From Myxococcota bacterium (lineage in GTDB: Bacteria > Myxococcota_A > UBA796): a DNA stretch of 59,737 nucleotides. Both the position numbers and the translations under genes were made by a program. Positions 1 to 59,737 of the stretch are shown one piece after another (position 1 is the first letter of the stretch; each line of letters opens with the position of its first letter). The notes beneath the pieces are model-generated. The model was given only the letters and a program-made list of their open reading frames with translations, was not told where the DNA came from and did no database searches. The stretch lies in contig JAYYRF010000850.1 in the NCBI GenBank assembly GCA_036127535.1, forward strand, positions 1 through 59,737. Direction: 5' to 3'.

Positions 1-2
1 AC

Positions 3-176
3 CTCAAGGAAGAGACCTTCATGCGAATCTTCCAAGGTCATCTCGCTCAACAAAGCAGTGATGCTTTGGGACTAACCTGGACCGTCGAATCAGAAAATCT
101 GGTTTTCACCTGTTTTACCCCTAACACAACCCAACAACAGCAAGTTCAAATTCCAAAAGACAAGGAGTCCGCATGA
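3..176 (+). CDS. 3' end of an upstream gene cut by the window edge (product unknown)
   Basis: Frame is open from the window edge to TGA at 174-176. The stop overlaps the next ATG (ATGA at 173-176), which implies translational coupling. No motif recognised in the 57 visible residues. Confidence 0.3.
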   Translation, partial: LKEETFMRIFQGHLAQQSSDALGLTWTVESENLVFTCFTPNTTQQQQVQIPKDKESA

Positions 177-1135
177 ACGCTTTCGATCACCTCAATCTTT
201 CCGATCATCGTATCCAAAGATACGCCCATGCAAAAGCTTGGCTACAAGATATTCATCCTCCCTACCGCTACCATATAGACAACCTGGATATCGCTCCCGT
301 TTTGGGTCTTGGCTGGGAGTCTCCATGGAGTATTTGGAGCCAAATTCGCTCCCAGCAACTCGCTGTTCCGACGCTCCAACAGGCCAACAAACAACTCAAG
401 TGGACACCCGTTTTACGGCGACTCTTCGAGTCTCAAACCGGAAGAAGCTGCGACCTCGAATGGCGCCGAATCCGTCACCCGACACTTGAGTGGGCCTTTG
501 CAAGTCTTTTCTCCTGTAGTTTCGATCCGAGAACCGGAGACTTCGGCGGGGTTTTATTCAAAATATCCAACAATGACGAAGCTTGGGCAGCAGATGGCGA
601 ATATATCGAAACCTGGCAACGCAATACCCTCTTACCTCCCAACATCGCTATGGAAGCGTATTGGGTCATGCTCTGTACCGGTCTGCAATGGATAGATATT
701 GCCGTCGCTTTCCCGTCTACCAGTGACTTCATCGACTTGCGTGTTATTCGAATCGCGGCAGATCCGGATATACAAAAAGGTATCGAAAAATCGATCTCTT
801 CTTGGAGAGAAAGGCATCTCATACAAGGAGCACCACCCCGTATAGATGCTTCTCGAGAATGCTCTTCCTTTCTTATGGAAAAATACCGTATCGGTGGTAA
901 TCGCATACGAAATGCATCTCCAGATGAGGAATCCATGCTCCAAAACTACCACCAACTCAACCAGCAAATTCGAGATCTCCAACAGGCCCAAAGACAAATC
1001 CGAAACCAGCTGTTTGAAAGTGTGGCGAACGATCGCGGTCTACAAGGAAGTGATGGCTCCAGAGCGATTATCTCTCGCTCTCGAAGTGGTTTTCAACTTC
1101 GGACGTTTCAAGCGAAGAAATCTAAGGTTTCTTAA
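173..1135 (+). CDS. Hypothetical protein, YqaJ/lambda-exonuclease-like (PD-(D/E)XK) pattern with a Gln-rich coiled-coil tail
   Basis: 320-aa ORF. Its order of segments resembles YqaJ-type recombination exonucleases: DIAPVLGLG..SPWSIW, LKWTPVLRRLFESQTG, ...ASL..., GVLFKIS, PPNIAMEAYWVMLCTG, IDIAVAF. The C-terminus LQNYHQLNQQIRDLQQAQRQIRNQL looks coiled-coil. Assignment is by eye only. Confidence 0.4.
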   Translation: MNAFDHLNLSDHRIQRYAHAKAWLQDIHPPYRYHIDNLDIAPVLGLGWESPWSIWSQIRSQQLAVPTLQQANKQLKWTPVLRRLFESQTGRSCDLEWRRIRHPTLEWAFASLFSCSFDPRTGDFGGVLFKISNNDEAWAADGEYIETWQRNTLLPPNIAMEAYWVMLCTGLQWIDIAVAFPSTSDFIDLRVIRIAADPDIQKGIEKSISSWRERHLIQGAPPRIDASRECSSFLMEKYRIGGNRIRNASPDEESMLQNYHQLNQQIRDLQQAQRQIRNQLFESVANDRGLQGSDGSRAIISRSRSGFQLRTFQAKKSKVS

Positions 1136-2801
1136 TCTTCATGAGTGGATGAACCGGCTTTGTGGAGGATTTTGCTCCAGATAGCCGGTAAATATCAAAG
1201 TCCGAACAACTGGAAACGAGGGTTTCTGAGCCAAAGATACTGTCTTTGGCTTGGAAAACCAACGTTTTTGAAACGCGATTGTCGACGATAACAAAGCGAT
1301 ACCCCCATTCAGAAAGCGTCTTTAGATCCAACGTCCCCACTGTTTCCGTTGAAGCCGTCCAACCGAGTTTTCGTAAAACCGCTCCGGGAAAAACCTGCCC
1401 CACCAAAGGCCATGACCCCGTACCAATTGTTGCTGCAGGTCGTTCGTGCGTCATTTGAAACAAGCGGCTGTGCAAGGTCGCATCAAAATCCTCATCGTCT
1501 ATCCCGTCCCACGGCCAAATTAAAACGGCTCCCTCTTCTTGAGAGAGTTCTTGTATACAAGAGGCCGTCGGTATATTCGTCGCCGGTAAGCGCAAAGACA
1601 GACCGCCAACCGTTAAGGCTTCTGCGCCGATCAAGAACCACAAAAAAATACCCACATAGACATTCTTTCCAATGAACCAACGGAAACTGTATCCAACCAA
1701 TATGGAAAAACCCAAGACCACCAAGATCATGTAACGAGTCGGCTGCGTAAGTGGACGAACCAACTGTGCGCACAACGAATTGAACCATGCGAACGGTGCA
1801 GCAACACCACCGATATCAGAACCAAAGGAGAATAGAAGACCGATCAACACCAACAAGAGGAGCAAGATCCCTTGTCTGCGTGCCCAAAATAATCCCATCC
1901 CTCCAAGCACAATGACGGAATACCCCAAAAATCCTCGACCCGATTGGTGGATCGTATCTTGACCACCAATCGGCCACCGAACCATTTGTGGGTACGCGAT
2001 CTCGGAGAAAGAGATTCGCGCCCAATCTCGTTCGACAACCGGAAAATACTGCCCGAAAACGGTTACGAAATAGCTCGGTCGCAAACTTTGATATTCGGAC
2101 GCCGATGCGCCATGGTAAACGAAGCCAACGAAACCGAGTAGCACCACACTCAGCCCACCCAACAACACTAATTTTTTCCACTCTCCCCACAATACCATCA
2201 GAGCGATAAGCGGTGGAATGGGAGCGAGATAGGGATTTTCCAAGCCCTGAAAGGCGATGCCGAACACCGCGAGTGAAAACCACCAACGCCCGCCACCGTC
2301 TCGAATTTTCAACGAAGACAACCATGTGAGAAGCAACGGTACAATCGCAACGCCAACAACGCCGGTCTCCGCCAACGTAAAGATAAAATAACGCTGGCAT
2401 AGAAATGCGAACAGAACGCCTCCAATGCTCAAAGAAGAGAACCGCAGAAATCGTAATATCCATACCAAAAGAATCATGCAGCTATACAGCAAAACCAAAG
2501 AACATAAGGTAGAAGCCCAATTCGGCCCCAGTACTCCGTCGATGACCGACCAAATCAAAGCATTGAGAGGTGAGATTATCGCTCCGTTTCCCCCAAACGG
2601 AAAATTGAACAGCGTGGAAGTTGTTCCCCATGCTCCAAAAGGCCATTCTTGCTGGAACCACCACATCGCCCAAATCGTATTCACGAAGTCCGCCCCCGCT
2701 CCTGCAGATGCGCCTTCTCGTATGGCTTTTTCAAATGGGAGGAGTGCGAAAATGAATGGTATCAAAACCCAAATGGGTCTGTCTCTAAGTTCCGTGACCA
2801 C
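1122..2801 (-). CDS. Polytopic membrane protein with soluble C-terminal domain (GT-C-like topology, family unidentified)
   Basis: 559-aa ORF. Its GTG start shares 1 nt with the stop of the upstream lipoprotein gene. It has many long hydrophobic segments followed by a ~130-aa hydrophilic tail. Confidence 0.6.
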   Translation of the reverse strand: MVTELRDRPIWVLIPFIFALLPFEKAIREGASAGAGADFVNTIWAMWWFQQEWPFGAWGTTSTLFNFPFGGNGAIISPLNALIWSVIDGVLGPNWASTLCSLVLLYSCMILLVWILRFLRFSSLSIGGVLFAFLCQRYFIFTLAETGVVGVAIVPLLLTWLSSLKIRDGGGRWWFSLAVFGIAFQGLENPYLAPIPPLIALMVLWGEWKKLVLLGGLSVVLLGFVGFVYHGASASEYQSLRPSYFVTVFGQYFPVVERDWARISFSEIAYPQMVRWPIGGQDTIHQSGRGFLGYSVIVLGGMGLFWARRQGILLLLLVLIGLLFSFGSDIGGVAAPFAWFNSLCAQLVRPLTQPTRYMILVVLGFSILVGYSFRWFIGKNVYVGIFLWFLIGAEALTVGGLSLRLPATNIPTASCIQELSQEEGAVLIWPWDGIDDEDFDATLHSRLFQMTHERPAATIGTGSWPLVGQVFPGAVLRKLGWTASTETVGTLDLKTLSEWGYRFVIVDNRVSKTLVFQAKDSIFGSETLVSSCSDFDIYRLSGAKSSTKPVHPLMKIKKP

Positions 2802-3139
2802 TACTCCACGCTACAAGTCCATAGCTCATCGTGACAAGACTGGTATATGCTCTCTTGATCGTCCCAATGCTCCGCACAAGTAGCGGCATACGTTCGACTG
2901 AGACATTTTTGAGCTTGATCGACTAAGAAAGTACATCCCGAATAGAATTCGTCTTGAAAATCTACCCAATACTCCATCACTTCTTCTTCGCAGTTGCCCA
3001 TCGTCTCGTACTCACCATCGAACAAAGAGCGGTGGCACTGCTTGTATACCAAACATTGGGCGGTCGCATGCTCTCGAACAAACGACTCCCAATCATCGAC
3101 ATTTCTCGTACAACCCCAAAAAAGCAGCACCGCCAACAT
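2801..3139 (-). CDS. Small Cys-rich lipoprotein (hypothetical)
   Basis: 112 aa with a lipobox-like LLFWGC near the N-terminus. Nine Cys in total. It lies 3 nt downstream of dtd. Confidence 0.55.
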   Translation of the reverse strand: MLAVLLFWGCTRNVDDWESFVREHATAQCLVYKQCHRSLFDGEYETMGNCEEEVMEYWVDFQDEFYSGCTFLVDQAQKCLSRTYAATCAEHWDDQESIYQSCHDELWTCSVE

Positions 3140-3142
3140 TTT

Positions 3143-3589
3143 TTACTCCTTGCTATCGATAACGAAGGTTACGGGTCCATCATTGATCAATTGAACCTGC
3201 ATCATAGCACCAAATTCACCTGTTGCCACTTTTGAAACCCCTAAAGATCGCAATTCAGCGCAAAATTGTTCATATAGCGGAATTGCGATCTGTGGACGAG
3301 CCGCCCTGATAAAATTCGGTCTTCGCCCTTTGGAACAGTCTCCGTACAAGGTAAACTGAGAAATCACCAATATTTGAGCTCCTGTGTCCAAAAGAGAGTG
3401 GTTCATTTTTCCTTGATCGTCCTTAAAAATCCTCAAATTTGCAACTTTATCAGCAAGCCAGCGCGCTTGCCGAGGTGTATCCGTCGGGGCGACGCCCAAA
3501 AGTAAGACTAAGCCCCTATCTATTTCACCTATTGTCGTGCCGGCAACCGACACCGATGCCGCAAGTGATCGTTGTACTACAGCACGCAT
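3143..3589 (-). CDS. dtd: D-aminoacyl-tRNA (D-Tyr-tRNA) deacylase
   Basis: 148 aa, typical length. Begins MRAVVQR and contains [21 protein letters not shown] and the INDGPVT C-terminal motif. Confidence 0.95.
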
Positions 3590-3599
3590 TGTGTCTCCA

Positions 3600-4334
3600 T
3601 CAAAAATAGCTATAGACTGTTATCAATATACCAAGAAGAGAGACCAGTCCCAAAAAAACCTCTTCAAACCTCTTTTCTTTCTCTCCATAGTGCCCCAAGC
3701 ATAGACCGAGTACGGTACCAACGGCATAGCCGCCAAAGTGACTGGGATTATCGATCATCGGAATCCATAAACCGATGAACAAATTCAACAACCCCAAAAA
3801 ACCAAGCTTTTTTCGAAGTGTATTGCCCAACTCCCCCGGCAACTTGGCACGATACTTCCAGCCAAAAACAGAGAGCGCTGCCAACAGACCAAACAGACCA
3901 CCACTTAGACCAACCGTATTGAGAGAACCCATCGACCACGATAGAAAAGCACCGCCCAGTCCTGAAATGTATACGATTGACAACGTTGAAATTGTGCCAA
4001 ATCCGGCCTCGGCCATCCGACCGAGAGCGACCAAGGCAAGACTGTTCAACCCAACATGCAAAATTCCACCGTGCAACATCAAAGACGAACTCAAGCGCCA
4101 CACTTCGCCTTCATCTATTTTAGAAGCGTTCAACGCTCCCCATCGAAGCAAGTTCTCTTGTGATGGCCCCCAAATGAATCCTTCCACACCGGCAGCAAAA
4201 ACGTATACCAACAATATGATGATCAAAAGAATCCACGTGGCCCATGCTTCGCTTAGGCGTACCCATATTTGATCTTCTAGGGTTCCCATAGGCGAAACTC
4301 TTCCATTGCCCCGTAACGAAACCCCAACGGCCAA
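3600..4334 (-). CDS. Rhomboid family intramembrane serine protease
   Basis: Motifs present: EVWRL (WR), [11 protein letters not shown] (H-x4-H-x3-N), GLSGGLFG (GxSG catalytic Ser) and [11 protein letters not shown] (catalytic His helix). Multi-TM. The start may be the second Met (4289), because the first overlaps the upstream gene by 58 nt. Confidence 0.9.
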
Positions 4335-5707
4335 TATCCCAGCGTTTCGCTATAGTATCCAACCGATCGATCGCGATCGAGTAACAGTAAATAATGTGGA
4401 TTCGAAGTATACGTTTCTATCAACCGCAGTCCTCTCGGTGTATCTCCCCCCGCAGCCTGTTTTGCCTGAATTAAAGAACCCTTTTCTCCTCTCCAAACCC
4501 GCCAGCCTCTTTGGCGCAAACTCCAGCGCATCGTCCACTCTCCAGAGAAAAAGCCATCTGAGGTTTCTATTTTTTGCACCGTTTGATGCACCGAATCTGC
4601 ATATTTAGACTCTGAGTACGCAATGCCCAACGATAAAAGTGCAGACAAACCAGCCAAAATGTATCCCTTTCGCCCTACAAACTCTCCCACCAATATGGCG
4701 ATGGGTAGGATGGATAAAGCCAAATATCGTGGAGACGCAAAATTATGCGTTGCCCATACACCAACGATAATCGCGATCGCCCACATTTGAAAGATTTGTG
4801 GCTTGTGTACGAGAAAAATCAATGCGCCCAACGATAAGGATATCCAAAAGATGCTCACTGCAATTCCCAAAAACGACAATGACGGCAGAAATACCAAGCC
4901 TACCAGTGCGAATGCCCCCCCCATGGCCCAAGTCCGAAATCGTAGAAGCAACATTAAAACCGGTGCACCGATCAATATTCGCAACAACAGACCAATTCCT
5001 CTCTCGGCGAAACCGCTCCGGGCAATTTGAGTAGCCGTCTCCAATACAACCCACAGATGCATGCGATGGTATAGAAAATACAACCATAATTCTCCGCTTC
5101 CCCATACCAAAATAAAGCCCAAAAAGACTGGCCACAGACGTCTTGTTTGCCTTTGATGATACAGGATCGGAATCCACAACAGAAGAGCTGGATACTTCGT
5201 CCAACAGGCCAGCCCCAAAAGCAAACCACTCAGAAACCAAATCCATCGTCGCGTACTGCCTAAGAATAAGGAAATGGAAAGGGTTCCCAGCGCGCACACC
5301 ATTAAATCGGGCATTAGAGACCGAGCACCGACCATTAAAACAATGGGAGCGCTCAACCACAAAAGAAAGCTATGCTTGGGATTCTTGGAAAAGCGAATAC
5401 AAAGATAGCCCGCCGCCGCACCCAACATGATCCGAAAAGGCAGACCGAGAAAGAACTTTAGCCATGCTACGTCCTCTCCGCATAACCACCACAAAGAACG
5501 CACCCAATATAGAAATAGTGGTGGATGCGCATATACATAGCTATCGCTCCACGGATGCCACGGCAATTTCCAGTCATATGGTCGGAAAAGTGGCATTTCC
5601 TTTGCTATATACAAATAGCTCTCTTCATCCAAAACCGGAAGATTCGAACTCAGCATTGTTGTCAGAACACAATAGAGCAGTGCACTAACGCCGATGCTAC
5701 GCCACAT
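4277..5707 (-). CDS. Polytopic membrane glycosyltransferase-like protein (ArnT/PMT, GT-C family-like)
   Basis: 476 aa with about 12 hydrophobic segments. An early periplasmic-loop acidic motif (VLDEESYLYIAKEM) is typical of GT39/GT83-type enzymes. The start shares 1 nt with the dapD stop. Confidence 0.6.
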   Translation of the reverse strand: MWRSIGVSALLYCVLTTMLSSNLPVLDEESYLYIAKEMPLFRPYDWKLPWHPWSDSYVYAHPPLFLYWVRSLWWLCGEDVAWLKFFLGLPFRIMLGAAAGYLCIRFSKNPKHSFLLWLSAPIVLMVGARSLMPDLMVCALGTLSISLFLGSTRRWIWFLSGLLLGLACWTKYPALLLWIPILYHQRQTRRLWPVFLGFILVWGSGELWLYFLYHRMHLWVVLETATQIARSGFAERGIGLLLRILIGAPVLMLLLRFRTWAMGGAFALVGLVFLPSLSFLGIAVSIFWISLSLGALIFLVHKPQIFQMWAIAIIVGVWATHNFASPRYLALSILPIAILVGEFVGRKGYILAGLSALLSLGIAYSESKYADSVHQTVQKIETSDGFFSGEWTMRWSLRQRGWRVWRGEKGSLIQAKQAAGGDTPRGLRLIETYTSNPHYLLLLDRDRSVGYYSETLGYWPLGFRYGAMEEFRLWEP

Positions 5708-6504
5708 CAGACCGCTACAGCAAATTCGCGCAAGACTTGATTCAAGGAGGTTTTCCGGTCTGTGCTCTCCTTGCGCTGCCCTATGATCAAGGCACAGGGA
5801 ACGCCAAACTCTCCCGCAGGAAACGTCTTCGGTACGGTTCCTGGTATGACTACGGCTCTTTTCGGAACCACCCCTTTGTGAATTTTAGGTTCTGTACCCG
5901 TTACGTCAATAATTTTTGTCGAAGCCGTAAGTACAACGTTGGCGCCCAAAACCGCTTCTTCGCAGACGCGTACTCCTTCGACAACAATCGAGCGAGAACC
6001 GATAAAGGCGCCGTCTTCAATAATGACAGGTCGAGCGGAAGGTGGCTCCAAGACGCCTCCAATACCGACCCCGCCGGAAAGATGCACGCCTTTTCCAATT
6101 TGTGCACAAGAGCCCACCGTAGCCCATGTGTCGACCATCGTTCCGGTGCCCACATAGGCGCCGATATTCACGTATCCCGGCATCACAATTGTACCGCGCT
6201 CCAAGAAGGAGCCGTAACGAATATGCCCCGGCGGAACGACGCGAACCCCTTGTTCCGCTAAATTTTTCTTCAACGGTATTTTATCGTAGAACTCATAAGG
6301 GCCAATTTCGTGCGTCTTCATTTGAGACACCCTAAAAAAGAGCAAAATGGCTTTCTTAATCCAGTCGTGAACAACCCACTCGTCTTCGACTTTCTCTGCA
6401 ACGCGAATCTCTCCCTTGTCCAATAGAGCAAGGGTTGCTTCGACAGCCTCTACATCGTTGTCTTCTCCAGACCAAGATGCTTCTATTCTTTCCTTTAATT
6501 CCAT
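5707..6504 (-). CDS. dapD: 2,3,4,5-tetrahydropyridine-2,6-dicarboxylate N-succinyltransferase
   Basis: 265 aa. The N-terminal helical domain (LLDKGEIRVAEK..W.V..W.KKAILL.FR) is followed by hexapeptide-repeat left-handed beta-helix sequence (GAYVGTGTMVDTWATVGSCAQIGKGVHLSGGVGIGGVLEP). Confidence 0.95.
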   Translation of the reverse strand: MELKERIEASWSGEDNDVEAVEATLALLDKGEIRVAEKVEDEWVVHDWIKKAILLFFRVSQMKTHEIGPYEFYDKIPLKKNLAEQGVRVVPPGHIRYGSFLERGTIVMPGYVNIGAYVGTGTMVDTWATVGSCAQIGKGVHLSGGVGIGGVLEPPSARPVIIEDGAFIGSRSIVVEGVRVCEEAVLGANVVLTASTKIIDVTGTEPKIHKGVVPKRAVVIPGTVPKTFPAGEFGVPCALIIGQRKESTDRKTSLNQVLREFAVAV

Positions 6505-6513
6505 GTAAAGCTC

Positions 6514-7662
6514 CTAAATCATCGCTTTCCAAATCGAGAGCGCCTTATGACAACTTTCTATATCGGGAACCATGGCCAAACGCACATAATTCTCGGTCAT
6601 CGCGCCAACGCTAAACATCGAACCCGGAGAGACAACAATCCCCTTATCCAGAAGACGCAAGGCAAAATGCTGAGCATCTTCATCACCGGGTACCCGAAGC
6701 CATAAATATAGAGTCGCGTCTCGACCGAGTACCGTCCAACCTTGTTGATCGAAAAAATGAAGAAAAAGCGCCTTCTTTTTCGCAAAGATCTCTCTTCTTT
6801 GTTCTACATGTCTATCATCACCCCATGCCACCTCGGCCGCTGCATTGACAAAATTTTGCGGAACCAGTCCCGGATTGGAGCGAAACTTTTTAAACTTCGC
6901 GATCAAAACCGGATCTCCGACTAAGAATCCCGATCGATAACCGGTCATGCCCGATCGTTTCGACAAAGAGTGAATCGCTAAAACATTTTCGAGACCACAC
7001 TCTAAAATCGAATGCGGCCGCTGTTGGTGATAAATATCAGCGTAGGTCTCGTCCGAAATACAAACAATATCATACTTTCGACAAACATCTGCCGTTCTGT
7101 GCAGATCGTCCAAAGACATGCAGACCCCCGATGGGTTGTGTGGAGAATTGAGCCAAATCACTCTTGTTTTACGCAAGAGTTCTTCATCGAGAAGCCAGGG
7201 ACGGAAGATGTAATCTCCGTCCAATGAAACGGAGTACGGTATCGCACCCGCAAATTTTGCCCCTCGCATGTAGGCTGGATACCCGGGGTCAGGAAATACG
7301 ATATATCGATCATCCACACGAGGATCGATGAAAACCAACGGTGCGTGAAAAACCGCCTCCTTTGCTCCGGAGGTCGGGATCACGTGTTTTTCCGGACTAA
7401 AATCCAAGTCGTATCGCCTTTTTAAGTAGCCTACGATACTTTTCCGAAGGGCGATCGGCCCCGCAACATTCGGATAACCACAGTGCGGGGACACTGCGGC
7501 TTGCAAGGCTTCTCGAATAAAAAGAGGCACTGGTTCTTGGGGGTCACCGACACCAAAGTCATACAGTGTCTTCCCTTCGGAAAGAACCTTTGCCTTTCTT
7601 TGGTTCAAAGCTTGTTGTGGATACGTTTCCAACTCCAAAAGTACAGGATTATATCTCGGCAT
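6514..7662 (-). CDS. Class I/II PLP-dependent aminotransferase, probably N-succinyldiaminopimelate aminotransferase by context
   Basis: 382 aa. Contains the PLP-Lys motif SLSKRSGMTGYRSGF and NSPHNPSG. It lies immediately upstream of dapD in the same operon. Confidence 0.8.
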   Translation of the reverse strand: MPRYNPVLLELETYPQQALNQRKAKVLSEGKTLYDFGVGDPQEPVPLFIREALQAAVSPHCGYPNVAGPIALRKSIVGYLKRRYDLDFSPEKHVIPTSGAKEAVFHAPLVFIDPRVDDRYIVFPDPGYPAYMRGAKFAGAIPYSVSLDGDYIFRPWLLDEELLRKTRVIWLNSPHNPSGVCMSLDDLHRTADVCRKYDIVCISDETYADIYHQQRPHSILECGLENVLAIHSLSKRSGMTGYRSGFLVGDPVLIAKFKKFRSNPGLVPQNFVNAAAEVAWGDDRHVEQRREIFAKKKALFLHFFDQQGWTVLGRDATLYLWLRVPGDEDAQHFALRLLDKGIVVSPGSMFSVGAMTENYVRLAMVPDIESCHKALSIWKAMI

Positions 7663-7756
7663 CTATGTTATCCTTAAGAGTATATAAAATTCTTGGTCTA
7701 TACCTTGCTTTTAGCCCGATTGACGACTACATGAGAGCAAAGAAAGGAGTTTTTTC

Positions 7757-8752
7757 ATGCTTTGGGTCTTAATTCTTTCCTGCCAACTAATGATCGATCA
7801 ATATAATGTCCCTGCAGACGCCTCAGACACGACCGAATTTATCTTTGAGGTTCCCAGAGGAAGCAACGCCCGCAGCATCGGTCCCAAGCTTAAGGAAGCG
7901 GGGATCATAGACGACGCCGACACCTTTGTTACCTACGTTAAGCTCTCCAAAGAGGGTGGATGCATCAAAGCCGGTCGGTTCTCTCTCCAAAGAAGTATGT
8001 CTCCCCAAGAAATTTTGGATACCGTTTGTGGCACACCCCTTCCAAATGACAAACCTTTCACCGTCGTTGAAGGGTGGCGCATTCGAGAAATCGATCGTGC
8101 CCTCGCCAAAGCCGGTTGGATTGAAGCCGGAGAGTATAAAAAGCTCGCGGAAGATCCGTCCCAATTCACGGCACCCTACGATCTTCCGAAAACCACTCTC
8201 GAGGGCTATCTCTACCCTGAGACCTATATGCTCACACCCGATCGCTTCGACGCCAAACAGTTTATTCAGCGCCAAATCGATATGTTGACCGAAAAATTCT
8301 ACACATCCAACGAAGAGAAGATCAAAGCATCCAAACGAAGCATGAACGAATTGGTCATTATGGCCTCGATGCTCGAGCGCGAGGAGCCAACCAAAAAGAA
8401 TCTCGCGCTGGTGTCGGGAATTCTATGGAAAAGACTCGATGAGCCATGTCCCAGCCGAAATCCGTGCACATTGGGGGTTGATGCCACCTCACACTACACC
8501 CTAGAAGACTGGAACGATCGAAAGGGCCTCTTGAGAAATCTGAAAAATAAAAGGGATCCGTATAACTCCCGTCTGCGCGAAGGATTACCCCCCACCGCGA
8601 TTGGAAGCCCGTCAATTCACAGCTTGAATGCCGCCTTGAACCCGAAAGATTCGGTATATTGGTACTATCTTCACGACAAAACCCAAACGTTGCGTCCGGG
8701 TCGAAATGGTCGTGAACACGAGCGCAACCGGCGAAAATACAACGTCTACTAA
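7757..8752 (+). CDS. mltG: Endolytic murein transglycosylase MltG (YceG-like)
   Basis: YceG pattern present: EG.LYPETY, ASMLEREE, and NSRLREGLPPTAIGSPSIHSLNAALNP. An AAAGGAG ribosome-binding site lies 9 nt upstream of the ATG. Confidence 0.9.
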   Translation: MLWVLILSCQLMIDQYNVPADASDTTEFIFEVPRGSNARSIGPKLKEAGIIDDADTFVTYVKLSKEGGCIKAGRFSLQRSMSPQEILDTVCGTPLPNDKPFTVVEGWRIREIDRALAKAGWIEAGEYKKLAEDPSQFTAPYDLPKTTLEGYLYPETYMLTPDRFDAKQFIQRQIDMLTEKFYTSNEEKIKASKRSMNELVIMASMLEREEPTKKNLALVSGILWKRLDEPCPSRNPCTLGVDATSHYTLEDWNDRKGLLRNLKNKRDPYNSRLREGLPPTAIGSPSIHSLNAALNPKDSVYWYYLHDKTQTLRPGRNGREHERNRRKYNVY

Positions 8753-8756
8753 GCGT

Positions 8757-9074
8757 CTATGCCAATCCGTATTTCCCCTTGACCAAACGATACTTTTCCA
8801 CTTCGGGATGCGGGTCTTTTGGAGAGAAAATCAGCGGTGTTGTTCGAGAGAGTTGAGCGTTTAGCTGAATATACACCAGCTGATCCGCAGGTACATCCTC
8901 ATCGAGTACGATCGCTTCTACCGGACAAGCGGGCACGCAAGCTCCACAGTCGATGCACTCTTCCGGATCGATGACCAAAAGATGTTCTGCCTCGTGAAAG
9001 CAGTCCACGGGACATACATCGACGCAATCGGTGAACTTACAGCGGACACATGGATCCGTAACGACGTGGGGCAT
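8757..9074 (-). CDS. Ferredoxin, 7Fe (3Fe-4S + 4Fe-4S) FdxA type
   Basis: Begins MPHVVTDPCVRCKFTDCVDVCPVDCFHE and continues ..CIDCGACVPACPVEAI. 105 aa, the typical FdxA length. Confidence 0.92.
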   Translation of the reverse strand: MPHVVTDPCVRCKFTDCVDVCPVDCFHEAEHLLVIDPEECIDCGACVPACPVEAIVLDEDVPADQLVYIQLNAQLSRTTPLIFSPKDPHPEVEKYRLVKGKYGLA

Positions 9075-9388
9075 TAAGACTTCTTCTTCCCAGGATTCGG
9101 GTCAGCCCAGCCTTCGTTGTCTCCCCGCAAATACCAAAAATCTCCGCCTTTGGACTCGACGTCGACAATCCCGGCTTTCGCGAGAGCCTCTGCTTCCGTA
9201 TTTGTTGGCGCGGCATTTTTAGAGGGTGTGCTCTCGACGTCACCACCGTTGTACAGTGGGTTCTTCGCCGCTACGTGCGGTTGGGGGCGACCGGGGTAAT
9301 TGGCTTCTTCGTGGATAACGGACGCCAAAGCGCGAACGTTTTTTAATCTGTCTTTGATTAAGTTTTTTATGCGTGTGCGGAGTCCCAT
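9074..9388 (-). CDS. Hypothetical 104-aa protein
   Basis: ORF wedged between a radical SAM gene (7-nt gap) and the ferredoxin gene (1-nt overlap). No recognisable motif. Basic amphipathic N-terminus and acidic/Gly-rich C-terminus. Confidence 0.5.
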   Translation of the reverse strand: MGLRTRIKNLIKDRLKNVRALASVIHEEANYPGRPQPHVAAKNPLYNGGDVESTPSKNAAPTNTEAEALAKAGIVDVESKGGDFWYLRGDNEGWADPNPGKKKS

Positions 9389-9395
9389 GTTAACC

Positions 9396-10958
9396 TTACT
9401 GGCTAATCAACTGACGGAGCGAGGCGTATTGACGAACTTTAAACCACGTCAGTTCGCCCATCTTGAAATAGCGATATGCAACAAAGAACATTTTAGCGTA
9501 ATTGGACGCCCAAGCAAGATAAAAAATTGGTTCAACGTTACTCTTCCAGTACTCTCGCTCATCGAGGAGCTTTCGAATGAACGACCGCGGCACAATGCTT
9601 TTCGAAGCGAGGCAATAAATCGCGAGGTAGAATTGATCTTCTTTGGAGCGCGGCCAGTCCATCGAGACGCGGAACTGACGCCACGCTTTCGTCGCCTTGC
9701 CTTCGACGAGATTGGGATCCAAAGACCCGTCTTCTAAACTCTTTTTCGTGAGTGCGGTTCCGGGAAAATAATTGAGGGAGTAGAAGTAAATGTCATACGG
9801 TGTGGGCAGATCGAGCAGGAATTCTGCGGTTTCCATCTTCATCTCTTCGGTCGCGTGCGGATTGTCGATGATGACGTCATATACGATGTTCAATTTGAGC
9901 TTCTTGTTGAATTCTGCAAACTTCATAATGGAACGGTTACCGGGAGAACGATTGTGGATCTCCTTTGATTCCTTTGAAGAACCACTTTCAATACCGGTTT
10001 GAACCCGAACCAGTCCCGCATCAACCAGGCGCGTAATCATATCTGGACGAAGCATGGGTGGAATGAGCAAACATTCGAAGGGCAACCCCACTTCCTTGGG
10101 ATAGCGCTCTAAAAATTCATCCATCCAATCATCGCCGACCGCAAAGGAGGTATCGTCGTCTATTTTAATTCGAGCGAGCTTCGGGAAGGCTTTTCGCGCC
10201 AATTCCAGCTCACCGATGATGTGCTGCACCGAGCGAGCGCGGTAGAACTTTCGGCCTTTTTCTTCGTACACGTCGCGAAGGATCGAAACATAGCAATAAG
10301 AGCAATTGTACGGACAACCCCGAGAGAAATAGATGCGATACTCTGCTGTTCTCTTCCACGGCTCTTCAATCGTATAGCGACCCTTCTCGATGTAGTATTT
10401 ATTATCGTCTCTTACATCTGGATACGGTAGCCAGTCTAGGTCTTGGATGAGCGGACGAGGCGAATTGGAGAAGACTTGATCACCCTTGCGCGCCCAAATG
10501 TTGGGAATGTTGGTGGTGTCTTCGCCTTCATTGAGTGCGTTACACAAGTCAATGATCGCTTTTTCTCCTTCCCCTACGCACAGATAGTCTACGTCTTTGA
10601 TGCAATTCTCCGGATCGGAGGTTGGATGAATACCACCCCAAATAATCGGAATGTCGGGAAAACGTTCCTTAATTCGGCGCGAAACCTCCAGTGCGATGGG
10701 ATACAGACTCGACATAAAACCGAGTCCGATAAGGCTCGGATTTTTCGACGCGATGATATCCAACGAAAGATTTATCTCTTGATCGCTGGGCATGGACAGC
10801 CGATTATGAACCCAGTCCCGCAAGAATATGATTGAGCTCTCGAATCCTTCTCGCTGTAGTGCGGAGGATACATATCGAATCCCAGCGTTTTCCACGCTGT
10901 AAATCGTCATCAAGACGACAGAAAAATCTTTACTTGGCTTGGGGTTCAATTGATTCAT
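9396..10958 (-). CDS. B12-binding-domain radical SAM protein (class B)
   Basis: 520 aa. An N-terminal Rossmann-like B12 domain (VVLMTIYSVENAGIRYVSSALQREGFE ... IWGGIHPT) precedes the radical SAM cluster motif RGCPYNCSYC. It is a clear paralog of the 26065-27642 product. Confidence 0.85.
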   Translation of the reverse strand: MNQLNPKPSKDFSVVLMTIYSVENAGIRYVSSALQREGFESSIIFLRDWVHNRLSMPSDQEINLSLDIIASKNPSLIGLGFMSSLYPIALEVSRRIKERFPDIPIIWGGIHPTSDPENCIKDVDYLCVGEGEKAIIDLCNALNEGEDTTNIPNIWARKGDQVFSNSPRPLIQDLDWLPYPDVRDDNKYYIEKGRYTIEEPWKRTAEYRIYFSRGCPYNCSYCYVSILRDVYEEKGRKFYRARSVQHIIGELELARKAFPKLARIKIDDDTSFAVGDDWMDEFLERYPKEVGLPFECLLIPPMLRPDMITRLVDAGLVRVQTGIESGSSKESKEIHNRSPGNRSIMKFAEFNKKLKLNIVYDVIIDNPHATEEMKMETAEFLLDLPTPYDIYFYSLNYFPGTALTKKSLEDGSLDPNLVEGKATKAWRQFRVSMDWPRSKEDQFYLAIYCLASKSIVPRSFIRKLLDEREYWKSNVEPIFYLAWASNYAKMFFVAYRYFKMGELTWFKVRQYASLRQLISQ

Positions 10959-10975
10959 ATTCGTTCCTCGAAGAT

Positions 10976-12424
10976 TCAGTTGGTTAACAACCGTAAACCT
11001 GCTGCTGCTTTTCTCTTTAAATCAGCGGTGTTTCGTACTTGAAACAGATTCTTCAACACAAAACTCGGACGCCAATAAAAACGCCGATAGGCATAGTGAA
11101 GAAGATCCCGCAGTTCGTCGCGAGAAAAGTGCTCGTCCCAAACTTGGGCTTTGAAGGATTCGTTGGGCGAACGCATAAACTCGAGCCACGGATCTATGTC
11201 GAGTACCCCTTCAGCAACACCTTCGTCATACAACGTTGTCCCGGGAAACGGAGTTAAAATATTGTACATGACAAAATCGGGGTTGAGTCGAATGCTGTAG
11301 TTGATCGTATCGATGACATCTTGGCGCGAACGCTCTACCGGTGTACCGATCATGAAGTACGCAACGGTGTGGATTCCAACCTCGCGACACAATCGAAAGG
11401 CCGATTCAATTTCTGCGGAGGTGACGTCCTTTTTTAGTCTCAACAGACCCTCTTCTGTTCCTTGCTCTACACCGAGTTGTATGCGCGCGCACCCAGCGGC
11501 CTTCATTTTTTCGAGAAGCGGGCGATCGACCCCTTTGACTCGAAACCGCACCGTCCAGGAAAACTTGAGATTTCTGCGCAAGATCTCGTCGCAGAGATCG
11601 TGCACGCGACGATTGGTAATGTTGAAGGTGTCGTCTACAAAATAAATTTCGCGTATACCCAACTCAATGCATTCTTCGATTTCGTCACACACACGCTTGG
11701 GAGACATCACGCGGTAGCGATGTCGGGGCGTGTTGCAAAAGGTACACCGGTACGGACAACCTCTGGAGGTTACCATTGTCGTGAAGATCCCTCCCTGCCC
11801 CATCACGTCGTAGTATTGGGTGTAGTCGACCAATGTTCGGTCTGTTACGGGATAGGTGTCTAAATCATTGGAGAAATACACGTCCTCTTCTGGAATGGGG
11901 TCGTCTTCGTGTGCGATTACACCCGGGATTCCTTTCGCAATTTCACCGCGTTCCCAGCAATTGAGAAGTGTGAGCATCGGTTTTTGCCCTTCTCCTTTTA
12001 CAACGGCGTCGACGCCTTCCAATGCGAGGGACTCCTTCGGAAAGTCGTTGATATGAGGACCACCCAGCACCACGTAGGTTACACCACCGCTGCGAGACGC
12101 TTGAATCGTTCGCATGACGTCGCTGAGTTGAACGGTGAAACACGTAATGCCAACCACGTCCGGCTTGTATTCGCGAACCCGATTTTCGATTTCCGAATAC
12201 TCGAGATTTTCGAGTTGCGCATCCAAAAGGGAGCACTCGTGATGAGACTCGGTTCGCAGAAAGGATGCGATCGCGAGCAAGGCCAAGGGAGGGTAGCTTA
12301 AATTTTCTGCTTCTACCGCTTCTGGGACTTCGCTCTCAACGGTGTGACGAGCGGGGGGACGAATCAATAAAACACGCACGGAACTGAGGCCTCTAAGACA
12401 TTTGTTTACAAAATATTGTAACAC
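10976..12424 (-). CDS. B12-binding-domain radical SAM protein (class B)
   Basis: 482 aa. Contains RVLLIRPP...YPPLALLAIASFL, DVVGITCFT and LGGPH (B12 domain), then SRGCPYRCTFCNTP (CxxxCxxC). Confidence 0.85.
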   Translation of the reverse strand: MLQYFVNKCLRGLSSVRVLLIRPPARHTVESEVPEAVEAENLSYPPLALLAIASFLRTESHHECSLLDAQLENLEYSEIENRVREYKPDVVGITCFTVQLSDVMRTIQASRSGGVTYVVLGGPHINDFPKESLALEGVDAVVKGEGQKPMLTLLNCWERGEIAKGIPGVIAHEDDPIPEEDVYFSNDLDTYPVTDRTLVDYTQYYDVMGQGGIFTTMVTSRGCPYRCTFCNTPRHRYRVMSPKRVCDEIEECIELGIREIYFVDDTFNITNRRVHDLCDEILRRNLKFSWTVRFRVKGVDRPLLEKMKAAGCARIQLGVEQGTEEGLLRLKKDVTSAEIESAFRLCREVGIHTVAYFMIGTPVERSRQDVIDTINYSIRLNPDFVMYNILTPFPGTTLYDEGVAEGVLDIDPWLEFMRSPNESFKAQVWDEHFSRDELRDLLHYAYRRFYWRPSFVLKNLFQVRNTADLKRKAAAGLRLLTN

Positions 12425-12469
12425 AAATATTCTGCATCTGAAAAATTCAACGTCTTCACTTGCGATTTA

Positions 12470-13306
12470 TCATGTCGTTGCCAGTAAATGACGAGCAAAA
12501 CGCTTCGACAGCGATATTCGAGCTACCTCTTCTACCGGGCCTTTCAACAAAACGGAAAAATCGTCCTCAATCTGTACTTCCAACATACCCCCGGGCATAT
12601 GCATCATGACGGGAGACTCAACCCAACCCATCCGAAACGCAGCGGCTGCCACCGCACAAGAGGAAGAGCCGGAAGCAGAGGTTTCACCCGCTCCTCTCTC
12701 CCATATTCGAATTTCGATTTGGTGCGGATCGATGACGCGGGCAAACTGTACATTGCTTCGATTGGGAAACCGGGGATCGATCTCCAGTGCCGCACCCCAT
12801 TCTCTCCATGAAAGAGAGTCCAAATTCACCTCTTTTGGAAAAAAAGATACACAGTGCGGATTTCCCATTCCCACCGCATAGAGCGAGATTCTTGTGGCTC
12901 CAAAAATATGTGGGGTTTGCCAAATCGTATCGAGGCAGGGAATCTCTTCCTTGTCGAACCGAGCTCTGCCCATCTCAATCGATACCAAATCGTTCTCTAT
13001 CGAAGCCTGAACGACATCGAAACCGGTATCAATATCAAAAGAAGACGGTGCATCTTGGTAAAAATGCAACCACCATGCAAAAATCCTCAGTCCGTTTCCG
13101 CTTTTTTCCGCAATACTACCGTCGGGGTTCCAAATGCGCACGCCATAACCAGCCCGAGCAGAAGCGATGGGTTCCAAAATACCGTCTCCACCAACCCCAG
13201 TATGCCGATGACAAAGTTTTTTTACGATTTCTCCAGAAAGAACGTTCTCATCTCCTTCCCAAACAAGATAATCATTACCCAAACCATGTGCCTTCCATAC
13301 CTTCAT
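12470..13306 (-). CDS. dapF: Diaminopimelate epimerase
   Basis: Contains MKVWKAHGLGNDYLV, GMGNPHCV and ERGAGETSASGSSSCAVAAAA (both catalytic Cys regions). Start placed at the ATG at 13306 because an AGGAG lies 10 nt upstream on this strand. The ORF track's earlier ATG (13324) has no SD and would sit 2 nt from the nadK ATG. Confidence 0.92.
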   Translation of the reverse strand: MKVWKAHGLGNDYLVWEGDENVLSGEIVKKLCHRHTGVGGDGILEPIASARAGYGVRIWNPDGSIAEKSGNGLRIFAWWLHFYQDAPSSFDIDTGFDVVQASIENDLVSIEMGRARFDKEEIPCLDTIWQTPHIFGATRISLYAVGMGNPHCVSFFPKEVNLDSLSWREWGAALEIDPRFPNRSNVQFARVIDPHQIEIRIWERGAGETSASGSSSCAVAAAAFRMGWVESPVMMHMPGGMLEVQIEDDFSVLLKGPVEEVARISLSKRFARHLLATT

Positions 13307-13311
13307 CGTTT

Positions 13312-13320
13312 GGAGACTCC
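13312..13320. promoter_or_regulatory. Palindromic GGAGACTCC that supplies a Shine-Dalgarno GGAG to both divergent genes (nadK on +, dapF on -)
   Basis: GGAG at 13312-13315 lies 11 nt before the nadK ATG (13327). The complement of CTCC at 13317-13320 lies 10 nt before the dapF ATG (13306, minus strand). Confidence 0.55.
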
Positions 13321-13326
13321 TCATTT

Positions 13327-14064
13327 ATGATACTCGTAGATCCTCATAACCCTCGGGCCACCCTTTTGTGTGAAAAACTGAGACCCTTCTTGGAAGACAT
13401 TCCACTCACAACCATCATCGGAGGTGACGGCTGGATGTTGCATTGCATCCGCACGAACCATCACGAACGCCCTTTTCTTGGCTTAAACGCAGGAACCCTC
13501 GGTTTTCTAATGAACGACATACAAGATTTAGATTCACTCATATCTGAACTTAAAAATCGAGCGTGGGATATTTTCCATTTCCCACAAATTCACACTTCGG
13601 GTATGCGAACCGATAATACGACGTTTGAAGCGTCCGCCCTAAACGACGTATACCTCGCTCGGAGAGAGGGAAGCGCCGCCAACCTTCGCATCGAAATAGA
13701 CGAAATCTGTATTGTTGAGAAATTGATCTGTGACGGTGTCGTCGTCTCAACCTCTCTCGGTTCCACCGCGTACTCATCCTCCGCCGGGGGCAGTCCATCA
13801 CACCCTCTTCTACGAGCCTTTCACATTACCCCAATTTGTGCACATACCCCGAGATTGCGATCCTTCGTGGTACCGCAAACCGCCCGAATCCAAATCACAA
13901 CCCTTCACCCAGAACGAAGACCCACCCAAGCGGTGAGCGACGGCGTATCGCACGGAGAAGCCAAACGACTTAGTATTTCTTGTGACACACAAGAAGTGCA
14001 AATCGCCTTTCTCAAAAGCCATAACTTTACGGAAAAGATGGTGCGAAAGGTTCTGCTCAGCTAA
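13327..14064 (+). CDS. nadK: NAD+ kinase
   Basis: Contains IIGGDGWMLH (GGDG), LGLNAGTLGFL, NDVYL and DGVVVSTSLGSTAYSSSAGG. The first 180 codons of the 425-aa track ORF are antisense to dapF, so the internal ATG at 13327 is used (GGAG 11 nt upstream). Confidence 0.9.
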   Translation: MILVDPHNPRATLLCEKLRPFLEDIPLTTIIGGDGWMLHCIRTNHHERPFLGLNAGTLGFLMNDIQDLDSLISELKNRAWDIFHFPQIHTSGMRTDNTTFEASALNDVYLARREGSAANLRIEIDEICIVEKLICDGVVVSTSLGSTAYSSSAGGSPSHPLLRAFHITPICAHTPRLRSFVVPQTARIQITTLHPERRPTQAVSDGVSHGEAKRLSISCDTQEVQIAFLKSHNFTEKMVRKVLLS

Positions 14065-14070
14065 TCGTTG

Positions 14071-16527
14071 CTACTTGGCTTCCAGTCGCCCCTTTGTCCG
14101 CCAAAATAACATCCAACCGCAAGGAATAACGGTGAAAGCACACGTTGTGATGATGGCAAGCCCCACAACCGTCATCAATCCCAAAGAGTAAATACCGATA
14201 TTGGACGCAATCAAAAGAGAGGAAAAAGACAATACCGTTGTCCCAGCCGAAAACAGAGAAGCCTTTCCCGTCGTCTGTAAAGCATAGCCAATACCGCCCG
14301 GTCCCTCTTCCGCAATCCGGTGGATCAGATGGATAATGACATCGATTCCCACCCCCATTAAAATCGGTATACAGACAAAGCTAATCATCGAGATATTGAA
14401 TTTCATTCCCACAAACGCAGCTCCGGTAAAAGCCAGTCCCATTCCCAAGACCAGCGACGCCGAAACCGCCCGCGGAATGCTGCGTATATCCAAAAAGGAG
14501 AACAAGAAGATCATCCCGAATGCCAAGCCTGCGATCCGCGGCGCATCATCCTTGATTAAGCGAAATAAGGCAGAGCGCGCGATGAAATCGCCCGCAACAA
14601 TCGTATTGTCCAGAGGAGCATCTATCGTAGCGATCTTACCTTCAAGTCCCAAAGATTCCGTATTTTTTAAGAATCGCGACAAAGAAAAGGCCATGGCATT
14701 GTTTTCACGAACATCCCACATATTTCCCTTCGGAAAGACCAATAGACGATGTGTATTTTCTCGTATACCCAAAAGGTGACGAAAAGGAACGGGCAACTCC
14801 CCCTCTTGGATGGTCTTGGGATTCTTCTCAGCGAGAGCCATCAAGTTTTTTTGTACTTGCTGTGGCAAAAATTTCAAATTGGGTGATTCTGCTAGTAAAA
14901 TCAGCTTTTGTAACTCCGCAACCCTTTCTTCTTGATCCGCGGGTAAGAAAGAGTAAATCGACAATACAGAACCAATATACGGATCTTCCGTCTCTCCCAG
15001 GTAATCACTAAATACCTCTTGTGCTCGGATTAGCTCATCCCGCGAGGAAAGACCGACGACAACCGGGGAAAAATTTCGGTCGACCAAAGCGATTTTCTCT
15101 TCACTCATATCGGAATACGCCATCCCTGACTTTCGAAGCTTGGATAGATCATACTCGATTTGAATTTTGGGAATTTGCGTCAAAGATAGCAGCGCACCGC
15201 ACACCAAAACAAAAAGTCCGATTCCCCCGTATCGGTAAAAGACAGACTCGGTGTCTTTTTTAGACGGAATGGGGAGAGACGATAGTGGTTTTTCGTGTCT
15301 CTCTCGCCATACGATCATCAAAGGAAGCAGCGTTAAAATTGCCAGCAGACACAGTAATATTCCCATTGTTAAGATCAGTCCGAGTTGTTGAAAACCCAAA
15401 AAATTACCGAATCGAAGCGCAAAGAATCCGCCGGCACTGGTCAGTGCCGCCGCCGTACAAGGAGGTCCCACACGAGACCAAGTGCTGACAAGGGCTTCTT
15501 CTACGGATTTATTTTGTACCCTCTCCTCTTGGTATCGAGAGTAGAGATGTATGGCAAAATCGACTCCCAGACCGACCAAAATAGCGGACGAGAAGGATGT
15601 AAAACTATTCAACTCCCCAATGAACCAATAGGTAAATCCCCACGTCCATACATTTCCAACCAAAAGAGGCACGAAGATAATGAGCAGTGCCCTTTTTTCA
15701 CGGTATACAATGGAAATAAAGCTAAGAACCAATATAAAACTCAATCCCGCCGTTTGATATACATCGTGTATGACGGTCTCGATATCCTCAACAGAATGAC
15801 GATACGCACCACCGATCCAAGCGACTTCGACTTCGCTTTCTTCGAACGACGCGTCCGCTAAGATTCGATCGATCTCGGCCATGAACGGTATGGAAAAATC
15901 GTTATCAAACGGTGAGCCTCGAGGTCGAATGATCATCTGAGAATAGGTATCGCAGTCTTGACCGCCGTTGATAAAGGAATTGACGCAAGAAGACGTCTGC
16001 TCCTCTGCAGAGAACCGATTGAGCTTTGACGTCAATGGTCCCAAATTAAAGAGTGTCGGTGCGATCAAAGGGGAAAGAGCATTTGGTCCAAGCGCAAGGC
16101 CTTGCTTTAACCGAACCCGTAATTCCTGCAGTTCTTCTTTTGATAGCTGTAGCAAAGCGATGTTGTTTCGCAACTCTTCGTCGAGCTGCTCCAAATCGTA
16201 CAGAACATATTCGGTATCCGTTCTCTCTAAAATCGCATCTGCGAGTTCTTTTGCCTTGTCTTTTCGTTCCTTTGCCGTACCCCCACTCAACGTAATGTTT
16301 AGAAAATTCGTGCCACCCTCCTCTTTGTTGAGCTTTAGCAATGATTGCGTAGACGGCTCGTGCTCGGGGAGAAGCTTGACAATATTCGATTCAACTTTGA
16401 TGTTGAGTGCCGAAAAAAGCATGAACAGAGAAATGCAAACGCTAAAAGCCAAAAAAGTGCGTGGCCATCTCAATATGGACAAGACCAACCGCCCAAAAAA
16501 ATTATGCTTTGGTGAAGGAGAAGACAT
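14071..16527 (-). CDS. MMPL/RND-superfamily exporter (HpnN-like, sterol-sensing-domain type)
   Basis: 818 aa. It has two homologous 6-TM halves, each ending in a GLGVDFAIHLYSRYQEE / GVGIDVIIHLIHRIAEE type motif and each preceded by a large periplasmic loop. The N-terminus (FFGRLVLSILRWPRTFL) is typical of the family. Confidence 0.8.
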   Translation of the reverse strand: MSSPSPKHNFFGRLVLSILRWPRTFLAFSVCISLFMLFSALNIKVESNIVKLLPEHEPSTQSLLKLNKEEGGTNFLNITLSGGTAKERKDKAKELADAILERTDTEYVLYDLEQLDEELRNNIALLQLSKEELQELRVRLKQGLALGPNALSPLIAPTLFNLGPLTSKLNRFSAEEQTSSCVNSFINGGQDCDTYSQMIIRPRGSPFDNDFSIPFMAEIDRILADASFEESEVEVAWIGGAYRHSVEDIETVIHDVYQTAGLSFILVLSFISIVYREKRALLIIFVPLLVGNVWTWGFTYWFIGELNSFTSFSSAILVGLGVDFAIHLYSRYQEERVQNKSVEEALVSTWSRVGPPCTAAALTSAGGFFALRFGNFLGFQQLGLILTMGILLCLLAILTLLPLMIVWRERHEKPLSSLPIPSKKDTESVFYRYGGIGLFVLVCGALLSLTQIPKIQIEYDLSKLRKSGMAYSDMSEEKIALVDRNFSPVVVGLSSRDELIRAQEVFSDYLGETEDPYIGSVLSIYSFLPADQEERVAELQKLILLAESPNLKFLPQQVQKNLMALAEKNPKTIQEGELPVPFRHLLGIRENTHRLLVFPKGNMWDVRENNAMAFSLSRFLKNTESLGLEGKIATIDAPLDNTIVAGDFIARSALFRLIKDDAPRIAGLAFGMIFLFSFLDIRSIPRAVSASLVLGMGLAFTGAAFVGMKFNISMISFVCIPILMGVGIDVIIHLIHRIAEEGPGGIGYALQTTGKASLFSAGTTVLSFSSLLIASNIGIYSLGLMTVVGLAIITTCAFTVIPCGWMLFWRTKGRLEAK

Positions 16528-16542
16528 GGATACCCAAAAAAA

Positions 16543-17976
16543 TCAGTCTTTGAAAACCTTTTTTGCAATCTTCATCACATCCAAACGAGACTGTACCCCA
16601 ATGACGACCCCAAAACCAGAGGGGGTGTAGCCACCCGGAATATCTCTTTCTTTCTCTGAAAGCGCCCCTCCACCCGTTTGCTCAACAGCCGGTGCATTGG
16701 TGGCGGCTAAGACATACGATACCGGTACGCGAAACCACACATCAATATTGTGAGATAGACTGAGTTCGACGCCCGCTTTCAAATTTAGGAGTATGAGCGT
16801 CGAAGAATCGAGTACCGGATAGGTTTGCTCAAAGTTAGCGATATAATCCACTGCTGAATTATTTTGCATTATAGATATCGAAATTGCCCCAACCGGCTTG
16901 ACCAAGGACGTTGTTCTGGAAACATACGATATCTCCGGCTCCCAAAACAACACATTATTACTCAAACTCGTTCGACGAAATGACGGGGTTTGACCCGCTG
17001 TTTGCGTCCATAAATCGACAAAGAACCGCCCACCGGCGTTCCCAAAGGTCAAACCAACATCAATCTCGGGTGTGATACCGTAGTTGAGGGAAGCCGCGGA
17101 GATAACAGACGTGCCGGATTCCGGTATTTGCCACGCGTAAGACTCGACGAGCGATCCATCTACATTCGAGAAAACACTCCGTCCATAGTAGAAAGCGTGA
17201 CTGGGTAAGAATCCGATGCCGCCCCCCAAGCGAAACAAGAGCATCCCCTTTCGACCGCGCTTTAGATCTCGCCAGCGCAGAAGAGGAATATCCGAGTTCA
17301 TAAACTCCATGAACTCTTCGGGACTCATGCTGAACTTATCCCACTCCTTGGTGCCCTCTTCTTTCTTCATCTCTTCGATCTGTTCTTTGCTGTATCGAAC
17401 CTGATCGTCCGTCTGTTTCATGATTTTGACGGGCTTGAGGTCATATACAACCCCATCATCGCGAACAACCTTCTTCTCTGCCTTTTTTTCCTTTGGCGTC
17501 TGCTCTTCCTTCTTTTCTTCTTTGGGCACGACTTTGGGTTTGATTTCGCCACGAACAACTTTGCCCAATGCTTCTTTGGTTTCACGAGAGAGAGCCAAGC
17601 GATCTTGGGTTGGCATTGTTGTATTCAGAACCACTTCCCCTCTGTATACGTCGATAATGGCAAGGGCTATGTTGTCGCTGTCTTGCATCGACATGGAAAG
17701 AGCATATCGGAGATTTTCTCGCGCGGCCAGGGTGAACGTACACCCCACATACTCTCCGGGCAAGCATTCTTTCATGTAATCCAATGCGGCCAAATCGCGA
17801 TTGGGAGCGAGTTCACCCACCGTTCGAACATCTAATTTCTTGTCTTTTTTTAACGATCGTACGAGTAGGGTTTTGATTTCTGCAGCTTGTGCAGCTGTAT
17901 TCTTAGCCGCCTCAATCTCGCCGAAAAGAACACTGTCTGCGTGGGAAAACTGGAGGAGCGCGTAAAGAAATATCAT
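16543..17976 (-). CDS. Hypothetical secreted protein with Lys/Glu-rich linker and beta-barrel-like C-terminal half
   Basis: 477 aa. Short hydrophobic N-terminus, a KPKVVPKEEKKEEQTPKEKKAEKK linker, and a C-terminal ~230 aa of alternating hydrophobic/polar strands rich in G/S/Y. It lies 15 nt upstream of the MMPL gene. Confidence 0.45.
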   Translation of the reverse strand: MIFLYALLQFSHADSVLFGEIEAAKNTAAQAAEIKTLLVRSLKKDKKLDVRTVGELAPNRDLAALDYMKECLPGEYVGCTFTLAARENLRYALSMSMQDSDNIALAIIDVYRGEVVLNTTMPTQDRLALSRETKEALGKVVRGEIKPKVVPKEEKKEEQTPKEKKAEKKVVRDDGVVYDLKPVKIMKQTDDQVRYSKEQIEEMKKEEGTKEWDKFSMSPEEFMEFMNSDIPLLRWRDLKRGRKGMLLFRLGGGIGFLPSHAFYYGRSVFSNVDGSLVESYAWQIPESGTSVISAASLNYGITPEIDVGLTFGNAGGRFFVDLWTQTAGQTPSFRRTSLSNNVLFWEPEISYVSRTTSLVKPVGAISISIMQNNSAVDYIANFEQTYPVLDSSTLILLNLKAGVELSLSHNIDVWFRVPVSYVLAATNAPAVEQTGGGALSEKERDIPGGYTPSGFGVVIGVQSRLDVMKIAKKVFKD

Positions 17977-17980
17977 GAGG

Positions 17981-19489
17981 CTACCTAATAATTTGTCTTT
18001 TGGGTTTTCTATATCTACCCTCTAATGCATTAGAGGGCTTTAGAAAAGCCATTATCTCAATATGTGCACTTTGTGGAATCATATCATACGCCTTTACAGA
18101 TAAAATATCCCAACCCAACTTCTGAAAAGCCTGTAAGTCTTCCACCAAAGTCCGCGGGTTACAGGATATATACGCCAGTGCAGAGGGGAGTAGATTGGAT
18201 ATACCCTCGACAACACCGTCTTCCAATCCTCTCCGAGCCGGATCGACAACCACAAACGGACGTTCCAATCGTTTGATCTGCTGATCGAGCAATTGTTCGA
18301 CCTGCCCCGCGTGAAAATTCGCCTTGAGTCCATTGATTAAAGCATTGTCTTTTGCTCGTTCAATTGCGCCACGGATTCCTTCGATACCGGTAACGGAGTC
18401 AAATGCGCGGGCCAATGCCAAGGAGAAGAAACCCACCCCGCAATAGAGATCCAACATGGGTCTTTCTCGGTAAGAATGGGCAAAGGAAATCAAATCGCGT
18501 TGTAGTTTCTCTGCCATGTATGGATTCACCTGAAAAAAATCACCCACCCCGATGCGATAATACAAGCCCAGGCTCTTTTCCTGAATCGTCTTCGATCCTC
18601 TCAATATTTGAGAACGAATGGCCCCAGACTCGGTACGGGAAAAAATCGCGTTTCCTTCGTCTTTGTTGATGTGCAAGGAGACTCCGGTTACCGGTAGCGG
18701 CATATCCAAAAGCCAATCTGCCAACTCGTCGTATCCTCGATGAGGATGGGTTGCTACAAAGCACAAATGTATATTGCCACTGTGTCGAGACTGGCGAGCA
18801 ACAATGTAGCGTAGTCCTGTTGGCTGCTCAGCCGAGTATGCAAAAATCCGGTTGTCTTGTGGGCCTTTGTAGCGTCGGATCAACGCATGCGCCAGCTTTT
18901 TCGCAACCAGTCGAAGCTGCTTCGTAACCACCTCGCAATTGGGTATTGGAGCTACTTGGTTTCGTCGGTTGCGAACGCCGATTTTCATGGTTCCATCATC
19001 CGTGGTCACGACGAGTTTAATCTGATGTCGATATTCGAGAGCTTCACCTTGCTCTATACCGTCCAAACGAAACTCTTTGCCGTCAATGGATTCCAAAAGA
19101 CCGTTGAGCATCGAGAGTTTCGCATTTTTTTGGCCTTCTTGATTGAGATGCATGAACGGACACCCACCGCAAGGAGTATAGTGTTCGCACGAGGGCTCAA
19201 CTCTGGACCGATGTGGTTCCTTGGCTTTCACATACTCCATGAGAGTTTGATGCTCTCCGCGATGAACCAATTTGTGTTTGGCCTTCTCGTTCGGTATGCC
19301 GCTCCAAATTAAGATACGACGATTCCCTTCGTTGTAAACCGCTTCTCCTTTTGCACTCCAAGAAGTGGGTTCTAAAATCCGGAAGCTCTTATCTTTCGGT
19401 GTTCGCTCTTTACGAAAACGGCGTTTTCCACGAGTATCTTTTTTTCGATCGTCTCTCTTTCTCTTCTTATCGCCAGAAAAATGTTTCAT
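17981..19489 (-). CDS. RumA/TrmA-family (uracil-5-)-RNA methyltransferase with Fe-S Cys cluster and basic N-terminal extension
   Basis: Contains CEHYTPCGGCPFMHL (cluster Cys), DLYCGVGFFSLALA (SAM motif I), VVVDPARRGL and YISCNPRTL (nucleophile Cys motif). The N-terminal 35 aa are about half Lys/Arg. Confidence 0.85.
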   Translation of the reverse strand: MKHFSGDKKRKRDDRKKDTRGKRRFRKERTPKDKSFRILEPTSWSAKGEAVYNEGNRRILIWSGIPNEKAKHKLVHRGEHQTLMEYVKAKEPHRSRVEPSCEHYTPCGGCPFMHLNQEGQKNAKLSMLNGLLESIDGKEFRLDGIEQGEALEYRHQIKLVVTTDDGTMKIGVRNRRNQVAPIPNCEVVTKQLRLVAKKLAHALIRRYKGPQDNRIFAYSAEQPTGLRYIVARQSRHSGNIHLCFVATHPHRGYDELADWLLDMPLPVTGVSLHINKDEGNAIFSRTESGAIRSQILRGSKTIQEKSLGLYYRIGVGDFFQVNPYMAEKLQRDLISFAHSYRERPMLDLYCGVGFFSLALARAFDSVTGIEGIRGAIERAKDNALINGLKANFHAGQVEQLLDQQIKRLERPFVVVDPARRGLEDGVVEGISNLLPSALAYISCNPRTLVEDLQAFQKLGWDILSVKAYDMIPQSAHIEIMAFLKPSNALEGRYRKPKRQIIR

Positions 19490-19492
19490 AAT

Positions 19493-19966
19493 CTAGTGCC
19501 ATGACTTTACGGACATCATTGCGTAGATCAGTAAAATCAAAACCAATTCGACAATAAAACCCCAAAACAAGGACTTACTCGGCGCGCCGCCGACGAGCGC
19601 GACACTCAAATCCGACTTTACCATGCGCTTTGCAGCAACCTCTATCCCTCCCCAACACAAGATAGAGACGAGTACCCACCAAAAAGACAGAATGGATCGG
19701 TTTTGGAATTGCGGATCGGAAAGAAGCCAAATGAAACCGAGGATGAGATTCAAACGACCACCAAAAAGAACGATTCTATGCCCCCACTGCATCATTTTGG
19801 CCAATGGTATCGGATTTTTAGACACCGATAATGCAAACGCAATGTTGACGAGAGAGGCTACAAAAACAAGATTCGCCAAGCCGGAGTGGGAATGAGAGAG
19901 TCCCGTAATCATCTTTCCCAACTGCGCTCCGTCAGTAGCAGCCAGCAAACCAACACAATCTAGCAT
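19493..19966 (-). CDS. Small integral membrane protein (hypothetical)
   Basis: 157 aa with four hydrophobic segments. It lies 3 nt upstream of the methyltransferase gene. Confidence 0.5.
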   Translation of the reverse strand: MLDCVGLLAATDGAQLGKMITGLSHSHSGLANLVFVASLVNIAFALSVSKNPIPLAKMMQWGHRIVLFGGRLNLILGFIWLLSDPQFQNRSILSFWWVLVSILCWGGIEVAAKRMVKSDLSVALVGGAPSKSLFWGFIVELVLILLIYAMMSVKSWH

Positions 19967-20022
19967 ATGCGATCCCCATAAACGTTGTCTGCTCTTTTTA
20001 GCCTACTCTACAAAAAAATCCA

Positions 20023-22293
20023 CTACAGAGTTAGTCTGCGATAAATTTGAGGCATGAGTGTCGGTAATTTCTCGACGCGCTCCAAAACGATAAAACCGTG
20101 TTTTCCATACATTTGAGCAAGGTAATCTGCACCATCGGGATCAACGGTAATACAAAAAGGATATATGCCTCGTTTTTTGACCTCCAACAACGCTTTCTTT
20201 GTGTCTGCTTGGGCGTAAGAGTCCGCATACTGAGAACCACCGCAGTCCAGCGGCTTGCCATCACTCAAAAGGATTAAGATTTTCGTTTTCGATTTTTGTT
20301 TCTCGAGACGAGCACAGCAGTGGCGAATCGCCGCGCCATCTCGATTTTCCATTTTCCAATTCATATTGCCCAAACGATTTTGGGTCGTTTCGTTCCAAGA
20401 GTCTGTAAATTCCTTCGCAATGTAAAATGCCACTTGCCGGCGGCCATAGCCGCTGAAACCATAAATGGCAAAAGAGTCCCCCAACGCATCGAGCGCCTCT
20501 GCCGTTATCGCCAAAGCTTCTTTTTCAACATCGATGATTTTCTTATCGCTTCCGTGGATCAATTCGTTGGTAGAGGAAGACATGTCAATCAAAAAAGCAA
20601 CGGATACCGATCGCTGTAAACGATGTTTTCGAATGTAGAACCGCATATCATTTTCACCATTCCGACGCGCAATTTTCGCGGCAATCAGGCGATCAAAATC
20701 TATACTTTCTCCATCTTCCCGCCCCCGAAGCGGACTCCAATTTTCCGGACGCAAAGCGAAAAAAGACTTTCGAAGATGTTGAATCTCCGCCCGATACTGC
20801 AGTCGCACTCCGTCTACAAAATCATTTTTTCGATCAAACACCCTCAATTCTTGTACGCTTGTCCACTTCGGCTTCTCTTCTTGGATGGTCTCGTCCCATT
20901 CCGGGTACACATATTGTCCGACCAACACCTGACTTTCTTCTTCGAGTTTCGGAGCCATGGCTGTTTTTTGCTTTGTACGAGCAGGACCTGATGGTCCCGG
21001 CATGCGGTCAAAAAATTCCGACACCTCCTTGAATTGAAATTCCTGACCGCTTTTTTGTGTATGCGTTCGAATTCTACGCTGGCTTTCTTGTGCGAGTAAT
21101 TGTTGCCGATCTTTTTTTGACAAGGCGCTCGCGTCCATCATTCCTCGCTCTTGAGACACGGAAAGACGATTATACCGCGGGAACGTTCCAAAGAACTGCG
21201 CCGCCATCGGATATACCTCTTTGAGCAAAGAAATCGTATCCTGCACGCTCGATCGATCGTTCAAAGCGTTTTTTATTGTTCGAAAGCACTCCTTTGCAAC
21301 GCGTAACGCATCATCATCTTCCCCTAGCAGAAGCAATCGATACAGACTTTCGACAAAGTATGGCACCGGTGCCAATGTTTCGAGACGCGGCCTTGGGGGT
21401 CTCCATGCTTTTCCAAGAATCTCCATATCTCGAGCCACACCTGGATATTCGTGGCGCAGCAAGTGCTCGACGCGTGCATTTTCGATAATAAAGAATAAAT
21501 CTTGTGCGAGAGATGAATTGCCGAAGGAGCGAAACAACCGTTCTATTTCGAGCTCGTCCGGACGAGGATACGCCCATTCACCCTCCATATCGGACAAAGT
21601 AAAATTTAAGGTGCCGAATTCAATGTATCCGGCATTTCTAGCCGTTAAGACACGGTATGCGAGAGCGGGATCGGAAAAAGATACCTTTGGTGGAAGATAG
21701 ATGTGTTTTCCATCACAAAAGGATCGTTCCGATATTCGTATATCAACATCTGCGCCACAGTGTGCACGCGCATAAAGCGTTAGCGAAGCCTTTTTCTCCT
21801 CCAATACCGTCTTTTTGACCAACGACGTCATACGGTATGCGCTTGCGCTTTCTCCGTTGAGAAATGCTTCAAATTCAGGTTTCGTCTTTTTGGTTTTCGC
21901 GTGGGCAATGAATTCGTTTAACTCAGTATCGCAGAAGCGATCGAGTAGGGATGGTAACGTGCGCATCAAAACCCTAAAAATGTCTGGTCTTTCCAGTTCT
22001 TCCAACAAAACCGAAAAGAATCTCTCTAGATCTGACTCCTCGACCGCCAAAAGAGAATCCGCCAAAGAATAGGGAATATCTCGCGCAAGATCCGTATCGA
22101 CACCCAAGGCGAAACACAAAAATTCCGTTCCCTGACGAACCGTTTCTCTTCCTCTTTTTTTCTCTAACTCCCCCGCTCTTTTAGACCACTTTCGAAAAGT
22201 GACCCAATCCGATTTCAGCAACCGTACAAACGGAAGAAAAAAGGATGTCATGCTGTTGGATAAAAGACCGGTCTTGCCAGAGGAGTTTTTCAT
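20023..22293 (-). CDS. NorD/CbbO-like von Willebrand factor A domain protein
   Basis: 756 aa. The C-terminal vWA domain has a MIDAS motif (VAFLIDMSSSTNE), then GFSGYGRR, ENRDGAAIRH, ILILLSDGKPLD and PFCITVD, matching the NorD/CbbO C-terminal pattern. Confidence 0.8.
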   Translation of the reverse strand: MKNSSGKTGLLSNSMTSFFLPFVRLLKSDWVTFRKWSKRAGELEKKRGRETVRQGTEFLCFALGVDTDLARDIPYSLADSLLAVEESDLERFFSVLLEELERPDIFRVLMRTLPSLLDRFCDTELNEFIAHAKTKKTKPEFEAFLNGESASAYRMTSLVKKTVLEEKKASLTLYARAHCGADVDIRISERSFCDGKHIYLPPKVSFSDPALAYRVLTARNAGYIEFGTLNFTLSDMEGEWAYPRPDELEIERLFRSFGNSSLAQDLFFIIENARVEHLLRHEYPGVARDMEILGKAWRPPRPRLETLAPVPYFVESLYRLLLLGEDDDALRVAKECFRTIKNALNDRSSVQDTISLLKEVYPMAAQFFGTFPRYNRLSVSQERGMMDASALSKKDRQQLLAQESQRRIRTHTQKSGQEFQFKEVSEFFDRMPGPSGPARTKQKTAMAPKLEEESQVLVGQYVYPEWDETIQEEKPKWTSVQELRVFDRKNDFVDGVRLQYRAEIQHLRKSFFALRPENWSPLRGREDGESIDFDRLIAAKIARRNGENDMRFYIRKHRLQRSVSVAFLIDMSSSTNELIHGSDKKIIDVEKEALAITAEALDALGDSFAIYGFSGYGRRQVAFYIAKEFTDSWNETTQNRLGNMNWKMENRDGAAIRHCCARLEKQKSKTKILILLSDGKPLDCGGSQYADSYAQADTKKALLEVKKRGIYPFCITVDPDGADYLAQMYGKHGFIVLERVEKLPTLMPQIYRRLTL

Positions 22294-22370
22294 ATTTTCC
22301 CATCGTAGGAACCACTATCCCAATTGACTACCGAAATTGAGTTTCGATATGTGAAATTTAGCAGATTGGT

Positions 22371-22376
22371 TATAAT
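22371..22376 (+). promoter_or_regulatory. Candidate -10 hexamer (TATAAT) for the caspase-like/FAD-oxidoreductase operon
   Basis: A perfect TATAAT lies 41 nt upstream of the ATG at 22418, in an AT-rich 124-nt divergent intergenic region. There is no convincing -35. Confidence 0.25.
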
Positions 22377-22417
22377 ACAACAACATCAAAGCCTTTTCAT
22401 TTCCTTCAGGACTGACC

Positions 22418-24148
22418 ATGCATATAATTTTGTTAATCTTAAGCTTTTTGGTACCAGCCAGCGCCTTAGAGCCTCCGAGTGTTGAACCCCCCATACTCGG
22501 TAAAGGACTGAATAAGACCGACGCTGCGGTTATCATCGGTAATGAGTCCTATCAGAAGTTTCCACAAGTGGTATTCGCAGCAAAGGACGGGGAACTCATG
22601 GCGGAGTACTTTCGTAAATCCCTCCGTCTGTACAAAAGCAGAATCTTTTCTCTCACCAATGCCAATCGCAAAAAAATGGAATCCAGTATTAAAAAAGCAT
22701 CCAAAAAAGTTCGAAATGGAACGCTATGGGTCTTTTTTTCCGGTCACGGATATGTCCAAGAGAGTGGAGAACGAGCTCTGCTGCCCGCCGATATCAAAGA
22801 CGAAGAGTTGAACGAAAAGAGCATTAGCTTTAACGACATCATCGCGATTGCACGAAAAAATAAGCGCGGCAAAAACATCATAATTATTGCGGACGCCAAT
22901 TTTGGAAACACCGGACGCGATGGTCTGAGTATCTTTGGGCGCACTAAGGTACCCGCAGCGTCCCCACTGCCGAACTCCAATCCAACCGAAGTGATATGGA
23001 TCCCCTCTGAAGATCACAGTTCGTCGCCCAATTTACCGATATCGCAACACGGATTGTTTACATACCTCGTGTCTGGATCCTTGCGCGGTTGGGCGGATGG
23101 AGAGATTTCAGGCCAAGAGGATGGTACGCTCACATTACACGAAGCACAAAGCTATGTGCGCCACAAAATGGTCTCCATGGGCGTACCGATTAAGCCATCG
23201 ATTCACCAACACGCTGATGCCCAAAAAATTGAATTCACCACACCTCGAATCGAAAAGGGACCAGACGTGCAAGCGCTCAAAGAACTGTCTGTCGATCTGC
23301 GCGCCCGCCGTTTTGAAGAAGCTGCGGATTTTTTAAAGGCACGGGCAACCAGCAACTGGCAAATCAGCATGTATAAAGCGCAAAAAGGAGGATCCGATGG
23401 TGAAAAAGCTCTCCGCGACTTTTTGGACGAGTACGAATATGCAACGATCAACATGCGATGGGCTGTCTATGTACCCGAAGTCGAACAAGCCAGACAACTT
23501 TTGAAAAGCTACGAACTCAAGGGAAATATCGCAGACTTCAAGGTAGAAGACTGTCAAGACCGATCTCAAATGAAATCCAAGGCTATGATCGGCGCTCTTT
23601 CCGATGCGCAAATCGCCTGTATGGAAAGTCAAATCCGGCTCAACCGTACACAAACGGAGCGATCCAAAATATCGCTTGTCCTCATCACCAACGCCCAGAT
23701 GAAAAAAGATCTCAAATCGTACGAGAAACTCGTTCGTCGTCATCTTGAGCAATACGACAGAAGTGATCCAACGCTTTGTCTTGCCTTTGCTATATTTCTA
23801 TACAAAAAAGGAGAAAGTAAGTACGAAGAGTCTTTAAAGTGGGCGGATTATGCCAACGAAAATCGTATGCAATGGGAAGGTGGTTCCGATTTTGTGCAAA
23901 AGTCCAACACTTTGTTCAAGCTACGCTCTGAACTCGCCACCAATCTATGGGTTTTGGCAGAAGACGCTTTCCGTAAAGAAAAAACCCCCGAAAATGAAGA
24001 CAACGTTCAAAATAACCAAGGAAAAGCCAAAGAGTATGCGCGCGAGTGGTTAGACTATTGTCGGGCTGCCAATCTACCGGAACAGGCTCGTAGAGCGTTT
24101 GATATGTGCGTATCTGCTGCTGGAAATGTCGACCTTTGTCGAGAATGA
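22418..24148 (+). CDS. Secreted caspase-fold (peptidase C14-like) protein lacking the catalytic Cys, with helical C-terminal domain
   Basis: Signal peptide MHIILLILSFLVPASA. The p20-like pattern is present: AAVIIGNESY, VFFSGHG (His120), then IIIIADANFGNTG where the family has D-A-C (Asn161, codon AAT at 22898-22900). The ~330-aa C-terminus is helical and repeat-like. Confidence 0.75.
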   Translation: MHIILLILSFLVPASALEPPSVEPPILGKGLNKTDAAVIIGNESYQKFPQVVFAAKDGELMAEYFRKSLRLYKSRIFSLTNANRKKMESSIKKASKKVRNGTLWVFFSGHGYVQESGERALLPADIKDEELNEKSISFNDIIAIARKNKRGKNIIIIADANFGNTGRDGLSIFGRTKVPAASPLPNSNPTEVIWIPSEDHSSSPNLPISQHGLFTYLVSGSLRGWADGEISGQEDGTLTLHEAQSYVRHKMVSMGVPIKPSIHQHADAQKIEFTTPRIEKGPDVQALKELSVDLRARRFEEAADFLKARATSNWQISMYKAQKGGSDGEKALRDFLDEYEYATINMRWAVYVPEVEQARQLLKSYELKGNIADFKVEDCQDRSQMKSKAMIGALSDAQIACMESQIRLNRTQTERSKISLVLITNAQMKKDLKSYEKLVRRHLEQYDRSDPTLCLAFAIFLYKKGESKYEESLKWADYANENRMQWEGGSDFVQKSNTLFKLRSELATNLWVLAEDAFRKEKTPENEDNVQNNQGKAKEYAREWLDYCRAANLPEQARRAFDMCVSAAGNVDLCRE

Positions 24149-25308
24149 ATCCGTGGTTTCAAAATCCTCTTCTCGATAAAAAAACACCGCCGTCGGTTGT
24201 AGACGTATCCATCATTGGAGCCTCACTCCACGGATTGTATCTTTCCTATCTGCTCAGACAAGCCGGTTTGAAGGTATCGGTATTCGAAGAAAGGTCTGAG
24301 GTGGCGTCGGGTTTTTCCAGGCGATCTATCGGTCAAGCTCAACTCGGACTCGGAGACAATCCGTATCGAGTTGGTCTCTCCTTGGGAAAAGAAGGTCTAC
24401 AGAAAATCCTTCGATTCTCTGCACGCAGTCTTAACCTTCTTTCACAATGGAACGGCTTTTACCCAACAGGGGGGCTCGAGATCGCCAAAGACCCCAGAGA
24501 AGAAGAAGAAATCCGTCTTTCTTGGTCTATCTCGAAAGAACTGGGTTTTCCCAACGAGCACTGGCCAGCCAAAAAACTGCAAGGAACACTAAAGGTACCC
24601 TCTTTATTATCGGGACGGTTTTTGCCCCAAGAAGGAATTGCCGACTTGTATGTTTTGACTCAAAATCTCTTTCAACATGCCCGTCAAGAAGGGGTAAGCG
24701 TTCATTGTCCAATCCGCATACACGAAATTCAAGACGGCAACCACGGTCAAATCATCATACACGAACAAGGAGAAACCCGAACGGAAGTTACGGTCTATAC
24801 CAGTGGCCTCAACATACCGAGACTCCTCCCATATCTAGCCGACAAGCATACGACGGTTCGCGCACAAGCAATTGGATACAAAAGAACAACACCCTCTCAT
24901 CTTTGGGGATGCCGGGCGCAATACGGATATGTGTACTGGCGAGACTATTTGGATTATCGACTGCTCGGAGGCTGCCGTTGGGCAACGACGCACCTAGAAC
25001 AAGGCGAGACTGATGACACAATCACCGTGCCAAAAATCGAAGATTTTTTGCGCGCCTTTGCACAAAAAGACTTTGGAGAAGAGAACCCGATCGTAACCTA
25101 TCGTTGGTCAGGTATCGAGGAACGAAGCTGTGATGGACTCCCCATTATCGGTACTCTCCCCGGTAGAATTGATACGCTGTTGTGTACCGCGCTGCAGGGC
25201 AAGGAGCTCGGACTTGGATTCGCCGGCGCAGAGGCAATCGGAGAATTACTGATCCACGGTCAATCGAGTACCCTTCCTGATATTTTCTCTCCTCGACGCT
25301 TTCTATAA
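24145..25308 (+). CDS. FAD-dependent oxidoreductase (DAO/glycine-oxidase-like family)
   Basis: The start ATG at 24145 overlaps the stop of the caspase-like gene (ATGA). The N-terminal beta-alpha-beta reads VDVSIIGASLHGLYLSYLLRQAGLKVSVFEE (GxSxxG variant, acidic end). The C-terminus reads ..DGLPIIG... Confidence 0.75.
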   Translation: MNPWFQNPLLDKKTPPSVVDVSIIGASLHGLYLSYLLRQAGLKVSVFEERSEVASGFSRRSIGQAQLGLGDNPYRVGLSLGKEGLQKILRFSARSLNLLSQWNGFYPTGGLEIAKDPREEEEIRLSWSISKELGFPNEHWPAKKLQGTLKVPSLLSGRFLPQEGIADLYVLTQNLFQHARQEGVSVHCPIRIHEIQDGNHGQIIIHEQGETRTEVTVYTSGLNIPRLLPYLADKHTTVRAQAIGYKRTTPSHLWGCRAQYGYVYWRDYLDYRLLGGCRWATTHLEQGETDDTITVPKIEDFLRAFAQKDFGEENPIVTYRWSGIEERSCDGLPIIGTLPGRIDTLLCTALQGKELGLGFAGAEAIGELLIHGQSSTLPDIFSPRRFL

Positions 25309-25369
25309 ACGGATCTTCTTGCTACCAAAACACGCTTTTATTATAGAATAGAGAAGAAGAGGAAATCCC

Positions 25370-26059
25370 GTGTTGTTCTTTCTATTTTTCTTTCAGCTTT
25401 GTTTCGCACAAGAACCCGGAATGGGTATATGGAAATCGATTTGTCAACAGTCGTCCGACTGCATTGGATATCTCATCTGTCAGGAAGGACGATGTATCCC
25501 TCCCAACCCTCCAAGTGAGAAGCAATGCTCCAATTTTAGCTTTGCTCATTACGATACCGCCGGTCAAAAATTATCACAGTGCCCTCCAGATTGCGGATTT
25601 AAAGAAGATCCGATTTATGGGCCGTACTGCATTACCAACGAACAAGGTTGTCTTTCATCGGCTCTTTGTCGGGAAGAGGGATACTGCGCATTTGATGGAA
25701 AACAGTGCACCCTCTCCGAGGAGGGATGTGCGTCCTCGGCTCAATGTCTCATTCGCGGAGAATGTGGCTTTGACGGCAAAAAATGTGTTGCGACCAAAGA
25801 GGGATGTAGCCTGTCGTCTCTTTGTAAAAATGAAGGTTGGTGTGCGTACATTCCCGGCCCCAAAGATTACGAAGCTTCTCATGGAACCTGTGGACGGAGT
25901 AAAAGTGGTTGCAGTCAATCGTTGACGTGTAGACAAAAGGGTAAATGTGGCTTTGAAAATGGCTCATGCACTGCGACAGCACAAGGGTGCGCAAACTCCA
26001 TGGACTGCAAACAGCAAGAGATCTGCCGGTATCAGCGATTCCAAGGCTGTCTCAAATAG
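25370..26059 (+). CDS. Secreted Cys-rich repeat protein
   Basis: GTG start and a hydrophobic signal peptide (MLFFLFFFQLCFAQEP). 29 Cys in 229 aa. There are five ~26-aa units with spacing C-x5-C-x5-C-x6-C-x6. Confidence 0.7.
   Translation: MLFFLFFFQLCFAQEPGMGIWKSICQQSSDCIGYLICQEGRCIPPNPPSEKQCSNFSFAHYDTAGQKLSQCPPDCGFKEDPIYGPYCITNEQGCLSSALCREEGYCAFDGKQCTLSEEGCASSAQCLIRGECGFDGKKCVATKEGCSLSSLCKNEGWCAYIPGPKDYEASHGTCGRSKSGCSQSLTCRQKGKCGFENGSCTATAQGCANSMDCKQQEICRYQRFQGCLK
25646..26050 (+). repeat. Five coding repeats (~26 aa) with fixed Cys spacing C-x5-C-x5-C-x6-C-x6
   Basis: Cys occur at residues 94/100/106/113, 120/126/132/139, 146/152/158/174, 181/187/193/200 and 207/213/219/227. The third unit carries a 9-aa insertion. 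Confidence 0.85.
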
Positions 26060-26064
26060 CCCAC

Positions 26065-27642
26065 CTACGTCGTGATCATTCGCTCCGAACTCAACCATCG
26101 GCGAAGGAGAGTGGTCGTCATCTCCTTTTTGAGAACCATCTTTCCAGCCATTCCGCCCATTTTGATCATGTTCGTAGCGTTGGCCATTTGAATCAAGGGC
26201 CAAGGATGCTTCCGTAAAATCTCAGATTTTGCCAGTGCAAACAGCAAAGGACGCGGAACAAACTGCTTGGAAAGCATTTGGGTGAGTGCGATCCAAAAGG
26301 TATCTTCTACCGGACGAGGGTAGGAGAGATTAATGCGGTGCTGATTGAAGGTTTTGGTGTTGTCACCTTCTATGTCGTATCGAGATATGAGACCGGATTG
26401 AATGAGCTTGTGGTTGAGTTCTGATCCGGGGAAAACCGTCATAGAAAATAAGTACAGGTCATAAGGATGCGGGAACGTGGCAATCATTTCAAAGAGCTTT
26501 TTCTTGTCTTCTTCTGTAGAGACCGGGTCGTCGAATATCAATTGAAAATGCGGCTTGATTCCGAGCCGATGGTATGTTTCTGCAATATCGGCAATCGTTT
26601 GATTTTTCACCCTTCGGTCGTAAAGGTGTCCTGTCACACGCTCTGAGGATTGCACCCCCATATAAACATTTTTGAGGCCAGCATCGCGCAAAATACTCAT
26701 GCGATGTTCATTGACGAGCTTGGGTTCGATAAAAATCTCAAACGGCAAACCGATCTCTTTGGGATAGATTTTACTGAAGTCTTTGAGCCAGTCCAAGTGA
26801 AAATTAAAGACTTCGTCGTCAAATCGAATGCGTTTGAAATCCCAATGGCCACGCGCCTGTTTGATCTCTTCGACCATCGAAGCGGGAGACCGAACCCGAA
26901 ACCACTTCTGACCGGGATATACGTCTTTTTTATATGTTGAATTGTAGCAGTAACTGCACTTGTAGATACATCCTCTGCTCCCCATCATTTGGAAAACGGG
27001 GTCTCCGTGCATGGGATCCCCTACAACGTAGGAACGGCCGTATATAAAGTACTTTTCATTGTGAGAGGTGTAATCGCGAAAGACGAGGTCATCCAAGTTC
27101 TGAACCAAAGGACGCAAAGAATTTTTAACGACGTCTTCGCCGGATCGACGAAACCAAACGTTCTTACTGTCCAAGAAGTCATCGACACTTTTGGAGTGCT
27201 TTAGGGCATTCATAAAGTCCAAGAGCGCCAGCTCTCCTTCCCCTTTCAGAATCATATCGGTTTTGGAAATGCAATCATCCGGTGCCATCGTCGGATGCAT
27301 CCCACCCCAAAGGACTGGGAGATCCAATTCGTTGTGTAGGAATTCCGTTATGATTTGAGCCTGGTGGGCGTAGGCGCTCGCACGAATCGAGAGTGCTGCC
27401 AAATTGAGTTCTTCACGACGAATGATACGTGCCAGGTTTTCGAGCTGCGCGTCGGATGCCGCTTCTAGGGAATTGGAGATCCAATCCTTGAAGTAAATCT
27501 CCACGACTTTGAACCCCGCTGCTCGCAAGGTCGCCGCCAGGATCCGAACCGCATTGTTCTCTACGTCCCACAAAGAGATGATCCCCAGGCGCGGCTCTTC
27601 CAAACGCGCATTTCTTTGTAATCGCTTTAAACGATGCAACAT
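26065..27642 (-). CDS. B12-binding-domain radical SAM protein (class B), paralog of 9396-10958
   Basis: 525 aa. Contains GIISLWDVENNAVRILAATLRAAGFKVVEIYFKDW (B12 domain), LWGGMHPT and SRGCIYKCSYC. It appears collinear with the 520-aa protein along its whole length. Confidence 0.85.
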   Translation of the reverse strand: MLHRLKRLQRNARLEEPRLGIISLWDVENNAVRILAATLRAAGFKVVEIYFKDWISNSLEAASDAQLENLARIIRREELNLAALSIRASAYAHQAQIITEFLHNELDLPVLWGGMHPTMAPDDCISKTDMILKGEGELALLDFMNALKHSKSVDDFLDSKNVWFRRSGEDVVKNSLRPLVQNLDDLVFRDYTSHNEKYFIYGRSYVVGDPMHGDPVFQMMGSRGCIYKCSYCYNSTYKKDVYPGQKWFRVRSPASMVEEIKQARGHWDFKRIRFDDEVFNFHLDWLKDFSKIYPKEIGLPFEIFIEPKLVNEHRMSILRDAGLKNVYMGVQSSERVTGHLYDRRVKNQTIADIAETYHRLGIKPHFQLIFDDPVSTEEDKKKLFEMIATFPHPYDLYLFSMTVFPGSELNHKLIQSGLISRYDIEGDNTKTFNQHRINLSYPRPVEDTFWIALTQMLSKQFVPRPLLFALAKSEILRKHPWPLIQMANATNMIKMGGMAGKMVLKKEMTTTLLRRWLSSERMITT

Positions 27643-27701
27643 GATGGGCTCCTCTCGAACGAAATGTCACCATATGTAACTGTAGGGTATTTTGACCCCT
27701 T

Positions 27702-28184
27702 CTACAAGCCGTCTTCCTCTTTTTGAACCCAGATCGGAGACAATTTCACACGTTGACGTGCGAATAAACAATTTCCGCTCCCTTTTTCAAAGTCTCTGCA
27801 GCATCTCGGACGATCGACATAAATCCGACAACGATTGTCTTCTTGTAGAGCCATACAAAAATTTCCTTCCCTCCGACGAACCCCCCAGCGCCCCTCCTGC
27901 TTGAACAAAAGTTTTGGATGTTTTTTACGAACCGGATCTTTTACCGACACCTCAACGGCATCAAACGATGGGCCGCAACAGGCAGCACAGTCCAAACAGT
28001 CTACCTCTGGCTCCCAAAAAGAGCACCCCCGCCACTCGGCCTTAACCCTCTTCGATCCGGACGGAACGCATCGGAGAACCTTTGGACCCGGCCCTGCTTT
28101 TTTCGACCAAAAACAAGAACCACATGTCGTTTTACAGCTACCCCAACTCAACCCCAACGGATGCATCTCTTTTCCCTCGTACAT
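27702..28184 (-). CDS. YkgJ-family Cys-cluster protein (CxxCxxCC putative Zn/Fe-binding domain)
   Basis: Contains CLDCAACC plus the downstream C.ALQEDNRCRIYVDRPRCCRDF, the family signature. It lies upstream of and co-directional with the third radical SAM gene (59-nt gap). Confidence 0.8.
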   Translation of the reverse strand: MYEGKEMHPLGLSWGSCKTTCGSCFWSKKAGPGPKVLRCVPSGSKRVKAEWRGCSFWEPEVDCLDCAACCGPSFDAVEVSVKDPVRKKHPKLLFKQEGRWGVRRREGNFCMALQEDNRCRIYVDRPRCCRDFEKGSGNCLFARQRVKLSPIWVQKEEDGL

Positions 28185-28204
28185 TCGCGATTATCTTTTG
28201 TGGC

Positions 28205-28681
28205 ATGAAATTCATTACCGTGCAAATCGATGTAGACGGAAAGAAGGATCTCTCGCTTCCCGTCCCCATCCCCCCGCAAGATTTGACAAAAAGAATCTAC
28301 TACGCACTGGCTTCCTTTGGAGGAATTGCTTCTGCGCGTTCTGTACATGTGTTTTTTCCGAACATTCCCTTCTCTCAATTCAACCGGAAGTTAAAGAGCC
28401 GCCGTACCATACAGTCCTTAGGAGGAGGATACTACGCACTACGCGGGATTCCCGTTCTTCCTCTCCAAGAGTGGTTCATACGTCTGCTTTGTCACAAAGA
28501 ACCTCTTTCAGAAGAGGCCTGCCTACAAGAAATAATGAATTATTACCCCCACGGCGATACCATTGCAATCCGATCATGGTTAAGACAACGTCCCGTAGGC
28601 AGTATCCGCATACGAAATTTTTTTTACGCCTCTCCGCGGAAGGAGTCCAACAATGCCGTATCTCGAAAGACTCTTGATTAA
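28205..28681 (+). CDS. Hypothetical protein
   Basis: 158 aa from the internal ATG at 28205. The upstream part of the track ORF is antisense to the YkgJ gene. No motif recognised. Confidence 0.45.
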   Translation: MKFITVQIDVDGKKDLSLPVPIPPQDLTKRIYYALASFGGIASARSVHVFFPNIPFSQFNRKLKSRRTIQSLGGGYYALRGIPVLPLQEWFIRLLCHKEPLSEEACLQEIMNYYPHGDTIAIRSWLRQRPVGSIRIRNFFYASPRKESNNAVSRKTLD

Positions 28682-28883
28682 TTTAATCGAAAGCAATGAT
28701 CTGGTTCTAAAAGACGGTGCATCGCTACCGGAACTTTTGGTGGAAATTCAAGATAAATTACTACAAAACCAAGCCGCGGTTCAAGTGGGAGAATGGTTGG
28801 GACGCACCCTTGTACAATCAGAATTTGTCGAGGAACTCTACGCGAGTGATCGAGAGCTATACCAACGTCTGAGTGAACTTTAG
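28653..28883 (+). CDS. Hypothetical small acidic helical protein
   Basis: 76-aa ORF overlapping the previous gene by 29 nt. Its composition is coding-like (Leu/Glu-rich helices). Its 3' end overlaps the convergent rmlD-like gene by 4 nt. Confidence 0.35.
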   Translation: MPYLERLLINLIESNDLVLKDGASLPELLVEIQDKLLQNQAAVQVGEWLGRTLVQSEFVEELYASDRELYQRLSEL

Positions 28884-29716
28884 TTTCGATCTAACCATCT
28901 TGTTCCTGCCTGTTCGAGGCATCTTTCCATCGCGGCGCTCCACGAAAGAGGCGGATAAGCAAAGGTCTGAGAAAAAAGATCGCTCCCCAAGCAAGAACGA
29001 GAAGGACGATACACCGCAGAAAGCTCCGCGCGGGTCATCGTTTCGTACTCGGGTGCAATGTTCAATCTCTTCGCGGCCGAAACGATCCAGTCCTCTGCAG
29101 AAACCGCTCCACTACACGCGAGATGATACAAGCCAGTGTTTCCCGTCAAAGCGGCTCCAATACCTTTCGAAACCCAGTCTACCGGTGTCGGCGATCCAAT
29201 TTGATCCCGAACCAAAACCAAAGGCTGCCGACGATGCAAACGGCGCAATGCGGTCGCAAAGAAACTCTTTCGTCCACAACCATAAAGCCATTGAACCCGC
29301 AGTACCACTGCATCGTATGCCAAGGCCGCTTCTTCTCCTTTCCACTTGCTCACGGCATATGTAGATCTCGGGTTGGGGGTAAGTTGTTCCGACAGAACCT
29401 CTCGATCCGGATCATCCAACACATAATCGGTTGAAATGTGTATCAATCGAATCGATAAAGAGGCGCATATTTCAGCAAGAAAGGCAACAGCATATGTATT
29501 CACAGCAAAGGTTCTCTCTTTCTCTTGTTCAGCAAGATCGACACGCGCCTGGGCCGCTGCATTGATAAAAACCCTTGGCTTTCCTTGTTTGAGTGTAGAA
29601 AATAACCGTCCACGGTCGGTAATATCGAGTTCTTTCTTTGAAAATCCTCGATAGCCTTGTTTTCGGAGAGCCGTTCCCAATAGACCGTCCGCACCACTCA
29701 CCCAAACATCCTTCAT
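28880..29716 (-). CDS. rmlD: dTDP-4-dehydrorhamnose reductase-like NAD(P)-dependent sugar reductase
   Basis: Contains GADGLLG (Rossmann), INAAA, ISTDYVLD, YAVSKWKGE (YxxxK) and LRVQWLYG, which together form the RmlD pattern. Confidence 0.85.
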   Translation of the reverse strand: MKDVWVSGADGLLGTALRKQGYRGFSKKELDITDRGRLFSTLKQGKPRVFINAAAQARVDLAEQEKERTFAVNTYAVAFLAEICASLSIRLIHISTDYVLDDPDREVLSEQLTPNPRSTYAVSKWKGEEAALAYDAVVLRVQWLYGCGRKSFFATALRRLHRRQPLVLVRDQIGSPTPVDWVSKGIGAALTGNTGLYHLACSGAVSAEDWIVSAAKRLNIAPEYETMTRAELSAVYRPSRSCLGSDLFSQTFAYPPLSWSAAMERCLEQAGTRWLDRN

Positions 29717-29792
29717 CGCATTCGCTCTCCATCATTTGTTAGACGTATGACACTCTTTGGGCTATTATAGCCTTCCACGGCAGGAGTGCGGA

Positions 29793-30416
29793 ATGAAAAT
29801 ACTGGGTTTAGATGAGGCGGGAAGAGGGTGTGTCTTGGGCTCGCTGTTTGTCGGAGCTTGCTGCTGTTTGGACACCCAAATCAAGACCGTTGTTGAAAGC
29901 GGTGCAACCGACTCTAAAAAGCTCAGCGCTAAAAAGCGAGAAAAGATACTGGGGGTCTTGGAACCCCTGGTTCAAACACGCCACTTGAGCATCTCGCCAA
30001 CGGAGATCGACAACGGAAACATCAACCAACTCGAGGAGGAAGCGTTTATCGATCACATCGTGCATTTCGAACCCGATGTCGTGTATATCGATGCGCCGGT
30101 ACATCCCAACGGCATACCCGCATTTGTTCGTCGAATGAAAGAACAACTGCATCGTTCCGGAATCAAGGTGCCGAAATTGATCGTCGAACCCAAAGCGGAT
30201 CTCACCTATCCAATTGTCGGTGCCGCGAGTATTGTTGCAAAGGTACATCGCGATCGCTCGATCAAGGCGCTGGGAGAAGTCGGCTCCGGTTATCCCAGCG
30301 ATCCGAAAACACGGTCTTGGATTAAAGGCTTTTTAGAGAGAGGAGAAGAACTACCTTCTTCGGTACGTACCCGATGGGGAACAGTTGCTTCCCTACGAGC
30401 AGAGTGCAAAAAATGA
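29793..30416 (+). CDS. rnhB: Ribonuclease HII
   Basis: Begins MKILGLDEAGRGCVLGSLFVGA (DEAGRG catalytic motif) and contains DSKKLS and ASIVAKV.RD. An AGGAG lies 6 nt upstream of the ATG at 29793. Confidence 0.9.
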   Translation: MKILGLDEAGRGCVLGSLFVGACCCLDTQIKTVVESGATDSKKLSAKKREKILGVLEPLVQTRHLSISPTEIDNGNINQLEEEAFIDHIVHFEPDVVYIDAPVHPNGIPAFVRRMKEQLHRSGIKVPKLIVEPKADLTYPIVGAASIVAKVHRDRSIKALGEVGSGYPSDPKTRSWIKGFLERGEELPSSVRTRWGTVASLRAECKK

Positions 30417-31102
30417 GCCTGGGCGTCGCCATACCGATGTACAACGAAGAAGGCAACTGCGAGCGTGTGATTCAACGATGCATCTCCCACCTCAGCGAAT
30501 CCAATATCGAATTTCATCTTGCGGTTGTCAATAACGGCTCCAACGATGGTACCGGCCTAATTTTGGAAGACTTCGCTCGTAGAGAGAGTCGTTTAATCGC
30601 AATCCATCTATCGGAGAATCAAGGGTACGGCGGCGGAATTTTGGCCGGACTCAATAATTTGATTCTCAAGAAGCCGGAGATTATCGGTTGGACATGGGGA
30701 GACGGACAAGTCTGCTCCACCGTCTTACCCAAACTCTACGCTGAGTGTAAGCGCGGAGCTGATATCGCCAAAGCATGTCGAATCCAAAGACAAGACGGAT
30801 ATCGCAGAAGAGTCATTTCGAAAACCTATGCGGGCGCAATCAAACTGATCGGTGCACGCAGCGCAGATGTGAACGGATGTCCCAAACTTTTTCGCACAGA
30901 AGTATACCGAGATCTTCATCTGACCTCCACCGACTGGTTTATAGATGCAGAAGCAATCCTCAAAGCGGAAAAACAAGGTCGAAGCATCTATCAAGAGCCC
31001 GTAATTATGGAGCCAAGAGCCTTCGGAAAAAGCAAGGTAAAAGCGCAGACAATTTTGGAATTCACTAAAAATATCGCTTTATGGAATCTGAAAAAGCACT
31101 AA
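30413..31102 (+). CDS. Family 2 glycosyltransferase (polyprenol-phosphate sugar transferase/DPM1-like)
   Basis: Contains VAIPMYNEE, VVNNGSNDGT, ENQGYGGG and ..GDGQ... The ATG at 30413 overlaps the rnhB stop (ATGA). Confidence 0.85.
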   Translation: MSLGVAIPMYNEEGNCERVIQRCISHLSESNIEFHLAVVNNGSNDGTGLILEDFARRESRLIAIHLSENQGYGGGILAGLNNLILKKPEIIGWTWGDGQVCSTVLPKLYAECKRGADIAKACRIQRQDGYRRRVISKTYAGAIKLIGARSADVNGCPKLFRTEVYRDLHLTSTDWFIDAEAILKAEKQGRSIYQEPVIMEPRAFGKSKVKAQTILEFTKNIALWNLKKH

Positions 31103-31488
31103 TCTCGTGGTGGAGTTGGCCGGCACGTCAACAACCCGTGCGATCTGTCTTTGCGTGGCTCATCATCCTTGTATCCATTTTCCTTTGCTCGAAATGGAGT
31201 TTTTTTCTATCCCTCGGAATTAGCGTCGCATTGATATCTTCACTCTCTGAAGTGCTCCTACCCACGCTATACCAAATCAAAAAGATGCATATCTCGGTCT
31301 ACTCCTTGCATATCCACCGCAGTATTCCGTGGGCGCAAGTTAAAGCCGTAAAACAAAAAGAACGCGGCTTCTTATTGACGATTGACGCATATCAAGACCG
31401 GAAGAAGAATCTCTTTCTCTATTGCAATTCGAACAAAGAGAAAATAGGATTGGTTCTAGAGCAAAAAATCGTTGAGAATCAAACGTGA
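31081..31488 (+). CDS. Small membrane protein (2 TM + soluble tail), hypothetical
   Basis: 135 aa. A hydrophobic hairpin (VFAWLIILVSIFL / FFLSLGISVALISSL) is followed by a ~70-aa soluble segment. It overlaps the GT2 gene by 22 nt. Confidence 0.5.
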   Translation: MESEKALISWWSWPARQQPVRSVFAWLIILVSIFLCSKWSFFLSLGISVALISSLSEVLLPTLYQIKKMHISVYSLHIHRSIPWAQVKAVKQKERGFLLTIDAYQDRKKNLFLYCNSNKEKIGLVLEQKIVENQT

Positions 31489-31769
31489 ACAAAATCACCA
31501 TAAGCCAACCTGAACTTGAAGCCGTCGATGAAGTACTCGAATTTATCATACGGTTTGGACTGACCGTTCCTGCCATATTGACACTGGAAACGCTTCGTCC
31601 TCTCTCTCGCATGGGCGCGCAATTTATGCACATCCTAACCCCCTCGATCTGCGTATTCCTCTCCCCCTCCCACTGGACTTCCTTTGCAGAACTATTGGAA
31701 CAGCCGGGCGGCTTGGATCATATACTCTCTCGCCTAGAATTCCTCGATCGGAAAGCACAAATCCAATGA
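31485..31769 (+). CDS. Hypothetical 94-aa protein
   Basis: The GTG start overlaps the previous stop (GTGA) and the stop overlaps the next ATG (ATGA). No motif recognised. Confidence 0.45.
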   Translation: MNKITISQPELEAVDEVLEFIIRFGLTVPAILTLETLRPLSRMGAQFMHILTPSICVFLSPSHWTSFAELLEQPGGLDHILSRLEFLDRKAQIQ

Positions 31770-33586
31770 GTACAACACCCGAGAATGACTTTCGCAGTAT
31801 TCTTGCGACCGATTGCGGATCTACGACCACGAAAGCCATCCTAATTCAAAAAATTGACGGTGTTTATCGCCAAACCTACCGCGGAGAAGCGCCAACAACC
31901 GTCGAAGCGCCCTTTGAAGACGTTACACGTGGCGTGCTCAACGCTGCCCAAGAAATTGGGGAGTTAATGGGCAGAAAGATCGTTCGCGACGATGGTTCGG
32001 GTATTATCACCCCTGAAAAAGAATCCGAAGGTGTCGATATTTATATTTCTACCTCTTCTGCGGGTGGTGGATTGCAAGTCGTGGTTGCGGGGGTCGTGCG
32101 CTCGATGACAACCGAATCTGCCATGCGGGCTGCCCTCGGATCGGGTGCGATCGTAATGGATGCTTTCTCAACCAACGATAAACGGCCGCCACACGAGCAA
32201 ATCGAAAAAATTCGACAGCTTCGTCCGGACATGATCCTTCTCGCGGGTGGGGTCGATGGCGGAACCGAAAAGCATGTCATTGCGCTGGCGGAGCGAATTT
32301 GTGCGGCTCAGCCCCGCACACGACTCGGAGGCGACTTCAATCTACCCATCATCTTCGCCGGCAATAAACAAGTGAGAGAACCGGTATCCAAACTGCTCGA
32401 AGACATTTGCGCGCTTGAGATCGTGGACAACGTTCGCCCCGTCATGGAAAAAGAAAACCTCGCGCCGGCGCGCGATAAAATTCACGATTTGTTCATGGAG
32501 CACGTCATGGCCCAGGCACCGGGCTACGGAAAACTCATGAAGTGGGTCTCCACACCGATTATGCCCACACCGGGTGCGGTGGGTCAAATCATGAAAACCA
32601 TTGCAGAACAGCGAAAAATCAATATTCTCGGTGTCGATATCGGTGGAGCAACCACAGACGTCTTTAGCGTCTTCGACTCCATTTTTAATCGAACCGTCTC
32701 CGCGAATCTCGGTATGAGCTACTCCGTAAGCAATGTGCTCGCAGAAGCCGGACTCGCACACGTTCTTCGTTGGATCCCCTTTCGCATCGACGCAAAAGCA
32801 CTCCGCAACCGAATCGGAAACAAAATGATTCGGCCGACCACCATTCCCCAAACGCTGGAAGAGCTTCAGGTAGAACAAGCGATTGCCAGGGAAGCACTCC
32901 GTTTGGCGTTTATCCAACACAAAACATTTGCTGTTGGGCTCAAAGGCGTCCAAAAACAGCGTGGAATTGCGGACGCTTTCGCCCAAGAAGGAAGCGATAC
33001 CATCGTACAGATGATGAACTTGGATCTAATCGTTGGCTCCGGTGGAGTTCTTTCCCATGCTCCCAGACGCGCACAGACGATGCGTATGCTCATCGATGCC
33101 TATCAACCAGAAGGTTATACCGAGATTGCCGTCGATTCCATTTTTATGATGCCGCACCTCGGCGTCCTATCGACCATTCACCTACAAGCAGCCACAGACG
33201 TCTTTGAAAAAGACTGTTTGGTCTACCTCGGATCTTGTATCGCACCTATCGGAGACTTTGACGAAAAGAGTCCCTTGCTCAAACTTCATCTCACGCTCCC
33301 CCAAGAACCCGAGATTGAAGAAATCCTTTCCTTTGGAGAGCTATATTTTTGGTCTTTGGCGGAGGGACAAGAGGCAAATGTTCGCATTACCCCCCTCCAA
33401 AACAAACTCGATTTGGGTAACGGACCCGCTCAGCCGATCTCGTTGAAAGCAAAAGGAGGAAAGGTTGGACTGGTTATAGACACGCGCGGACGACCGATTC
33501 GGTTTCCCCACAACCCAGAAATACGTACCCAAACCTTATACAAATGGTGCTCTTCGATGGACGAGTATCCTGAAGGAGAGCGTTAG
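31766..33586 (+). CDS. GlmL/MutL-like ASKHA (actin/Hsp70-fold) ATPase, long form
   Basis: 606 aa. ILATDCGSTTTKAILI (phosphate-1 motif as in glutamate mutase component L), LLAGGVDGG, LGVDIGGATTDVFSV (second DxGG.TTD phosphate motif) and VGSGGVLSHAP. Confidence 0.7.
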   Translation: MSTTPENDFRSILATDCGSTTTKAILIQKIDGVYRQTYRGEAPTTVEAPFEDVTRGVLNAAQEIGELMGRKIVRDDGSGIITPEKESEGVDIYISTSSAGGGLQVVVAGVVRSMTTESAMRAALGSGAIVMDAFSTNDKRPPHEQIEKIRQLRPDMILLAGGVDGGTEKHVIALAERICAAQPRTRLGGDFNLPIIFAGNKQVREPVSKLLEDICALEIVDNVRPVMEKENLAPARDKIHDLFMEHVMAQAPGYGKLMKWVSTPIMPTPGAVGQIMKTIAEQRKINILGVDIGGATTDVFSVFDSIFNRTVSANLGMSYSVSNVLAEAGLAHVLRWIPFRIDAKALRNRIGNKMIRPTTIPQTLEELQVEQAIAREALRLAFIQHKTFAVGLKGVQKQRGIADAFAQEGSDTIVQMMNLDLIVGSGGVLSHAPRRAQTMRMLIDAYQPEGYTEIAVDSIFMMPHLGVLSTIHLQAATDVFEKDCLVYLGSCIAPIGDFDEKSPLLKLHLTLPQEPEIEEILSFGELYFWSLAEGQEANVRITPLQNKLDLGNGPAQPISLKAKGGKVGLVIDTRGRPIRFPHNPEIRTQTLYKWCSSMDEYPEGER

Positions 33587-33587
33587 T

Positions 33588-34712
33588 ATGGCTATCTTTA
33601 CGCCTGGGCTCAAGGTTTCGGATCGAACGCTTCTGGTGAAAACGCGACGATTACCCCTCAAAGGAGAAGTTCTCGTTCAAAAAGGACAACGTGTAAAAGC
33701 ATTTGACATCATCGCCAAGACGGAACTGCCCGGTAAAATTTACCCTATCAATATCGCAAATCAGCTCGGTGTCCCCGCATCACGACTCAAAGAAGCGATG
33801 CTTAAGGATATTGGAGACCGCATTGTTGAAGGAGAATTGATCGCGCAAACCAAGGGTTTCATGGGACTCTTTCGATCAGAGTCCCACGCTTTGGTCTCCG
33901 GAACCATACAGAGCATCTCCCCCATCTCCGGAGAAGTTATTATTCAGGCAAATCCTATTCCCGTGGTTATGGATGCATATGTAGACGGACTGGTCGTCGA
34001 TGTCTTGGAAAATGAAGGCTGCTCGATTCAAACATCCGCATGCCTTGTGCAGGGTATCTTTGGTTTGGGAGGAGAAGTACAAGCACCTCTTCAAATGGGT
34101 GTTCAAAGTGCCGGTCAGACCTTGGATGCCAGCCAAATCCTCGATAACATGAAGGGTCATATCGTTGTTGCCGGCGCATTTGTGACCAAAGAAGCGGTAC
34201 AAAAAGCGATCGATGTTGGAGCAAAAGCGATTATAACCGGTGGCTTCGATTACAACGATATCAAAGACTTGCTGGGCTATGAGGTTGGTGTTGCCATTAC
34301 CGGCTCAGAAGAAATCGGTATTAGCATTATGGTCACCGAAGGATTCGGTGAAATTGCAATGGCGCCGAAAAGCTTCTCTCTACTAAAAAAATACGACGGC
34401 TATCAAGCTTCTCTGAATGGTTCTACCCAAATTCGAGCCGGCGTCATCCGTCCCGAGGTCATCATTACCCATACAGAAGATGATCTACCCAAAGAGCGAT
34501 GGAATCCCCCAGAACCCAAAGGCATTCAACTGGGGGATCGCGTGCGCGGGATTCGTTCACCCTACTTTGGAAAACTCGGCTTTGTACATGCACTCCCCAT
34601 ATCCCTAGAAACCATGCCTTCGGAGACCAAAGTCCGCGTTCTCGAAATTCAATTCGATGATGGAACCATTGCCACCGTTCCCAGAGCCAACGTAGAGAGC
34701 ATAGAAGAATGA
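33588..34712 (+). CDS. Hypothetical soluble protein with barrel-sandwich-like N-terminus and KOW/SH3-like C-terminus
   Basis: 374 aa. The N-terminus (LPLKGEVLVQKGQRVKAFDIIAKTELPG) resembles single-hybrid-motif (biotinyl/lipoyl-like) hairpins. The C-terminus (GDRVRGIRSPYFGKLGFV...VRVLEIQFDDGTIATVPRANVE) resembles a KOW motif. It starts 1 nt after the GlmL-like stop. Confidence 0.55.
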   Translation: MAIFTPGLKVSDRTLLVKTRRLPLKGEVLVQKGQRVKAFDIIAKTELPGKIYPINIANQLGVPASRLKEAMLKDIGDRIVEGELIAQTKGFMGLFRSESHALVSGTIQSISPISGEVIIQANPIPVVMDAYVDGLVVDVLENEGCSIQTSACLVQGIFGLGGEVQAPLQMGVQSAGQTLDASQILDNMKGHIVVAGAFVTKEAVQKAIDVGAKAIITGGFDYNDIKDLLGYEVGVAITGSEEIGISIMVTEGFGEIAMAPKSFSLLKKYDGYQASLNGSTQIRAGVIRPEVIITHTEDDLPKERWNPPEPKGIQLGDRVRGIRSPYFGKLGFVHALPISLETMPSETKVRVLEIQFDDGTIATVPRANVESIEE

Positions 34713-36130
34713 TATACTTGCTTTGGATGCTCCTTTGTTTCACGCATGCCCGCGAAGCGCTGATCCCCATTGAAAGCGTAACGGTAGCGGCACCTCCAAA
34801 CGATAGTGGCACGCACTTGACGATCTCTTGGCGCTTGCGAAACGATACTTTTTTTCATGTCGTGAACGACCAAAATCAGATCGTACAAACGCTTCCGCAC
34901 CACGCGCGCAGCCTGTCTATATCCGACTCAAAGACCGCCAAGAACTGGATGGTGTACGCCCTGAATGATCCGTCTCCATCCCTGCAGCAAGTCTTGGCAG
35001 AGGGAACATCGCTATCGTTGGCGAATGATACAGACAATCTCTCTTGGTCTTGGCCAGGCCTCAGACAAGGATACGCCGTTCTACGATGTACACCACAAGG
35101 AAACCATAATTGCGAAGATCACAGAGGCAATTGGTCTGTCGTCCGAAAAGGCATCTCCCCTCTCGATCGCTCCTACGAAGATGTGGTCTCGAACAATCCT
35201 CTGCAAGATCCGATACGCGAACGCTACGCCTATCGCGTGGTGACGCTGCCGGTAGAGTATGCCAACGATACAAAAATCGATTTTTTCTCTCTCCTACTCA
35301 ATTACGGCTCCTCGTCGAGCACCGCATTTGGAACGCCACAGGCAACGTGGTGGAAAAATATACCCGGAATCTACACGCTCCTTTTCTTTATCTTTGGCAC
35401 AGGTGGCCTAATTTTCTTCTTTACGGCCCAAGCCCAGCGCGGAAAGAAACTGACCATTCGTAAAATACCGGGTATAGACGCCATAGAGGAAGGAATCGGT
35501 CGCGCCACCGAGATGGGAAAACCGGTTTTATATGTTCCGGGTATCGAGTCCCTTGAGGATATCCAAACCATCGCTTCGATGCTGATTTTGGGAGAAGTGT
35601 CGAAAACCATCGCGGAATATCAAAGTGATGTCATCGTATCGTGTATGGTACCCATCGTGCGAGAAGTTGCAGACGAAGTGGTGAAATCAGGCTACTATCG
35701 CGCCGGGCACCCCGATGCGTACGATCCGACATCCGTACGCTTCATCTCCTCCGACCAATTCGCTTTTTGCGCGGGAACCAATGGGATCATGTATCGTCAA
35801 AAACCAGCGACCAATATCTACTTGGGTCGATTTTTCGCAGAATCACTCATTTTAGCGGAGACCGGATTTGCCAACAAAGCCATTCAAATCGCCGGAACGG
35901 CTGAGGTTACCCAACTTCCCTTCTTTTTGGCAGCCTGCGACTATACCCTTATCGGTGAGGAACTTTTCGCGGTATCGGCGTATCTATCCGATGATCCACG
36001 ACTCTTATCTTCGCTCAAGGCTTCAGACTGGATCAAAATCGTCATCATTGTCTTTCTTTCCTTGGGTGTAATCGCTGCCAGCTTTGGCTCCACGATTTTT
36101 CACCAACTTCTCAGTATTTCTCAGGGCTAA
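34709..36130 (+). CDS. Membrane protein: signal peptide, ~200-aa exported domain, TM, ~200-aa cytoplasmic domain, C-terminal TM
   Basis: 473 aa with an ATGA overlap to the previous gene. Hydrophobic segments are at the N-terminus, at IYTLLFFIFGTGGLIFFFTA and at WIKIVIIVFLSLGVIAASFG. Confidence 0.6.
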   Translation: MIYLLWMLLCFTHAREALIPIESVTVAAPPNDSGTHLTISWRLRNDTFFHVVNDQNQIVQTLPHHARSLSISDSKTAKNWMVYALNDPSPSLQQVLAEGTSLSLANDTDNLSWSWPGLRQGYAVLRCTPQGNHNCEDHRGNWSVVRKGISPLDRSYEDVVSNNPLQDPIRERYAYRVVTLPVEYANDTKIDFFSLLLNYGSSSSTAFGTPQATWWKNIPGIYTLLFFIFGTGGLIFFFTAQAQRGKKLTIRKIPGIDAIEEGIGRATEMGKPVLYVPGIESLEDIQTIASMLILGEVSKTIAEYQSDVIVSCMVPIVREVADEVVKSGYYRAGHPDAYDPTSVRFISSDQFAFCAGTNGIMYRQKPATNIYLGRFFAESLILAETGFANKAIQIAGTAEVTQLPFFLAACDYTLIGEELFAVSAYLSDDPRLLSSLKASDWIKIVIIVFLSLGVIAASFGSTIFHQLLSISQG

Positions 36131-36133
36131 TCC

Positions 36134-36772
36134 ATGCGAACAACCATCCCTCTTTTTTTTGGATTTGTGGTCGGCTTCTTTATGCTGGGAGACTACTTTA
36201 TTCCGCACTGGACTTACCAACTCATCAAGGGCTATATTCTCGAGTTTGGAACACTTTTGGCCTCCACTGCCTTTTTATTGGGCATTATCAACCTCATACA
36301 AGTCAATCTTCCCAAGATCATCGCGCGCGAAAAAGACTGGTTTTACAAAGTCGTCATGCTTGTGAGCATGGTGATCACCATGGTTTTTGGATTTGTAGAG
36401 GGGGGTGCGAGAATGGACGACGACCAAATATACAAATGGATTTTCGACTACATCCTCACACCGTTGAGCGCTACGATGTTTGCACTCCTCGCTTTTTATA
36501 TTGCCTCTGCTGCGTTTCGCGCTTTTCGTGCTCGGAATGCGGATGCCACCATTCTCTTGATTGCTGCCTGCATTATGATGCTCGCTACCGTTCCGGTAGG
36601 AGAGCAAATCCCTTTTTTCGGGGATTATCTCCTCCACTTGAAAAGTTGGCTCATGGACGTTCCCAACGTCTCTACCCGTCGCGCCATTTTTGTCGGCGCT
36701 GCTTTGGGAACCATTTCAACGGGCTTGCGAATCCTCCTCGGGATTGAGAGATCTCATCTGGGAGGAGATTGA
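36134..36772 (+). CDS. Polytopic membrane protein (hypothetical)
   Basis: 212 aa with about six hydrophobic segments. 3-nt gap from the previous gene. Confidence 0.6.
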   Translation: MRTTIPLFFGFVVGFFMLGDYFIPHWTYQLIKGYILEFGTLLASTAFLLGIINLIQVNLPKIIAREKDWFYKVVMLVSMVITMVFGFVEGGARMDDDQIYKWIFDYILTPLSATMFALLAFYIASAAFRAFRARNADATILLIAACIMMLATVPVGEQIPFFGDYLLHLKSWLMDVPNVSTRRAIFVGAALGTISTGLRILLGIERSHLGGD

Positions 36773-37635
36773 TGCGCCAATTTCTGTTTTCTCTTCAAAA
36801 GCTCGATCGTAGAATAATCTTTGTGGGTATGGCGCTGTCCATTTTTATCCCCCTTCTTCTGCCGTTTTCCCTACCCTTCAAAGTCAGTAAGGAAGTACAA
36901 GCAACGTACGACCAAATCGAAGCCCTTCCCAAAGGTGCACCCGTTTTGATTTCCGCTGATTTCGATCCGAGTTCCATGCCCGAGCTGTGGCCTTTCTTTC
37001 AGGCCAATCTTCATCATATGTTCGCAAACGATCTCAAACCGGTCTTTGTGACACTGCTTCCCACTGCTCCCCCCTTGATATGGCCAGAAATCAAAAAGAC
37101 CGCGTCCCTATACAAAAAACAATATGGTGAAGACTATGTCTTTTTGGGGTACAAAGACGGGAAAGAGCTGGTCATTAAAAACATCGGACAAAACATCCCC
37201 CAACAATTTCCACAAGACTACCGCGGAACCCCCATCGCATCGCTCGAAATGATGCAAGGCATCAAACAGGCGAAGGATTTTCCCATGCTCATCGCAATAT
37301 CGGCGGGCTTTCCAGGCATAAACGAATATGTACTGCAAATTCAAGGTCTGTACAAACTACCCATGATCGGTGCCTGTACAGCTGTGAGCGGCCCAGATTA
37401 CATCCCCTTCTTCAAATCCAAACAGCTTCTGGGTCTGAGTATGGGAATTCCCGGATCCGCCAAATACGAACGACTGGTTCAGTCAAAGGAGAATGTTCAA
37501 CCATTTTCGGCGACCGGAGCCAAAAGTCTAAATGTATTGAGTCTCAGTCATCTCTACATCATATTCTTAATCGTAATTGGTAATTTTGCGTACTTCATGA
37601 CACGCGATATGGAGGACGAAGATGGACCCGGTTAG
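36769..37635 (+). CDS. Membrane-anchored protein with soluble domain related to that of 34709-36130
   Basis: 288 aa. Start is TTG at 36769 or ATG at 36772, overlapping the previous stop. N- and C-terminal TM segments flank a soluble domain. GAPVLISADFDP and IGACTAVSGPDYIPFF echo GKPVLYVPGIES and IAGTAEVTQLPFF in the 473-aa protein. Confidence 0.6.
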   Translation: MMRQFLFSLQKLDRRIIFVGMALSIFIPLLLPFSLPFKVSKEVQATYDQIEALPKGAPVLISADFDPSSMPELWPFFQANLHHMFANDLKPVFVTLLPTAPPLIWPEIKKTASLYKKQYGEDYVFLGYKDGKELVIKNIGQNIPQQFPQDYRGTPIASLEMMQGIKQAKDFPMLIAISAGFPGINEYVLQIQGLYKLPMIGACTAVSGPDYIPFFKSKQLLGLSMGIPGSAKYERLVQSKENVQPFSATGAKSLNVLSLSHLYIIFLIVIGNFAYFMTRDMEDEDGPG

Positions 37636-38710
37636 CATCTACGAAATCATCGGTGTTTGGGTATCCATTTTCTTAACCCTGACCGTTTTCTCCTTTTTGT
37701 ATGACGACAATCCGATCTACAAGCTCTCGGAGCATATTTTCATGGGCGTCACGATCGGCTATGGGATCAGCGAATCATATTGGGGTGTCTTCAAGCCGAA
37801 TTTGCTCGACAAACTCTTTGTATGGGAAGATGGGCAATTTGCTGGGGAAAGCATCTACTTTCTCGCGTTGCTCTTGTGTGTTTTGCTTCTCTTCAAAGCA
37901 ACATCAAAATGGAGTTGGCTCGCACGAATTCCCATCGCCATTCTCGTATCCGCCTACGCTGCCCTTAAAATTACAGGAGAAACAACGGCGAAACTCATGC
38001 TGCAACTGCAAGACTCTATGCCTGACCTCCATACTTCTTGGAATCGCCATGGAATCTGGGACTGGTCGAATGACGGAGCCGGCGTTTTCTCTGACACCTT
38101 CTTGGTGATTAGCTTGATGGCGATTCTTCTCCACTTCTACTTCAGCAAAATCCCTTCCAAGACCGAAAAGTGGGGATATCCACTCGCAGGCATTTTCTTT
38201 TTGCTGTGCTTTATCGCGTGTTTCTTCCTCTCGCCTCTCCAGGATAGTCTCATTGGGTCGCTCATCGTCTCTCTCTCGCTGGCATCGTGCGCCGCGATGC
38301 CATTTTTGGCGATTTCCCCCGCTCGAAAATCTCTCTCTCGATTTGGGGTTTGGGTTTTGATGCTGAGCTTTGGCGCCTCCTTTGGTTTTACCGTTATGGG
38401 TCGCGTATCTTTGGCGATCGGTCGAGCCCAAGAGTTACTCGGGCATAATATGTCCACGGAACGCGCAGAACAAGTCATGCCCCAAACAGCATCGTTTGTC
38501 TCCCTTCTTGTGATCGCTATTTCTCTCTTTTGGTGGTCAAGAAGGAAGAAAGATACAGAGATCGCATGTAGACTTTCTTTACAGCAGTGGGCGTTCTCTT
38601 CCTTTCGATTCCTTTTTGGATTTGGTTGCAAAGCCTCCATGAATCTTTGTTGGGATTTTGGTCTTTGCCGTTGGGAATCGCGCAATTTTGGCTCGCTGCG
38701 TTCAATCTGA
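37622..38710 (+). CDS. Polytopic membrane protein (hypothetical)
   Basis: 362 aa with 8 or more hydrophobic segments, overlapping the previous gene by 14 nt. The last ~40 residues look non-native, so the true end is uncertain (see overlap with the next gene). Confidence 0.55.
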   Translation: MDPVSIYEIIGVWVSIFLTLTVFSFLYDDNPIYKLSEHIFMGVTIGYGISESYWGVFKPNLLDKLFVWEDGQFAGESIYFLALLLCVLLLFKATSKWSWLARIPIAILVSAYAALKITGETTAKLMLQLQDSMPDLHTSWNRHGIWDWSNDGAGVFSDTFLVISLMAILLHFYFSKIPSKTEKWGYPLAGIFFLLCFIACFFLSPLQDSLIGSLIVSLSLASCAAMPFLAISPARKSLSRFGVWVLMLSFGASFGFTVMGRVSLAIGRAQELLGHNMSTERAEQVMPQTASFVSLLVIAISLFWWSRRKKDTEIACRLSLQQWAFSSFRFLFGFGCKASMNLCWDFGLCRWESRNFGSLRSI

Positions 38711-39585
38711 TTCTCGCATTTGTATGTCGCATCTTTTCCAAAAAACCCGCAATTTGGATCACAATGGGAATGATAAACCTGTTCATACTCATGGAAGATG
38801 TTCGATTGTACACCGGAGATACGGAAGGGATTCCTATGATGAGCTGGAATCTGAATGCACCGCAAAAAAAAGAGATGGACTGCGTCTTGCCCGTCATACA
38901 GCAGTGGGAGCAAGTCAATCCGGATGGCCTCATTTTCTTACAAGAAGTGAGCGAGAGAAATTTTCAACGCATTATGGACGAGACCAGCTTGTTGTGTATG
39001 GGAGCGAGTTATCACCCCATCGATAGCTGCCGAAATCGAAAAAAAGAAACGTGTCCGGGGCTGGCGATCTGCGCGGCGAAAAATTGGTCTTTTCGCCGTC
39101 CTCATCACAAGAATTTTCAAGATCAACGAAATTATGGCTACTTCCAAACCGAACTGAAACCCCCGGGAGAGAACGAATACTTCAACGCCCTTAATATTCA
39201 TCTGGAGAGCCTTTGGAGAACCCGCTACGAACTCAAAACCCAAAATATGACGGAGCTTTTGCATCAAAATACACTGCGACAACACGAGCAACTGGGTAAA
39301 ATCGAAAAGGTTCTCTCTATTCTCAAGGATCCGGTTCTTTTGGTTGGTGACTTTAACTCCGTCAGCAGTATGTGGCTTCACCGCCACCTTCGCACCAATC
39401 TGATCGATGCCCACCGCTTTAGTGGTATGGGGTTCGGCATTAGTGCAAAAAGATACTCCATACCGATAAGAGTCGATCATCTTTACATTCAGGCACCGAT
39501 GAGGTGGAGTGGAGAAACACGCGTCCTACATCAGCACACCTGTTCCGATCATTTTCCGATTACGTCTTGGTTTTCCCTACGCTAA
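38587..39585 (+). CDS. Endonuclease/exonuclease/phosphatase (EEP) family protein with N-terminal membrane anchor
   Basis: Contains LIFLQEV, VGDFNS and the terminal CSDHFPITSWF (the catalytic His motif of the EEP fold). The N-terminal 60 aa are hydrophobic. Start is uncertain: GTG at 38587, or ATG at 38764 which would remove the anchor. Confidence 0.8.
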   Translation: MGVLFLSIPFWIWLQSLHESLLGFWSLPLGIAQFWLAAFNLILAFVCRIFSKKPAIWITMGMINLFILMEDVRLYTGDTEGIPMMSWNLNAPQKKEMDCVLPVIQQWEQVNPDGLIFLQEVSERNFQRIMDETSLLCMGASYHPIDSCRNRKKETCPGLAICAAKNWSFRRPHHKNFQDQRNYGYFQTELKPPGENEYFNALNIHLESLWRTRYELKTQNMTELLHQNTLRQHEQLGKIEKVLSILKDPVLLVGDFNSVSSMWLHRHLRTNLIDAHRFSGMGFGISAKRYSIPIRVDHLYIQAPMRWSGETRVLHQHTCSDHFPITSWFSLR

Positions 39586-40561
39586 GGCACTCCATCATAA
39601 TTTCCAAAAGGGCATCTTCCCCATCCAACCACGGCCTTTGTATCATGCGACGCGATACACTCATGGCCTGGACATCTTGTATATACGCCGGCGGTAGTGA
39701 CTCATCGAGGCAAAAGAGAGAAAGACGCTTTTTTAGCGCGCGTGCCATTCCCACTTCAAAGGCACAAAAAGATGAGCGAAGAAAGGCTTGGGAAATCGCA
39801 AAAAACAAGATTTCTGAATCTCGAATGGCTTTTTCAATCGTTTCATACCAATTGCTTCCTTGTCGAATCGAATCCGAACACACAAAAATATCCGCCTGAA
39901 AATATCGGCGCATATAATTCACCACCGGGAGGAGAATGTGTTCATCAGCAACCGCATGCGAGAGAAAGATTTGCGGAATCGCGGCAACCGACGTATTCGT
40001 CTTGTTCGGTTCCAGAGCCAAGAGTTGCGCCCAAAGAGAGCCGATGCCCTCATCTCGCAACAGATGTGTCGAATAAAAAGGCCCCAATTGTTGTAGAAAT
40101 ATTGGATCACAACCAATGGCAACCAAGTGAACCCGAGCCGCTAAAATACGCTCTTTTTCAACGAGTAAACGCTCGAAGTCCGTTCCATCACAGACAATCC
40201 ACAAATCGTTGCACCGCAACATTTCGTTCACCCGAGAACTGTGTATCGCACCCAGGCGATACGACCACTTCTCCGCCAAAGAGAGGTAGTGGGAGACGGA
40301 CAGAATGACCGTGTCTTTGGTCTTTACTTGTGGCGGAGCACAGGACCAACCTTTTTCCGTGTGAGAACCATCACACACCGGAAAAAGCCTCGAGCGCCCG
40401 CACACGCATCTTCGATCCACTCTGCCTCCTTTGATTGTCGCGTTATCAGTGTACTGCAAACGAGCGACAGGCAGATGATTATTCTTGATATTCAGAAGAA
40501 AGAGCCCTCTCCCAGTCGTATATACAGCGAAACCCAATGGTTCCATCAAAATGCGGAACAT
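39560..40561 (-). CDS. CDGSH iron-sulfur motif / linker domain / TIR-like domain fusion protein
   Basis: Residues 52-67 are CVCGRSRLFPVCDGSH, an exact CDGSH signature. Residues ~197-290 are IFLSHAVADEH...GSNWYETIEKAIRDSEILFFAISQAFLRSSFCAFEVGMA, the bacterial TIR pattern including the conserved Glu. The start is uncertain (40459-40561) because the first 28 codons overlap the FGE gene out of frame. Confidence 0.75.
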   Translation of the reverse strand: MFRILMEPLGFAVYTTGRGLFLLNIKNNHLPVARLQYTDNATIKGGRVDRRCVCGRSRLFPVCDGSHTEKGWSCAPPQVKTKDTVILSVSHYLSLAEKWSYRLGAIHSSRVNEMLRCNDLWIVCDGTDFERLLVEKERILAARVHLVAIGCDPIFLQQLGPFYSTHLLRDEGIGSLWAQLLALEPNKTNTSVAAIPQIFLSHAVADEHILLPVVNYMRRYFQADIFVCSDSIRQGSNWYETIEKAIRDSEILFFAISQAFLRSSFCAFEVGMARALKKRLSLFCLDESLPPAYIQDVQAMSVSRRMIQRPWLDGEDALLEIMMECLSVGKTKT

Positions 40562-41537
40562 GTCCCCAAAAGATCGTATCCAATCTCACTTGCTCTCCCG
40601 CGTAATACGCACCTCCAACTTTGGCTGCGATCGGCTCTTCATCACGTTCTTGCACAACCTCGATCTGTGCACGGGTTCTGTCGTCGTCCCATACCAGCCG
40701 GATTGGCAGCATCTCGGTTGCGCTTGCCATTCCTGATATCAAAGATGGCATTAAATACCCTTCTCCCGGCAAATCGGAACGGAACGGTTCTGCGGTGACC
40801 GCATACAATCGACCTTCCTCTTGCGAGAAATACTCGAAAGACAAACCGACGGTAAAAGGAACAAAATCGTCTAACGCTCCCTCTTCTAATTTTAACAGGC
40901 CGTCTTCTACCAACAAGGAAAGTCCCTCCTCTTCCCGCGCCGCAAACCAACGCTCGATATCTACGCGATTTCCAGAATCAACCCACTCCCAAAGGTTTCC
41001 GATTTGATCCCACACTCCAAAAGGGCTCTGACACGAAGAAAGAGAAGCACAAGGCTGCACACCATCCCAATTCAAACCCTCTCCGGGCAGGACACATTCA
41101 CCGTTGGGAAGCGAATCACCCCACGGATATGCGAATCCTCCTTCCCCATAGGTTCCATCGCCGGCGTCCTTCCATTCCGCGAAGGTTGGCAAGCGCATAA
41201 ATGCACCCGCTTGTTCAACCCACGTGTTTTCACAAAGCGTCTGCGCCCGGTAAAAAGAAACATTGGAGGCGGGAAGCACCCCGACTTCTGAAAGTGCCTG
41301 CTCTTCAAAAAATGCACTTTCACACTGCATGATACAAAACTGAGGATCATCGATGGGAACGGGAACCGTTCCCATCGAGCACGAGCGTCCTACGTCTTGC
41401 TCTTCGCCGTCCTCCGAATCTTCGACCTCATCCTTCTCTTCCTCCGGTGACTGTTGAGAACCGGGAGGAAGCAGCTCTTGAGAGGTAGAGCAAGCTGCCC
41501 AAAGCCAAAGATATCCCATGCCCTGTCTCCTCCCCAA
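40479..41537 (-). CDS. Formylglycine-generating-enzyme (SUMF1/FGE-sulfatase) domain lipoprotein
   Basis: Lipobox LWLWAACS followed by an acidic low-complexity linker. Then RLPTFAEWKDAG, YPWGD, GNLWEWV and the terminal GTIGFRC, which are hallmark FGE-domain motifs. Confidence 0.85.
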   Translation of the reverse strand: MGRRQGMGYLWLWAACSTSQELLPPGSQQSPEEEKDEVEDSEDGEEQDVGRSCSMGTVPVPIDDPQFCIMQCESAFFEEQALSEVGVLPASNVSFYRAQTLCENTWVEQAGAFMRLPTFAEWKDAGDGTYGEGGFAYPWGDSLPNGECVLPGEGLNWDGVQPCASLSSCQSPFGVWDQIGNLWEWVDSGNRVDIERWFAAREEEGLSLLVEDGLLKLEEGALDDFVPFTVGLSFEYFSQEEGRLYAVTAEPFRSDLPGEGYLMPSLISGMASATEMLPIRLVWDDDRTRAQIEVVQERDEEPIAAKVGGAYYAGEQVRLDTIFWGHVPHFDGTIGFRCIYDWERALSSEYQE

Positions 41538-41662
41538 TGTCTCGAACGGTGCCAGGTTCGATTATATGATGGCGGCCGATTCTCTACCATCTTATCACGG
41601 TGGGCGCTTTTCCCGTTCGGCGAAGGAAGGAGAAAAACGAATGGTAGACGATAGAGCGGATT

Positions 41663-42073
41663 TTATTCTTGGGGCATGCCCCATATCTTTCGATACAAAA
41701 AGGTCGTACCCAATGCGATCGAAGTCGATAAAACGGTTCCCCAAATCAGATCAACGACCACGACGATGGTCGGAAAATCTTTAAATACCGCTTGCGACGT
41801 CAGGTCAAAGGTCGCGTAGGTGACAAAACCAAAGGCGGCGCCGTAAGCCGCAATTTTTTTGTAAGAGCTCTTCCAGTGGGGGGCCAAGACGAAGAAATTC
41901 AGACCCGCCAGGAAGATTAAATAAAAGAGAACCGCGGGTACCACGGCAAAGGATTCGCGCATTAAATGACCCAAATGCTTTGCGTAAAAGGAACTCGCTA
42001 CCGTACCGAGCCAAAAGGCATCCACCATAACAAACACGGCGATGGAGATAAAATATCGTTTTACAATCATCAT
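41663..42073 (-). CDS. DUF2177-like small membrane protein
   Basis: 136 aa with 4 TM segments. The N-terminus YFISIAVFVMVDAFWLG....FY...LG.LM resembles the DUF2177 family. Confidence 0.6.
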   Translation of the reverse strand: MMIVKRYFISIAVFVMVDAFWLGTVASSFYAKHLGHLMRESFAVVPAVLFYLIFLAGLNFFVLAPHWKSSYKKIAAYGAAFGFVTYATFDLTSQAVFKDFPTIVVVVDLIWGTVLSTSIALGTTFLYRKIWGMPQE

Positions 42074-42104
42074 ACGGTTCTCTTAACCCAATGGGATTTC
42101 AACG

Positions 42105-42554
42105 CTAAGAGATCGACAAGATCTCTATTTCTTTGCCTCTAAAAACCACGATGTCGCCTTCTTCTGTGGCATTCAATGCCTGCCCCAGTGGAGAGTCCAA
42201 CGAAATGCATCGATACACCAAATCCAAATCGACTTGACCCGCGGCAATAGAGAAAAAGAAATGCCCCCCATCCGTTTCGACAACGGAACCTTTTTCTACC
42301 TGTTCACAAATCCGCGTAGCATCGATCGTCTCCAATGAAGCGCGCATTCGATGCGCTTCTTTGAGATGAAGAGCGTATTTTTGCTTCTCGAGTTGCATCA
42401 TCGAGCGACCGGTTTCATACTTGTCTCCCGCGCTGCTCTTCGTCTCCAAATTCGCTTCTCTTTGTGCATTTTCCATCGCTTTTTTGGACACTGCGATTTT
42501 TTCATCCACATAATCGAAGCAAAACCGAAGGAGTTTTTGTTTAATCCGACTCAT
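42105..42554 (-). CDS. GreA/GreB C-terminal-domain family protein
   Basis: Start placed at the Met of MSRIKQKLLRFC. Contains ETKSSAGDKYETGRSM, and the C-terminus reads ISLDSPLGQALNATEEGDIVVF.GKEIEILSI (GreA-like FKBP-fold motif). The longer track ORF would overlap the hydrolase gene. Confidence 0.7.
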   Translation of the reverse strand: MSRIKQKLLRFCFDYVDEKIAVSKKAMENAQREANLETKSSAGDKYETGRSMMQLEKQKYALHLKEAHRMRASLETIDATRICEQVEKGSVVETDGGHFFFSIAAGQVDLDLVYRCISLDSPLGQALNATEEGDIVVFRGKEIEILSIS

Positions 42555-42619
42555 CGAAACATCATCCCACTCTGATCGTTTAATCCTATACGCAATATGG
42601 TCTTTTTCCAAGCAAAGCT

Positions 42620-43558
42620 TCAAGGCTTGAGATACTGATCCGCAAAATCGATCATTTCTCTCCAGCATTGACGCGCCTTCTTACGAAAGATGAGAGCGTG
42701 AAAGGCGTGGATCTCATGCTCGTAATACCGCTCTGCCACAAAGCCGCCTTTTTGCCGTAAAACCGATGCCATTTGCTGGGTATCGCCCAAAAGTGGATCC
42801 CATGTACCAACGCATAAAAAAGCGGGTGGAAGCGATCTCGATAGCGTACAATTCTCAAACAGACAGACCGGATCTGCCAGTGTCATCGGCTCTGGTTCGG
42901 GAAGATAGCATAACTGCAAATCGAGTACGTTGTAAAAGTTCAAACGAGAGACCAGACCCCGTTTTGGGAACCGTTTTGGATGCGAAACTTGAAAGATCCC
43001 GCAGGCGGGTAGGAGTACGGAAGGTGTCACGCCGGCATCGTATACGCGCTGCGCCCATGGCTCTGAACGTCGAGACAACAAGCAAAACGCCAGCGCCATC
43101 GTCAGATTTGCACCGGCCGATTCTCCGGCAATCGCGATGCGAGAAAGGTCACCACCATAGGACTCTATGTTTTCAAGCATCCACTGCCACGCGGCGCATA
43201 CATCCTCTATCGCAGCCGGATACGGATCTTTGGGTGCCAAACGGTAATTAATGCTCACGACCAGGTATCCCGCTTGTGCAAAGTTTCGTCCCATAACCCA
43301 GTGGGTATCCTTGGAAAGAGATCGAAAAGCACCACCATGAATGTAAAAAACAATGGGAACACCGGTACTTTTTTGCATAGGCCGGTAGATATCCAGCGTA
43401 GAAAATGCGCCGTGAGAGCAATATTAAACAGAAGAGAATCGCTCGATTCCTCGACGCTCTAAGTTGGCCAGTCTGGTTCTGCCCCCCAAAAGCGACAGTG
43501 CTTCGAAGAAAGAATCAAAGCTTTTGGCGACCACCATCCCCCTCTTCTTACGAGTCAT
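42620..43558 (-). pseudogene. Alpha/beta-hydrolase (HSL-type esterase/lipase) interrupted by an in-frame TAA at codon 45
   Basis: The ATG at 43558 lies 2 nt after the upstream stop. 44 codons (MTRKKRGMVV...RGIERFSSV) are followed by TAA (43424-43426). The same frame then continues YCSHGAFSTLDIYRPMQKSTGVPIVFYIHGGAF...GESAGANL (oxyanion HGG and nucleophile GxSxG motifs). The track ORF (42620-43378) starts at the Met just before the HGG block. Confidence 0.7.
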
Positions 43559-43560
43559 CT

Positions 43561-44184
43561 TCACTTTCTCCAAGCCATCGCCAGCCACGGTTGCTCTTCA
43601 CGCGGCCGACCCGGCGGACGATAATAGTGGGTAATTTCTGAGAAACCGGCATTTTGCATGAATGTACGCCACTGCCCAATAGAATGATAGCTTCCATATC
43701 GGTCACCATTCCAGCCCTCTATATCGAGGCCGCGGGGATTGGAAGAGAAAAAGACGCCGTCTTTTTTTAAACAAGACCATAACTCTCGAAGAACGCGCGG
43801 CAATTCTTGCTTGGGAACATGAAAGAGCGTCGCGTTCGCAAACACACCATCAAAAAAAGAAAGCGGTAAATCCAAAGCCAAAAAGTTTTGCTCCCACACC
43901 GTACATCCGGCGTTTTTTCGGGCGAGAGCACTGAGTTGTGCCGAACCCTCCACCCCGATCGGAATATGACCACGGGATTTAAAAAAGGCCAAATCTCGAC
44001 CGGGACCACACCCCACATCAAGGATTCGGTACGGTGCTTCCCCCCGTATATTAGACAAGAGGGTCTGCGTGTTTTGACTGACGTCGTGATCCTTGGTTCC
44101 TTCCCAAAAAGAAAGAGCATTTCGATCGTAATGACCGACGGTCTCGCGAACGATCTCCGTAAGTTGGTCGTCAGAAAGTGACAT
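43561..44184 (-). CDS. Class I SAM-dependent methyltransferase
   Basis: Contains ILDVGCGPGRDLAFF (motif I) and ..DGVFANATLFHV.. (post-I/II). 207 aa. Confidence 0.85.
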   Translation of the reverse strand: MSLSDDQLTEIVRETVGHYDRNALSFWEGTKDHDVSQNTQTLLSNIRGEAPYRILDVGCGPGRDLAFFKSRGHIPIGVEGSAQLSALARKNAGCTVWEQNFLALDLPLSFFDGVFANATLFHVPKQELPRVLRELWSCLKKDGVFFSSNPRGLDIEGWNGDRYGSYHSIGQWRTFMQNAGFSEITHYYRPPGRPREEQPWLAMAWRK

Positions 44185-44269
44185 ACGGCCTTCCTCCCAT
44201 CTCTTCCGTCAAGAAGAGATGTTTCAGGATATAATATACTTTTCCATATCCATTCGTGTGGAGATTTCC

Positions 44270-44956
44270 ATGAAAAGAAGAATATTGATTCGCAATGGTG
44301 CTTTGGCCGGACTTGGCTTGCTCTCTCAGCGCTGCACACCAGCGGCAAAAGTCGTTACATCGACACCCATTAGCCCCCTGACACCACCCCAAACGGAAGG
44401 GCCTTTTTTCCCAAACCAAGAACAAAATGATTTGGACGCCGATCTCACGCAGGTCGACTCGCAAGAGGAAAAAGCCACCGGCGAGCAGGTAATCGTGCGG
44501 GTTCACTTGACCGACAGCAACGGAAATCCCATCGAAGAGGCCATGTTCGATATATGGCAAGCCTGCGCGTCCGGACGATACAATCACAGTGACGATACCT
44601 CCAGTGCACCTCTGGATCCAAATTTTCAATATTGGGCGCGTCTGTACACGAACCATCAAGGTTTTCTTCAGTTTAAAACGATCATTCCCGGAAGTTATCC
44701 CGCCTCTTCCGATTGGGATCGACCACCGCACATTCACTTTCAGATTTCGATAGCAGCAGAAGAAAAACTCACCTCACAAATGTACTTCGACGGTCATCCG
44801 CTCAACGATATAGATCGAATCCTCAATAAGACCAAAGTAGAATACGGAGAAGAAGCAGCCAACAATCTGATTGTCGATTTTTCCCAGCGCAATGAAGATG
44901 GCATCGGCGTCGGTGACTTCCACATTGTGCTCGGTCTCACACCCGCCACCGAGTAG
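44270..44956 (+). CDS. Intradiol ring-cleavage dioxygenase family protein with Tat-like signal
   Basis: Begins MKRRILIRNGALAGLGLL (twin-Arg). Contains TEGPFFP, DIWQACASGRYNH, IIPGSYP and RPPHIHFQI, the intradiol dioxygenase core pattern. Confidence 0.85.
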   Translation: MKRRILIRNGALAGLGLLSQRCTPAAKVVTSTPISPLTPPQTEGPFFPNQEQNDLDADLTQVDSQEEKATGEQVIVRVHLTDSNGNPIEEAMFDIWQACASGRYNHSDDTSSAPLDPNFQYWARLYTNHQGFLQFKTIIPGSYPASSDWDRPPHIHFQISIAAEEKLTSQMYFDGHPLNDIDRILNKTKVEYGEEAANNLIVDFSQRNEDGIGVGDFHIVLGLTPATE

Positions 44957-44957
44957 A

Positions 44958-46691
44958 CTATTGGTCTATTTTGGCACGAAGACTTTGTTCCAACTCTTCG
45001 TGACCGTGACGGGCGGCGTCATCTGCAGCCGTACCGCCAAACCGATCCTTTGCTCCTACGTCCGCTCCGTTTTGGAGTAAGTAGCCGACCACGTCTACAT
45101 GATTGTGCGCTGCGGCCAAATGCAATGGCGTCCGACCATCGTAATCGCCCAAAGCGAGCTCTCCGCCTCCGCGGTGAATGCGCTGTATCTGCTCTAAATC
45201 ACCATCCGCGGCAGCTTGACAAAGATCGGAAATCACCGCATCTGATCGGATTTTCGCTCCGGCTTGAACGAGGAGTTCGATGATATCGTCATGACGATGG
45301 CGAATCGCATCGCTAAGAGGACCAACCCCCCAACGATCGACTACGTTCACGTCGGCTCCTCGTTCGATTAAAAAGGAAACAACATTTTTTTGCCCCTCCG
45401 CCGCGGCCAAATGCAGAGAGGTTCGCCCATCGTAGTCTCCGCTATTGACATCAAAATTACTGGCGAGCATTCTTTCGATGGCCTCTACATCGCCACGACT
45501 GGCGGCCGCACAACTAAGAACGGGAAAAATGGCCTTCGATATCTGCTCGGATATACCGATTTCTCCCCCTTGCGTAATCACCTGCGCGACCGAATCTACA
45601 AATTGCTGCTCTTGGAATGAAAAGCGATTACGCCCTTGAAAATCATTGAGTTCACCTCGAAGCGGCTTCCCCATATTTTCCTTGACCTGTGCAAGCGTGA
45701 GATCTTCTTGTGAGAGGAGGTATGCCAACTTGGTAAGCGCCGCTTCCGGCGTCATGTCATAGCCGCTGCAAACCCCAACGCTACCCAAAATGGATCCGGT
45801 TTCATACGCATCACTCACCGTACCTTTGACGCATTGCGTACAATTAACAATAATCACCCCCCGATCGGCAGCCTTCTTTAGCGCCGCGATAAAGTCGGCA
45901 CGGCTGGCCGGAACGTTACCGGCGCCATAACTCTCTAAAATCAATCCCCGAAGCGGCGGCTGAAGAAAGTTTTCCACCAAGGCTGTGCTGATGCCTGGAA
46001 ATAAACGAAGAGCCGCAACATTTTGCTCTTTGATCTCTCGCAAGCGCAACGGTCGCGCGGGTGCCGGCAGAATCAGATGCCAAGAAACCTCGATGTCGAT
46101 CCCGATTTTAGCCAGTGGTGGTAAGTTACCGGACTGAAAAGCACCCAAGCCCGAAGCATCCATTTTTTGGGTTCGGTTTCCACGGAAGAGTTGGTTATCG
46201 AAATACAGACCCACCTCCGGTATTTGATATAGACCGGCCATGGTCAAGGCGCCCAACAAGTTATTCACCGCATCATTTCTCACTTCCGAGAGCGGTATTT
46301 GCGATCCGGTGATGACGACGGTTTTTCGCAGGTTCACCAACATAAACGACAGAGCGGAAGCGGTATAGGACATCGTATCGGTGCCGTGTAGAACAACAAA
46401 CCCATCGTATTCATCGTAGTTTGACTCGATTTCGCGCGCGATCTTGACCCACGAGCGAACGTCCATATTCGCGGAATCGAGGAGCGGATCGTACTCGATG
46501 ATATCGTAGTGTATACGAATTCCAGACTTTGAAGGCGGCGTCGTACGCGGTGGTGCCTTGGGATCTTGAAAAGCGTACAGACTTCGGAGTTGATGCTCCA
46601 TCCAGCCGGCGGCCGGCGCATAACCGGACGGCGTCTGCTTCATTCCGATCGTACCACCGGTGTAGATGATTAGGACGTTTCGAATAGACAT
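44958..46691 (-). CDS. Type I L-asparaginase fused to C-terminal ankyrin repeats
   Basis: The N-terminus IIYTGGTIGM (catalytic Thr motif), HGTDTM and ...GAGN belong to an asparaginase. The C-terminal ~170 aa carry 4 or more ankyrin units (GRTSLHLAAAEGQKNVVSFLIERGADVNVVD; GRTPLHLAAAHNHVDVVGYLLQNGADVGAKD). Confidence 0.9.
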   Translation of the reverse strand: MSIRNVLIIYTGGTIGMKQTPSGYAPAAGWMEHQLRSLYAFQDPKAPPRTTPPSKSGIRIHYDIIEYDPLLDSANMDVRSWVKIAREIESNYDEYDGFVVLHGTDTMSYTASALSFMLVNLRKTVVITGSQIPLSEVRNDAVNNLLGALTMAGLYQIPEVGLYFDNQLFRGNRTQKMDASGLGAFQSGNLPPLAKIGIDIEVSWHLILPAPARPLRLREIKEQNVAALRLFPGISTALVENFLQPPLRGLILESYGAGNVPASRADFIAALKKAADRGVIIVNCTQCVKGTVSDAYETGSILGSVGVCSGYDMTPEAALTKLAYLLSQEDLTLAQVKENMGKPLRGELNDFQGRNRFSFQEQQFVDSVAQVITQGGEIGISEQISKAIFPVLSCAAASRGDVEAIERMLASNFDVNSGDYDGRTSLHLAAAEGQKNVVSFLIERGADVNVVDRWGVGPLSDAIRHRHDDIIELLVQAGAKIRSDAVISDLCQAAADGDLEQIQRIHRGGGELALGDYDGRTPLHLAAAHNHVDVVGYLLQNGADVGAKDRFGGTAADDAARHGHEELEQSLRAKIDQ

Positions 46692-46965
46692 GGGATTCTC
46701 ACACTTGGGTTCTATATGTAAAAACTACATTTGAAATAAGAGGAAGCGGGTCGAAAAGATGCAGTGCTATGTGGACGCACCGAGAAGAAAGCCCCTCATG
46801 GCCTGTAGAAGATATTGTATAAAAGGACAGCTCGTTCGTCAAGAATCGGATCCCCACGGGAAGGCGTTTTACCCTTTCTCCTCATTGACAACCCGCCTAG
46901 CACAGCAAAGAAGAATCAGTTAGGGTTCAAACGATGTAACAAACACACATTCACCGGGAGGGATT

Positions 46966-47664
46966 GTGAACAAAGTATATGACAACGCAACGGCAGCCAT
47001 TTTCGACATTGGGGACAACATCACGCTCATGAGTGGTGGCTTTGGACTGTGTGGTAATCCAGAAAATCTGATCAAAGCCCTTCACGATAGAGGAACCCAA
47101 GGCATCACCGTAATATCCAACAACTGCGGTACCGACTTCAAAGGTCTGGGTGTTTTGTTACAGAGCCGCCAAATCATAAAAATGATCTCCAGTTATGTGG
47201 GGGAAAACAAAAACTTTGAAGAGCAATACCTCTCGGGCGAACTGGAGGTCGACTTGGTTCCCCAAGGAACGCTCGCAGAAAGAATTCGTGCTGGAGGAGC
47301 CGGTATACCCGCATTTTTCACCCCTACCGGCGTCGGAACCAAAGTCGCAGAAGGCAAAGAAGTTCGCATCTTCAACGGAAAAAAGACCATATTGGAAAAA
47401 GCCCTTCACGCAGACTTCGCATTTGTGAAAGCCTGGAAAGGAGACACGCACGGTAATCTTATCTATCGAGCCACTGCGCGAAACTTCAATCCTATGATGG
47501 CCATGGCGGGAAAAATCACCATTGCAGAAGTCGAAGAACTCGTCCCGGCCGGCCAACTCGATCCCGATCAAATCCACACATCAGGTATTTTCGTACAACG
47601 CATCATCCAAGGCGAAGACTACGAGAAACCCATCGAACAACGTACAACCCGACCACGCGCATAA
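46966..47664 (+). CDS. scoA: 3-oxoacid CoA-transferase subunit A
   Basis: GTG start preceded by GGGAGGGA. Contains GGFGLCGNPENLI, GELEVDLVPQGTLAERIRAGGAGIPAFFT, and KAWKGD..GNL.Y. Confidence 0.9.
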   Translation: MNKVYDNATAAIFDIGDNITLMSGGFGLCGNPENLIKALHDRGTQGITVISNNCGTDFKGLGVLLQSRQIIKMISSYVGENKNFEEQYLSGELEVDLVPQGTLAERIRAGGAGIPAFFTPTGVGTKVAEGKEVRIFNGKKTILEKALHADFAFVKAWKGDTHGNLIYRATARNFNPMMAMAGKITIAEVEELVPAGQLDPDQIHTSGIFVQRIIQGEDYEKPIEQRTTRPRA

Positions 47665-47676
47665 GGAGAAACCATC

Positions 47677-48390
47677 ATGGCATTAACACGAACAGAAATG
47701 GTCAAACGCGTTTCAAAAGAGCTTCAAGACGGATTTTATGTCAACTTGGGGATCGGTATTCCAACGATGGTTGCCAATCACATCCCACAGGGAATCGAAG
47801 TCGTACTGCACTCTGAAAACGGTCTGCTCGGCATCGGTCCGTTTCCTTTTGACGGAGAAGAAGATGCCGATCTCATCAATGCGGGCAAACAGACGGTCAG
47901 CACCCTACCCGGTTCTTCTTTTTTTTCCAGCGCCACGTCCTTTGCCATGATTCGCGGCGGTCATATTGACCTCGCAATTCTCGGCTCAATGGAAATTAGC
48001 CAAGAGGGAGACATCGCAAACTATATGATCCCCGGTAAAAAGGTGAAAGGAATGGGCGGTGCAATGGATCTTGTGGCCGGAGCGAAGCGCGTGATCGTCG
48101 TGATGGATCACAACGCCAAAAAGCCCCGCGGTCCGGACGGCAAGCGTCCACCAGGGCCGGGCGCTGCAAAATTGCTCAAAAAGTGTAAATTGCCGCTCAC
48201 CGGCGAGAAGTGCGTTCACCACGTGCTCACCGATTTGGGCTGGTTTGACATAATCGAAGACGAGGAGGGACAGCGCGCTCTTCTCTTGACGGAAATTGCA
48301 CCGGGTGAGACAGTTGAGACGGTACGGAGTCGTACCGAAGCCGACTTTGCTGTCTCCGACCAGCTCAAAGAAATTGACATTTCGGTTTAA
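47677..48390 (+). CDS. scoB: 3-oxoacid CoA-transferase subunit B
   Basis: Contains YVNLGIGIPT, SENGLLGIGP (catalytic Glu motif) and GMGGAMDLVAGAKRVIV. It carries a Pro/Gly/Lys-rich insertion (KKPRGPDGKRPPGPGAAK) before the CKLPLTG segment. Confidence 0.9.
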   Translation: MALTRTEMVKRVSKELQDGFYVNLGIGIPTMVANHIPQGIEVVLHSENGLLGIGPFPFDGEEDADLINAGKQTVSTLPGSSFFSSATSFAMIRGGHIDLAILGSMEISQEGDIANYMIPGKKVKGMGGAMDLVAGAKRVIVVMDHNAKKPRGPDGKRPPGPGAAKLLKKCKLPLTGEKCVHHVLTDLGWFDIIEDEEGQRALLLTEIAPGETVETVRSRTEADFAVSDQLKEIDISV

Positions 48391-48476
48391 TTTCCGGAAA
48401 TCCTCACGGAGTCCCGCGGGCAAGCTGAAATGTATGGATGGGATCCTTGAACGTCCGTCTCCATCTTCAGAGGCTA

Positions 48477-49949
48477 CTAATCTTCCCAATCGGCAAAGAA
48501 GTCGACCCGTCTTCTGTCGGAGGCCGCGCGTCTTGCGCGCGGCCGTGCCCATTCACGCAAGTCCTTAAGCTGGTCATCCATCGTAAGGGCGAGAGGAATG
48601 ATTTCTCTCGCCGATTCCAAGAGATCGATGGTGTCCAGTTCTCGCGACTCTGAGAAAGCGTTGAACAAACCGGAAATCACAACCTGTTCCAGTTCCGCGC
48701 CGCTAAAGAGCTCGGTTTCTTCAACCACGACAGTTAGATCAAAATTCGCTGGATCGCGCGCGCGACGTCGAAGATGAATGTCCATAATCTCCAATCGGTC
48801 GTGCACGTCGGGTAAGTCGACAAAAAATATCTCATCAAAGCGACCTTTTCGCAGTAATTCCGGCGGTAGGGATCGAACATCATTGGCCGTCGCAATCACA
48901 AAAATCGGCTTGGTCTTTTCTTGCATCCAGGTCAAAAAGATACCCAAAGCGTCTCCCGAACCTTCTTTTTGAGCAAATCCCTTTTCCAGTTCGTCGATCC
49001 AAAGAACCGCTGGCGCCATGCTTTCTGCGATTCGAATCGTCTCTCGCAGCCCCTCTTCTACCGAACGCTGAAAGAGTACCGATACATCCAAACCGAGAAG
49101 CGGCAGATTCCAACTTTTCGCAACCACCTTGGCCATCAAAGACTTACCGCAACCTTGAACCCCCAAGAGAAACAGCCCTTTCGGCTGCGGAAGCCCAAAG
49201 GCTTGTGCTTCTTTCGAGAAGGCATTTTGTCTTTGTAACAACCATTTTTTGAGATTTTCCATTCCCCCAATTTCCATGGGCAAATCTTGTACGTCCCAAA
49301 ACTCTAAAAACCGACTTTTTCGTATAATTCGGCGCTTCTCTTCCACCTGCAAAGAGAGATCCGACTCCGAGAATCGATTACCCGATAGTAGGATACGACT
49401 GTAGAGACGCTTAATTTCCTCTTCGGTTAACCCGAGGGCGCCGCGTACAAAGCGCTGAAACAAGCTTGAATCTAAGGTTATCTTTTGTCGGTCGCACAAC
49501 ACCTGAAGAAGACGGGATCCATCCGACTCTGAAGGGAGTGGAATATCGAGCACGGTAATGCTCTTCTCCAACTCGTCTGGAATGATCATCTTGGGAGACA
49601 CGATCAGCAGCGTTTGAGATAGAGAACCCATCTTTAGGCATAAATCGCGAATCCAACGAATCACAGAGGGATCGAACAGGTCGAGATGCAAATCCCAAAA
49701 AATTCCCAATACCGGGTCGGGAAAGGAAGCGAAGGCCGCCAGCGCATCTTCAGCGTTCTTTGTATCCGCGATCAACTCACCGGACATGTTCAAACCGACC
49801 GTTCTTCTCCAGAAGCATAATTGTAGATTTTCCTGCTTGGCAACATGCTCCACACTTTTTTGAAGGCGCGCCTCTTCAAAACTCAGGAGATAGAGAACCG
49901 GATAGCGCGCACGAATATGAATTTGCAGTTGTTTAATCAGTTTTTGCAT
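48477..49949 (-). CDS. Ycf46-like single-module AAA+ ATPase
   Basis: The N-terminus [20 protein letters not shown] is typical of Ycf46-type proteins. Walker A is GVQGCGKS, Walker B is VLWIDELEK, and [14 protein letters not shown] is the second region of homology. Confidence 0.85.
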
Positions 49950-50006
49950 ATACTTGGAGGATAACCGAATTAAAATGGTTTGTGTTGGTTAAAAAACAGG
50001 TCTACA

Positions 50007-50579
50007 ATGCTTTTCTTACTTCTCGCTTGCTCGGATATCAAAGAAGATACAAAGCCCGATGAAAATAATACCCAACCCGTACTGGATACGGCACAAGACA
50101 CCACCCAAGACACCGCCCAAGATACCGCACAGGATACCGCAAGCCTCGATACGTCTCAGCCAGAGGAGGAGCGGGACTGCCCCGAACTCTCCGCCGTCGT
50201 AGCATGGGAGAGCGACAAAGTGTCCTTGAGCGTCTCGGCTTCTGATGAAAACGCTTCCTACTACTTTGGGATGGCCCAAACATACCGGTCAGAAGGCTTA
50301 CAGTGGACGGGAGAAGATTGTCATCTCGGTTTCAATACACAAGAGGGAGAAGAGTACAAATACTGTCATCCCGCAGGTATGGGTACGAATGTCGGTGTCA
50401 GTCTTGAATACGGTGCGTCTTTTTCCGCGGTTCAAGAAGGGGTAAATACCCATTTCACCAGCATGGAGTTCGATGGACAGGTCAGTTACCTTCTCAAAGA
50501 TGCCATTGGCGGCTGCTGTTGGGTTTGGGGAGAAGATCCAACCTATTTCGACACACTACGATGCTTATCTCTCCCATAG
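50007..50579 (+). CDS. Lipoprotein with (A/T)QDT repeat linker (hypothetical)
   Basis: Begins MLFLLLACSD (lipobox). The DTAQDTTQDTAQDTAQDTAS linker is followed by a Cys-containing ~130-aa domain. Confidence 0.6.
   Translation: MLFLLLACSDIKEDTKPDENNTQPVLDTAQDTTQDTAQDTAQDTASLDTSQPEEERDCPELSAVVAWESDKVSLSVSASDENASYYFGMAQTYRSEGLQWTGEDCHLGFNTQEGEEYKYCHPAGMGTNVGVSLEYGASFSAVQEGVNTHFTSMEFDGQVSYLLKDAIGGCCWVWGEDPTYFDTLRCLSLP
50091..50138 (+). repeat. 4 x 12-nt tandem coding microsatellite ((A/T)QDT)
   Basis: The sequence is gcacaagacacc acccaagacacc gcccaagatacc gcacaggatacc. Confidence 0.9.
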
Positions 50580-50592
50580 GATTTTTTGACAT

Positions 50593-51612
50593 ATGCTCTT
50601 TCTATTTCTTCTCTCGCCCAGCAAAGCCGATTGCGGTGACCCACTACACTTTCGAGACTCGATTCCGGTCGACGGTGCGATCAACGTCTCTCCGTACACG
50701 CATCCGTTTTTGTCCTTCGTGGGAGATGGTGACGTATCTGAATTAACGATAACGCTTAGTAATGCAAGCGGTGATGCAATACCCGCCTCCATGGACGGCG
50801 CCTGTTACCTACACGAATCCGACACGGAATTCCACTGCAACTGGAGCATCGTTCCTTCGGAGCCACTACAAGGCAGTTCCCAATATACTATATCAGCGGT
50901 CAAAAGCGACGGTTCCTCTCCCAGTGGATGGAGCGATATCTCTTTCACGACCAACAGTTCCACCACAATATCCGTGCCCGATGCACCGATATTGGAAATG
51001 ACATACTTCGGCCCGAGAAATGGCATCGGTGTAGACGAATGCGATTGGCAAGATGCCAGCAGTTACGAGTTTCTCGTTACACTGTCGCAAAGTGCGAATA
51101 AACGCGGGCTTATCGACGTATTCGACGTGAGCAATACGGATCCGGAATATGTCCATACACTCTTCGTCGCCTCGAACCAAACCGTGGTCGACTTTCGACA
51201 AGTGGTCACTCCGGGTACGGAGGAAGGACGCTGCTACTACGTTACATATACACGCTATTCGGGAGAAGAAAGCGCTCCCTCTGATACACTGTGCCACGAT
51301 GGCTCCGCCTACGGAGAGCAAACGCTCCCCGAGCTCCCTCCTGAGCCCGCAGCAGAACCCACATCTGAACCAACCTCGGAACCTACCGCAGAGCCGACAT
51401 CCGAACCCACCACAGAGCCGACATCCGAACCCACCGCAGAGCCGACGTCTGAACCCAACGAAGAATCCAATCCGGATGATTCCAATTCGCAAGGTCCCAA
51501 GGGAGGAACGGAGATCTCTGTAGAAAGCGGTGGTTGTGGTGGTGGATCCGCCCTGCTTTTGTTGCCGTTTCTATGCCTTTACACGCGCTCAACGCGTACC
51601 AAGCAGTTGTAG
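50593..51612 (+). CDS. Secreted Ig-like (SbsA-type) domain protein with EPT(S/A/T) linker and MYXO-CTERM-like sorting tail
   Basis: Signal peptide present. SIPVDGAINVSP...LTITL is typical of bacterial Ig-like (SbsA) domains. The linker has 8 or more EPTx units. The C-terminus is ESGGCGGGSALLLLPFLCLYTRSTRTKQL (Gly/Cys, then TM, then a basic tail). Confidence 0.65.
   Translation: MLFLFLLSPSKADCGDPLHFRDSIPVDGAINVSPYTHPFLSFVGDGDVSELTITLSNASGDAIPASMDGACYLHESDTEFHCNWSIVPSEPLQGSSQYTISAVKSDGSSPSGWSDISFTTNSSTTISVPDAPILEMTYFGPRNGIGVDECDWQDASSYEFLVTLSQSANKRGLIDVFDVSNTDPEYVHTLFVASNQTVVDFRQVVTPGTEEGRCYYVTYTRYSGEESAPSDTLCHDGSAYGEQTLPELPPEPAAEPTSEPTSEPTAEPTSEPTTEPTSEPTAEPTSEPNEESNPDDSNSQGPKGGTEISVESGGCGGGSALLLLPFLCLYTRSTRTKQL
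51355..51456 (+). repeat. About 8.5 x 12-nt tandem coding repeat (EPT[S/A/T]) with a 24-nt higher-order unit
   Basis: The sequence runs gaacccacatct gaaccaacctcg gaacctaccgca gagccgacatcc gaacccaccaca gagccgacatcc gaacccaccgca gagccgacgtct gaaccc. Confidence 0.9.
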
Positions 51613-53825
51613 TCCGGCTCTTCAGAAAGAGGATCCCACTCCGGTGGTATCAGTACGTTCGACTCGGGCCAATAGGTTTGTAAGAATCCAGAAGCAATAT
51701 TCATCAAGCGCACAACTCCCTCAAAGGAGCCGTGTTCATTTACGAGACGGATGGCGTCGTTCTCTTCAAAACCCAATCGCTTGGCGTCTTGGGGCGAAAT
51801 AAAAACGTCCCCGCGTCCTTTTCCTCCCTGTAATGTATCTCCCTTAGCGAAAATCATGGAATTAAACTGCTTGCCTCTTCGGGTGCTCATTTTGAACGTC
51901 CCAACGGGAAAACGCGTGTTGGGTGACTCTAAAACAGAAAAAACGGCTTTCCCGTCTGGCATATTGGAAAAATCACCGTTTTGACATAGCTGCTCTCCCC
52001 CCCACTGCCAGTGGTCACCCTCCCGTTGTAGAGTATTGATTTTATGATACACCGGCATAACCTTGGCCATCTCGTCGCGAATCGACTGAGAAGAAGGAAA
52101 ACAAAGGGCTTCTTTCAAATCTGGTCGAGCCGATGCGGCGATCAAACCGGGTATCTCCCATTCCGGCTTACATTCGCCCACTTGCGGGTGCCCTGGAATC
52201 TCAGGACTGAAGCGGATTCGCCGTTCCGTTGACGTCGATGTTCCACCACCGCGCTGCTCGTATCGCGTTTGTGCGGGGAGCACCACAAGCAATTCTCCGG
52301 GATCTACAAGGGTAGACGTATTGATGTTGATGTCTTGATGAATCCGCAGGGGGATTTTTTCAAATGCCTCCTTAATCCAAGAGGGTCTCGGCATCGTCAA
52401 TACTAAATTTCCACCGAGGTTGTACAGGAAATCGAGCCGTCCCTCAATCGCAGCTTCCATCATCGGCCCAGTGGAAAAACCTTTATCGTGTGGCACAGGG
52501 TGCCCCCAAAGCTCTTCGAATCGGGCTGCATTTTCCGGGTTGACCTTAAATCCACCGGGGTATTTGCCCGGTGTTACACCACATTCTCCTCCTCCTTGCA
52601 CACCGGAGTGACCTCGAATGGGCAAAATGCCATTTTTGGGCTTTCCGATCGCTCCTTGGGAGAGATGTAGGTTGACAACACCCATGACATTTTGCGTACC
52701 GAATTTGTGCTGTGTCAAGCCCATAGAGTATATGGTTACCATATTTTTCGATCGAGCGATCAGCGTGGCAAGCCACTCTACTTCGTCGATCGACACACCA
52801 CTTTTTTGGAGCAAGTCTCCCATGTCTTGCGCAGAGAGAGAAGATTTTAATTCTTCCCAACCGTTCGTGTGAGCCGCAATATAGGATGAGTCAAAGGCGT
52901 TCCAATCCATCAAAAGCTTCATCACCGCATTCATCAATGCCAAATCGCCACCAACCCGAACCTGAATAAAATCGTCTGAGAGCTTACTTCCAAACACGGC
53001 GGAAGTGGCAATGGAGGGTATCCAGTAGTTATCTAAACCCTTCTCTCGTACTGCGTTTATGGTCACAATGCGCGTGCCCGCTTTCTTCGCGTGGTGAAGG
53101 TATTTGACGGATACCGGCTGATTGTTCGCCAAATTGGTTCCCCAAAGTAAAATTAAGTCTGTTCCAATTAAATCTTTGAGAGATATGGTGGGTGCACCGA
53201 CCCCAATGGTACGAGACAACCCTGCAACCGTCGCTGCATGACACAAACGCGCACAGAAATCAACGTTGTTGGTTCCCATTAGACGAGCGGTCTTGGTAAA
53301 GGCGTAATAGGTTTCGTTGGTGATTCCTTTAGAGGACGCAAAATAGGCTTGTCTATCCGGCGGCACATCTTTCAGTTTCTCACCGATTAATTCTAAGGCT
53401 TTGTCCCAACTCACGCGGGAAAAGCCTCGATCTTTGGGGCGGTACACCATGGGAAACGAAACCCGACCGAGATTGCGCAGTTCTTCGTTACTCATACGGC
53501 GAAGATGCTCTATATCGGCCACATCGGCCTCTGAAAATGCGCCCATCGTGTTATTGCGCAAGAGCTTGAGACGACTCATACACAAGTGCGTTCCCTCGAT
53601 TACATCGTCTTCCAAACCACGAGGGCCTAAGCTACAGCCGTCACATACGCCGTGTTTGAGGATATTCCAAGCGTAAGGGAGGTTGTCTTTGTTCTCCCAA
53701 ACCACACCGGCCATCTCCATAAAATGGCGAGGCTTCGTGAGACCAATACCAAAGGGAGCCAAAGAAGAAATGCCCGCTTCTCCTTTAATGACCGGTCCTT
53801 CGATTTGTGGATTTTTTTTGGACAT
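51579..53825 (-). CDS. FdhF/YdeP-family molybdopterin oxidoreductase
   Basis: 748 aa. The N-terminus GLTKPRHFMEMAGVVWENKDNLPYAWNILKHGVCDGCSLG is characteristic of the YdeP family. MGD-binding-type segments follow throughout, and the C-terminal beta-barrel domain reads GDVFISPQDAKRLG. Confidence 0.9.
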   Translation of the reverse strand: MSKKNPQIEGPVIKGEAGISSLAPFGIGLTKPRHFMEMAGVVWENKDNLPYAWNILKHGVCDGCSLGPRGLEDDVIEGTHLCMSRLKLLRNNTMGAFSEADVADIEHLRRMSNEELRNLGRVSFPMVYRPKDRGFSRVSWDKALELIGEKLKDVPPDRQAYFASSKGITNETYYAFTKTARLMGTNNVDFCARLCHAATVAGLSRTIGVGAPTISLKDLIGTDLILLWGTNLANNQPVSVKYLHHAKKAGTRIVTINAVREKGLDNYWIPSIATSAVFGSKLSDDFIQVRVGGDLALMNAVMKLLMDWNAFDSSYIAAHTNGWEELKSSLSAQDMGDLLQKSGVSIDEVEWLATLIARSKNMVTIYSMGLTQHKFGTQNVMGVVNLHLSQGAIGKPKNGILPIRGHSGVQGGGECGVTPGKYPGGFKVNPENAARFEELWGHPVPHDKGFSTGPMMEAAIEGRLDFLYNLGGNLVLTMPRPSWIKEAFEKIPLRIHQDININTSTLVDPGELLVVLPAQTRYEQRGGGTSTSTERRIRFSPEIPGHPQVGECKPEWEIPGLIAASARPDLKEALCFPSSQSIRDEMAKVMPVYHKINTLQREGDHWQWGGEQLCQNGDFSNMPDGKAVFSVLESPNTRFPVGTFKMSTRRGKQFNSMIFAKGDTLQGGKGRGDVFISPQDAKRLGFEENDAIRLVNEHGSFEGVVRLMNIASGFLQTYWPESNVLIPPEWDPLSEEPDYNCLVRVERV

Positions 53826-53834
53826 TTCTCTCTC

Positions 53835-56261
53835 CTAAAACCAATTGAGCAAATAAATTTCCCCAGATTCGGTGGCAACGCCCGGTGCACCAACCCAAAT
53901 TCCGTCACTCGTCCCCAAAATAGATGCACCGAACTCTGCAGAGGGCTCTTCAATGTGGTACTGTGCGTCAGCAAGCAGAGTTCCAGCGCCAAAATCTCCC
54001 TTCGCAAAATACACAACGCCTCCTTGATCGGCACTGCTGTCACTGTCTGGAGCAGAGAACAAAAGATCTAAGAAGCCATCGCCGTCTAGGTCGTGAAGCA
54101 ACAGTTCCTGTCCGAGACGAGAGTCTTCGTGTTCTCCATAAAAGACGGCCCATGCGTCGCTTAAGCTTCCTTGCTCGGTCGCGGGTCCGGATAGAATATA
54201 CACCGCTCCGGCTGCATTGTCTCTCTCGGGTGCCGAAACCACTATATCGGGGTATCCATCTTGATTTAAATCATCTTTGGCTTGGATCGAGGAGCCCAAC
54301 CGTCCATTGGGCCAGTCCCCTTCCCAATGTCCATCTGATAGGGATAGAAACCCAATGTTTTCAATCTCACCCAACATGACGTGAACCGCACCCGCATAAC
54401 CATTGGAGCTGTTCAAGGGGGCACCGACGACATAATCTTGGAGACCGTCTCCATCTAAATCGGTCATATCCATAGCGTAGCCGGATTGCTCTCCTGGCTC
54501 TGCGCCGATTAGCGTCACGTCCGCGGCCGATGCGTTTTTACTTTCCTCAATCGGCCCGTGGAAAAGATACACCGCACCGCTCGCGCCACCGTTAATATCG
54601 GCCATTGGGGCTGTTACGGCCAAATCTACGGCGGAGTCATCGTTCAGATCTCTTCCGGCGAGAACATTCCAGCCAAAATAATCCCCGGTACTCTGCCCGG
54701 CAACGTGTATGAAACTATCGTCGAGAAGCAAATTTCCCGCTGTTGAAACCGGCGCCCAATATACCGCTCCGGAATCTAAACCGTTGGCGTCAAGCGCATA
54801 GGCTCCAAAGATCCAGTCCGCATCGCCGTTACCGTCTATATCACCACCAAAACCGATTTCTGTACCCAATTTCGAGCCTTGCTCTTCCATGTAAAAAGTG
54901 GCGAGCGGATCATCTTCGACGCTGGAGTATACAAAAACGGCTCCGCCTCCTTGAACGTGAACGTCATAACTGCTCGCGCCCACTGCGATGGAACCATCCG
55001 CAAAGGCAAAAGCGGATCCAAAACGCGTATATTCCGTTTCCCAAATCAATTGGGTGTTCAAGTCACACAAATCACCAATGCCATCGCAATTATCATCTAC
55101 GCCGTCGGCACACAGATCCGGTTGATCGGGATGAACCGTATCCAAATCATCGTCGCAATCATTTCCACCGCCACTGGCTGCGAGATAACCATCTCCATCA
55201 GCATCGAAATCATTGTCTCCCAAGCAGTCTTGGTCGATCCCATCGTACCATTCTTCTGTCGCCAGCGGGTTAACGTCGGGATTGGTGTCATCACAGTCCA
55301 AGTCATTGGCAGCTGCGGGTGAAGAGGGTGCAACACAGCTCACGGATAAGGGAGCCAAAGGATCTCCGTAACCATCTTCGTCGATATCGCTGTACCAAAG
55401 CACGTCCGTTGCAGAATCGTCCGCATCGTCAATTAGACCATCGCAATCGTTGTCAAACCCATCGCCACAAAGTTCGACTGCGGAAGGATTGATCAATACC
55501 AACGCTTCATCGCAGTCCGTACCTTCGTTTACGAATAGACCGATTGGAGTGGTCGGTAACGGAGCCTCGCAGGCCAATGTCGCCGCACCGGATCCGTAGC
55601 CATCGCCATCAATGTCGAGATACCAACTCAGTTGATCTGCGACCGATGTATCGTCGTCATCGGTCAAATCGTCGCAATCATTGTCCAATCCATCGCAGAT
55701 TTCGACCGCTTCTGGATGTATGGATACGCTGCTGTCGTTGCAGTCCGTATCGTTTTCTACATATCCATCGGCTGCGTTGCAACCACGTTGGAAAATGAAG
55801 GGATTTCCGAAGCCGTCCCCATCAAAATCTCGATAAAAAATCGTAGAGTCCAGCGCCGAATCCTCATCAGTAACACCATCGCAATCATTATCAACACCGT
55901 CGCAATACTCGTTGGCACCTGGATATGCAAGGTCGTCACCGTCATTGCAATCATTATCATCAATGATATAGCCGTCGGGTTGAGTACAACTCACCAAAGA
56001 TGATTCGGGGTTACCATATCCATCGCCATCGCTATCTTGGTAAAAGGCGACAGACCCTACTGGTTCACCTTCGTCGACTTCGTCGTTGCAATTGTTGTCG
56101 AGATTGTCGCACAATTCGGGCGCAGCGGGGTAAACGTTTGGGTTGTTGTCATCACAGTCATCTTTGGCTATGAAACCATCTTGGTCGACATCGAGATTAT
56201 CGGCTTGGGTATTTCGTGTACAACTCTCGCAACCGAGAAAAAGGGTGTAAAACCACAGCAT
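53835..56261 (-). CDS. Lipoprotein with six MopE-like Cys/Asp-rich metal-binding motifs and C-terminal FG-GAP/VCBS repeats
   Basis: Lipobox TLFLGC. Repeated D.DGDGYG...DC(D/N)D....(V/I).P.A.E.CDG.DNDCDG units fill the N-terminal half. The C-terminal half carries DIDGNGDADWIFGA, MTDLDGDGLQDYVVGAP, LNQDGYPDIVVSAP and LDGDGFLDLLFSAP (FG-GAP Ca-binding loops). Confidence 0.85.
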   Translation of the reverse strand: MLWFYTLFLGCESCTRNTQADNLDVDQDGFIAKDDCDDNNPNVYPAAPELCDNLDNNCNDEVDEGEPVGSVAFYQDSDGDGYGNPESSLVSCTQPDGYIIDDNDCNDGDDLAYPGANEYCDGVDNDCDGVTDEDSALDSTIFYRDFDGDGFGNPFIFQRGCNAADGYVENDTDCNDSSVSIHPEAVEICDGLDNDCDDLTDDDDTSVADQLSWYLDIDGDGYGSGAATLACEAPLPTTPIGLFVNEGTDCDEALVLINPSAVELCGDGFDNDCDGLIDDADDSATDVLWYSDIDEDGYGDPLAPLSVSCVAPSSPAAANDLDCDDTNPDVNPLATEEWYDGIDQDCLGDNDFDADGDGYLAASGGGNDCDDDLDTVHPDQPDLCADGVDDNCDGIGDLCDLNTQLIWETEYTRFGSAFAFADGSIAVGASSYDVHVQGGGAVFVYSSVEDDPLATFYMEEQGSKLGTEIGFGGDIDGNGDADWIFGAYALDANGLDSGAVYWAPVSTAGNLLLDDSFIHVAGQSTGDYFGWNVLAGRDLNDDSAVDLAVTAPMADINGGASGAVYLFHGPIEESKNASAADVTLIGAEPGEQSGYAMDMTDLDGDGLQDYVVGAPLNSSNGYAGAVHVMLGEIENIGFLSLSDGHWEGDWPNGRLGSSIQAKDDLNQDGYPDIVVSAPERDNAAGAVYILSGPATEQGSLSDAWAVFYGEHEDSRLGQELLLHDLDGDGFLDLLFSAPDSDSSADQGGVVYFAKGDFGAGTLLADAQYHIEEPSAEFGASILGTSDGIWVGAPGVATESGEIYLLNWF
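55060..56190 (-). repeat. Six degenerate coding repeats of the Cys/Asp-rich MopE-like motif
   Basis: Read from the translated product, roughly residues 25-400 of the 808-aa protein. Boundaries are approximate. Confidence 0.7.
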
Positions 56262-56820
56262 ATAAACTTCCTAAATCGATACTTTACTTATAGCATATAG
56301 CGTATCCTCCCAATCGTGACATGTTGTATGGAATGTATCAAATCATTCGCTCTTCCAAAAAATGGTATACCCAACGATTTTTGGAACGTCTCCGTTTCAA
56401 ATTTTTCACAAAACATACAAATTTAGGCTTGAATTCTTCTTTGGTTTTCGTGTATTCTTTGCATACCCCTAAAAACCCGATTTTGATCGCTTCTTGAGCG
56501 ATCCCAAACGTGAATAAAAAAACGCACCGCACCACTATTGCGTTGTCAATAGAGGAAAAACCACTTTTTTTTATTTTGCGATCTTTTTTTTTATCATCGC
56601 ATAATCAGGCCTTTCTTCCGGGCTATTTTTGCTTCTCGTATCGTACTAAACAAAAGTGAGCATGGATCGACCCGCCAAGGCGGCATTACACCGTACAAAG
56701 AGAATGGGTATTGCATGTGAACGAATCGGCGTTAGCTTTATTTTAACGTCCCGAACGTGATAGAATACAATTGCGCGGTTTTCGCAATACACCAAGTGCT
56801 TCTAGACTTTTCACGAAACA

Positions 56821-56828
56821 GGGGGGGG
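56821..56828 (+). promoter_or_regulatory. G8 homopolymer forming the only purine-rich ribosome-binding element, 1 nt upstream of the adhesin ATG
   Basis: The sequence is acaGGGGGGGGtATG. There is no other GGAGG-like element upstream. Confidence 0.5.
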
Positions 56829-56829
56829 T

Positions 56830-59737
56830 ATGAACAATCGTCAGCAACTTCTCTTTTTCAGTCTTTTTCTCTCTGCCTGCAGCAACAATGAAAAGCCGCA
56901 TTGCGATATCACCGATCCGATTAGCAGCAGCGCCTATCTGTTGGGTCAAAATATTCTCTTTCAGGCTCGTTCAAGCGACAACGAACAGAACAATCACAAG
57001 TTAAACGTTGCTTGGGAGTCCGACCTAGACGGTGTATTTAACACAACACCGCCCAATACAGAGGGTGAAATCGGATTCGTCTACAATGGCTTATCTGCGG
57101 GGAATCATACCATTACCCTCAGAGTAGAAGACGATCGCGGTGCTTTATATGCCGACACCGTACTTCTCACCGTGAGAACGGCTCCTCTGATCGACATACT
57201 AAGCCCCGAAAATGGGTCTCTGCATGGTCTAAATTCATCGGTTCCCTTCAAGGTAAACGTTGAGGATCCCGAGGATCTCTCTCAGGAAATCTCTCTCCTT
57301 TGGGAGTCGAGCATCGATGGAGAATTTTCCGACCAAGGTCCCGATGCGAATGGAGACGTAGAGTTTTCATTTCGCGACTTTAGCCCAGGCGTGCACAACA
57401 TCCGCGTCACGGCAACCGACACCACTGGCCTGACCGACTCCGCTTACATCAACATTCGGATCAACACCCCTCCAACCGCTCCTCAGGTTGAAATCTCGCC
57501 ACAAGAACCGTCGACCAATGAGTCCTTGAGCGCCAACGTATTTGGCTCCGTCGATGCGGATGGCGAAGAGATTAACTACCAGTATCAATGGCTCAAGAAC
57601 GGCAATCCTACGAGCTTTGCATCGACTTCGATTCACGCTTCCGCAACCTCGGTGGGCGATGTTTGGACCCTTCGGGCAACCCCCTCCGATGGATACACAG
57701 AAGGACAATACGGTGAAGCCTCGGTAATCGTAACCAATACAAAACCCAACATTAGCAACGTACGAATCACACCGATCAATGCCAATAACGATACCATCGT
57801 AACCTGTAACGCCATCGCGTCCGATGCCGATCAAGAGGTCTCTCCGACCTATCGTTGGCTCATCGACGATCTTTCTTACGCTGGCGCTGTACTAGACCTC
57901 TCAACCACCAGCGCTCGACCGGGGGAGGTCGTGACGTGCGTCGCCAATGTTACCGATGACGAAGGTGCCATCGCGGAATCCAGCGCTTCGATCACACTCC
58001 AAAATCGAGAACCCCTCATTTCAGACATAACCATCTCCCCTTCTGAAATATACACCGGTACACAGGTCAATTGTGCGGCCGCAGCGATGGATCCGGATGA
58101 AGGCCCTCTGTTGCCGACCTACCGCTGGACACTGGGAAACCAAGTTCTTTCGACCAGCAGCAGTTATGCCGTCCAAGCTTCCGAAACCAACGTTGGAGAG
58201 GAACTAACCTGTACGGTCACCGCAACGGACTCTGCTGGCTTGATCGCAAGTAATTCGGCATCGGTAACAATCGAAAACACAATTCCAGCGATCACAGATA
58301 TACAGATCACACCAAACGGTACCGTATATAACGATAGTTCCGTCACCTGCGTAGCCAATGCCGTAGATCCGGACGAGCCGCTTAGCGTCAACTATGAGTG
58401 GAAACAAAACGGTAACCCTCTCAAGACAGGTTCCATGCTCGATCTGTCGGTCTACAGTATTCACCCCACAGACCATATAGAATGTATCGCATCTGTTACC
58501 GATGCAAGCGGTGCCTTTGTCGCTGCCAATGTCTCGACCAACGTAGACAATCGTCCGCCGGTTGTCGATTATGTTGCATTGAGTGATGCGAAGCCAAAAG
58601 CAGACGCGCTGATCGAATGCAGCGCATCTGTATCCGATCCGGACGGGGAAGCCTTGCTCCCCTCCTATGAATGGACGCGAAATGGTGTCGATATTGGCGA
58701 TTCTGCGTCTCTACAACTCGATCCATCCATAGCGACTGTTGGAGCTCCCCTCACCTGTACGGCCTTTGTCACAGACGCTGCGGGAGCGAGTGCAAACGCA
58801 AGCGCCTCTGCCACCATCGATAACACCGAACCAACGATGAGCCCTGTTGCGATTCAGCCGGAATCAAACCTCCACGTCAATAGCGAACTCACCTGCTCCG
58901 CTACTGGGTATGACTTCAACGACGGAGCCCTTACACCGACCTATACTTGGACGAATACGACCAACGGAATCGTCGTTGGAAATGCACAGACACTCCAACT
59001 CGATTCCTCCTTTGTAAGCGCGGGTGATATCATCGAATGCACCATAACCTTTACCGACAACGATGGTGCCTCGGTTCAAGATCGTTTCTCCGTTGAGGTT
59101 CTCAATGGTAGCCCTTCCTTCGACTCCGCTGCGGAAATCACCCCAAACACCATGGTGAAAACGGGCACAACCGTCGTATGCTCGGCCAACGCCACCGACC
59201 CGGAAGAGGGTGCACTCTCTCCAACCTACACATGGTCCTTGGGCTCTCAAATTTTGTCTACAACCAACACTTACACCGTAAGCGCATTGGAGACCAACGT
59301 TGGAGATCAACTGACCTGTACAGCCTCCGTCAACGACGATACGGGGGAAACAGCGACAACGACCGCTCACGTAACCATTGAAAACACCGAACCGATTATC
59401 GACTTTATATCGCTTTCCAGTAGCGAAGTGTACAACGATGATCCGCTGGAATGTATAGCAACCGTAGTAGACCCTGATGAGCTGCAACCGCTTACCATCT
59501 CCTACGAATGGAGCATTGCTTCTGCTCTTATCGGATCTGGGACATCGCTAGATTTGGCTGCTACCACCTCCAACCCTGGCTCTACCGTTGTCTGCACGGC
59601 AACAACAACCGACTCACAGGGTGCAACAACTTCCGGAACCGCCGAAGCGAGCATCACAAACAGGCTGCCAACGGCTCCCAGCGTTTCTATATCTCCAGAA
59701 ACACCCACCGCAGGCCAAGACCCTCTGGTATGTACCG
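56830..59737 (+). CDS. Very large surface lipoprotein/adhesin built of Ig/PKD-like modules (5' part; continues beyond the window)
   Basis: Not in the ORF track because it has no stop in the window. The ATG at 56830 is the first start after an in-frame TAG at 56803. The protein begins MNNRQQLLFFSLFLSACS (lipobox). The frame stays open for 969 codons to the window end. All listed minus-strand ORFs in 57367-59708 are antisense shadows of it. Confidence 0.8.
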   Translation, partial: MNNRQQLLFFSLFLSACSNNEKPHCDITDPISSSAYLLGQNILFQARSSDNEQNNHKLNVAWESDLDGVFNTTPPNTEGEIGFVYNGLSAGNHTITLRVEDDRGALYADTVLLTVRTAPLIDILSPENGSLHGLNSSVPFKVNVEDPEDLSQEISLLWESSIDGEFSDQGPDANGDVEFSFRDFSPGVHNIRVTATDTTGLTDSAYINIRINTPPTAPQVEISPQEPSTNESLSANVFGSVDADGEEINYQYQWLKNGNPTSFASTSIHASATSVGDVWTLRATPSDGYTEGQYGEASVIVTNTKPNISNVRITPINANNDTIVTCNAIASDADQEVSPTYRWLIDDLSYAGAVLDLSTTSARPGEVVTCVANVTDDEGAIAESSASITLQNREPLISDITISPSEIYTGTQVNCAAAAMDPDEGPLLPTYRWTLGNQVLSTSSSYAVQASETNVGEELTCTVTATDSAGLIASNSASVTIENTIPAITDIQITPNGTVYNDSSVTCVANAVDPDEPLSVNYEWKQNGNPLKTGSMLDLSVYSIHPTDHIECIASVTDASGAFVAANVSTNVDNRPPVVDYVALSDAKPKADALIECSASVSDPDGEALLPSYEWTRNGVDIGDSASLQLDPSIATVGAPLTCTAFVTDAAGASANASASATIDNTEPTMSPVAIQPESNLHVNSELTCSATGYDFNDGALTPTYTWTNTTNGIVVGNAQTLQLDSSFVSAGDIIECTITFTDNDGASVQDRFSVEVLNGSPSFDSAAEITPNTMVKTGTTVVCSANATDPEEGALSPTYTWSLGSQILSTTNTYTVSALETNVGDQLTCTASVNDDTGETATTTAHVTIENTEPIIDFISLSSSEVYNDDPLECIATVVDPDELQPLTISYEWSIASALIGSGTSLDLAATTSNPGSTVVCTATTTDSQGATTSGTAEASITNRLPTAPSVSISPETPTAGQDPLVCT
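57463..59737 (+). repeat. At least 8 tandem coding repeats of 267-282 nt (89-94 aa) inside the adhesin gene
   Basis: Unit boundaries (N-T-x-P..I.P) are at 57463, 57736, 58003, 58276, 58549, 58822, 59104, 59383 and 59659. Each unit keeps V.C.A.A.D.D...L.P.Y.W near its start and G..L.C.V.A.D..G near its end. Confidence 0.85.

Follow-up and report, generated by a model that had tools for sequence, protein, structure and literature searches.

The cluster occupies positions 29793-39585 of the window, the 59,737-nt stretch of the Myxococcota contig JAYYRF010000850.1 analyzed here, and consists of eleven open reading frames, all on the plus strand and confirmed at the coordinates of an earlier sequence-only reading:

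29793..30416, + strand: g1, rnhB (RNase HII), at the head of the overlapping gene chain (PF01351, E=5.5e-35)
30413..31102, + strand: g2, GT2 glycosyltransferase (Glycos_transf_2, PF00535, E=2.3e-16)
31081..31488, + strand: g3, small membrane protein of 135 aa, a hydrophobic hairpin with a soluble tail (from hydropathy)
31485..31769, + strand: g4, small soluble core protein of 94 aa (from conserved presence)
31766..33586, + strand: g5, long GlmL/MutL-family ASKHA ATPase of 606 aa (PF13941)
33588..34712, + strand: g6, soluble partner of 374 aa (from an AF2 model and weak profile matches)
34709..36130, + strand: g7, DUF6754 protein (PF20539, E=4e-102)
36134..36772, + strand: g8, six-TM inner-membrane protein of 212 aa (from hydropathy and the positive-inside pattern)
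36769..37635, + strand: g9, bitopic-hairpin protein of 288 aa (topology from hydropathy and charge)
37622..38710, + strand: g10, polytopic inner-membrane protein of 362 aa (from conserved motifs)
38587..39585, + strand: g11, membrane-anchored EEP phosphoesterase (Exo_endo_phos, PF03372, E=7e-9)

Recomputation of the window reproduced the gene positions, the ten junctions and the domain calls of the sequence-only reading. Neighboring genes meet at an ATGA at 30413 (g1/g2), a 22-nt overlap at 31081 (g2/g3), a GTGA at 31485 (g3/g4), an ATGA at 31766 (g4/g5), a 1-nt gap at 33587 (g5/g6), an ATGA at 34709 (g6/g7), a 3-nt gap at 36131-36133 (g7/g8), an overlap at 36769-36772 (g8/g9), a 14-nt overlap at 37622 (g9/g10), and a 124-nt overlap at 38587-38710 (g10/g11). 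The last overlap is uncertain as annotated, and so is the start codon of g11, a GTG without a Shine-Dalgarno sequence and with in-frame TTG starts downstream. The mechanical ORF of g1 begins at 29757, and the ATG at 29793 yields MKILGLDEAGRG. Ten junctions in series with gaps of at most 3 nt are no proof of function; the arrangement is not due to chance because the synteny holds across phyla.

The cluster was compared at 81 genome loci and 87 further loci, 168 altogether. Neither tblastn nor blastp matched rnhB, the GT2 gene or the EEP gene beside the cluster at any of these loci, which makes them passengers in the operon of the Myxococcota lineage: they are joined to a translationally coupled operon in the Myxococcota MAG and lie outside the conserved machine. 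The best partial NCBIfam match of g2 is ArnC-type, at 57.8 bits far under the 529-bit cut-off, while g11 scores 36.2 bits against PF03372 (cut-off 24.5) and has hydrophobic N-terminal helices as its membrane anchor. The eleven-gene unit of the sequence-only reading is thus reduced, and judged by conservation of the predicted genes the functional unit comprises seven genes, g4-g10 (31485-38710), to which g3 may be added. This small protein has its hydrophobic segment at residues 27-63 and a weak match to YcxB-like (E=0.008); it is found upstream of g4 in a minority of loci (11 of the 81 genome loci and seven metagenome loci), as an optional accessory.

The module is present in at least 12 bacterial phyla. 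Of the 55 genome loci whose downstream sequence extends for 6.5 kb or more, 45 have g6-g10 colinear, including those of Nitrospira, Latescibacterota, Marinimicrobia, Planctomycetota, Eisenbacteria and CSSED10-310. A Chloroflexota-like and a Riflebacteria locus (L084 and L085), where ATPase identity is 32-37%, have the same six families in shuffled order. In eight of the 55 genome loci, and in several metagenome loci, g4-g6 occur without adjoining g7-g10; roughly 15-20% of loci retain g4-g6 alone, frequently next to ABC transporters, so the soluble part may cooperate with different proteins there, or the genes for the membrane proteins may be located at another place in the genome. A mobile or defense element was considered and rejected, since PADLOC returned no matches for the cluster and viral contigs held no relatives of it. 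A literature search found no publication on the g4-g10 system, which is regarded as previously undescribed.

The ATPase g5 is predicted to be the module's motor or enzyme, and the sequence-only reading rightly placed a GlmL-like ATPase at the core. It matches PF13941 (MutL) over residues 12-484 (E=4e-128, 428 bits), carries the motifs DCGSTTTK and DIGGATTD, and ends in an extra C-terminal domain of approximately 120 aa. Identity between phyla is 60-72%, and the DxG, DxGG-TTD and GSGG motifs are conserved among 68 representatives, those that bind nucleotide being invariant. Against NF040745 (GlmL) it scores 230.6 bits (cut-off 475) and against TIGR01319 163 bits (cut-off 204), and it is 25-31% (about 28%) identical to genuine GlmL. 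As that reading had also noted, there is no glutamate mutase beside the ATPase: neither glmE nor a methylaspartase gene was found in the window or at any of the 168 loci, and a glmS-like B12 domain was found at one of the 168. On these grounds (identity, both NCBIfam cut-offs, the added domain, and the missing glmE and methylaspartase) g5 was rejected as a GlmL orthologue.

Two soluble proteins accompany the ATPase. It always adjoins g6, and usually g7-g10, and the ATPase and g6 are fused in 42 of 150 family representatives (for example P0105). The AF2 model of g6 (pLDDT 86.2) begins with a barrel-sandwich hybrid, continues with an alpha/beta domain and closes with a KOW/SH3-like barrel; its Foldseek matches are at the domain level only, to NusG/Spt5 KOW, and its Pfam matches, to RnfC_N (22.4 bits, cut-off 25.6) and Biotin_lipoyl, are weak. 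The small protein g4 matches no Pfam or NCBIfam family. It was detected in 53 of 79 genome loci and 34 of the 87 later loci, either ahead of the ATPase or between g6 and g7, and is fused to the ATPase in one of the 150 representatives (P0268). Because natural fusions join the three, g4, g5 and g6 are shown, at the level of predicted proteins, to form one soluble sub-complex.

The predicted membrane topology of g7-g10 agrees with hydropathy analysis, as the sequence-only reading had it. That reading found no nameable family for these proteins, which holds for g8, g9 and g10, all without a Pfam match, but not for g7. In g7 a signal-like N-terminus and a periplasmic FN3-like beta-sandwich are followed by a TM segment (220-238) with a positively charged stretch behind it; then comes the cytoplasmic DUF6754 domain, which is highly conserved, and after it another TM segment (442-460). 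DUF6754 (PF20539), its sole Pfam match, is an entry without known function. AF2 models the N-terminal domain confidently but not the DUF6754 domain, and fold searches returned FN3-type matches only; some lineages lack the N-terminal domain, for example in the 253-aa protein of L084. The six-TM protein g8 has no Pfam or PDB relative and carries the conserved motif ...ASAAFRAFRAR.... In g9 the N-terminus is cytoplasmic and carries an invariant DRR, and two TM segments follow, with some 215 aa of periplasmic domain between them; none of its 28 members has a Pfam match and it has no PDB relative. Likewise without Pfam or PDB relatives, g10 contains the motifs LYxDNPxxKxxEH and FGAxFGxxxMxRxSLxIGR, and has 362 aa here as against about 250 aa in homologues; residues ~176-240 and 304-362 are restricted to the lineage of the Myxococcota window, and the last ~55 aa are unconserved in homologues. 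None of g7-g10 has a solved relative, and profile and structure searches placed none in a characterized transporter family.

At 27 of 165 loci, spread over several independent lineages, cdsA, pgsA, plsY or a DAG-kinase-like gene lies on the same strand within 2.5 kb. Two Marinimicrobia-like groups, and separately the L088 lineage, have a co-directional cdsA 0-36 nt upstream, and the genes beyond cdsA differ between those groups (DAGK_cat versus PyrD and RlpA). In Nitrospira, pgsA and plsY are directly upstream of the cluster; in L086 the ATPase gene starts within a CDP-alcohol phosphatidyltransferase gene, and a DAG-kinase-like gene adjoins the cluster in L084. No phospholipid-synthesis gene flanks the cluster in the Myxococcota window, and none of the components has a recognizable lipid-binding or lipid-modifying domain. 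Other envelope context comprises RmlD, GT2 and EEP genes in the Myxococcota window, and Wzm/Wzt and glycosyltransferases near the cluster in anammox loci.

The repeated adjacency to phospholipid-synthesis genes suggests that the module is probably an ATP-driven membrane or envelope machine, and by guilt by association it probably acts in phospholipid or envelope biogenesis. The central idea of the sequence-only reading, an uncharacterized ATP-driven machine of this kind, is borne out by a co-conserved core with membrane proteins outside characterized transporter families; among its lipid, glycan, transport and cytoskeletal options, the cdsA, pgsA, plsY and DAG-kinase linkage would favor lipid. 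The reading preferred here, held tentatively and at a little under an even chance, is that g4-g10 constitute a new two-part ATP-driven machine, a cytoplasmic ATPase complex on a membrane platform, whose likeliest substrate is a glycerophospholipid or its precursor. The g5 ATPase, the barrel-sandwich/KOW protein g6 and g4 would form the cytoplasmic part, and g7, g8, g9 and g10, whose predicted topology puts domains on either side of the membrane, the inner-membrane platform. The g5 complex may dock onto the cytoplasmic faces of g7 and g9, and ATP binding and hydrolysis could then make the platform cycle between conformations and perform work within or across the cytoplasmic membrane. To judge from the gene neighborhoods alone, its task would be to translocate, extract or hand over new lipid during membrane and envelope biogenesis. 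The closest characterized relatives of g5 are enzymes and chaperones (hydantoinase A, GlmL) rather than motors, which counts against a machine.

Some neighbors count against a lipid. At 12 loci SBP_bac_5 (Opp-type peptide importer) is found within 2.5 kb. In L022 and L150 an Opp-type importer is nested in the cluster, its SBP and two permeases separating g5 from g6, and in L039 and L133 the SBP and permeases are upstream with an oligo_HPY ATPase after g10. Peptidase S58, peptidase M20 and GcvP, which adjoin the cluster in a few loci, point the same way. Loci with only g5-g6 adjoin ABC_tran and FtsX (L082), ABC-2 permeases (L087, L092), MsbA-like half-transporters (L115) or Wzm/Wzt (anammox), and the coupling of g5-g6 to a pair of ABC_tran and FtsX genes in a Bacillota lineage is translational. 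Such loci could be explained if g4-g6 were a cytoplasmic energizer or accessory for a non-lipid cargo (peptide, glycan or other solute) that plugs into various membrane transporters, with g7-g10 as the partner in the majority of lineages and ABC systems elsewhere. This is unlikely: ABC systems bring their own ATPases, the types are mixed (importers, exporters, MacB type) and the signal heterogeneous, ABC genes are common in genomes, and g7-g10 match no transporter family, whereas the linkage to lipid genes is closer (junctions of 0-36 nt) and extends to four enzymes from a single pathway.

It is quite improbable that the module is instead a membrane-tethered actin-like scaffold, in which g5 would polymerize or switch with nucleotide like PilM, FtsA or MreB, anchored by g7 and g9, and would organize shape, division or synthase positioning while moving no substrate. 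An ASKHA fold with intact nucleotide motifs and very high ATPase conservation, as is typical for cytoskeletal proteins, are consistent with this, as are bitopic partners with periplasmic domains and the conserved short cytoplasmic DRR motif of g9, which, being N-terminal, recalls PilN binding to PilM; L083 has mreBCD and a bactofilin gene no more than a few kb away. However, g5 has no Pfam match to the PilM, FtsA or MreB families and comes from the hydantoinase/GlmL branch, which is not known to include any filament former, the MreB neighborhood occurs at that one locus, and frequent covalent fusion to g6 is unusual among filament-forming actins. Very doubtful indeed is the idea that g5, in the manner of GlmL, assists, reactivates or chaperones a cobalamin-dependent enzyme whose gene lies elsewhere, the membrane proteins being unrelated or handling the cofactor. 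PF13941 membership and the identity to GlmL agree with it, and so do some neighbors: the sequence-only reading was correct that B12 mutases are missing from the vicinity, but a gene for a B12-binding radical-SAM protein (26065-27642, - strand) lies 4.1 kb upstream on the opposite strand, a similar gene is directly upstream in L053, and MetH is in the vicinity in L086. These B12-related neighbors are found at only two to three of about 168 loci, and the absent glm genes, the sub-threshold GlmL scores and the added C-terminal domain also oppose it; real glm operons have neither the obligate partner g6 nor the membrane set.

The proposed lipid machine resembles several known systems in part. GlmL/MutL proteins (PF13941; NF040745; ornithine-degradation NF040744) share with g5 the Pfam family, the ASKHA fold and the DxGSTTTK and DxGGATTD motifs, but GlmL has 461 aa, g5 falls under the equivalog and subfamily cut-offs, and g5 never adjoins glmS, glmE or mal. 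Hardly anything is known of what GlmL itself does biochemically, and the family has no member with a solved structure. Hydantoinase A, 5-oxoprolinase and the acetone-carboxylase beta subunit (PF01968) form a sister branch of the ASKHA clade of g5, which matches PF01968 locally around the phosphate-2 motif (E=1.5e-5, 46 residues only); the module has no HyuB-type partner or sign of a small-molecule substrate. The N-terminal barrel-sandwich of RnfC/NqrA is similar to g6 residues ~54-140 (RnfC_N, E=1.3e-4; 7zc6_C, E=0.014), but the RnfC_N match is under the Pfam cut-off, g6 lacks flavin, NADH and Fe-S modules, no other Rnf or Nqr subunits are present alongside it, and neither RnfC nor NqrA is in the top 50 of the whole-model Foldseek search.

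Other likenesses are of layout or concept. PilM-PilN-PilO(-PilP), FtsA-FtsN and MreB-RodZ would share by analogy the arrangement of a cytoplasmic actin-fold nucleotide-binding protein on bitopic inner-membrane partners that have periplasmic domains, and on polytopic ones, although they are unrelated to the module in sequence, g5 comes from another branch and no pilus, secretin or divisome genes were found in the module neighborhoods. In Type VII ABC systems (MacB/FtsEX/LolCDE) cytoplasmic ATP hydrolysis is likewise relayed via TM helices to periplasmic domains; the fold differs, g5 being ASKHA rather than ABC, and g7-g10 have no FtsX or MacB similarity. Mla, MCE/Pqi/Let and AsmA-like bridges have no homology to the module in Pfam and NCBIfam scans and the ATPase class differs, so that what they have in common with it is the proposed role alone, moving glycerophospholipid at the inner membrane or away from it.

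The eleven plus-strand ORFs and every junction listed between them in the sequence-only reading are reproduced by an ORF list and translation. The features of the region are as follows.

26065-27642 (-): B12-binding radical-SAM gene (PF02310 and PF04055)
27835-28677 (+): 280-aa ORF without a Pfam family
29793-39585 (+): eleven ORFs, namely g1 (rnhB), g2 (GT2), g3 (small membrane protein), g4 (94-aa soluble protein), g5 (606-aa GlmL-like ATPase), g6 (374-aa barrel-sandwich/KOW partner), g7 (473-aa DUF6754 protein), g8 (212 aa), g9 (288 aa), g10 (362 aa) and g11 (EEP phosphoesterase)
31485-38710 (+): g4-g10, with g3 as an optional member
38150-38340 (+): insertion of about 60 aa in g10, missing from its homologues
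38280-38302: unique, perfect 10-bp GC-rich hairpin within the g10 insertion, followed by a T-run
38587-38710 (+): 124-nt overlap of g10 and g11
39560-40561 (-): CDGSH iron-sulfur zinc-finger and TIR domain protein, convergent with the EEP gene
40479-41537 (-): FGE-sulfatase domain protein

The domain calls made from the sequence also stand: g1 is an RNase HII, g2 is a GT2 glycosyltransferase (E=2e-16), g11 has the Pfam domain Exo_endo_phos, g5 carries PF13941 MutL (E=4e-128) with the motifs DCGSTTTK and DIGGATTD, and g6 has sub-threshold matches to RnfC_N and Biotin_lipoyl. Hydropathy fits the proposed topology: two of the proteins are polytopic, and two have a large domain flanked on each side by a transmembrane helix. 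The g10/g11 overlap is doubtful, because the 55-aa g10 tail that creates it is not conserved and the start of g11 is uncertain: its GTG lacks a Shine-Dalgarno sequence, and several TTGs follow in frame. Translation as drawn is improbable for one of the two readings. The g10 hairpin resembles an intrinsic terminator but is intragenic, and promoter and terminator scans gave the same counts as shuffled sequence. The whole 59.7-kb window contained no tRNA or tmRNA, and no Rfam family reached its gathering threshold there. Among the flanking genes, the CDGSH-TIR gene has weak ThsB-like PADLOC matches and may act on its own in TIR-type defence or signalling; the 280-aa ORF and the FGE-sulfatase gene are not conserved with the cluster.

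An alignment of the ATPase, searched against 185,579 species-representative genomes, gave at least 582 relatives, of which the best 80 were taken. These are 60-72% identical to the window protein, and the MAGs that encode them are labelled Nitrospira/Nitrospirota, Brocadia/Kuenenia and other Planctomycetota, Latescibacterota, Zixibacteria, Marinimicrobia, Eisenbacteria, Ignavibacteriales, CSSED10-310, and "Deltaproteobacteria". When the eleven window proteins were run by tblastn against the ATPase loci, g6 was present in 77 of 81 loci, g4 in 53 of 79, and g3 in 11, and g6-g7-g8-g9-g10 were colinear on the same strand in 45 of the 55 loci whose downstream sequence reaches at least 6.5 kb. The core genes are thus co-conserved in other genomes, as had been expected of them; g1, g2, and g11 were found in none of the compared loci. 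More distant relatives form 722 clusters at E<=1e-30 in a 50%-identity representative library, and the best 150 of these hold long forms, ATPase-g6 fusions, and fragments, with no 460-aa GlmL-type protein. Cluster look-ups extend the family to MAGs of Bacillota, Chloroflexota, and Riflebacteria/Ozemobacteraceae. The order on a Chloroflexota-like contig is DUF6754, g8, g9, g10, ATPase, and g6, with g9 forming the C-terminal end of a 1081-aa protein, and on a Riflebacteria contig it is g7, g8, g9, g10, ATPase, and g6. That six families are kept together despite this shuffling, at 32-37% ATPase identity, is strong comparative evidence for a single functional system. Because the six families survive shuffling and g1, g2, and g11 are missing from the compared loci, the unit is g4-g10 rather than eleven genes. 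The general idea of an uncharacterised ATP-driven envelope machine holds, but its boundaries were drawn wrongly, with three passengers among the eleven genes.

Several loci depart from this arrangement. On three metagenome contigs (L103, L114, L158) each locus has two tandem ATPase-g6 pairs, with g3 and genes for Peptidase_S58, Peptidase_M20, or both in front and no g7-g10 adjacent; the tandem pairs are a paralogous expansion of the soluble module. The apparent association of g4 with a Memo-like protein in Nitrospira came from clustering and is an artefact, and the long N-terminal extensions of two family representatives (P0245 and P0250, with a TSP3 repeat and Peptidase_M1) are apparent gene-call fusions and uninformative. 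Viral contigs contained no relatives, PADLOC models had no match for g3-g11, and plasmid matches were true GlmL only; the module is without sign of mobile or defence origin.

In the soluble part, g5 scores 428.5 bits against the 27-bit cut-off of PF13941 over residues 12-484. Its ATP-binding motifs, with D16 in DxG and D291 in DxGG, are intact, all of the ASKHA nucleotide-binding signatures being kept across 68 diverse long-form representatives, and within the long clade the last ~120 residues are conserved as well. The model of g6 (pLDDT 86) has a beta-rich N-terminal barrel-sandwich, a central alpha/beta region, and a C-terminal KOW/SH3-like barrel, for which Foldseek returned domain-level matches only (NusG/Spt5 KOW, Tudor, PA-type) and no whole-protein analogue. 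Covalent g5-g6 fusions occur in the representative P0105 and in 42 of the best 150 representatives (of 722), and a g4-ATPase fusion occurs in one of the best 150. These natural fusions are taken as direct evidence that g4, g5, and g6 form what is, as read from the genes, one soluble complex. In five Nitrospirota loci (L016, L018, L032, L048, L081), lipoyl synthase LipA is encoded directly upstream of g4, an adjacency worth recording given the lipoyl/biotinyl-like barrel-sandwich of g6, in which no canonical lipoyl-lysine motif was seen.

The membrane part is a set of four proteins with domains in both the cytoplasm and the periplasm. It had been claimed that none of the core membrane proteins matches a namable family; this is correct for g8, g9, and g10, but g7 is a DUF6754 protein (PF20539, E=4e-102; residues 224-467, 341.2 bits against a gathering score of 27). 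The layout of g7 is a signal-like N-terminus, a periplasmic beta-sandwich, a transmembrane helix, a K/R-rich stretch, the DUF6754 domain, and a last transmembrane helix, and since the K/R-rich stretch comes after the helix, DUF6754 is placed in the cytoplasm. The beta-sandwich is confidently modelled and is annotated as FN3 in some homologues. Some lineages lack it or have a much larger one, which places the conserved working end of g7 in the cytoplasm and the membrane. The DUF6754 domain is extremely conserved, yet is modelled only at pLDDT 30-60, and a Foldseek search with the g7 model gave FN3-type matches only, the DUF6754 part being uninformative. In g9 an invariant cytoplasmic DRR motif precedes the first of two transmembrane helices, between which lies a ~215-aa periplasmic domain; g8 (six transmembrane helices) and g10 (polytopic) both have strongly conserved motifs. 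Nothing significant was found in Pfam scans of 28 g9 and 24 g10 homologues, or when profiles of g5-g10 and single ATPase and g6 sequences were compared with PDB chains. Pfam relatives of the membrane components end with DUF6754, and in the Pfam and NCBIfam scans g7-g10 had no match to ABC or other characterised transporter families; together with the PDB-sequence profile searches this keeps g7-g10 outside such families, as first proposed. Internal paralogy, including a suspected g7/g9 domain kinship, was not found by hhalign across all components.

Genes outside the core vary, with two recurring themes, glycerophospholipid synthesis and ABC transporters. A lipid-synthesis gene lies co-directional within 2.5 kb of the cluster in 27 of 165 loci. 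The gene cdsA (PF01148) is co-directional and 0-36 nt upstream in two Marinimicrobia-like groups whose ATPases are 65-69% identical to each other, with a DAGK_cat/YegS lipid kinase further upstream in one group and PyrD and RlpA in the other. It is also upstream in a separate lineage (L088), which has an ATPase-g6 fusion with 57-60% identity to all others. In Nitrospira, pgsA (PF01066) and plsY (PF02660) immediately precede the cluster in several loci and lie within a few kb of it in others; elsewhere a gene for a CDP-alcohol phosphatidyltransferase extends over the ATPase start codon (L086) or a DAG-kinase-like gene is the divergent neighbour (L084). By our estimate, based on a handful of single-copy genes in ~4,000, chance adjacency is far below 1% per independent lineage, and since four enzymes of one pathway recur in at least four lineages, linkage by chance is unlikely. 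The additions in the window, GT2, the membrane-anchored EEP phosphoesterase, and a nearby RmlD, fit a general envelope context. Two loci (L107, L109) have a long-form ATPase without a recognisable g6 and, downstream, the lipid/envelope-flavoured set of an AAA-lid protein, a 352-aa unknown, a polyprenyl synthetase, and a phosphoglucosamine/phosphomannomutase. In a 5.2-Mb genome (L083, 17576-20027), mreB-mreC-mreD are 3-5 kb away from the cluster of g4, the ATPase, g6, and DUF6754, and a bactofilin gene lies upstream.

We tentatively favour a machine in which the soluble complex would dock on DUF6754 in the cytoplasm, on the N-terminal motif of g9, or on both, and ATP turnover would drive a conformational cycle of the membrane platform. 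The work done could be on a membrane phospholipid or precursor (translocation, extraction, or hand-over), as the neighbourhoods suggest; most of the weight of this reading lies on the machine in the membrane. A stronger form is rather improbable: g4-g10 would be a widespread ATP-driven machine for phospholipid translocation or delivery, a dedicated biogenic-membrane flippase or lipid exporter directly downstream of CdsA, PgsA, and PlsY, powered by a GlmL-branch actin-fold ATPase instead of an ABC or P-type one. If the flippase or exporter were real, it would be a new class of membrane motor and the first defined mechanistic role for the GlmL/MutL family. If the cdsA/pgsA/plsY linkage reflects function, the module would be a testable candidate for the movement of new phospholipids in bacterial membranes, and would couple actin-fold ATPase activity to membrane work in a new way. 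In lineages that drive the global nitrogen and carbon cycles (Nitrospira, anammox Planctomycetota, Marinimicrobia/SAR406, Latescibacterota, and marine Myxococcota), few unannotated gene sets are as well conserved as this module, and five of its seven proteins belong to families without a characterised member. Its interest rests on breadth, sequence conservation, misleading annotation, and the lipid-synthesis linkage.

The second neighbourhood theme favours a different role, an accessory to the transport of peptides or glycans. An Opp/Dpp-type importer (SBP_bac_5 and two permeases) lies between the ATPase and g6 in two loci (L022, 11792-17985; L150, 3122-7408), in two others it brackets the whole cluster with an oligo_HPY ATPase after g10 (L039, L133), and SBP_bac_5 is within 2.5 kb of the cluster in 12 loci. 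(In L022 a DUF772 transposase stands between the two Opp permease genes.) Loci with only g4-g6, which occur in anammox bacteria, Zixibacteria, Ignavibacteriales, and Bacillota, are often beside other ABC systems. Examples are an ABC_tran and FtsX pair in one Bacillota MAG, ABC-2 permeases, MsbA-like half-transporters, and, in anammox bacteria, Wzm/Wzt and glycosyltransferases. The Opp linkage and the 8 of 55 well-covered loci where adjacent membrane genes are missing count against a simple lipid story; the recurrent lipid-synthesis genes speak for it, and the cargo accessory is unlikely, if worth keeping in mind. A PilM/FtsA-like scaffold or switch is more doubtful, g5 having no Pfam match to PilM, FtsA, or MreB (hmmscan at E<=0.1 gave MutL and Hydantoinase_A only). 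The likeness of the module to PilMNO and MacB-type systems is architectural only.

A GlmL-style chaperone of a B12 enzyme, suggested by the MutL domain that g5 has in common with GlmL, is highly improbable. As had been noted, no glutamate mutase is nearby: GlmE and methylaspartase had no tblastn match in the 59.7-kb window or in any of 168 loci, and a GlmS-like B12 domain was found in one of the 168. The B12 radical-SAM gene, on the minus strand and 4 kb upstream of the cluster, is the sole cobalamin-related gene near the ATPase in the window, and a homologue in a Brocadiales MAG (L053, 819-2285, minus strand) is divergent just upstream of g4; this proximity may be coincidental. Unlike the 461-aa GlmL of Peptoclostridium acidaminophilum, which sits in glmS-glmL-glmE-mal, g5 has 606 aa with an extra C-terminal domain and no such operon. 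It falls below the GlmL cut-offs of NF040745 (equivalog, 230.6 versus 475) and TIGR01319 (subfamily, 163.2 versus 204.05), and genuine GlmL from plasmids and chromids is 26-30% identical and aligns only to residues ~12-483. Because of these scores, the partial alignment, and the lack of GlmE and methylaspartase at the loci, the public labels "glutamate mutase L" and "methylaspartate mutase" are, judged by sequence, almost certainly over-annotation for the long clade, and would yield false calls of glutamate fermentation in metabolic reconstructions. PDB sequence searches found no solved structure for the GlmL/MutL family, including GlmL itself, and full-text searches on DUF6754, PF13941, the GlmL/TIGR01319 names, and annotation terms with the carrier taxa gave nothing relevant. 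Likeness to RnfC/NqrA is limited to the sub-threshold RnfC_N match of g6 (22.4 versus 25.6 bits), other Rnf or Nqr domains and genes being absent from the Pfam and NCBIfam results and the window genes. Since its ties to known families are at the Pfam level only, through MutL and DUF6754, the g4-g10 system, whose function we infer, appears to be new in kind.
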